Assembly (NCBI GenBank): GCA_950097015.1
Contig: CATNEN010000033.1
Coordinates: 372,001 to 436,000 of the forward strand
Source of the DNA: Macrostomum hystrix
Lineage: Eukaryota; Animalia; Platyhelminthes
Direction: 5' to 3'
DNA: 64,000 bases
The number at the start of each line of letters is the position of its first letter. Position 1 is the first letter of the stretch. The notes beneath the pieces were generated by a model. That model made no database searches and was not told where the DNA came from. It worked only from the letters and a program-made list of their open reading frames with translations. Below, piece by piece: positions 1-64,000 of the stretch. The position numbers were made by a program, and so were the translations under genes.

Positions 1-402
1 GATAGTTGTCCCTATTTGAGTATCGATAGTGATCCCTATTTGAGGATCGATAGTGATCCCTATTTGTGGATCGATAGTGATCCCTATTTGAGGATCGATA
101 GTGATCCCTATTTGAGGATCGATAGTGATCCCTATTTGTGGATCGATAGTGATCCCTATTTGAGTATCGATAGTGATCCCTATTTGAGTATCGATAGTGA
201 TCCCTATTTGAGGATCGATAGTGATCCCTATTTGAGGATCCATAGTGATCCCTATTTGTGGATCGATAGTGATCCCTATTTGAGGATCGATAGTGATCCC
301 TATTTGAGGATCGATAGTGATCCCTATTTGAGGATCGATAGTGATCCCTATTTGAGGATCGATAGTGATCCCTATTTGAGGATCCGTAGTGATCCCTATT
401 TA
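1..402. repeat. 24-bp minisatellite (gatagtgatccctatttgaggatc)n, truncated by window start
   Basis: About 16 near-identical units read directly; the 16..630 ORF is its 8-aa periodic translation (IDSDPYLR). Confidence 0.97.
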
Positions 403-904
403 AGGAGCCCCTGTTTGCTTTTGATAATGATCCTTAATGAATTTGTATCATCCCCAGAGCATCATGTTATACTTAAGCAGTCTTGTTCTTGGGACATAGT
501 TTTTCGTAGACAGTTCTTAAATATGAGACCGCTGATGAATTGTACCGCTGTGCGGCTGTTGCTCACGAAAGATTTCCTTAAAAGGCTGCTGGCCCAGTGT
601 GGGGTAAAACTGATAATAATTTCTAAATGAGCCCCTCCCTAAGTGAAGTTAGAAAATGACTCTCGTGAGACAGAGGAGCATTGCTGGTCTCTAGCCAGTG
701 ATTTTTTGTTTAATTTATTACTGCCTTTATTATAAGCTGTCTCGGGTACAGTCCGTATGGGATTCTATTTCGAGTCGCGAATATCAGTTTGATATGTGCT
801 CAGCCCTATAATTCATGATAAAGTACAAGTCTGCTCAACGTTCGTGTTTTAGCATTTTATTACTATCTGCAAATTTATCACTTTGGACTTGCGGACTATC
901 CTTA

Positions 905-1760
905 ATGAACCCTTTATCCCTTCTCTGCTTCTGTCTTCTCCCCTTCTCTTCTCCCCTTGTCTCTTCTCCGCTTCTCTTCTCCCTTTCTCTCTTCTCTCCC
1001 TTCCCTCTTCTCCCTTTCTCTCTTCTCTCCCTTCCCTCTTCTCCCTTTCTCTCTTCTCTCCCTTCTCTCTTCTATCCCTTCTCTCTTCTCCCTTTCTCTC
1101 TTCTCTCCCTTCTCTCTTCTATCCCTTCTCTCTTCTCCCTTTCTCTCTTCTCTCCCTTCTCTCTTCTATCCCTTCTCTCTTCTCCCTTTCTCTCTTCTAT
1201 CCCTTCTCTCTTCTATCCCTTCTCTCTTCTCCCTTTCTCTCTTCTCTCCCTTCTCTCTTCTATCCCTTCTCTCTTCTCCCTTTCTCTCTTCTATCCCTTC
1301 TCTCTTCTATCCCTTCTCTCTTCTATCCCTTCTCTCTTCTCCCTTTCTCTCTTCTCTCCCTTTCTCTCTTCTATCCCTTCTCTCTTCTCCCTTTCTCTCT
1401 TCTCTCCCTTCTCTCTTCTATCCCTTCTCTCTTCTCCCTTTCTCTCTTCTATCCCTTCTCTCTTCTCCCTTTCTCTCTTCTCCCTTTCTCTCTTCTATCC
1501 CTTCTCTCTTCTCCCTTTCTCTCTTCTATCCCTTCTCTCTTCTCCCTTTCTCTCTTCTCCCTTTCTCTCTTCTATCCCTTCTCTCTTCTCCCTTTCTCTC
1601 TTCTCCCTTTCTCTCTTCTCTCTTTCTCTCTTCTCTCCTTTATCTCCTCCTTCTCTCTTCTCCCCTTCTCTTTTCTCACCTTTCTGTCTTCTCCCCTTTC
1701 TGTCTTCTCCCCCTTCTCTCTTCTCCCCCTTTCTGTCTTCTCCCCCTTCTCTCTTGCCCC
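905..1760. repeat. Polypyrimidine simple repeat, 15-16-bp units (ttctctcttctccct / ttctctcttctatccc)
   Basis: Almost pure C/T on + strand; produces three overlapping S/L/F/P low-complexity ORFs. Confidence 0.95.
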
Positions 1761-2144
1761 CTCCCTGTCCTGGGTGTCTCATCCAACGCATGGTGTCCAA
1801 CGCGGACCTGTTGGGCGCCTCTCAGTCTGCGTATAGGGGCTCCCCTGTGGCTAGTAAAGTTAGTTGTTTGCGGCACACAAGTAATCAGTGCTGTTTCTTG
1901 CGGACCCTTCATATCAGTCTATCCTAGAAACTGGCCCACACTCTCCATTTAACTCAATTATTCTGCTGTCCCTTTTCTGTGTCTTCTCCTTTTTCTATCT
2001 TTAAAAGTCTGCCTGCTGTCTAGTGCTCATCGTAGAGGAGCCATGTTCTTTTTGCTTTTCTGGAGTGATTTATCGCCAGGACATGATGCTTTTGGGTGGG
2101 ATTTGGCGCAAACACGGGATCACAATCATTGAGATTATTTAATC

Positions 2145-3625
2145 TCACTCCCTTCCCTAATTGTATCCACCCCTTCCTTCACCAGCCTCTCCCTTCATCT
2201 CACTGTCCTCCCTTCACCAGCCTCTCCCTTCATCTCACACTCTTCCCTAATTTTATCCACCCCTTCCTTCACCAGCCTCTCCCTTCATCTCACACTCTTC
2301 CCTAATTTTATCCACCACTCCCTTCATCTCACTCCCCTCCCTTCACCAGCCTCTCCCTTCATCTCACTGTCCTCCCTTCACCAGCCTCTCCCTTCATCTC
2401 ACTGTCCTCCCTTCACCAGCCTCTCCCTTCATCTCACTGTCCTTCCTTCACCAGCCTCTCCCTTCATCTCACTGTCCTCCCTTCACCAGCCTCTCCCTTC
2501 ATCTCACTCCCCTCCCTTCACCAGCCTCTCCCTTCATCTCACTATCTTCCCTAATTTTATCCACCACTCCCTTCATCTCACTCCCCTCCCTTCAACAGCC
2601 TCTCCCTTCATCTCACTGTCCTCCCTTCGCCAGCCTCTCCCTATATCTCACTCCCCATCCTTCACCAGCCTCTCCCTTCATCTCACTCCCCTCCCTTCAC
2701 CAGCCTCTCCCTTCATCTCACACTCTTCCCTAATTTTATCCACCACTCCCTTCATCTCACTCCCCTCCCTTCACCAGCCTCTCCCTTCATCTCACTATCT
2801 TCCCTAATTTTATCCACCACTCCCTTCATCTCACTCCCCTCCCTTCACCAGCCTCTCCCTTCATCTCACTGTCCTCCCTTCGCCAGCCTCTCCCTATATC
2901 TCACTCCCCATCCTTCACCAGCCTCTCCCTTCATCTCACTCCCCTCCCTTCACCAGCCTCTCCCTTCATCTCACACTCTTCCCTAATTTTATCCACCACT
3001 CCCTTCATCTCACTCCCCTCCCTTCACCAGCCTCTCCCTTCATCTCACTATCTTCCCTAATTTTATCCACCACTCCCTTCATCTCACTGTCCTCCCTTCA
3101 CCAGCCTCTCCCTTCATCTCACTCCCCTCCCTTCACCAGCCTCTCCCTTCATCTCACTATCTTCCCTAATTTTATCCACCACTCCCTTCATCTCACTCCC
3201 CTCCCTTCAACAGCCTCTCCCTTCATCTCACTGTCCTCCCTTCGCCAGCCTCTCCCTATATCTCACTCCCCATCCTTCACCAGCCTCTCCCTTCATCTCA
3301 CTCCCCTCCCTTCACCAGCCTCTCCCTTCATCTCACACTCTTCCCTAATTTTATCCACCACTCCCTTCATCTCACTCCCCTCCCTTCACCAGCCTCTCCC
3401 TTCATCTCACTATCTTCCCTAATTTTATCCACCACTCCCTTCATCTCACTCCCCTCCCTTCACCAGCCTCTCCCTTCATCTCACTGTCCTCCCTTCGCCA
3501 GCCTCTCCCTATATCTCACTCCCCATCCTTCACCAGCCTCTCCCTTCATCTCACTCCCCTCCCTTCGCCAGCCTCTCCCTTCATCTCACTCTCTTCCCTA
3601 ATTTTATCCACCTCTCCCTTCATGT
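2145..3625. repeat. Compound pyrimidine-rich minisatellite (~35-bp cttcaccagcctctcccttcatctcactcccctcc plus ccctaattttatccacc subunits) with a 615-bp higher-order duplication
   Basis: Variant markers recur at +615 bp: cgccagcc at 2628/3243 and 2881/3496; ttcaacag at 2591/3206. Confidence 0.93.
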
Positions 3626-4067
3626 TACTCGCCTTCCTTCGCGAATCAGCAGTATCATTGATTTCCTTCTGCATGCGCCTATTGAATCCCAGCTCTGGCA
3701 ATGAGCCGCTGGGGGCATCCAGTTATTAGCAAAAGCAGCTGTCTACATCCTGGAACTGGGTTTTATTAAATTTGCCAGCCTGAATCACCGTGTCTGGAAA
3801 ATTGGCTTTGGGTGTGTGTTCGAAATTTTTTTTTCGACTTCTAATTTTCCTAGGAGCTACAATGCACTTTTACCGATAATGACATCAGGCGCAGGTGTAA
3901 GACTCGAATAAGAGAGCGACAATTGAGATATTCCATGCAGAAATCAGCTGAATGATTGCCATTGAGGACTTAAGCAGAACCGAACTCTGAGGTTGAAGCA
4001 GGGCGAGGTGAAAGGCGATGAACATGAGGAGAAATTCGATGAGTGGATGGAAAGCGGATGTGACGTT

Positions 4068-4400
4068 GTGGAGTAGAGAGATCAGTGGGGTAGAGAGATC
4101 AGTGGGGTAGAGAGATCAGTGGGGTAGAGAGATCAGTGGAGTAGAGAGATCAGTGGGGTAGAGAGATCAGTGGAGTAGAGAGATCAGTGGGGTAGAGAGA
4201 TCAGTGGGGTAGAGAGATCAGTGGGGTAGAGAGATCAGTGGGGTAGAGAGATCAGTGGGGTAGAGAGATCAGTGGGGTAGAGAGATCAGTGGGGTAGAGA
4301 GATCAGTGGGGTAGAGAGATCAGTGGGGTAGAGAGATCAGTGGGGTAGAGAGATCTGTGGGGTAGAGAGATCAGTGTGGTAGAGAGATCAGTGGAGTAGA
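4068..4400. repeat. 17-bp minisatellite (agtggggtagagagatc)n
   Basis: About 19 direct units. Confidence 0.96.
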
Positions 4401-4604
4401 GATGAGAGAGATATAGTGGAGGAGAGAGATATAGGGAGAGGCTGGTGAAGGATGGGGAGTGAGGTATCTCTACTCCACTGATCTCTGGTGAGTTGAGAGA
4501 TCAGTGGGGTAGAGAGATCAGAGAGGGGTAGATTGATCAGAAAGGGTTTTAAAGATATGAGGGGGTTAGAAAGATCATATTGGGGGTAGAAAAATCAAAG
4601 AGGG

Positions 4605-5045
4605 TAATGGAACCGGAGAGGGGTAGTGGAACTAGAAAGGGGTAATGGAACCAGAGAGGGGTAGAGGAACCAGAGAGGGGTAGTGGAACCAGAGAGGGGT
4701 AGAGGAACCTGAGAGGGGTAGTGGAACCAGAGAGGGGTAGTGGAACCAGAGAGGGGTAGTGGAACCAGAGAGGGGTAGTGGAACCAGAGAGGGGTAGTGG
4801 AACCAGAGAGGGGTAGAGGAACCAGAGAGGGGTAGTGGAACCAGAGAGGGGTAGTGGAACCAGAGAGGGGTAGAGGAACCAGAGAGGGGTAGAGGAACCT
4901 GAGAGGGGTAGTGGAACCAGAGAGGGGTAGTGGAACCAGAGAGGGGTAGAGGAACCAGAGAGGGGTAGTGGAACCAGAGAGGGGTAGAGGAACCAGAGAG
5001 GGGTAGTGGAACCAGAGAGGGGTAGAGGAACCTGAGAGGGGTAGA
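4605..5045. repeat. 19-bp G-rich minisatellite (ggaaccagagaggggtagt)n
   Basis: About 22 direct units, each with a GGGG run. Confidence 0.95.
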
Positions 5046-5591
5046 AAAATCTGGGCCCTGACAGATCAGAGAACTCGCACATGATTGTACGGGCGCTAAT
5101 CTTTGGCCTGGGCTCACAGAAATGCCGGCAGAAGCATTCCCCCTTGGATTAAGGTGACCAGTTCTATGCTTAAGCCATCGACTTATAGCCCAGGCCGCGG
5201 CTTGTAACTGTAAGAACCTAACAGATTATCGGCTTAGTTTTTTGACACAAACAGAGAGGGAGAGAGCAAAGTCAGGCTGTGGAGCATTAGTGGGATTGTG
5301 TCACTTTCAGTCTAGTGGAGTGCTCTAGAATAATCTTCTCTTTTGCTCATTTTTCTTGTCGTCCGTCTAAATGTTGGTTCTTTAATAAAAAATGAATAAA
5401 TGAAGCGCAAAGCAAATATCTACCAGTTTTTTATGGAACTCCTGTGGCTGCTAAAACACACGTATATATATGTGTATATATATGTGAGTTATCGTAAGAT
5501 TTTAAACAAAAATATGATTATTTTACATAAATAGCATCACGAGCAGTACAAAAGTACACTGAGAATGAATCTAAAATTTGTAAATCTGTGG

Positions 5592-7364
5592 TCAGGCCGC
5601 TGATGAACCACGTCGGCACCACCGCCTCACAGAATTGAACATGCCGCACAGCTGCTGCTTGAAGAAGGTGTTCATGCAGCCGTAGATTACTGGATTAACG
5701 CCGTGGTTAATGAAATAGAAATAGTACACAGTCTGCTTGAACAGGTCGCTGAGACTCATCCGGCTTGACTTGGCGCCCGCGCTGCCTGCGCCAGCTCCGC
5801 CGATGCCCCTGTTGGCAAGGCCGGTCCGATCGTACAGGCGGTGCAGCTGGAGCAGCTGCAGCTGGAACAGCTGGCTGTAGTTGTCAGCAGCCGCAGACGT
5901 CGTCCAATTTGCGAAGCCGGCTGCCGCGGCCGACCAGCCGCTTGAATTATCTCGGCGCTGCGTCGATGGCGGCGCGCCAAAGCCCAGGCTGCCGACCCCG
6001 CCAGCGCCGCTGCCTCCGCCTCCGCCATCGTCTTGCAGGTGAAACACTAGAAAGAATGGCAGATAGGACAGCAGGTAGAAAAATGTGATGATGCTGAGCA
6101 CTTTGGCTGTCTTGATGTGCGGCCGTTTTCTGCTGCGCTCGGATAAGTGCCTCTGAGCCCTGGCCAGCCGGTTGCTGACCACCGAGTCCTCCCGGCGTTG
6201 GCCGGCCGCGCCAGCTAGCATTCGGCGCTGCTCGGGCGCCTCCTTCGCCGCCCCCGTTGCCACCACTGCCTCGTCATCTTCATCTTCCGCATCTACTGCT
6301 TCAACTGCGTCCTCTCTTCTACTCTCTTGGTTGAATATGATTTTGGCTTCTACTTGGCCTTCTTGAACAGCGGCTGCCGCGGCGGGGTCTTGATCGGGGC
6401 CGCCCAGCACCTGGTCAATGTCCGTCTCCAGCAGCACGCGGCTGCTCTCGGGCTGCGCGAATCGGACACTTCCGATTTCATCGCTGCGGGGGTGTCCGTT
6501 GCGGTCTTTGTCATCGGTTTTGTTGTCGACACCTTCGCGGTGGCCGCCTCCTTTGTCTTTGCCGCTGGACACTCGGCTAACATAGGTGCGTGATTTGTCC
6601 CAGCGTCGCTGGCGTCTGCGCACAAAGTAGAAAATATTGGCGTAGAAGAACACAATGGCCAGCAGCATGCACAGGAATAGCAGGGTTAGGCAGGCCTTGT
6701 ACACCTTGACAGTGAAGGCTGGTAAGATGCTGTAGTCGGAGATGCAGTTCGCCATGATCACGGGATGATTCTGCACAATGCCATTCTTGCGCACGATGAT
6801 ATTTCGCCTAGTGCCAGTTGTGAGGCCAAGCGGCGTGCCCACAGCGAAGCCCAGCAGCAGCGTCAGGCCGATGAGTCGAACTGCCCGCCGACGGCCAGTC
6901 TGGATGCCCGGCACGAAGCAGATGATGGCGAATCTGTCCACAGCGATCAGGCAGAGCAGGAAAGCCGACGAAGTCACCAAGGAGCAGCGGAGAATGTGAA
7001 ACGCTTTGCACATCAGGTCCGTGGTGGCGCCTCGCCAGACGTCCTGATAGACGGTTGACGGTATGACAACGGCGCACACGGCCATGTCGAGTGTGGCCAA
7101 CGCGATGACATAGACATTCTGCGGCAAATCGCGCAGACCCCGGTAGAAGAATATCACAACCAGAATGTTGCCTAGCAGGCCCACCAGGGCCAGCGCGCCC
7201 AGGCTCAGCGTGATGGCAATTTGAACCGGCTGTGGCAGCTCGCTGCCTCGCTTAAATGCCGCCTGCAGCATCTCGCTCATCAGGTGGAAGTCCGGGCCGC
7301 CGCTACCGCCGCCGTTGCCGACGTCCCAAGCGCTGCTTTCGTTGCTTCTCAATGCTAGAGTCAT
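5592..7364 (-). CDS. Intronless class A (rhodopsin-family) orphan GPCR, 590 aa, peptide-receptor-like
   Basis: Seven hydrophobic segments; TM1 GLLGN, TM2 LATLD..C..V.P, TM3 C..F...S...L..IAVDRF (DRY variant), ECL2 Cys (ANCI), TM5 FFYANIF, TM6 FFYLLSYLPF, TM7 INHGVNPVIY. ATG 7364-7362, TGA 5594-5592. Confidence 0.93.
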   Translation of the reverse strand: MTLALRSNESSAWDVGNGGGSGGPDFHLMSEMLQAAFKRGSELPQPVQIAITLSLGALALVGLLGNILVVIFFYRGLRDLPQNVYVIALATLDMAVCAVVIPSTVYQDVWRGATTDLMCKAFHILRCSLVTSSAFLLCLIAVDRFAIICFVPGIQTGRRRAVRLIGLTLLLGFAVGTPLGLTTGTRRNIIVRKNGIVQNHPVIMANCISDYSILPAFTVKVYKACLTLLFLCMLLAIVFFYANIFYFVRRRQRRWDKSRTYVSRVSSGKDKGGGHREGVDNKTDDKDRNGHPRSDEIGSVRFAQPESSRVLLETDIDQVLGGPDQDPAAAAAVQEGQVEAKIIFNQESRREDAVEAVDAEDEDDEAVVATGAAKEAPEQRRMLAGAAGQRREDSVVSNRLARAQRHLSERSRKRPHIKTAKVLSIITFFYLLSYLPFFLVFHLQDDGGGGGSGAGGVGSLGFGAPPSTQRRDNSSGWSAAAAGFANWTTSAAADNYSQLFQLQLLQLHRLYDRTGLANRGIGGAGAGSAGAKSSRMSLSDLFKQTVYYFYFINHGVNPVIYGCMNTFFKQQLCGMFNSVRRWCRRGSSAA

Positions 7365-7411
7365 TGTGCGCTTGCTGGCTGATGTCCTGCTGGATGATGA
7401 GGACGTAGGTG

Positions 7412-8508
7412 TGTGAATGAATGGAGTAGGTGGTGAATAGGTGTGTGAATGGATAGAGTAGGTAATGAATAGGTGTGTGAATGGATAGAGTAGTTAATGA
7501 ATAGGTGTGTGAATGGATAGAGTAGGTAATGAATAGGTGTGTGAATGGATAGAGTAGGTAATGAATAGGTGTGTGAATGGATAGAGTAGTTAATGAATAG
7601 GTGTGTGAATGGATAGAGTAGGTAATGAATAGGTGTGTGAATGGATAGAGTAGGTAATGAATAGGTGTGTGAATGGATAGAGTAGTTAATGAATAGGTGT
7701 GTGAATGGATAGAGTAGGTAATGAATAGGTGTGTGAATGGATAGAGTAGGTAATGAATAGGTGTGTGAATGGATAGAGTAGTTAATGAATAGGTGTGTGA
7801 ATGGATAGAGTAGGTAATGAATAGGTGTGTGAATGGATAGAGTAGGTAATGAATAGGTGTGTGAATGGATAGAGTAGGTAATGAATAGGTGTGTGAATGG
7901 ATAGAGTAGGTAATGAATAGGTGTGTGAATGGATAGAGTAGGTAATGAATAGGTGTGTGAATGGATAGAGTAGGTAATGAATAGGTGTGTGAATGGATAG
8001 AGTAGGTAATGAATAGGTGTGTGAATGGATAGAGTAGGAAATTAATAGGTGTGTGAATGGATAGAGTAGGTAATGAATAGGTGTGTGAATGGATAGAGTA
8101 GGTAATGAATAGGTGTGTGAATGGATAGAGTAGGAAATTAATAGGTGTGTGAATGGATAGAGTAGGTAATGAATAGGTGTGTGAATGGATAGAGTAGGTA
8201 ATGAATAGGTGTGTGAATGGATAGAGTAGGAAATTAATAGGTGTGTGAATGGATAGAGTAGGTAATGAATAGGTGTGTGAATGGATAGAGTAGTTAATGA
8301 ATAGGTGTGTGAATGGATAGAGTAGGTAATGAATAGGTGTGTGAATGGATAGAGTAGTTAATGAATAGGTGTGTGAATGGATAGAGTAGGTAATGAATAG
8401 GTGTGTGAATGGATAGAGTAGTTAATGAATAGGTGTGTGAATGGATAGAGTAGGTAATGAATAGGTGTGTGAATGGATAGAGTAGGTAATGAATAGGTGT
8501 GTGAATGA
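7412..8508. repeat. 32-bp minisatellite (aataggtgtgtgaatggatagagtaggtaatg)n, possibly in a 5'UTR intron of the GPCR
   Basis: About 34 units. Minus-strand cag acceptor near 7386-7388 and gtgagg donor near 8550 flank it; the intron is inferred. Confidence 0.93.
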
Positions 8509-9099
8509 AAGGGAATCTGTTGGCAGTTAGCTTCTCGCCGCAAGTGACTTCCTCACTGCCGTGGGAAAGCACTGTCTGGTGTGACATATGAATTGCAAAA
8601 TTTCACTACTAAAAGCATAGCTGGTCTCAAATTCCGTGTGAGCTGTTTAGACAGTAAAAGTCTAAATTCTTTCAGTATAGAAAGCAGTTGAGAAACGCGT
8701 TTTCCTGTCTGCATGTGTACACGGGCATCGCTGCCCTAGCAATAGCACTTTTTACAGCTTACCTGGTCTTTGACAGAACTGTTGGATGGATATGGCTTGT
8801 GCCCTCAACTTTGCTGCTATCCCTTGCTGCAAGCGTTCAATATTTATTCCATTCTCCCGAAAAAAATCCTACCTCGGAGCAACTCACCCAACCCCCCTCA
8901 GTCTGGCCAATCACAGAGCCGATTCCCTTCTCCACTGCCTTTCGTGATCCCTATCTACCCGTTGTTCTATTCGTCTTTAATTTCACAAGGCTTTTCTTGT
9001 GTCCTCTCCTTCCTTAATGTTTTTTGCTGTACGAGATCCACGTAGGATTGCTGGTGTACCAAAGTGTTGTCACAATTGTAGAATAAAAGAAATAGTAGT

Positions 9100-9562
9100 A
9101 GACTCGTAGCAGCTAGAATCGAAGCAGGTGGAATCGAAGCAGGTGGAATCGAAGCAGGTGGAATCGAAGCATGTGGAATGCTAGATGCTACGAATCTAGC
9201 AGATTCGTAGCAGCTAGAATCGAAGCAGGTGGAATCGAAGCAGCTGGAATCGAAGCAGCTGGAATCGAAGCAGCTGGAATCGAAGCATGTGGAATCGAAG
9301 CAGCTGGAATCGACACAGCTGAAACCGTAGTAGCTAGAATCGTAGCAGCTAGAATCGAAGCAGGTGGAATCGAAGCAGCTGGAATCGACACAGCTGAAAC
9401 CGTAGCAGCTAGAATCGAAGCAGCTAGAATCGAAGCAGGTGGAATCGAAGCAGGTGGAATCGAAGCAGGTGGAATCGAAGCAGGTGGAATCGAAGCAGGT
9501 GGAATCGAAGCAGTTGGAATCGAAGCAGCTGAAATCGAAGCAGCCAGAGTCGTAGCAGCTAG
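9100..9562. repeat. 15-bp minisatellite (gaatcgaagcagStg)n with gtagcagcta variants
   Basis: Direct units; source of the IEAAG / CFDSS periodic ORFs. Confidence 0.93.
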
Positions 9563-9858
9563 GGGGGTCGGTGGCAGAGCGGTTATCGCGTTTGCCTCTC
9601 GCTCCACGGTCCCTAAGTTCGATTCCACGGCGAGGCCACATTTATTTGGGGCGCAGCCCCGGAGAGAAGGATTGGGGCTTGTCGTGCAATCAGGGCAGAT
9701 GTACACACCTGTGTGCGTGTGTGTACAGTATCTGTGTACGTGTGTGCTCAGGAGTCAGCGAAATGGGCAGAATTGCCTCCTCGCTGGCTGCGTGTCTAGT
9801 GTCACTAAACGATGTGCCATTGCCCGCAGCCCTCCTGCAATAAGAATAATTATTATTA
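9563..9858 (+). mobile_element. tRNA-derived SINE, family B, copy 1 (internal deletion relative to copy 2)
   Basis: A-box tggcagagcgg, B-box gttcgattcc, (att)n tail; body near-identical to the reverse complement of 57792-58128; flanked by tcgtagcagctag (9550-9562) / tcgtagtagctag (9859-9871). Confidence 0.85.
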
Positions 9859-10242
9859 TCGTAGTAGCTAGAATCGTAGCAGTGATTTTTTGGTGTAAGA
9901 TCTAAGTTTATTATTTTTTCGTTCGTAAGTTTTCTAGCATTTTAATGTGGATTTTTTCATCCATTCTGTTAGGGACAGATTCTAAACAGGCGTTTAACAA
10001 AGCTCCACAAGGTTAGCTGTCGGCAAACATCCAACAAACTAAAACAGAGAAGCAGCTCATCTTTCTCATACTGAGTCCCAGGTTGATCGTTGGTGGCGCT
10101 GTTGTTGCTAATTGCCTACCATTTTAACTGTACCCGCTGCAGCATAAAATTCTCCTGCAGACCCGTAGATTATCTGCTTTTTTACAATGCCACTCTGCCC
10201 CGCTGCTGAAAAATTATTTGTCTCCTGCCACAGTTTCCACAT

Positions 10243-11890
10243 CACTGTCAGTCTTGTCTCTCATCAGTGTCAGTCTTGTCTCTCATCACTGTCAGTCTTG
10301 TCTCTCATCACTGTCAGTCTTGTCTCTCATCACTGTCAGTCTTGTCTCTCATCACTGTCAGTCTTGTCTCTCATCACTGTCAGTCTTGTCTCTCATCACT
10401 GTCAGTCTTGTCTCTCATCACTGTCAGTCTTGTCTCTCATCAGTGTCTTGTCAATCATCAGTGTCAGTCTTGTCTCTCATCAGTGTCAGTCTTGTCTCTC
10501 ATCAGTGCCAGTCTTGTCTCTCATCAGTGTCTTGTCAATCATCAGTGTCAGTCTTGTCTCTCATCAGTGCCTGTCTTGTCTCTCATCAGTGCCAGTCTTG
10601 TCTCTCATCAGTGCCTGTCTTGTCTCTCATCAGTGCCAGTCTTGTCTCTCATCAGTGCCTGTCTTGTCTCTCATCAGTGCCAGTCTTGTCTCTCATCAGT
10701 GCCAGTCTTCTCTCTCATCAGTGTCAGTCTTGTCTCTCATCAGTGCCAGTCTTCTCTCTCATCAGTGCCAGTCTTCTCTCTCATCAGTGCCAGTCTTGTC
10801 TCTTATCAGTGCCAGTCTTGTCTCTCATCAGTGCCTGTCTTGTCTCTCATCAGTGCCAGTCTTCTCTCTCATCAGTGCCAGTCTTGTCTCTTATCAGTGC
10901 CAGTCTTGTCTCTCATCAGTGCCTGTCTTGTCTCTCATCAGTGCCAGTCTTGTCTCTCATCAGTGCCAGTCTTGTCTCTTATCAGTGCCAGTCTTGTCTC
11001 TCATCAGTGCCAGTCTTGTCTCTCATCAGTGCCTGTCTTGTCTCTCATCAGTGCCTGTCTTGTCTCTCATCAGTGCCTGTCTTGTCTCTCATCAGTGCCA
11101 GTCTTGTCTCTTATCAGTGCCAGTCTTGTCTCTCATCAGTGCCAGTCTTGTCTCTCATCAGTGCCAGTCTTGTCTCTCATCAGTGCCTGTCTTGTCTCTC
11201 ATCAGTGCCAGTCTTGTCTCTCATCAGTGCCAGTCTTCTCTCTCATCAGTGTCAGTCTTGTCTCTCATCAGTGCCAGTCTTCTCTCTCATCAGTGCCAGT
11301 CTTCTCTCTCATCAGTGCCAGTCTTGTCTCTTATCAGTGCCAGTCTTGTCTCTCATCAGTGCCTGTCTTGTCTCTCATCAGTGCCAGTCTTCTCTCTCAT
11401 CAGTGCCAGTCTTGTCTCTTATCAGTGCCAGTCTTGTCTCTCATCAGTGCCTGTCTTGTCTCTCATCAGTGCCTGTCTTGTCTCTCATCAGTGCCAGTCT
11501 TGTCTCTTATCAGTGCCAGTCTTGTCTCTCATCAGTGCCAGTCTTGTCTCTCATCAGTGCCTGTCTTGTCTCTCATCAGTGCCTGTCTTGTCTCTCATCA
11601 GTGCCTGTCTTGTCTCTCATCAGTGCCAGTCTTGTCTCTTATCAGTGCCAGTCTTGTCTCTCATCAGTGCCAGTCTTGTCTCTCATCAGTGCCTGTCTTG
11701 TCTCTCATCAGTGCCAGTCTTGTCTCTCATCAGTGCCTGTCTTGTCTCTCATCAGTGCCAGTCTTGTCTCTCATCAGTGCCAGTCTTCTCTCTCATCAGT
11801 GTCAGTCTTGTCTCTCATCAGTGCCAGTCTTCTCTCTCATCAGTGCCAGTCTTCTCTCTCATCAGTGCCAGTCTTGTCTCTTATCAGTGG
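10243..11890. repeat. 22-bp minisatellite (tcagtgccagtcttgtctctca)n
   Basis: About 75 units; all three + frames open because the unit lacks stops. Confidence 0.97.
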
Positions 11891-12559
11891 CACTCACTGG
11901 GAGTCTTATTTTTCCTGCTATCATTGTCACTGATTCAAAATCCAACAATCGGAAGCAGGAATGTGTCCTGAGAGTGTTGCGCTGACAAGTACTCTAGTTT
12001 AGACTGACCAGCTCAATATTTCTCATGTGCTGCTCAGATTGAGCATACATCGAAGGTAGTGCTGCACTCCTGTTTGCAACGTGCTGAATCACAAATGAGA
12101 AAGTTTTAGCCCGCTACTATTGCTACTTGCTTGTCCTTCCGCTCTGCGGTATTGAGTTGGGTTCAGCCCGCTGAGCAGTTTGCTCAGCCTGTCATCAGAC
12201 ATCCGGTCAGGCTATAATTAACCTGCACAAATTTCTGTGAAGTGCGCAGACTTCTCTCTCATAGCGGAGGTCGCGAAACGAAAGTAGATTCCTACTTTTT
12301 GACCAATCGGTTGAAGACAGAGTTGTCAGTGAAATTCGGATAGTGAGACAGATAGTCAGTGATCGGGACAGACGAGAGAAGAGAGAATTTGAGAGATTGA
12401 GAGAGTGAAGGTAGAGACAATAGGGTAAAGAGAGGGGAGGAAAGTAGAGAGACTCGGAGGGAAGTTAGGAGACTAGGAAAGAAGAAGAGAGGTGGAAAGG
12501 AAGTAGAGAGAGAAGAGAGATGAAGTATAGATACAGGTGCGAGAAGTAGGGAAATAAGA

Positions 12560-14020
12560 ATAGAAGTAGGGAGATGAGGAGGGAAGTAGGGAGATGAATA
12601 CGGAAGTAGGGAGATGAGGAGGGAAGTAGGGAGATGAATATGGAAGTATGGAGATGAGGAGGGACGTAGGGAGATGAGGAGGGAAGTAGGGAGATGAATA
12701 TGGAAGTATGGAGATGAGGAGGGACGTAGGGAGATGAGGAGGGACGTAGGGAGATGAGGAGGGAAGTAGGGAGATGAGGAGGGAAGTAGGGAGATGAGGA
12801 GGGAAGTAGGGAGATGAGGAGGGAAGTAGGGAGATGAGGAGGGAAGTAGGGAGATGAGGAGGGAAGTAGGGAGATGAGGAGGGAAGTAGGGAGATGAGGA
12901 GGGAAGTAGGGAGATGAATATGGAAGTATGGAGATGAGTAGGGAAGTAGGGAGATGAGGAGGGAAGTATGGAGATGAGGAGGGAAGTAGGGAGATGAATA
13001 TGGAAGTATGGAGACGAGTAGGGAAGTAGGGAGATGAGGAGGGAAGTTGGGAGATGAATATGGAAGTATGGAGATGAGGAGGGACGTAGGGAGATGAGGA
13101 GGGAAGTAGGGAGATGAGGTGGGAAGTAGGGAGATGAGGAGGGAAGTAGGGAGATGAGGAGGGAAGTAGGGAGATGAGGAGGGAAGTAGGGAGATAAGGA
13201 GGGAAGTAGGGAGATGAGGAGGGAAGTAGGGAGATGAGGAGGGAAGTAGGGAGATGAATATGGAAGTATGGAGATGAGTAGGGAAGTAGGGAGATGAGGA
13301 GGGAAGTAGGGAGATGAGGAGGGAAGTATGGAGATGAGGAGGGAAGTAGGGAGATGAATATGGAAGTATGGAGATGAGTAGGGAAGTAGGGAGATGAGGA
13401 GGGAAGTTGGGAGATGAATATGGAAGTATGAAGATGAGTAGGGAAGTTGGGAGATGAAGATGGAAGTATGGAGATGAGTAGGGAAGTATGGAGATGAGTA
13501 GGGAAGTATGGAGATGAGTAGGGAAGTATGGAGATGAGGAGGGAAGTTGGGAGATGAATATGGAAGTATGGAGATGATTAGGGAAGTATGGAGATGAGTA
13601 GGGAAGTATGGAGATGAGTAGGGAAGTTGGGAGATTAAGATGGAAGTATGGAGATGAGTAGGGAAGTATGGAGATGAGGAGGGAAGTTGGGAGATTAAGA
13701 TGGAAGTAGGGAGATGAGGAGGGAAGTATGGAGATGAGTAGGGAAGTTGGGAGATGAAGATGGAAGTATGGAGATGTGTAGGGAAGTAGGGAGATGAGGA
13801 GGGAAGTATGGAGATGAGGAGGGAAGTATGGAGATGAGTAGGGAAGTATGGAGATGAGTAGGGAAGTATGGAGATGAGTAGGGAAGTTGGGAGATGAAGA
13901 TGGAAGTATGGAGATGTGTAGGGAAGTATGGAGATGAGTAGGGAAGTATGGAGATGAGGAGGGAAGTTGGGAGATTAAGATGGAAGTAGGGAGATGAGGA
14001 GGGAAGTAGGAAGATGAGGA
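12560..14020. repeat. 20-bp purine-rich minisatellite (gggaagtagggagatgagga)n
   Basis: About 70 units with variants grading along the array. Confidence 0.96.
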
Positions 14021-14714
14021 GAGAAGTGATTCGTAGAAAGCAGAACGTGAGGTAGAAAGAAATTGCGGTAGAGAAAATGAAGACTTGGTAGAGATCTACA
14101 TAGCGGTAGATTAAGAGAGGGTAAGGAATAATGGTAGAAGTAGAGATGATTAGCGGGAAATGGATCGAGAGAGAATTATAGAATAAGGAAAGGTGATAGA
14201 ATGGAATAAGGTAATTTATGGGCGTGAGGCAGCCCAGACAAGTGGTACCGCTAGTGAAATCCAATACCTTCGGATACAAGATCTTGTCACCTACTGAATT
14301 ATTTGATTAGTTTTCTGTGCGGCATAGTCTGTAAATCCAAGATTAGGGATATTGTTTGCAAATCGATTCGATTATGCGAAGCCGCTCAACGTTAGGCGAG
14401 GAAGGATGACGACTCGCAATTCTTCCGTGTTAAATATGCAGGTGTCTCTGCGGTAGACTCCGGCCTAATTAGTGTCGCCCCTGTCTGCTTTCATTGCATT
14501 TCCTGCTTGTTGTTTATGCTTCCCCTCTGCTTTTCCTTTCACTTTTTACTCGGCCTGCTTCTTTGACCGCTAATTTTCTTGGGTTGTCTTATTTCAAAAT
14601 GGGTGTAGACTTTTATGTGTTTGTTTAGCTGAAGGCGCGACTGTACACATGGTAATTAACTGCAGTTAGAATTAAATCTGCGAGCAAGGGGCTAGTTAAC
14701 AGGATTGCAACTGG

Positions 14715-15860
14715 AATCCTAGCTAGAATCGTTCGAGAAGCCATAGCTAGAATCGTAGCTAGAATCGCATAATAACTGAGGTCGCTGGAATCGTAGCTAG
14801 AATCGCACCAGGAGCCGTCGCTGGAATCGTAGCTAGAACCGCACGAGAAGCCATAGCTAGAATCGTAGCTAGAATCGCATAATAACTGAGGTCGCTGGAA
14901 TCGTAACTAGAATCGCATAATAACTGAGGTCGCTGGAATCGTAGCTAGAATCGCACTAGGAGCCGTCGCTGGAATCGTAGCTAGAATCGCACCAGGAGCC
15001 GTCGCTGGAATCGTAGCTAGAATCGCATAATAACTGAGGTCGCTGGAATCGTAGCTAGAATCGCACCAGGAGCCGTCGCTGGAATCGTAGCTAGAACCGC
15101 ACGAGAAGCCATTGCTAGAATCGTAGCTAGAATCGCATAATAACTGAGGTCGCTGGAATCGTAACTAGAATCGCATAATAACTGAGGTCGCTGGAATCGT
15201 AGCTAGAATCGCACTAGGAGCCGTCGCTGGAATCGTAGCTAGAATCGCACCAGGAGCCGTCGCTGGAATCGTAGCTAGAATCGCATAATAACTGAGGTCG
15301 CTGGAATCGTAGCTAGAATCGCATAATAACTGAGGTCGCTGGAATCGTAGCTAGAATCGCACCAGGAGCCGTCGCTGGAATCGTAGCTAGAATCGCATAA
15401 TAACTGAGGTCGCTGGAATCGTAGCTAGAATCGCATAATAACTGAGGTCGCTGGAATCGTAGCTAGAATCGCATAATAACTGAGGTCGCTGGAATCGTAG
15501 CTAGAATCGCATAATAACTGAGGTCGCTGGAATCGTAGCTAGAATTGCATAATAACTGAGGTCGCTGGAATCGTAGCTAGAATCGCACCAGGAGCCGTCG
15601 CTGGAATCGTAGCTAGAACCGCACGAGAAGCCATAGCTAGAATCGTAGCTAGAATCGCATAATAACTGAGGTCGCTGGAATCGTAGCTAGAACCGCACCA
15701 GGAGCCATAGCTAGAATCGTAGCTATTATAGAATCGCATAAGAACTGACGTCGCTGGAATCGTAGCTAGAATCGTACCAGCAGCCGTAGTTAGAATCTCA
15801 CGGTAAGCCGTAGCTGGAATCGTAGCTAGAATCGCACCAGGAGTCGTCGCTTGAATCGCA
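14715..15860. repeat. Compound minisatellite built on gctagaatcgta / gctggaatcgta; main 38-bp unit (aataactgaggtcgctggaatcgtagctagaatcgcat)
   Basis: Direct units with alternating caccaggagccgtc and cgagaagccata variants. Confidence 0.94.
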
Positions 15861-16364
15861 GGAAGCTAGATCCGTTGCTGATATCCCAGCTTATAATCTA
15901 TTTTAATCAGTGAAGCTATCAGTTTCAATCAAAAAAACGCCTTCCGCCTTTTGTAGCCTAAAACTTTTAAGCCAGCAGGATTAGGTGCAACCAAATTTCT
16001 GATCCCAGGATGTCTGGGGAGTTTTGGGTGATGTCATGATAATCTGGCGATTCCATTAGTCACTTATGAATTATAGATTGTTTGTTTTCAGTTTTGCAGC
16101 TTCACATTTTTTAATATTAGGATTCCCCCCACCCCACCCCAATGACAGGTCGGTAGGCCGATCTTAACCGACCGGATTAAGGCTAGAGTAAGAACTATAA
16201 TCCGCAGCACTGCTAGCCCAGTTCCATTTAAATCCGTCACGTTCCATTTGAAACTGTCCATATTTTGTCAGTTTTTTTTCATCGGCTTTTGAAATAACAA
16301 AAATCTGCCCTGACGGCTGTCGGTTTACGTGGAGAGGCTGAAGAGTGCATTGATAACAATACCG

Positions 16365-16590
16365 ATACCGGCGGGGTGTCTGCGGACTCGCAGAGAAGGC
16401 GAGAAAGCGATCCTGACAATTCCGCTAAACCCTGAGCACACACGCACGGATACAGTTAACTGTACACTCTCTCTGTGCCTTCAGGGCTGAACCTCCAGGG
16501 AAATCGTGAGCCTTCTCTCCGTAGCTGCGTGCGTCCCAATAATTTTGGCCTCGCCGCGGATTCGAGCCCATGGACCGCTTCGCCTCTTAT
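16365..16590 (-). mobile_element. Diverged relative of SINE family B
   Basis: Reverse complement contains tcgaatccgcggcgaggcca...ggagagaaggct...gtgtaca...gtgcgtgtgtgctcagg, the same blocks in the same order as family B; A-box not recognisable. Confidence 0.6.
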
Positions 16591-16753
16591 CTAATATTCG
16601 TTGTACTTTAATACATGATTTACTAAAGATACTACTTATCAATTTGGTTAGCAGTAGAATACTGGAGTATAGTATCGTAATTTGTGTGACCCTTGATGTA
16701 GCATGGCACGGAAGGTGCTAAAAGCATTTGAAAAAATTTATGATTTCCAACAG

Positions 16754-19700
16754 GCCGACAGCTCAGCAGATGCGCCGCAGTCAGCCAGCTGGTCCTTCGA
16801 CGAAGTCAAGGAGGTTCATCTGAGACGCTACGAGTTGCGCGACAACGCCTTGGAAATCTTCCTGACCAGCGGTGCCGCCTACCTGCTGGCCTTCCAATCG
16901 ACTCGGGATCGCGACGAGATTGTGCACGCAGTTGACAGCCTCGAGCTGGACAGTCGAGTACGTCAGCTGTCCGTTGACGAAGCGCAGCGTCAATGGGTCA
17001 CTGGCCAGATGAGCAACTTTGAGTACTTGGCCTTTCTCAACACCGCCTCGGGCCGGTCCTACAATGACCTGATGCAGTACCCCGTGTTCCCTTGGGTCCT
17101 AGCCGACTATGACTCAGCCGAACTCGACCTCACCCAGCAGGCCACCTTCCGCGACCTGGCCAGACCCATCGGCACTCAGGACGAGTCCGCCGTGGCCAGG
17201 CATCGGGATAAATACGAGGTGCTCGAACGGCAGTACAGGGAGCTGGGGCCTGAGCACGCCACGCCGCCATACCACTACTCGAGTCACTATTCCAACTCGG
17301 GCACTGTCCTGCACTATCTGGTGCGACTGCCGCCCTTCACCCAGCTGTTCACAGTGTACCAGGACCGCCACTTTGACCTGCCCGACAGGACATTTCACTC
17401 CATCCGCACCAGCTGGCGTCTGAGCTCTCGCCTATCAGACTCGGACGTCAAAGAGCTCATTCCGGAGTTCTTCTGCCTGCCGGAATTCCTAGTCAACAGC
17501 GAAGATTTGGACTTCGGCGTCAAACAGTCCGGCATACGAGTTGACAATGTCGAACTGCCGCCCTGGGCAGCCAACGATCCGCGCCGGTTTGTGCTCATTC
17601 ATCGGGCGGCACTCGAGTCGCCGCTTGTCACCGAGAGGCTGCACAAATGGATTGACCTGATCTTCGGATCTAAGCAGATTGGTCTGTACTCAGCTGAGTC
17701 TATGAAACTAGTTTGAGTACCGATAAGGAGAACACTTTCTTAGGCTAGTTTGAGTACCGATAAGGAGAACACTTTCTTAGAAACTAGTTTGAGTACCGAT
17801 TAGGAGAACACTTTCTTAGAAACTAGTTTGAGTACCGATTAGGAGAACACTTTCTTAGAAACTAGATTGAGTACCGATTAGGAGAACACTTTCTTAGAAA
17901 CTAGTTTGAGTACCGATTAGGAGAACAGTTTATTAGAAACAAGTCAGGGTACCGATTAGGTGAAGACTTTCTTAGAAACTAGTTTGAGTACCGATTCGGA
18001 GATGGCTTTCTTAGAAACTAGTTTGAAGTCCACAAGTTAAGAAAAAATCTTAATGAAAAATTAGGAGTGTCGTTTCTTAGAATATTACTTTTTTACTGGC
18101 GGCTCTCTAAGAACCAGTTTGAATGGTTCGTCAAGAGTACCATTTCTTTTAATCTAGTTTGTTATAGTTTTATAAGCTTCAAAAAGCTCAATAGAAATAA
18201 CTAATTAATGACAATCTTTCCTAGAAACTACTTGACTTCCTAGAAACTACTTGATTTCCTAGAAACTACTTGATTTCCTAGAAACTACTTGCTTTCCAAG
18301 AAACTACTTGATTTCTTAGAAACTACTTGATATTCTAGAAACTACTTGATATTCTAGAAACTACTCGTTTCCTAGAAACTACTTATAATTCAACCACCGC
18401 CGCAAACACTAAACTACAGGTAAAGCGGCGCTGAACGCTGTGAACCTGTTCCATCCCTACACCTACTTCGGCGCCATCGACTTAGACCAAATCGACGATC
18501 CCGTTCGCCGGCGCGCTATCGAGACGATGATCAAAACCTACGGCCAGACGCCGAAGCAGCTGTTCCGAACGCCGCATCCGCCGCCTCTGTCAGCGGCGCC
18601 TCGGTCGGGTCGGGTGCCCGGCGCTTTCGGAGTTCGGTTCGGCGGCTACTGCGGCTCGCCTGACAGCGCTGCTCCACCTCAGGTAAGTGCGGCCTTTTCA
18701 ACGGATCCCTCATAACCTTTTTTACTCGGTCATTGGATTGGTCATTACCCTCTGCCCACCGGTCATCGGATCGGTCATTACCCCTGCCCACCGGTCATTG
18801 GATCCGTCATTACCCCTGCCCAGCGGTCATTGGATCCGTCATTACCCCTGCCCACCGGTCATCGGATCCGTCATTACCCCTGCCCACCGGTCATCGGATC
18901 CGTCATTACCCCTGCCCACCGGTCATCGGATCCGTCATTGCCAGGTTGCCTGGTGTGAGCAGCTGGCAGCGCCGGTGGCTCAGCTGGTGTTGAACCCGGC
19001 CCCGCCCGGTCCCGGAGTGCCGGAGATGCTGGGCCTCTGTCAGGGCACCTGCGCGTTGGCCGGCGGCCAGCTGCTCGTCGGCGCCGCCGATTGCGTCTTC
19101 CGCTGGCGCCCGGCGCCAACTTCAAGCGGCGCCGGCTCCGCCGCGGCTGTCGGCCAGGCGCTGGGTGCCCCGCCGCCTGAATGGCTGGGCGACCGGGTCA
19201 CGGTCGCGGCCGCCTGCGGTCGCAGGGTCTTCTGCGGCCTCCGCTCCGGCCTGCTGCGGGTCTTCTCCATCGCCACAACCTCACCGTTGTCATCCTCGAC
19301 GGGAACTGCCGGCGGCCGCAGTCGACCTGGCCGCCTTGACTGGCTGGGCGAAGCGCCCGTGCCGCTGCTGGGCCACCGGTCGGCCGTGACGGCAGCTCAC
19401 GCCTGCCCGCAGTTCGCCCTGCTGGCTACTGGCGACGCCAATGGTCGGGTGCTGCTTTGGGACACCAACCAGGTGGCCTACGTCAGGTGCCTGCGACCGT
19501 CCGGGCCGCCGGTGGTTGCGCTGACCGTGTCGCCAACGCTGGCTGATGTGGCCGTGCTTGGACAGGTTCGGAATGGGGGTTCATTTGATTTATGGGCTAA
19601 ATAAATCTGGGTTTTTTTTTAAAATATTGATTGATCATTATGATTGTTTGATAAATGAATTAGTTGATTGATTGATTGGTTGGTTGGTAACCAATTGGTT

Positions 19701-20367
19701 GATAAATAGATAGATAGATTGATTACATTTGTAATTAATATATTAATCGATTAATTGATTGATTGACTTACTGATTTATTGATCAATCGATCGATTGGTT
19801 GATTTGTTTGATTGATTGATTGGCTGATTGGTTGATTTGCTGAATGATTGATTGATTGATGGATTGATTGATTGATTGATTAGTTGATTGATTAATAATT
19901 ATTGACATGCTAATTAATCAGTCGCCGTCATCCCACAGGGCCCGGGCAGCCAGCTGACTGTTTACACCGCCAACGGCTCTGAAGTTGGCTCGGTCAGCAG
20001 CGGCGGTTCCGGCGGCAGCGACCGCATCACCTGTGCCGTGTACAGCGCCCTGCCGGAGGGCCGCTTCATCAACTGCCTGGCGCTTGGCCTCGGCTCCGGC
20101 TGCGTGCGTCTGCTGAACAGCTGGGACCTCGGCCACCTGGCCATCATCCGGCCCGGCCTGCCCTCGCCGGCGCCCCTCCTGTCATTGGGCTTCTCGCGCG
20201 ACTGCCGCCGGCTTTACGCCTCGGATAGGGACAATCGCGTCTTCGTCCTGGAGACGCCGGATCCCTATCTAGGCGGCGGCGGGGGCGCCGCTGTCGGCGT
20301 AGGCAGCGGAGTCGGCGGCGGAGTTGTTCAGAAGACATCAAAGCAGCAGTTTGTTGCCTTTCTCTAG
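16754..20367 (+). CDS. LYST: Lysosomal trafficking regulator, 3' part (PH-BEACH-WD40). Exons 16754-17681, 18420-18682, 18945-19565, 19939-20367; 5' exons not found in the window
   Basis: LYST-type motifs EVH.R..LRDNALEIFL, NFEYL..LN..SGRSYNDLMQYPVFPW, HY.SHYSNSGTVLHYLVR.PPFT, DVKELIPEFF, HP.TYFG...DP..RRAIETMIKTYGQTP.QLF; WD40 GH.SAVTA..ACP..ALLATGD..GRVLLWD. All junctions GT-AG and in frame (phases 1,0,0); stop TAG 20365-20367. Confidence 0.92.
17705..18385. repeat. LYST intron minisatellites: 39-bp (ctagtttgagtaccgattaggagaacactttcttagaaa) at ~17705-18025 and 19-bp (ctagaaactacttgatttc) at ~18220-18385
   Basis: Direct units; both share ctagaaact. Confidence 0.9.
18725..18940. repeat. 32-bp minisatellite (ggtcatcggatccgtcattacccctgcccacc) filling a LYST intron up to the acceptor
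   Basis: About 6 units; the last runs straight into cattgccag|. Confidence 0.92.
19620..19900. repeat. Degenerate (GATT)n microsatellite in the last LYST intron
   Basis: gattgattgatt runs. Confidence 0.85.
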
Positions 20368-20554
20368 TAACTTGTTGAACAACAATACAACAATACTGAT
20401 TTGCTGTTGTTGCTGATTTGCTTTTATTTCCTGGTTTTTCTGCACTTCTTTTATGGTCGAAAATGTTTAATCCAAGAATAAGAGGAATTCGAAGACACTT
20501 GGGTCATTTTGCCCGTTTTGCCATCATAGACTGACAACTTTAGATCACGCTTGT

Positions 20555-20790
20555 TCATGCTAGGTCATGCTAGGTCATGCTAGGTCATGCTAGGTCATGC
20601 TAGGTCATGCTAGGTCATGCTAGGTCATGCTAAGTCATGATGGGTCACACTAGATTATGCTGGGTCATACTAGGTCATACTAAGTCATGCTGGGTCATAC
20701 TAGGTCATACTAAGTCATGCTGGGTCATACTAGGTCATACTAGGTCATGATGGGTCATACTAGGTCATACTAGGTCATGATGGGTCAGGC
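20555..20790. repeat. 10-bp repeat (catgctaggt)n
   Basis: About 23 units. Confidence 0.93.
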
Positions 20791-21309
20791 CTTTACTCTT
20801 GACAGCTATAATTATGTCTGAGTTACAAATAGTTGTACATCCACAGGTCAAGCAGTTGCAGTGTTCCTAGAGTTGCATAATAATATCGCAGGTTTTTATT
20901 TTTTATCTCTTTGCAGATTTGCTGTTTTCTACACCCTGTTGAGTACCGTAGGCCATTCCTTTGTAAATCCATCTACAGTAGTATATGCAGTGCGGTTGTG
21001 ACCTTGTAAATGTGCTGAATAACTCAAATGCTATCACACGACGCAGGCATTGTGCAATCATTCATGACCTCCTCGAATCCAATGCTTTCCAGTTTGAATC
21101 GCACAGCCCTGTTGCTATAAATAAATTTATTTCTATTTTTTAATAGAATAATTCATTGCCTAACAGAGCGAATTGATTTCAGTGTTTTCGTAGTCACAAA
21201 TTCGACAATGACTTGCTACCAGTTTTCTTACATATTTTATCGCTTGTAACAGAGGCTTCACAATGGTTAGACCTTTAGTGTGTTGATAGGTCGATTCTCA
21301 TGGATCAAA

Positions 21310-24300
21310 CAGGCCGATTCTCATGGAACTGACAGCTCGCGATTCTCATGGAACCGACAGCTCGCGATTCTCATGGAACTGACAGCTCGCGATTCTCATG
21401 GAACTGACAGCTCGCGATTCTCATGGAACTGACAGCTCGCGATTCTCATGGAACTGACAGCTCGCGATTCTCATGGAACTGACAGCTCGCGATTCTCATG
21501 GAACTGACAGCTCGCGATTCTCATGGAACTAACAGCTCGCGATTCTCATAGAACTAACAGCTCGCGATTCTCATGGAACTGACAGCTCGCGATTCTCATG
21601 GAACTGACAGCTCGCGATTCTCATGGAACTAACAGCTCGCGATTCTCATGGAACTGACAGCTCGCGATTCTCATGGAACTAACAGCTCGCGATTCTCATA
21701 GAACTGACAGCTCGCGATTCTCATGGAACTAACAGCTCGCGATTCTCATGGAACTGACAGCTCGCGATTCTCATGGAACTAACAGCTCGCGATTCTCATG
21801 GAACTGACAGCTCGCGATTCTCATGGAACTAACAGCTCGCGATTCTCATGGAACTGACAGCTCGCGATTCTCATGGAACTGACAGCTCGCGATTCTCATG
21901 GAACTAACAGCTCGCGATTCTCATGGAACTGACAGCTCGCGATTCTCATGGAACTGACAGCTCGCGATTCTCATGGAACTGACAGCTCGCGATTCTCATG
22001 GAACTAACAGCTCGCGATTCTCATAGAACTGACAGCATGAAGCTACATGTAGATTCTCATGGAACTAACAGCTCGCGATTCTCATGGAACTGACAGCTCG
22101 CGATTCTCATGGAACTAACAGCTCGCGATTCTCATGGAACTGACAGCTCGCGATTCTCATGGAACTGACAGCTCGCGATTCTCATGGAACTAACAGCTCG
22201 CGATTCTCATGGAACTGACAGCTCGCGATTCTCATGGAACTAACAGCTCGCGATTCTCATGGAACTAACAGCTCGCGATTCTCATGGAACTAACAGCTCG
22301 CGATTCTCATAGAACTGACAGCATGAAGCTACATGTAGATTCTCATGGAACTAACAGCTCGCGATTCTCATGAACTGACAGCTCGCGATTCTCATGGAAC
22401 TGACAGCTCGCGATTCTCATGGAACTAACAGCTCGCGATTCTCATGGAACTGACAGCTCGCGATTCTCATGGAACTGACAGCTCGCGATTCTCATGGAAC
22501 TGACAGCTCGCGATTCTCATGGAACTGACAGCTCGCGATTCTCATGGAACTGACAGCTCGCGATTCTCATGGAACTAACAGCTCGCGATTCTCATGGAAC
22601 TGACAGCTCGCGATTCTCATGGAACTAACAGCTCGCGATTCTCATAGAACTGACAGCATGAAGCTACATGTAGATTCTCATGGAACTAACAGCTCGCGAT
22701 TCTCATGGAACTGACAGCTCGCGATTCTCATGGAACTAACAGCTCCGCGATTCTCATGGAACTGACAGCTCGCGATTCTCATGGAACTGACAGCTCGCGA
22801 TTCTCATGGAACTGACAGCTCGCGATTCTCATGGAACTGACAGCTCGCGATTCTCATGAACTGACAGCTCGCGATTCTCATGGAACTGACAGCTCGCGAT
22901 TCTCATGGAACTGACAGCTCGCGATTCTCATGGAACTAACAGCTCGCGATTCTCATGGAACTGACAGCTCGCGATTCTCATGAACTACAGCTCGCGATTC
23001 TCATGGAACTAACAGCTCGCGATTCTCATGGAACTGACAGCTCGCGATTCTCATGGAACTAACAGCTCGCGATTCTCATGGAACTAACAGCTCGCGATTC
23101 TCATGGAACTGACAGCTCGCGATTCTCATGGAACTGACAGCTCGCGATTCTCATGGAACTAACAGCTCGCGATTCTCATGGAACTGACAGCTCGCGATTC
23201 TCATGGAACTAACAGCTCGCGATTCTCATGGAACTAACAGCTCGCGATTCTCATGGAACTAACAGCTCGCGATTCTCATAGAACTGACAGCATGAAGCTA
23301 CATGTAGATTCTCATGGAACTAACAGCTCGCGATTCTCATGGAACTGACAGCTCGCGATTCTCATGGAACTGACAGCTCGCGATTCTCATGGAACTAACA
23401 GCTCGCGATTCTCATGGAACTGACAGCTCGCGATTCTCATGGAACTGACAGCTCGCGATTCTCATGGAACTGACAGCTCGCGATTCTCATGGAACTGACA
23501 GCTCGCGATTCTCATGGAACTGACAGCTCGCGATTCTCATGGAACTAACAGCTCGCGATTCTCATGGAACTGAACAGCTCGCGATTCTCATGGAACTAAC
23601 AGCTCGCGATTCTCATAGAACTGACAGCATGAAGCTACATGTAGATTCTCATGGAACTAACAGCTCGCGATTCTCATGGAACTGACAGCTCGCGATTCTC
23701 ATGGAACTAACAGCTCGCGATTCTCATGAACTGAAGCTCGCGATTCTCATGGACTGACAGCTCGCGATTCTCATGGAACTGACAGCTCGCGATTCTCATG
23801 GAACTGACAGCTCGCGATTCTCATGGAACTGACAGCTCGCGATTCTCATGGAACTGACAGCTCGCGATTCTCATGGAACTACAGCTCGCGATTCTCATGG
23901 AACTGACAGCTCGCGATTCTCATGGAACTGACAGCTCGCGATTCTCATGGAACTGACAGCTCGCGATTCTCATGGAACTGACAGCTCGAGATTCTCATGG
24001 AACTAACAGCTCGCGATTCTCATGGAACTGACAGCTCGCGATTTCTCATGGAACTACAGCTCGCGATTCTCATGGAACTGACAGCTCGCGATTCTCATGG
24101 AAACTGACAGCTCGCGATTCTCATGGAACTGACAGCTCGCGATTCTCATGGAAACTGACAGCTCGCGATTTCTCATGGAACTGACAGCTCGCGATTCTCA
24201 TGGAACTGACAGCTCGCGATTCTCATGGAACTGACAGCTCGCGATTCTCATGGAACTAACAGCTCGCGATTCTCATGGAAACTGACAGCTCGCGATTCTC

Positions 24301-24520
24301 ATGGAACTAACAGCTCGCGATTCTCATGGAACTGCCCAGCTCGCGATTCGTCATAAAAACTGGATCATCCATGAAGCTAACATGCCTCGATTCTCATGGA
24401 ACTGACAGCTCGCGATTCTCATGGAACTAACAGCTCGCGATTCTCATGGAACTAACAGCTCGCGATTCTCATGGAACTAACAGCTCGCGATTCTCATGGA
24501 ACTGACAGCTCGCGATTCTC
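21310..24520. repeat. 25-bp satellite (gattctcatggaactgacagctcgc)n with interspersed 36-bp variants
   Basis: Period 25 read directly; scattered 1-bp indels from ~22370 to 24390. Confidence 0.97.
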
Positions 24521-25430
24521 ATAGAACTGACAGCATGAAGCTACATGTAGATTCTCATGGAACTGACAGCATGAAGCTACATGTAGATTCTCATGGAACT
24601 GACAGCATGAAGCTACATGTAGATTTTCATGGAACTGACAGCATGAAGCTACATGTAGATTTTCATGGAACTGACAGCATGAAGCTACATGTAGATTTTC
24701 ATGGAACTGACAGCATGAAGCTACATGTAGATTCTCATGGAACTGACAGCATGAAGCTACATGTAGATTCTCATGGAACTGACAGCATGAAGCTACATGT
24801 AGATTCTCATGGAACTGACAGCATGAAGCTACATGTAGATTCTCATGGAACTGACAGCATGAAGCTACATGTAGATTCTCATGGAACTGACAGCATGAAG
24901 CTACATGTAGATTCTCATGGAACTGACAGCATGAAGCTACATGTAGATTCTCATGGAACTGACAGCATGAAGCTACATGTAGATTCTCATGGAACTGACA
25001 GCATGAAGCTACATGTAGATTCTCATGGAACTGACAGCATGAAGCTACATGTAGATTCTCATGGAACTGACAGCATGAAGCTACATGTAGATTCTCATGG
25101 AACTGACAGCATGAAGCTACATGTAGATTCTCATGGAACTGACAGCATGAAGCTACATGTAGATTCTCATGGAACTGACAGCATGAAGCTACATGTAGAT
25201 TCTCATGGAACTGACAGCATGAAGCTACATGTAGATTCTCATGGAACTGACAGCATGAAGCTACATGTAGATTCTCATGGAACTGACAGCATGAAGCTAC
25301 ATGTAGATTCTCATGGAACTGACAGCATGAAGCTACATGTAGATTCTCATGGAACTGACAGCATGAAGCTACATGTAGATTCTCATGGAACTGACAGCAT
25401 GAAGCTACATGTAGATTCTCATGGAACCGC
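24521..25430. repeat. 36-bp satellite (gattctcatggaactgacagcatgaagctacatgta)n
   Basis: About 25 highly homogeneous units sharing 21 bp with the 25-mer. Confidence 0.97.
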
Positions 25431-25823
25431 ATGAGGATTATGATCGAATGACATGGTGGTTCTGCATCTGGAAAGTTGAAACTGGGATCGCGGAGGCAAT
25501 TGAAATCTCTGTGAAATCAGTTGATTAATTTTCAAGAAATAATCTAGTGAAGCAGTGGAAGATAGATGGATTCATTCTTAAAAATCCTTTTTAGATGTGC
25601 TGCCTTTGAAACTGCATGACTGCATTTTGAAACTGAAACTCATGAAAAACTGATACATCGGTACGGTAGCCTTTCATGCTTATTATTTGAAACTAGCTCG
25701 TATTTATGCCGACAATAAAGCCATTTTTGGCTGGTTGGTATCTGCTCACTGCTTATATGGCATGCTGAGCAGTTATGAGATAGCAGCTAGATTTTTAAGG
25801 CTCATTAAGAAGCATGAAATGAA

Positions 25824-26177
25824 ATGATTGCACTCCTCACAATCAGCTACCTGGGCTGCTACTATGATGTCATGGGACCCGACAGAGACTGCGGGGCCTC
25901 ATCGGAGTCGCCGGGCTCGGTCCGTTCACCGTCAACTACACGAGTCAGGGAATTGTGTCCAGTCAGCGCATGACGGTGCAGCTGTGCAGCGAGGTCTGCG
26001 CCTTTGGCGGTCTTCCGTACTTTGCCGTGCAGAACGGAGTGGAGTGCAGCTGCGGCTGCACCTTCGGCTCGCTGGGCGAGGCGGCAGAGGCCGACTGCTC
26101 GATGAGCTGCGCAGGGAGTTCATCACAGAAGTGCGGTGGCATGCTGCGCAACTCCGTCTACGAGAATCTGTACTTCT
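25824..26177 (+). pseudogene. WSC array unit 1: diverged WSC-domain exon, 1-bp deletion near 25890, no PAN exon found
   Basis: MIALLTISYLGCYYDVMGPDRD / frameshift / (L)RGLIGVAGLGPFTVNYTSQGIVSSQRMTVQLCSEVC...ECSCGC...DCSMSC...KCGGMLRNSVYENLYF, then phase-1 gtgagt donor at 26178. Confidence 0.75.
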
Positions 26178-27019
26178 GTGAGTTCCGAGCTGTATCTTTA
26201 GCTAGGGCGCAGAAGAGGACTTGTAATTCGGAAGAGTGCACAAAGCAGATTTGCTGAGCAAGACAATTTGCGCAGTGATTTCGCGTCAGTATTACAGACG
26301 AAGTAGTTGAGAGCAAGTTTTTGTCAGCGTGCGTTTGTCAGCTACCAGTTCAGATGGAAGTTCAAAGGGGCTGATTTTAGAGCCGTAGCGCAAAGGACTT
26401 TCGCACCAAGGTCCCTGAGCTCGAAAGCTTGAGGGGCTTATCGCGCAATTTGCGCCAAGGAATGCCAAACCCCCTCGCTACGCACGACTGAGGATTTTAC
26501 TATTAGACGGAGGGTGACTGAGCCGCTTCGCTGTCCTGTAAGATGGAGACAGAAGCAATACCTGAGTCGGCATGAGATGTAGAGCTTTGTACTTTTGTTT
26601 AAAGCAATGATTGAATGACCAGTTGCACCCGGAGCAGTCGCTTTGCCAGCAAATGAGTCTCTTTATCGAGTGATCTCTTCAAGGCTATTTTCTACTTCTA
26701 TTCTGCACTTTGAGAATATTCTGTTTTCATAGGAGACTTTAGTTCCAGCAGCTCTATGTCTGGAAAGCTAGTCTGTGTTTTCAGAGTCGAAAGATTAAAA
26801 TGGTTCGCTAGAAACTCTGGCTGTGATTTGCGGTTGGTATATCATTCCTTAAAGAAATTATAAATGAGCCGCCACATCTACCTAATTCTAGGTTTCTTCT
26901 CACCATTTTCCCATCCTCTCCCATCACACTGACAAACGGCTTCGAGTTGAATGCTTTGAGTTCATTCATGAGTTCTGCTGGGGACGTTTGCGACTCTCTG
27001 GCCCGACTAAGAAGGAGAG

Positions 27020-27965
27020 CTGGCGGCAACCGCAGTGGCTGCTCTGCTGGTCGCCGGGTCATTGTGCCAGCGCAAGGCCACTCCCCTCTATGTGGGCTGC
27101 TTCGTGGACCAGGGACCGCCCTACAGACCAGGGACCGCCCTACAGAGACATGGCAGGCTTGGTTGGCATCAGCAGGCTCGGTCCATTCACAATTACCCAT
27201 TCGAACCAGGGAATTGTGTCCAGAAGCGACATGACGGTGCAGCTGTGCAGCGAGATCTGCGCCTATGCCGGGTTCCGATTCGCTGCGTTGCAATCGAGCG
27301 CCGAATGCTCGTGCGACTCCACGTGCGGCTCCTGGGGCTCGGCGCCAGAATCTAACTGCAGCAACAGCTGCACCGGCAATGCGTTGCAGAAGTGCGGCGG
27401 CCCATTGCGCAACTCCATATACGAAAATGTGTATTCCCTCAGTGAGTGCTGTGCTCATGAGTCTGTTCATAGAGGTTGTAGCATAGTGGTTAGGGCGTCG
27501 GACTCACGACTTGAAGGTCGGGGGGTTCGATTCCCGACTCCACTGGAACAATTTGTGTCCTTTAGCTAGACACTTAACTCTGCATTGCTTCAGTTCACCC
27601 AGCTGTTAAATGGGTACCAGCATCAGCTGGGATAATTGAAGGTGGGTGTGGCGTCCCCCCAGTCCATGGACTGAACAGTTGTACGCAGCCTTCAGATGCG
27701 CCACCCAATAGCTGCGGCTGTGTTGTCGGCTGCACATCTGACCCTATTGGGGCAGGTGTAATCAATTGTTATTATTATTATTATTCTAGTTTTGTTCTGA
27801 TGATAACGTATCACCAGTCCCTCGATCCTTGTTCTAGCCGGCTATTTTGAGCACAGTTGCAGAGCATCTACCAAAGCTGCTCCGTCTATCGCTTCAACGG
27901 CAGCAGCGGCCTCTGCCGCCTCAGCAGCTTCCCTACTTGATCCGTTTGGCGAATCAGGCGAAAGT
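27020..27965 (+). pseudogene. WSC array unit 2 (type X) pseudogene
   Basis: In-frame TAA (27008-27010) with no ATG before the signal-peptide codons; 19-bp tandem duplication 27107-27144 shifts frame; donor 27442; SINE in the intron; only a 3' remnant of the PAN exon (SCSVYRFNGSSGLCRLSSFPT*) at ~27875-27945. Confidence 0.85.
27473..27786 (+). mobile_element. CORE-type tRNA-derived SINE, family A, copy 1
   Basis: A-box tagcatagtgg, B-box ggttcgattcc, CORE-like block tgtgtcctttagctagacacttaactc...cttcagttcacccagctgttaaatgggtacc, (tta)n tail; inserted at tag where the paralogous intron (unit 4) reads atagttttg uninterrupted. Confidence 0.88.
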
Positions 27966-28513
27966 TATCGAAAAATTTCGTGATGCACAGAATCACTCGG
28001 GCCAAAGCCGTCCAAGTAGTGTGATGGCTTTAAACTGAGTGCAGGGTGTACAGGAAGTAGGTTGTAGTTTCTCGATTCAGCTGTCACAAATATTTCATCA
28101 GTGATATTCCATCGATGCATTTAGACATGCATTGATATACTTTGAAATACTTTGAAATACACATGTTGGCTCAAGTCACACGTTGCATTTATCAAGGCAA
28201 ATTTTTTATTATAGGAGACAGGCTGCAACTATGAATCTCCATAGCTGTGTGTTTAATGCGTACTTAAATATTTAATCGCCTGGTGAATAATAGTAATAGC
28301 AGTTTCATTTTTTATGAAAACAGATTGACGACATGAAGGGGAGTTAGTGAAACCGCTTCCATTTAATGTTTTTGTGCCTACATAAGTCAGATCCAACTTG
28401 TGAAATAACGAGACACCGATCGGCAAGCCAATTTAACTATATTAAAATCTTCTTAAAAAAAATACTGCTAATTAGCAACATCATTCGCTCCCCAAAGCGG
28501 TACATTTTGCCGG

Positions 28514-29581
28514 ATGTACCACAGGCTCAGAGCTCTGGCTCAGATTGCAGTGGCTGCTCTGCTGGTCGCCGGGTCATTGTGCCAGCGCAAGGCCACTCCC
28601 CTCTATGTGGGCTGCTTCGTCCACCAGAATCAGCAAAACAGAGACATGAAAGGCTTGGCTGGTATCAGCAGGCTCGGTCCATTCACAATTACCCATTCGA
28701 ACCAGGGAATTGTGTCCAGAAGCGACATGACGGTGCGGCTGTGCAGCGAGATCTGCGCCTATGCCGGGTTTCGATTCGCTGCTCTGCAGGATCGGACATG
28801 CTGCATGTGCGGCTCCTCCTACGGCTCCTGGAGCTCTGCGCCAGAGTCCAACTGCAGCCTCAGCTGTGGCGGCAACGCTCTGCAAATTTGTGGCGGATCC
28901 TACCGAAACTCCGTCTACGAGAATGTGTACGCATCGGTTGAGCGCAGCTGGCGACGCAGTCACGAATATATTTTTATATATTAACGAAACGCCGCTTCAT
29001 CGAAACTGCAATAAAACTGTAATAGCTGTAAAGTAGAGTAAAGCTTGCATTTGTAGCATTTGACTTTGACTTGACTCAGCAACAGGGGGCACCAATCAGG
29101 TGCGTGGTTGCCCCAGGCGACCTGAGCAAGGTGAGCCTATCCTGAGTTAAGGCGGGGTAGTCGAAAATGAAATGCTCCACCTTCTCTTCAACGGAGAAGC
29201 AGAAAGGACTTCCTTGCTGCGGATTTCAACTTGCAGATAGCGATGTCTATCGAAACAGCCATGACCACAGCATTATTCACGCTTTGAGACAGTATTTGCC
29301 TTATCTATTTGCTCCACTCGCTCCGTTTCCCGGTTGCAGCCTCCGAGGGCCTTCGATTCCGCAAGTTCGACTCATCGGCCGCCCCACAGCTGGTCACCTC
29401 GGGATTCGCCGGCACAATGTCCTGGAACAGCCCAGCTCAGGTTCCGTTCGAGTGCGCCGCCTTCTGCGCCCAGGCCGCCAACTGCTCGGCATTTCGCTTC
29501 GACGGCCGCGACCGCTGCAGCCTTAGCAGCTTCGCCACCGTCTTCGCTGGCGAGTCGGGCGAAGTTTGGATTGCGGGCTGA
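28514..29581 (+). CDS. WSC array unit 3 (type Y): signal peptide + WSC exon 28514-28937 and PAN/apple-like exon 29340-29581; splice donor mutated GT>TT
   Basis: Open 156-aa ORF (read-through stop at 28984). gcatcgg|ttgagc here versus gcatcgg|gtgagc in unit 5. Exon 2 has an intact ttgcag acceptor and open frame. Confidence 0.72.
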
Positions 29582-30206
29582 AGCCAGCGCTTTGACGAAC
29601 GATCGGCTTATTAATTCAAATAGAAGTTTGAGAACTACAAAAGCGTTTTTATTTATTTTCTCATTGTCACCCTACAGCTCAGTTCATTCAGCTCTGTTCT
29701 AGCTAGAGCATTGCAGATATTTTTAACAATTGACAGCCGTGTCACAATGCCGATGCTTCGGAGCTAGACATCAAAGGAACCTGAGCGACAAGCCACTCTT
29801 TAACGCCATTGTTAAGAGGGGCGCTGGAACAATTCAGCAGGCGAGGTCATTGTCGCTAAGTCATGCATCCTTTGTAAATGAAGGGTAAAATTGTCACTAG
29901 CAAGAACGCAGAATTCGCAAGTTTTCTAGTACCTGGTGAACTTAAAGCCCTTGAAGTGCCTCCTGGAAGAATAAAACACTATGGCATAATTTTTCCGCTG
30001 TTGGAAGGTAAGGAAAAAAGTATTGAAAATGCCGCATTGTGAATTTGCCAGGATTTTTAAGTATCCATGGGCATGAGCTCGTCACCAACTTGAAGCTGAA
30101 GCAGGCCTTACAAATTTATTTAAAGCCCCTGCACTCAAGCTAGTGACTCCGATGTCGCTTTCAATCTCTATTAAGACTGCAGGCCTAAAACTTTTTGCGA
30201 CTCAAA

Positions 30207-31714
30207 ATGTCTTTCAGGCTCAGAGTTGTGGCGGCAATCGCAGTGGCTGCTCTGCTGGTCGCCGGGTCATTGTGCCAGCGCAAGGCCACTCCCCTCTATG
30301 TGGGCTGCTTCGTGGACCAGGGACCGCCCTACAGAGACATGGTAGGCTTGGTTGGAATCAGCAGGCTCGGTCCATTCACAATTACCCATTCGAACCAGGG
30401 AATTGTGTCCAGAAGCGACATGACGGTGCAGCTGTGCAGCGAGATCTGCGCCTATGCCGGGTTCCGATTCGCTGCGTTGCAATCGAGCGCCGAATGCTCG
30501 TGCGACTCCACGTGCGGCTCCTGGGGCTCGGCGCCAGAATCTAACTGCAGCAACAGCTGCACCGGCAATGCGTTGCAGAAGTGCGGCGGTCCATTGCGCA
30601 ACTCCATATACGAAAATGTGTATTCCCTCAGTGAGTGCTGTGCTCATGAATAGTTTTGCTGTTTTCCCAGATCAAAATAGAATGCAATTAAATAAAATGC
30701 GTACAAAGTGATCTGGAAGGTTTGTCAGAAACACCTAAATTGCGCAGTCTCTGATGGAAGCATCACATTTTGCTTGGTCAGAAGCCTCGGTCGGCATCTT
30801 CTATCGGACAGGCAATAAACTTTCGGGTTCACGCCTGAGGCGTCTATCGAGCCGATCGAAGGTCCTCAGCTTGTCTTGAAGCGCTTCTGGAGCACGACAG
30901 ACACTGAGCGCAAAGCCGTCCGAGCAAGCCCTTTGCGACGCTACAGGTCGTCCTGAACACTGGGCCGACCAGGTACCAGAAATGCTCAACTGCCAGGCGC
31001 ATTGTCGGGTTCTCACTAATTCTTCATTGACACTTCTTCGCGCCGAGCCTCAACTCTATGACCTCTTCTACTAGCGACTTGTACTTGCACGGTAGGACAA
31101 GGCGGCGACAGCTGGCGTTTCCCAGCCGTTCGGCCGTGGAGGCTCGGGGCTGACGTAACAGCGCTCCGACTCTTCGCTGACGGGCCAGCGGGAATGCGGG
31201 TTCTCGTTTAAAGGATCCCTGGACGGACCTGTCCACACGGACCTGTTCAAAGACATTTGTAGGCATTGACCCTCAGAGCCTTATCTAGCCTTGCTCCTCT
31301 CCCCCTGTCCTCTTCCCCAGTTGTTCCTCTTCCCCCACCGTTCCTCTCCCTCACCCTCCCCTCTCTCGCCTTCTTCCGCGCTGGCAAGCCTAGATCGGCA
31401 GTAGGCCCCAGTTATTCCTCAGCCGGTCAGATGGTCAAGAACAGCCGCTTTCATTGTCCCTTGCAGCCGCTGACGGTCGCCGATTCCGCAAGTTTGCCGC
31501 CTCTGCCGTCCCTCAGTTGGTGACCACTGTCGGATTCGCTGCCACAATGCTCGGGAACAGCCCAGCTCTGACACTCGTCGGGTGCGCCGCCTCCTGCGCC
31601 CGGACCGCCAGCTGCTCCGCCTTTCGCTTCAACAGCAGCAGCGGCCTCTGCCGTCTCAGCAGCTTCCCTACTTCATTGGTTGGCGAATCAGGCGAAATTT
31701 GGATTTTCGACTAA
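30207..31714 (+). CDS. WSC array unit 4 (type X), intact: secreted WSC + PAN/apple-like protein, 223 aa; exons 30207-30630 and 31467-31714
   Basis: MSFRLRVVAAIAVAALLVAGSLC signal peptide; WSC YVGCF.D...MTVQLCSEIC.....FAALQ..ECSC...NC..SC.G....CGG..RNSIY; phase-1 gtgagt / ttgcag splice keeps frame; exon 2 GCAASCARTASCSAFRFN....LCRL (PAN-like C-x3-C-x5-C-x2-F-x-F...C). Confidence 0.87.
30800..31270 (-). mobile_element. Possible degenerate LTR-retrotransposon integrase (zinc-finger region) fragment in the unit 4 intron
   Basis: RLVLPCKYKSLVEEVIELRLGAKKCQ*..ELVRTR..W loosely follows the Gypsy LVLP..Y...V....H...GHLG..KT..L.R.RF.WP pattern; His/Cys ligands not preserved; this intron (836 bp) is longer than the paralogous ones (176 and 402 bp). 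Confidence 0.3.
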
Positions 31715-32567
31715 GAATGGTCGTACAAGAGCTTCTGTCTTTGTAAATAAATGTCCAATCAGAGAAGCCAGATTGCAATGATAGTGCAACCGATGCCAAT
31801 GGCCTCACTAAAGAACTGCGAATAAATAATGTCATTACAATCCGCTGGATGACACTCGTGGAAAATATCAACAAAAAGAGTCCGTATTTTGTTAAATTTA
31901 TGGAGAATTTGAATGTGCAGCGATAAAAGAAATGTTTGATACTTGACAGTTAATTCACAACTAGCTTTGATTGTGGAGTTCAGATGGCAGTAAAAACTCA
32001 AGAGTCTAGATGAGCTCTTACTAAGCGCGTATCAGTAAGTTCACACCAATTCAACACCTGTAGGACTGAAGACCATTGCACTTGAGCGCAATGGTTCAAG
32101 TATAGTTCTCACTAGCAGACTAGCTAAAGCCAGCACCGCCGTGCCTGTTAGAACAGTCTACCTAGTCCGTTAGATTAGTCCGTTAGATATCTAGTCTAGG
32201 AATCTTGAGGTGTCACAAATATTGAGATATAATAATTTCGAAATTAGAGGTGAGGCATGCTTTCGCTGGAGTGTTCCGACTCGTCTCGGCGATTCTAAGT
32301 GTGCAGCCCTCCAAAAAACAAATTGCTGTTCTAAGTTCTCGATTTGCCCACTCAAGAAAGCATTTTCGTCCGGTCAGCCAAAAACACTTCGTTGCTATTG
32401 ACTTAATGCAGTCGCATTATCGCTATTGCTGGTCATTGCATGCATCAATTTCCTGTCCTCCACAGTTCCGTATTTTGGCTCAAAAGCTAAAAGCTGCACC
32501 ATCAATAATCCCGCGAATTAGAAAAAGCTTAATTTTTCTGAGTCAAGCAGCCCGCAGTCAGTCGTCG

Positions 32568-33408
32568 ATGCATTCTAGACTCAGAGCTCTGGCGGCCATT
32601 GTGGTGACTGCTCTGCTGGTCGCCGGGTCAATGTGCCAGCGCAAGGCCACTCCCCTCTATGTGGGCTGCTTCGTGGACCAGGGACCGCCCTACAGAGACA
32701 TGGTAGGCTTGGTTGGTATCAGCAGGCTCGGTCCATTCACAATTACCCATTCGAACCAGGGAATTGTGTCCAGAAGCGACATGACGGTGCAGCTGTGCAG
32801 CGAGATCTGCGCCTATGCCGGATTCCGATTCGCTGCGTTGCAATCGAGCGCCGAATGCTCGTGCGACTCCACGTGCGGCTCCTGGGGCTCGGCGCAGAGT
32901 CCAACTGCAGCAACAGCTGTGGTGGCAACGCTCTGCAAATTTGTGGCGGATCCTACCGAAACTCCGTCTACGAGAATGTGTACGCATCGGGTGAGCGCTG
33001 CGAACAGAATTTAATATGAGTTAAACGTCGCAAACTCGGCATTTTCAAATTGCTAGACTACTTTCCAGACTGCTAAAGCAGAGTAAAGTATAAAGTCTGT
33101 ATTGCAAGCTAGACTCTAATTTACTGCTCAGAGATTCGCAGGATCCGCTCCATGTGCCGGTTGCAGCCTCCGAGGGCCTTCGATTCCGCAAGTTCGACTC
33201 ATCGGCCGCCCCACAGCTGGTCACCTCGGGATTCGCCGGCACAATGTCCTGGAACAGCGCAGCTCAGGTTCCGTTCGAGTGCGCCGCCTTCTGCGCCCAG
33301 GCCGCCAACTGCTCGGCATTTCGCTTCGACGGCCGCGACCGCTGCAGCCTGAGCAGCTTCGCCACCGCCTTCGCTGGCGAATCGGGTGAAGTTTGGATTG
33401 CGAGCTGA
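32568..33408 (+). pseudogene. WSC array unit 5: chimeric X/Y WSC exon 32568-32990 with 1-bp deletion at ~32895, PAN exon 33167-33408
   Basis: gcgcagag here versus gcgccagag in unit 3; splice sites intact and in phase if the base is restored, so it may be a sequencing error. Confidence 0.7.
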
Positions 33409-34024
33409 AGCCAGCGCTTTGACGAACGATCAGCTTGTTTTTTTTGTCTTGATTATTCGAGAACTACGAGCTATTTGCAATGAACTGCGTGTACTATACG
33501 CAAGACCACAGAAAGACGAAATCGACGAAAGAATTTTCCGTGGACAAGAATACGCGGTTTTGGAGTAAGACACGGAGTCGTTGAGTTGGAAATTCTTATA
33601 TCGACGAGTTTGAAATAAAACGATGCATTCCAACCATGGGCTTGACTTGCTTTATGAATATTGGGGAAGATGGCTTGCACAAGTTCAGCGGAGAGATTTG
33701 GATACAATTATTAGAACAATAAATTACACTTGTCTCAATCTGCAGCTGTGCTGCCACGCTCAATTTCCCTCGCTAATACTGCACTGGTGAACTGGGTGAA
33801 CTGCAGCAAAGGACACTCGTGTTTTTTCAGTGGAGTCAGTAAGCGAGTCAACTAAAAAGTCGCAATGATGCACTTCTGCCTGCATCTTCTGCCTTCTTCT
33901 GCCGCGACAACTGCCTGCGTCAGCAACTGCCTGTTGTCTGCTGTCGTGCAAACAGCTGTCATGTAGTGGTCTTCCAAGTTTTGACCCCCAAGCGACGGAC
34001 GCTGTCGACTCAAACAGCGGCCTC

Positions 34025-34205
34025 TACAGTCACAGCTGGCCTCTACAGTGACTGTCTACCCAGACTACCAACTGTCTACCCAGACTACAAACTGTCTACC
34101 CAGACTACAAACTATCTACCCAGACTACCAACTGTCTACCCAGACTACAAACTGTCTACCCAGACTACAAACTGTCTACCCAGACTACAAACTGTCTACC
34201 CAGCT
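34025..34205. repeat. 20-bp minisatellite (ctgtctacccagactacaaa)n
   Basis: About 8 units. Confidence 0.92.
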
Positions 34206-34880
34206 TTTGCGTGTGTATTCGCTTGCTTGCAAATCTGCTAAGCAAACTGTCCGGGGTGTGTCGGGTGGGGCAGAGTGGAGAGTGGGGTGGGGTACGGAGA
34301 GTGAAGGGCGCAACTAGAGCAGCGGACCAATCGCGTCTGCCTCGCATAAGATTGGGGGGTAGGACTTAAGCCACGTATGGCATGCAACACAGAGCCTAGG
34401 ACAGCGAGAGGGGAGAGGGGAAAGCACCAACCAATCAGAGAACTTCGGCCTAAGCTAGCTCGTAAAACCAGCCCCGGCCGGAGAACCAGATTGGCTGGGG
34501 GGCATGTTCTGTGTGGCGGGACGTGGCAAGGAAAAATAAGTGGTAGGTGGCGGCTGCTGAGATGCAGCTCACAAAACAATGTAAAATCGGGCAGAGTAGA
34601 ACAACAAGTAGGATTAGCTTAAGAACACTTCAAAGTAAAATATGAAACTGTCTTGCAATCCATTGCCTTAGCCCTCATAGGCAAAGCAATTATTTAACAA
34701 TTGAAGTCGTTAGAAGAAAAAAAGCTATAGCTACTTTGGAAAGTCAACTTTTGCACGTACGAGCTCCCAAGCTGGTGTCAAATTTTTATATTCTCGCGAA
34801 TAGATGTCATAATGGGTCACCTGAAGTCGCAGCTAGTAGAATATTAGTTGCGTGCGTCCCCTGGGAAAGGTTTCGCTCAA

Positions 34881-44172
<9,292 letters not shown>

Positions 44173-45139
44173 GTTCGATGGAGCCTTCTTGGAGCCGATC
44201 AAACAGGCACGCAAGCTTTCTCCAAACTGTGTAACTGACCTGTGTTGCCGATTCTAGCGACTGCACACGATAGAGACAGACAGAGAAGCCTAATTTAGAA
44301 TGGTACTTAGAATGAGATGAGCGACATAAAAGTTGGCAGATATCTATAAGTATAGACTAAATTAACCCGTGTCCATTGTTAGGCTGTTAGACACTCTCTT
44401 CAACCTGTGCGTACATCGTTTACCGTACTCTGTGTTTTATTATTCACAAAAATCTGCATCTCGTCAACAAAAGCAGCTTTAAATCCGACCCTCACGGTGG
44501 CTTTTACTTGTTATATAAAGATATATGGGCGCCATTATGGTTTTTTTTTAATGCTTCTGGGGACAAGTTCATTGTGTTGTTCTTTTTCTCAAAGCGTGTC
44601 GAGCTAGAACCGTCTAGTCTAAAATGTAGAGCTGAAATCACAGTTAAAGTGGTTGCTGGAGCCGCAGATAAAATTGTAACGCAAACTTATTTACGACGAT
44701 CGAAGCCCCCTTTACATGTTGTTGAATTACAATAGTATATGCCCTTCCGCGTAAATGGACAAAAACCTGCGTGACAATGTCTGCGATTTCGCATGATTGA
44801 GCCAGTACACTTTTTTAGCCTCTTCCCCCCCAGTTCTTCCTTCTCCCCCGTCTCTCTGTCTGTCTACCGACCCAGTGTTGCTCTGATGGGTTCAGTTGAG
44901 CCTTGCAGCCTTGTACGATATAGCGACTGGCATGCTGCCTCAGTGAACAAAACCGACATGGGAGGGGGATGGGAAGAGAAAGGAGACGGGGTAGCGTACT
45001 CGATAGAGTATAGTCCCTAGCGATGAGAGATTTTGCGACTCATTTTAAAACAGTTTTCAAAGCAGGGCACTATAGCTAATACCTTAGCCAGTTCTGCTCT
45101 TGACTTCACTGAATTAAGCTCACGCGCAATACTACCCGG

Positions 45140-46375
45140 ATGCGTCGATCAACCAAGTGGATCATCCTGCGTAGGCTTACAATCATCCTGAGCCTGACGG
45201 GCCTGTTCTCACTGTGGTGGACCGGCTATCTTGCGCACCTTGCGCCAGAATGGCTCAACGCTAATGACGGAGTTCAACTTGTTGAAGTGACGACTGGCAG
45301 TGTTAAAAAGCTGCAACAGGATCAGCATAGAAATTTCAGAGAACAAAATTATAAGGTGGCTCCCAGGGCAGGCGATGGAACTTCTGATAAAGTTGAAATC
45401 ACAGCGCTGAGCGAAGCGGTGGGCTCCGGTAAAATCAAGACCGAAAGTACATATAGATTTACGGAACATGTTTTTACAACTCCGACAATGCCGGTCATTA
45501 CAGCTACAAGTACTTTGTATCTATCCGAGCCTAAAGCAGCAGAGCCATCCACCAATCAGCAGACGACTGTTGGATCGTCTGTGGAGCCACAGACTGAGCA
45601 GTCGACATTACACGGCCTATGCAGAAGTGGTCGTGGCGCTGCCGCGTTTCTAGTAGTCAGCGCCTCGTCACGCGAAGCAGAAGCTCAGAGGACCGCTGTG
45701 CTTTCCTCCTGGGGCGCAGAGCTGCATCGACAGCGCCGGCTAGTCTTTTTTGCCCCGGTCGCTCCTACAGAGACGACCCAAGCTTCAAAGCTTTCAGTTC
45801 AGGGCGACCTGCTGACCATCGCCGTTCCTGCGGGTCAAAACCGGATCCTGACCGGTCTGGTTTGGCTGCGCGCGCGATGTCCGAAGGTGCGTGCCATTGT
45901 CCTTACCAGCGACCGGTCCTTCTGGAATGTGCGTCGACTTGAGGAATTTTTAAAATCGCGCAAATTTGACTCCAGCGCCAAAGTGATTTACGGCCGATGG
46001 CCAAAGTCCGCTTCTAGGAGAGTGCTGGCCGCTCAGGCTGGCTTTATAATGCCTGGTCCCGCTGTAGACGCTCTCAAGCGAGCCGCAGCTCAAGCGACGA
46101 ACGACGGTGCGCTGTCTGATATGATCCCCGTGGCTGGACCCCTGATGGAGCTAGGCGGAGTGCGTCAAGTCCAGCTGCAAGGCGATGACCTGCTGCAGCA
46201 GGCGTCCCCTGATCGACCGATCCGGATTTCCCAGCTGGCCTGCCAGATCTTAAATCAGCGCCTGATGGCGATTCACGGCCTCGGCGCAGGGCAAACACTC
46301 AGGCTGTGGCGGCTGATCAGATCTTCCGGACTGATGTGTTTCAGAGAGCGCAAGAAGAAACATAAAAGAAACTGA
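45140..46375 (+). CDS. Intronless type II membrane GT31 (galactosyltransferase/fringe/core-1-like) protein, 411 aa, catalytic motifs degenerate
   Basis: Basic N-terminus, TM LTIILSLTGLFSLWWTGYL, S/T/P-rich stem, then R.AVLSSWG, LVFF, C..V..IVLTSDRSFWNV..L..FL, IYG, AGFIM....V..L, final IHGL......LW, matching GT31 motif order. Family assignment is by pattern recall. Confidence 0.78.
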   Translation: MRRSTKWIILRRLTIILSLTGLFSLWWTGYLAHLAPEWLNANDGVQLVEVTTGSVKKLQQDQHRNFREQNYKVAPRAGDGTSDKVEITALSEAVGSGKIKTESTYRFTEHVFTTPTMPVITATSTLYLSEPKAAEPSTNQQTTVGSSVEPQTEQSTLHGLCRSGRGAAAFLVVSASSREAEAQRTAVLSSWGAELHRQRRLVFFAPVAPTETTQASKLSVQGDLLTIAVPAGQNRILTGLVWLRARCPKVRAIVLTSDRSFWNVRRLEEFLKSRKFDSSAKVIYGRWPKSASRRVLAAQAGFIMPGPAVDALKRAAAQATNDGALSDMIPVAGPLMELGGVRQVQLQGDDLLQQASPDRPIRISQLACQILNQRLMAIHGLGAGQTLRLWRLIRSSGLMCFRERKKKHKRN

Positions 46376-47193
46376 AAATTTGAGACATGTACGCAAGGCA
46401 GTCGTTGTGTTGCGCCTACCGTGTGTAGCGTTGTCAAAAACCTATAGGGGGCCTACCAGCCTTCTTTTCTCGATGAATATAATAAAGTTGAGTGCCTCTG
46501 TCGTTTATTTTGTTAGTTTGTTATTGGAACTTGAGTTGTTAACCAATATATATAATTATAGCTCGTATATTATTTGCAGGCTCGTACATTTAGTATCATA
46601 CAATTACGTCCCATATCAGCGATTATAGTTGCGTGTAAATGTATGAGTCATGCCAATATTTTTATAAATAATAACCTAGAGAGGCAAACATGATTTGTAG
46701 ATGCGTGCGAAATCCCAGGGCAGCGGCCAGCTTAGCAATCTCCGTACAATCTCTTAAATGCGGTATTTATGGCCGGAGCTGGAAGTACTCAAATAAATAT
46801 TTGCTTTAAAATGCATGCCAACCATTGTACTGTAAAAAAGTAAACCTTTTTAAAGTGGGTATTTCCCGCATTGACCTTTTAGTTTTGCAGATTATATGAT
46901 GCCGAAATTCGTTTAAAATAGAATATTATACTCGTACCTACTATAAAATTAGCTTTGATCTTTTAATGGTACAAATTGTAGCTCCTGTGCCGTTGCTTTG
47001 ATTAGGTTAATTGGTTACGCTTTGATAAAAGTTTGCGGTTTGCGCATTACAAGTTGTGTTTAAAATATATAGGAGAGTAGATCTACTCCAAGTGGTATGC
47101 TCAGTAATATTTCAATGAGACAGGTTTCACCTGCCATCCAAGGTCCAAAGGCTGTCATTTCGCGTCATGCATGCTCTGCTGTTGTGTTGCCAG

Positions 47194-47520
47194 AGGTTGT
47201 AGCCTAGTGGTTAGAGCGTCGGACTCACGACTTGAAGGTCTGGGGTTCGATTCCCGACTCCACTGGAACAATTTGTGTCCTTTAGCAAGACACTTAACTC
47301 TGCATGCTTCAGTTCACCCAGCTGTTAAATGGGTACCAGGATTAGCTGGGATAATTGATCATTAAGGTGGGTGTGGCGTCCCCGCAGTCCATGGACTGAA
47401 CAGCCGTACGCAGCCTTCAGATGCGCCGCGCAATAGCTGCGGCTGTGCTGTCGGCTGCACATCTGACCCAATTGGGACAGGTGTAGTCAATTATTATTAT
47501 TATTATTTTATTATTAATTA
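47194..47520 (+). mobile_element. CORE-type SINE, family A, copy 2 (full length)
   Basis: Closely similar to 27473-27786; 7-bp target-site duplication ttgccag at 47187-47193 and 47521-47527; (tta)n tail. Confidence 0.92.
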
Positions 47521-49566
47521 TTGCCAGTTCGCTAGTTATGAGTTCAATGCGCAACAATAAATACTTTGCTTTGTTGAATATGCCACTTTACTTATATTAT
47601 ATACTTTTAAACTTCTTTATTGAGCACAATTTACAAGCGATCAAAATATGAGCAAGAATAGCTACTATCCTTGTTTAAAGTTTTTTTCTAAACAGAACAA
47701 TTTGAATTGTTGAATTCTTCGAAACTTACGGAGTTCACCTGATCTGATATGCACTGACTGACTGTCGATTTTCGTATGGGGAGTCATAGGCCACGGCCAC
47801 ATGTCCAATGCCACACCGCCCGCATTCAGCATCAGCACCATGAGCTCTAAAAAATCTGGCTTCTGGGGAGTCATGACTACCATTGCCATTGACCATCTGG
47901 CTACGGCACTACATATCTGCTGCCGAAATGTATTGGAATATTAAGCGTTTTTCATAATTTTAAATAATTTAAGATAATTCTAACTATTTGCTTACAATTA
48001 TACATGCGTATAAAGTAACACAAGCAAAACCATCACTCACACCACTTGTGGTTGTCCAGCACTTGTCCAGAAAACCATAGGCCTAGTTCTGAGATATCGT
48101 CAGCATTAAAGAAAGTCATTGTAAAAGCAGTTAACCAGATCTGTTTAAAAAACGAAACAGAAAAGCTTATATATCTTTTCCATAGATAAATTTTTATAAC
48201 TCTAGAGATAGGGCCTATGCCTACGTTGTATTTTTTACTTTCAATATTTAGCTAGGGGCCTATGTTTTAAAAATCTACAGCTATTTTTAGAAGAAATTAT
48301 GTAATTTTTGTGATTTGATTTTCTCCATTATTTTTCATGCCTAGTTTATACTTTATAGATTCTTCAAATTTCTAGATTAGCTAGGCCTATAGTCTTGTCA
48401 ATGTCTTAGTCATAAGCTATCATCATAATTGTCATCTATTTGGTATTGCTGGATAGGGCCTTTTAGGCATATTATCATAATCAATATATTAGGCCTAATA
48501 TTCTTGCTTAAGATAGGGTATTCAGTTAATATTTTTTTATATTATTTTAGTTTGTAGTAAAAAACTTGACTCTTTAAAATCCTAAAAACTAATTATGTAA
48601 CTTAATTTGAATGTAAAGTGCACTTAAAAAAGCTTGGTTGACTTATGAAATAGTAAAAAAGTATTTAAATTTTTTTCTCCTAATCAATCCTACAAGCTCG
48701 TATATATGACCACTTTTAAAAGTTTTTTTTCCAATACAAAAGTTATGTTTCCTACTTTTATAGGCCTAATCATAAGCTTTGTATTATAGCTATGAATATA
48801 CAAATTTAGACTTAATATAGACCATTGTTTTCCTAGTCTTAAAATGAGCTAAAGATAAATTAGTCATTTACAATTGCTTGACTATAATTAGCTGTATTTA
48901 TTTCATTATTTGAAAATGAGTTGCAGAGCAGTTTAACACATTTACCTCTTAAATCTAGGTTCCCTGTGCTTGGGTTCTTGTAGTGCAATTAATGACCTAG
49001 GGTGCTAAAATCCAATGGACAGTAAAAATGTATACTGCCCCCCCCCTATTTGAATTTTTGTACAAAGATCACAGAAATGCTCCAGAAAATTTAGAAAATA
49101 CCTTGTCCACAAAAGTGTCATTTTTCTTATAGGGATACTGCCTGAAAAAACTCAAGGCTAATGTACACCTATTTGAATATGTGCCCAGGGCTCAGATGAT
49201 ATGGCAGAACTGCTTTAGCTTGCTATGTGTCCACTGTTTGGTCCACCAAACAATGTGCCAAACTCACAGCCCTGCTTTGTGTAATATTATTGTTGTATTC
49301 ATCTTTATTATTAGAAAGTAAGAAAGTTCTGAGACTGAATAATTATTTACTTCCCCTGCCTGGCATGAATGCAAATATTTACTAATTTGTCCAATTATTT
49401 ACTAAAACCGGTGAATGCTGGGGTCAAATTACTTCAGCCTGTCACAATGATTCACTGGCCTCTTAATATATCGAATTCCAGTGCGATAGAGAAAAAAAAT
49501 CCTGGCTAGGTTGAGTTTCTGCAACAACTGCAGAGAATTTTCTTCCAAGGGCTGCAAAGCTATTCG

Positions 49567-58827
<9,261 letters not shown>

Positions 58828-58909
58828 TGGCGAAACAGAAGCTGTGCTCAGAACCAGTCAGAAACTAAAACCGGTTCACGTTAAAATTGGTTTTAAGAAT
58901 CTGGCTGTG

Positions 58910-59748
58910 TTCCCAGAATCTGGCTATGGGTTCCTAGAATCTGGCTATGGGTTCCTAGAATCTGGCTATGGGTTCCCAGAATCTGGCTATGGGTTCCTAG
59001 AATCTGGCTATGGGTTCCCAGAATCTGGCTATGGGTTTCTAGAATCTGGCTATGGGTTCCTAGAATCTGGCTATGGGCTCCTAGAATCTGGCTATGGGTT
59101 CCCAGAATCTGGCTATGGGTTCCTAGAATCTGGCTATGGGTTCCTAGAATCTGGCTATGGGTTTCTAGAATCTGGCTATGTGTTCCTAAAATCTGGCTAT
59201 GGGATCCTAGAATCTGGCTATGGGTTTCTAGAATCTGGCTATGGGTTTCTAGAATCTGGCTATGGGTTTCTAGAATCTGGCTATGGGTTCCTAGAATCTG
59301 GCTATGGGTTCCTAGAATCTGGCTATGGGTTCCTAGAATCTGGCTATGGGTTCCTAGAATCTGGCTATGGGTTCCTAGAATCTGGCTATGGGCTCCTAGA
59401 ATCTGGCTATGGGTTCCTAGAATCTGGCTATGTGTTCCTAGAATCTGGCTATGGGTTCCTAGAATCTGGCTATGGGTTTCTAGAATCTGGCTATGTGTTC
59501 CTAGAATCTGGCTATGGGTTCCTAGAATCTGGCTATGGGTTCCTAGAATCTGGCTATGGGTTCCTAGAATCTGGCTATGGGTTCCTACGCTCGTAGAATC
59601 TGGCTATGGGTTCCTAGAATCTGGCTATGGGTTCCTAGAATCTGGCTATGGGTTCCTAGAATCTGGCTATGGGTTCCTAGAATCTGGCTATGGGTTTCTA
59701 GAATCTGGCTATGTGTTCCTAGAATCTGGCTATGGGTTTCTAGAATCT
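58910..59748. repeat. 21-bp minisatellite (gaatctggctatgggttccta)n just 3' of the TRPML stop
   Basis: About 39 units; the LESGYGF ORF is its translation. Confidence 0.96.
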
Positions 59749-60431
59749 ACGAGTAGATACGGATTCTAACAATCAATAAGCGGTTTTAACTATCTGAAAA
59801 AGAAATATTTTTGTTTTGTATATTTGATTAGGCATCACTGAAATTCGGCTTTGAAAATTTCTCGCACCTTTTAACAGTTATTTTAATTATATGATATATT
59901 GCATGTGTATAATAAAATGTGCAGCTTTTTTAACGTTTTAACGAAATTAATTTCACTTAAATCTCTTTTTTCCTGGAGTCTTCCGATCACACTTACCACA
60001 GTTGAAATTTTTACAATATGAAATCTTACCAATTTTTATACAGCATATGCGCAACAGGCTACTGTTTGTCAGTAGCTAATCATGGAAGTAAACTTATATT
60101 AAGTGCTTATGTTTAACGATGATTTTGTGTTGACAATTTTTCCTTTGTAATGCCAATAACAATAAAATGAAAATCAACGTTCTGATTTTTGCAGCAAGCT
60201 CCGTCAGAATGATCATTGTCGGCTGGCATTCCATTATTAACAAATATTATGAGTTCATATAGCAGTTAAATCAACATTCGATTAGCTCACAGCTCAATGT
60301 AAGATTTACCTGCTCTGATTATTCCGCAATAAATAAAGGTTCTGGGGCGCTTGAGAAATTCGAATTCGATTGGATAATGCTCAACCTTTGCGTTTGCTGT
60401 TGGTGCAAAACATCTGTACTTTTGAAACTTA

Positions 60432-60720
60432 CTCAGATCCTCAGATTGAGCAGGTAATCTTTCAGATCCTCAGATTGAGCAGGTAATCTCCCAGATCCTC
60501 AGATTGAACAGAAAATCTCACTGATCCTCAGATTGAGCAGTCACTCTCACTGATCCTCAGATTGAGCAGTTAATCTCCCAGTTCCTCAGCTTGAGCAGTC
60601 ACTCTCACTGATCCTCAGATTGAGCAGTTAATCTCCCAGATCATCAGATTGAGCAGTTAATCTCCCAGATCCCATGTTTGAGCAGTCACTCTCACTGATC
60701 CCATGTTTGAGCAGTCACAC
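60432..60720. repeat. 29-bp minisatellite (cagatcctcagattgagcagKtaatctcc) upstream of the USP start
   Basis: About 10 degenerate units ending at ttgttgcag (60729-60737). Confidence 0.88.
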
Positions 60721-60756
60721 TTCTCGCATTGTTGCAGCTGCATTGCTCCAGCCACA

Positions 60757-62838
60757 ATGGGCTCCTACCTGAGTAGCGTCGCATCTTCATCAGCCGTTGC
60801 CGCAGCTTCGGGCGAAGCCCCCAGCTTCTCGGGCAACCCGTTGAACAGCGGCATTCCTCGCAGTCATCGGCGCGTATTAATCGCCGTTGACGAGTCGGCC
60901 GGAGCTCAGAAAGCGTTCGACTTCTGGAGCGGAGTCGCCGGCAGTCAGGATGACAGCATCCTGCTGGTCAATGCGGTTGAAGTTCCAAATATGCTCACCG
61001 GGCTTTTGCTGTCACCGTCTGGGTAAGCTTTCGCGACGTTTTTGAGAATGGACCAGCTGAGTAGATAGATGACCAGCTGAGTAGCTAGATGACGAGCTGA
61101 GTAGCTAGATGACCAGCTGAGTAAATAGATGACCAGCTGAGTAGATAGATGATGAGCTGAGTAGCTAGATGACGAGCTGAGTAGCTAGATGACCAGCTGA
61201 GTAGCTAGATGACGAGCTGAGTAGCTAGATGACCAGCTGAGTAGCTAGATGACCAGCTGAGTAGCTAGATGACGAGCTGAGTAGCTAGATGACCAGCTGA
61301 GTAGCTAGATGACCAGCTGAGTAGCTAGATGACCAGCTGAGTAGCTAGATGACCAGCTGAGTAGCTAGATGACCAGCTGAGTAGATAGATGACCAGCTGA
61401 GTAGATAGATGACGAGCTGAGTAGCTAGATGACCAGCTGAGTAGCTAGATGACCAGCTGAGTAGATAGATGACCAGCTGAGTAGCTAGATGACCAGCTGA
61501 GTAGATAGATGACCAGCTGAGTAGCTAGATGACCAGCTGAGTAGCTAGATGACGAGCTGAGTAGCTAGATGACCAGCTGAGTAGCTAGATGACCAGCTGA
61601 GTAGCTAGATGACCAGCTGAGTAGCTAGATGACGAGCTGAGTAGCTAGATGACCAGCTGAGTAGCTAGATGACCAGCTGAGTAGATAGATGACCAGCTGA
61701 GTAGATAGATGACGAGCTGAGTAGCTAGATGACCAGCTGAGTAGCTAGATGACCAGCTGAGTAGCTAGATGACCAGCTGAGTAGCTAGATGACCAGCTGA
61801 GTAGATAGATGACCAGCTGAGTAGCTAGATGACCAGCTGAGTAGCTAGATGACGAGCTGAGTAGCTAGATGACCAGCTGAGTAGCTAGATGACCAGCTGA
61901 GTAGATAGATGACCAGCTGAGTAGCTAGATGACGAGCTGAGTAGCTAGATGACCAGCTGAGTAGCTAGATGACCAGCTGAGTAGATAGATGACCAGCTGA
62001 GTAGCTAGATGACGAGCTGAGTAGCTAGATGACCAGCTGAGTAGCTAGATGACCAGCTGAGTAGCTAGATGACCAGCTGAGTAGCTAGATGACGAGCTGA
62101 GTAGCTAGATGACCAGCTGAGTAGCTAAATAACCTGCTTAGTAGCTAGATGACCAGCTTAGTAGCTAGATGACCAGCTGAGTAGCTAGATGACCAGCTGA
62201 GTAGATAGATGACCAGCTGAGTAGCTAGATGACGAGCTGAGTAGCTAGATGTCCAGCTGAGTAGCTAGATGACCAGCTGAGTAGATAGATGACCAGCTGA
62301 GTAGCTAGATGACGAGCTGAGTAGCTAGATGACCAGCTGAGTAGCTAGATGACGAGCTGAGTAGCTAGATGACCAGCTGAGTAGCTAGATGACCAGCTGA
62401 GTAGCTAAATAACCAGCTTAGTAGCTAGATGACCAGCTTAGTAGCTAGATGACCAGCTGAGTAGCTAGATGACCAGCTGAGTAGCTAGATGACCAGCTGA
62501 GTAGCTAGATGAAGTGAGCTCATGACCGGTGCTAATATGTGCTCCTCAGGTCCTTCGACTACACTGAGTACCAGAAGCAGACGAAGCCCTTGCTGGAGCG
62601 AGCCCAGCGCCTCAAAGCGGAGATGATGGCCAAATGCGAGAAGAGAAATCTGCGCTGCAAGTTCATCACGGAGGTTGGCAGTCCGGCTAACGCGGTGCTG
62701 GACGCGGCCAAGGACTTCTCGGCATCGGTCATTGTTGTGGGCAGCTGCGGTCAGAATTTTCACCTATTGGGCTCGGTTAGCAGCTATGTGTTGCAGCATT
62801 CCTGCCGACCTGTGATTGTTGTGCCCAGGTTCGACTGA
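60757..62838 (+). CDS. Universal stress protein (UspA domain), 184 aa; exons 60757-61022 and 62550-62838
   Basis: RRVLIAVDES..A.KAFDF, ILLVNAVE, G.PANAVLDAAK.....VIVVGS.G....LLGSVS.YVLQHS..PVIVVP; phase-2 gtaagc / cctcag splice restores the frame; start in gccacaATGg context. Confidence 0.92.
61050..62512. repeat. 20-bp minisatellite (gaccagctgagtagctagat)n filling the USP intron
   Basis: About 73 units, ~95% of the intron. Confidence 0.97.
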
Positions 62839-63068
62839 TTTGTATTGTTTCGAATGAGGGCCCGACAATGAGACTGTGAAATATAATATAGATATTCGCT
62901 ATCTAGAATTTCAAGTGCTGCAAGTGCGGAGTGATTTTTGCCAATTAATAGACGAGGAGGAAGGGTTTGTGCTTTTTCATTCTACTGAACACTCAATGAA
63001 ATATGTGGGGAGGTTATTGTGAGGCGGCTGTGACCCAACTGTGTTAGCTGGGATTTATACTCTCTACT

Positions 63069-63179
63069 GGCCAATCAGAAACGCCGAAAATAAAGCGGAC
63101 TTTTTATTTCATTCCACTGGCCAATCAGAGCCAAGCTCGAGGAAGAGGCTGAATTATTTCATGCCTCTAGCCAATCAGA
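63069..63179 (+). promoter_or_regulatory. Three CCAAT (NF-Y-type) boxes at exact 50-bp spacing
   Basis: ggccaatcaga, ggccaatcaga, agccaatcaga with CCAAT at 63071, 63121, 63171; intervening sequence differs. Confidence 0.6.
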
Positions 63180-64000
63180 GACGATGTGGGGTCGCGCTGT
63201 TGTTCTAATCAATAGCGAGATAGTAATTAAATAGAATTTTATCTAAAGCTGTTTGCAAATTGACCAAGTCTGTCTTTTAAGACAAAGTTAGATCTCAGTG
63301 TCGCGAGTAAGCACATCCATATCCAGAGTATGTCAGATCAAATGACGACTGTTTTGTAGAATAAAAACATTTTTAATGCTGCTAATGCGACATTAAAAAA
63401 ATTTATTTCCGCTGTCACTTAACAACAAAAATACCTAATAGCCTAACACAGAAAATGATCTTTTTTAAAGAGATGTTTTGCTCGTCTCTTCTCCAACATT
63501 TTTGGCTTCGTTTTGAGTTCTCTTTCGTCGCATTGTTTCGATTCTTTTTTGCACTGGCATAGATTTTTAGGCCCACTGTCGACGTAGCTTTTGTGCTTTA
63601 CTTATTTAACGTTATTTAACTCGAAATTAATTTACTATATTTATTCCGTGCGATAACATTTTTTAATAACCATACTATATTAAATACATTCTTCAGTTTT
63701 AGTTTTCCGATGCAAAATTCTGTGATACATTCGTGGTTTGTTTACTCTGCGATTTGCATATTAATATCGCTTCGCCGTTAATTGATTCTCACCTGTGTCA
63801 TTTTTGTACGTGTGTTCAGCAAATCCGACTGGATTCTATTCCATTGTGAATTGACAGTTTTTGTTAGAGAACAGCTAAAGCAAGTGGGAGAATGCAACAT
63901 TGTTAAAGAAAGTAAAGAAACGGGAGAAAAGACGGGAGAGAGTAAAGAAAAGTGGGAAAAGAGGAAGTTAAGGAAAGAAGGAAGACGAGGGGAGAAGGAA

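Follow-up and report, generated by a model that had tools for sequence, protein, structure and literature searches.

Does a run of WSC and PAN-like exons in the flatworm Macrostomum hystrix belong to a family of small secreted proteins of its own, and which of its copies are still genes? We analyzed a window of 64,000 nucleotides (contig CATNEN010000033.1, positions 372,001 to 436,000), in which the plus strand between 25824 and 33408 carries five WSC-coding exons, three full PAN exons and one PAN fragment. Taken as a whole, this is very probably a small, decaying tandem array of a Macrostomum-specific WSC-PAN family, the products of which would be putative secreted lectin-like binders. The exons, grouped into five units, are as follows.

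25824..26177, plus strand: unit 1 WSC relic; signal-peptide region deleted, 1-nt frame break, GT at 26178
27021..27441, plus strand: unit 2 WSC pseudo-exon; signal-peptide frame without ATG, sequence almost identical to unit 4
27875..27963, plus strand: unit 2 PAN 3' stub; 91% identity to the unit 4 PAN exon
28514..28937, plus strand: unit 3 WSC exon; open reading frame and signal peptide intact
29340..29581, plus strand: unit 3 PAN exon; intact, stop at 29579-81
30207..30630, plus strand: unit 4 exon 1; ATG at 30207, signal peptide and WSC domain with L1 insert, GT donor at 30631
31467..31714, plus strand: unit 4 exon 2; AG acceptor ends at 31466, four-Cys PAN, stop at 31712-14
32568..32990, plus strand: unit 5 mosaic WSC exon; 5' ~330 nt unit-4-like, 3' ~100 nt unit-3-like, GT at 32991
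33167..33408, plus strand: unit 5 PAN exon; intact, 96% identity to the unit 3 PAN exon

Unit 4 shows the full family plan, in which a signal peptide and a WSC domain with an insert are followed by a phase-1 intron and a PAN exon; units 1, 2, 3 and 5 show it only in part. By coordinate arithmetic, its two exons contribute 424 + 245 nt of coding sequence, or 223 codons, interrupted by a phase-1 intron. The original prediction of a signal peptide-WSC-PAN protein of this length, without transmembrane or catalytic part, is borne out by Pfam and by hydrophobicity. Pfam finds the WSC and PAN domains and no catalytic domain, kringle or CUB in this gene, and the only hydrophobic stretch spans residues 1-25, with no second hydrophobic segment.

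All five WSC exons that had been proposed are present on the plus strand, four recognized by profile scan and that of unit 5 placed by DNA alignment to the other units. The four scanned exons exceed the curated cut-off for Pfam WSC (PF01822, 27.8 bits), with scores of 47.1 bits for unit 4, 54.3 bits for unit 3 and 50.2 bits for unit 1 (25955-26164). The eight Cys of unit 4 exon 1 (residues 34, 77, 81, 97, 99, 114, 118, and 126) are invariant in 24 paralogues, and a CGG motif is present at C126-G127; this is Cys conservation as read from the sequence, not disulfide pairing. Eight conserved Cys forming four disulfides, together with a CGG motif, are the hallmark of the domain in Wsc1 and Kremen (PMC9024836). 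The model of unit 4 exon 1 (pLDDT 88.8) has its best structural match in the WSC domain of Kremen 1 (PDB 5FWS), with which it shares the eight Cys and CGG (Z 17.1, rmsd 1.1 Å over 92 residues, 27% identity). It also resembles yeast Wsc1 and the WSC domain of a fungal glyoxal oxidase (Z 13.8-14.3). The predicted structure is thus firm evidence that exon 1 adopts the WSC fold.

The long insert that had been described between the first and second Cys is real by two measures: the Pfam alignment begins only at profile position 15, and 92 of the 110 modeled residues superpose on the Kremen WSC domain, which lacks it. It comprises about 18 residues in WSC loop L1, and its motif, R-D-x-x-G-L-x-G...G, is invariant across the 24 paralogues. 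Paralogues vary chiefly at the tip of this insert, and otherwise in a small number of further loops. The insert occupies the position at which canonical PAN/apple domains carry a hairpin.

Four downstream PAN-like exons had been proposed; three are full exons with PAN_1 scores of 23-26.7 bits, and the fourth is merely the 3' stub of unit 2. The scores for PAN_1 (PF00024) are 26.7 bits in unit 4, 23.0 in unit 3 and 24.0 in unit 5, only 2-5 bits above the curated cut-off of 21.4 bits; scanned exon by exon, unit 4 shows both domains that had been expected of it above cut-off. The PAN core pattern consists of four Cys in two core disulfides; of the corresponding residues, C39, C43, and C61 occur in all of 18 PAN exons compared, and C49 in at least 90% of them. 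The strict apple domain of the factor XI type has six Cys, with a third disulfide joining its N- and C-terminal ends, and exon 2, with four Cys only, is not an apple domain in this sense. By sequence, the closest solved relatives of exon 2 are an apple domain of MIC4 from Toxoplasma gondii (E 3.9e-6) and the Sarcocystis muris lectin SML-2 (E 0.04), which have the same minimal PAN core; both are parasite adhesins composed of tandem apple domains only, without WSC. Searches and folds were run exon by exon, and a natural full-length homologue from M. lignano (P0002, UniProt A0A1I8JKN1) stood in for the two-domain protein. Structural comparison of residues 142-219 of P0002 gives about 40 PAN/apple matches (Z 5-7.9), including the plasminogen N-terminal domain, HGF N, SML-2, an apple domain of FXI, and MIC4. 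The PAN fold of exon 2 is supported by way of this modeled homologue rather than by the window's own spliced product.

Once its signal peptide is cleaved, the product of the unit 4 gene would be a soluble, secreted protein some 200 residues long. Such a protein would carry two different binding modules, both of the PAN/apple superfold, and would most likely bind or cross-link extracellular glycans or glycoproteins in the manner of a lectin; the putative glycan binding is by analogy with the two domain families. Protein-protein contacts are another role of both kinds of domain, of WSC in Kremen and of PAN in factor XI, for example.

How much of the array is intact? The proposal that every WSC exon ends at the same phase-1 donor fails at unit 3: the in-register donor is GT in units 1, 2, 4, and 5 and TT (28938-39) in unit 3. 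The sole nearby GT in unit 3 (28937-38) lies one base upstream; with this donor, the last base of the exon would be 28936 and the intron would be in phase 0. To stay in frame with exon 1, the PAN exon of this unit would have to be joined at a second AG (29346-47). No PAN exon was found downstream of unit 1. The reading frame of unit 2 is shifted by a 19-nt tandem duplication (27107-27125 and 27126-27144), and unrelated sequence replaces the 5' half of its PAN exon. Unit 5 has a frame-shifting 1-nt deletion between 32895 and 32896, in a CC dinucleotide exactly at the mosaic switch. In units 3 and 5, no poly(A) signal follows the stop over the next 150 nt; unit 4 has AATAAA at 31746, 32 nt past its stop. 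Given the broken frames of units 1, 2, and 5 and the TT of unit 3, four of the five units are not simple intact genes, and unit 4 is the only one free of lesions.

The units are 80-99% alike, and similarity between them is restricted to the exons. Because of this exon-confined similarity and the mosaic structure of unit 5, we conclude that duplication, gene conversion, and loss together shape the array. At a distance of about 75 kb (C33:479-501 kb) there is a larger cluster in mirror-image arrangement, which includes about eight units with both exons open. Unit 1 shares 87-88% DNA identity with the first two WSC exons there, and the unit 5 PAN exon is 94-96% identical to one of the PAN exons of that cluster. 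Pairwise dN/dS ranges from 0.18 to 0.56 for WSC and from 0.13 to 0.75 for PAN exons, which shows constraint from purifying to relaxed; with every value below 1, these pairwise comparisons reject positive selection acting gene-wide. The fast turnover that had been suggested is well supported, with three to four of the five units damaged, exon-limited identity pointing to gene conversion, and one mosaic copy.

Other accounts of the damage are possible. In units 3 and 5 the lesions affect single bases and could stem from errors of assembly or polishing; the array would then contain three working genes. The assembly was built from long reads and polished with short reads (PMC10468722), copies as alike as these invite mis-mapped polishing, and the unit 5 deletion sits in a dinucleotide exactly at the mosaic junction. 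We regard this as unlikely, because the assembly quality value of 42.8 corresponds to about one error per 19 kb (PMC10468722) and two lesions at functionally critical bases within 4 kb, beside two structurally broken units, exceed the predicted rate; the lack of a nearby poly(A) signal in units 3 and 5 also argues for genuine decay. At the other extreme, the whole local array could be dead, with unit 4 unexpressed and the functional genes residing in the mirror-image cluster. The lesions in four of five units and the open units of that cluster are consistent with such a state, which we nevertheless consider quite improbable: unit 4 retains an intact reading frame, canonical GT/AG splice sites, all 8 + 4 conserved Cys, and its AATAAA, and its dN/dS against paralogues is 0.21-0.47. 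We favor a decaying array in which unit 4 is still an intact gene.

The family extends well beyond this small local array. In the M. hystrix genome (220,453,370 bp in 42 contigs), 151 of 404 candidates matched the WSC exon and 149 of 360 matched the PAN exon; these are lower bounds, so that the genome has at least 150 WSC and at least 149 PAN exons. About 50 WSC/PAN exon pairs were matched by eye, with the PAN exon 100-1500 nt downstream of the WSC exon, and a PAN-like exon is present at 13 of 16 distant WSC loci. From these positions, the WSC and PAN exons of the genome appear to be mostly paired. Within a family of at least 150 copies, this locus is a side branch, and by itself an ordinary one.

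Among the organisms searched, every full-length two-domain match came from Macrostomum, in agreement with the suggestion that the family is lineage-specific. Apparent two-domain matches outside the genus (P0064, P0136, P0146, P0074, P0092, P0058, and P0024) proved to be tandem-WSC proteins without a PAN_1 match and were set aside. From a protein atlas, a cluster of rotifer WSC proteins (209 aa) was retrieved at a score of 0.88, which is under the trusted level. The nearest relatives are the "WSC domain-containing proteins" of M. lignano (205-224 aa; for example P0002 and P0001, UniProt A0A1I8IAD4), which have the same architecture, the L1 insert and the four-Cys PAN. They occur as dozens of paralogues, and P0002 is 62-64% identical to unit 4 exon 1. 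The view that the two-domain architecture is undescribed holds in that no description of it was found in the literature searched, including that on WSC with PAN in flatworms; it has to be qualified in that these homologues, although from a different species, are already in UniProt and NCBI, under automatic names only. No functional or expression study of them was found in the literature.

Comparison with better-known proteins sets the family apart. Kremen is a transmembrane kringle-WSC-CUB receptor that binds Dickkopf and LRP6, and unit 4 lacks its kringle, CUB, and anchor. Yeast Wsc1 (PDB 7PZ2), which matches the exon 1 model at Z 13.8, is a membrane-anchored sensor. Fungal copper-radical oxidases reportedly have PAN_1 and WSC modules appended to a catalytic AA5_2 domain. 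They are the only described proteins we found with PAN_1 and WSC together, and unit 4 has no catalytic domain; the PAN region of P0002 matches the oxidase of Colletotrichum graminicola (PDB 6STX) at Z 6.4. Likewise, WSCD1/2 sulfotransferases and fungal WSC-bearing enzymes join a catalytic domain to WSC, and unit 4 does not. SiWSC3 of Serendipita indica is, as cited in PMC9024836, a secreted beta-glucan-binding lectin with WSC modules only; it and Wsc1 differ from unit 4 in having neither a PAN module nor the L1 insert.

What might these proteins recognize? One candidate role is in seminal fluid, as for the prostate-limited WSC-type transcripts of M. lignano (Mlig-pro4, 16, 19, 37, 46, 53, and others), which encode small secreted WSC proteins in the same genus. 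WSC-type BLAST hits are found in about 25 of 76 prostate-limited transcripts, with lengths that fit proteins of ~200-300 aa (Weber et al., 2018, Table S1). Mlig-pro46, with WSCD2-type homology, lowers sperm competitive ability when knocked down (PMC6953679), and two WSC domains are encoded by another prostate transcript, RNA815_80.4 (PMC4490696). Rapid turnover would also fit reproductive proteins. For the WSC-PAN family this role nonetheless seems unlikely. None of 15 M. lignano WSC-PAN gene ids is among 310 in situ-tested tail-region transcripts, a weak test as the id numbering release may differ, although the prostate WSC genes Mlig021499, Mlig001771, and Mlig031887 are present in the same list as positive controls (Table S8, PMC10468722). 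These and other prostate WSC genes are not among the 15 nameable family genes. Moreover, at least 150 genes are many for a seminal-fluid set. Nothing was found in the literature on "WSC domain" with seminal fluid. What points to a seminal-fluid role comes from WSC proteins as a class, and the comparison with the tail-region transcripts showed no link.

Alternatively, the family may be a diversified secreted lectin repertoire for defense, mucus, or gut that recognizes microbial or food glycans, comparable to the expanded lectin families of invertebrates; we hold this as a tentative possibility. It is consistent with a very large, tandemly expanded family in which variation is concentrated in loops, and with the family's absence from the tested tail-specific transcripts, subject to the same doubt over id release. 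Beta-glucan is bound by fungal WSC lectins (cited in PMC9024836), and the nearest solved PAN relatives are the MIC4 apple domains and SML-2, the latter crystallized with a thio-galactose ligand. Pairwise dN/dS below 1 everywhere speaks against it.

On the reading preferred here, a decaying local branch of a Macrostomum-specific WSC-PAN family, the array illustrates turnover through exon-limited gene conversion tracts, a mosaic copy, and copies at several stages of decay. Macrostomum serves as a model in research on sexual conflict, regeneration, and bioadhesion, and the WSC-PAN family offers it an obvious set of candidates for functions in seminal fluid or defense. With at least 150 secreted two-module binders, absent as such from the other organisms searched, it would rank among the largest Macrostomum lineage-specific families. 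More speculatively, WSC-PAN proteins may constitute a set of 150-400 secreted two-module lectins peculiar to Macrostomum, whose specificities would have diversified through tandem duplication, gene conversion, and variation in loops, with the L1 insert as a new variable binding hairpin; they would recognize partners (ejaculate) or microbes. If true, flatworms would possess a large and hitherto undescribed system of recognition proteins.

We examined the tandem array of five WSC-exon copies (units 1-5) on the plus strand at window 25824-33408. To judge the condition of each unit, the WSC exons were aligned as DNA, read directly and checked by their coordinates. The features are as follows.

25824-26177, plus strand: unit 1 WSC exon; hydrophobic signal-peptide stretch gone, 1-nt frame break
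27021-27441, plus strand: unit 2 WSC exon; near-identical to unit 4, three defects
27875-27963, plus strand: unit 2 PAN remnant; only the last ~90 nt of the PAN exon
ATG at 28514, plus strand: unit 3 WSC exon; exon 1 open, TT at 28938-39
29340-29581, plus strand: unit 3 PAN exon; frame restored only via a second AG at 29346-47
ATG at 30207, end at 30630, then GTGAGT, plus strand: unit 4 exon 1
Start at 31467 after TTGCAG, stop at 31712-14, plus strand: unit 4 exon 2
ATG at 32568, GT at 32991, plus strand: unit 5 WSC exon; one C missing between 32895 and 32896

Unit 4 is the sole unblemished copy among the five. Its structure matches the original prediction exactly, with 223 codons by arithmetic on the exon coordinates (424 + 245 bases, phase-1 intron), and it alone in the array has an AATAAA no more than 150 nt past the stop. 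Repeat analysis found the WSC exon in five copies and the PAN exon in three full copies plus a stub. Translation of the plus strand and a Pfam scan placed the exons above both applied cut-offs (WSC, PF01822, 27.8 bits; PAN_1, PF00024, 21.4 bits), with WSC scores of 47.1 (unit 4), 54.3 (unit 3) and 50.2 bits (unit 1) and PAN_1 scores of 26.7, 23.0 and 24.0 bits; the predicted domains are real and their architecture is right.

The other units are damaged in different ways. There is no PAN exon between units 1 and 2, and the defects of unit 2 include a signal-peptide frame without an ATG and a frameshifting 19-nt tandem duplication (27107-27125 and 27126-27144). The five WSC exons had been described as sharing one phase-1 donor; this holds in register for units 1, 2, 4 and 5, which have GT at that position, and fails for unit 3, which has TT at 28938-39, and the broken frames had been overlooked. 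Use of the GT one base upstream in unit 3 would leave the exon ending in phase 0, with the PAN exon out of frame. The missing C of unit 5 frame-shifts the last quarter of its WSC domain. Assembly errors may account for these single-base lesions in units 3 and 5, and the repeat context argues caution, although the reported assembly quality value of 42.8 speaks against this.

Likeness between units is limited to the exons and ~20 flanking bases, and introns and spacers are without any match, even for units 2 and 4, whose identity across 440 nt, with the 19-nt duplication counted, is 94.8%. Unit 5 is a mosaic, with its first ~330 nt like unit 4 (at least 97% identity), its last ~100 nt like unit 3 (~95%), and its 1-nt deletion at the switch point. 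The exon-limited likeness and this mosaic point to old paralogues that exchanged sequence by gene conversion and later decayed. The same contig (C33) carries a larger cluster in mirrored orientation.

C33:479000-501200, minus strand: mirror cluster of ~10 units, 8 with both exons open

The first two WSC exons of the mirror cluster share 87-88% identity with unit 1, the nearest mirror-cluster unit to units 3-5 is the ninth (c2_g), and the last PAN exon of the cluster shares 94-96% identity with those of units 3 and 5. Because the unit order of the mirror cluster is reversed relative to that of the window, an old inverted duplication is suggested, of which the window array seems to be the shorter arm, now decayed. 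Pairwise Nei-Gojobori estimates of dN/dS among the C33 genes were 0.18-0.56 for WSC and 0.13-0.75 for PAN, at dS from 0.06 up to saturation; the genes are under constraint, but loosely so, and these pairwise comparisons gave no gene-wide positive selection.

Directly upstream of the array lies a perfect 36-nt tandem repeat (~26 copies, 24494-25434) that is open on both strands, with 312-aa ORFs on plus and minus. A 20-nt tandem repeat of 7+ copies (consensus ACTGTCTACCCAGACTACAA, 34031-34223) follows ~600 nt past the last PAN exon; its derivation from the final codons of that exon was considered and rejected. Three other coding features are ordinary neighbours.

5592-7364, minus strand: rhodopsin-family 7TM receptor ORF (7tm_1, 103 bits)
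16703-17716, plus strand: BEACH/PH_BEACH exon (313 bits)
49567-50451, plus strand: mucolipin extracytosolic domain exon (54 bits)

A 411-aa ORF at 45140-46375 (plus strand) matched no Pfam family at E <= 0.001. Positions 1-4000, 10000-14000 and 50000-56000 show extreme strand skew (GC skew -0.67 to +0.80) and long multi-frame ORFs, and are probably low-complexity or satellite sequence.

For database searches and folds, each exon was used alone, and P0002, a full-length M. lignano homologue (UniProt A0A1I8JKN1), stood in for the two-domain protein. The model of unit 4 exon 1, folded with 24 paralogous exons, has a mean pLDDT of 88.8 (94-97 over residues 31-140) and matches the WSC domain of Kremen 1 (Z 17.1, rmsd 1.1 A, 92 residues), that of fungal glyoxal oxidase (Z 14.3) and yeast Wsc1 (Z 13.8). 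Of the 110 residues in the range 30-139, just 92 align with Kremen, and the Pfam WSC alignment begins only at profile position 15, which bears out the insert noted between Cys1 and Cys2, of ~18 residues. Across the 24 paralogues, R43, G47 and G55 of the insert show no variation and D44 and L48 hardly any; its tip (residues ~56-70) is one of the stretches that vary most. The insert marks the family as a whole and is no peculiarity of this array. According to the Wsc1 structure paper, WSC domains adopt the PAN/apple fold, and beta-hairpin insertions in L1 and L5 occur in canonical PAN/apple domains but not in WSC domains (PMC9024836). The Macrostomum insert is located in L1, and the domain may therefore combine a PAN-like L1 excursion with the WSC-specific loop and disulfides.

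Two Cys of unit 4 exon 1 fall outside the eight canonical WSC Cys, at residues 23 (window ~30273-30275), within the predicted signal-peptide cleavage region, and 103 (~30513-30515), in place of the conserved Tyr of the family's S-T-Y-G; the latter recurs in unit 2, unit 5 and one gene of the mirror cluster. The two might form an extra disulfide.

Unit 4 exon 2 matches the apple domains of T. gondii MIC4 (E 3.9e-6). Residues 142-219 of the P0002 model (pLDDT 71.5) resemble about forty PAN/apple structures at Z 5-7.9, including plasminogen N-terminal, HGF N, SML-2, FXI apple, MIC4 and Colletotrichum copper oxidase PAN; single Z values are middling, but the list is coherent and supports a PAN fold. 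An apple domain has six Cys. Exon 2 has four, so its module is a minimal PAN and no apple domain.

The hydrophobic stretch of unit 4 is confined to residues 1-25, preceded by two Arg, and neither exon contains a second hydrophobic segment. Most likely, the product is soluble and secreted, carries two distinct binding modules of the PAN superfold and would act as a lectin-like binder or cross-linker. For a seminal-fluid role there is one lead from the literature: ~25 of the 76 prostate-limited M. lignano transcripts, which are putative seminal-fluid proteins, have WSC-type BLAST matches (Weber et al., 2018, Table S1). One of these, Mlig-pro46, affects sperm competitive ability (PMC6953679), and RNA815_80.4, a prostate transcript, carries two WSC domains (PMC4490696). 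Against this, none of 15 M. lignano WSC-PAN gene ids, unlike the prostate WSC genes, is present among the 310 tail transcripts with in situ hybridisation results and assigned gene ids (PMC10468722, Table S8), a weak comparison that covers tail-specific transcripts only and possibly different identifier releases. It lends a prostate role of the WSC-PAN family no support, and we regard a seminal-fluid role as unlikely. A somatic role in defence, mucus or gut is a tentative possibility.

The close database relatives of the array are M. lignano proteins only. An exhaustive search with P0002 returned 2171 proteins at E <= 0.001, in which all matches of 176-219 aa spanning both domains are from M. 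lignano, under automatic names. Non-Macrostomum matches that seemed to reach the PAN region were rejected as tandem-WSC proteins lacking a PAN_1 match: one fungal (Tulasnella), one from a mussel (five WSC domains plus a kringle), and the remainder metagenome or sequencing-run proteins. A Diplonema protein among the best matches has 23 WSC-range matches. Within reach of the databases searched, the architecture is confined to Macrostomum, and no description of the family was found in the papers searched. Three longer proteins, P0003 (2673 aa), P0004 (1074 aa) and P0006 (1568 aa), hold the whole unit once or repeatedly at 65-68% identity (9, 5 and 1 matches, respectively) and are most likely gene models fusing adjacent family genes.

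In the M. hystrix genome, a six-frame search gave at least 151 matches to unit 4 exon 1 (404 candidates, 150 scored). A single PAN exon query gave 16 places, and a profile built on 18 PAN exons gave 149 matches from 360 candidates. When the two match lists were compared, ~50 WSC exons had a same-strand PAN exon 100-1500 nt downstream, and with a local PAN profile a PAN-like exon follows the WSC exon in 13 of 16 distant loci. The two-exon plan is therefore the rule in this family, which numbers at least 150 genes on contigs C1, C15, C38, C39 and others. Beside this very large WSC-PAN family, the window locus is a minor satellite with most of its units broken.
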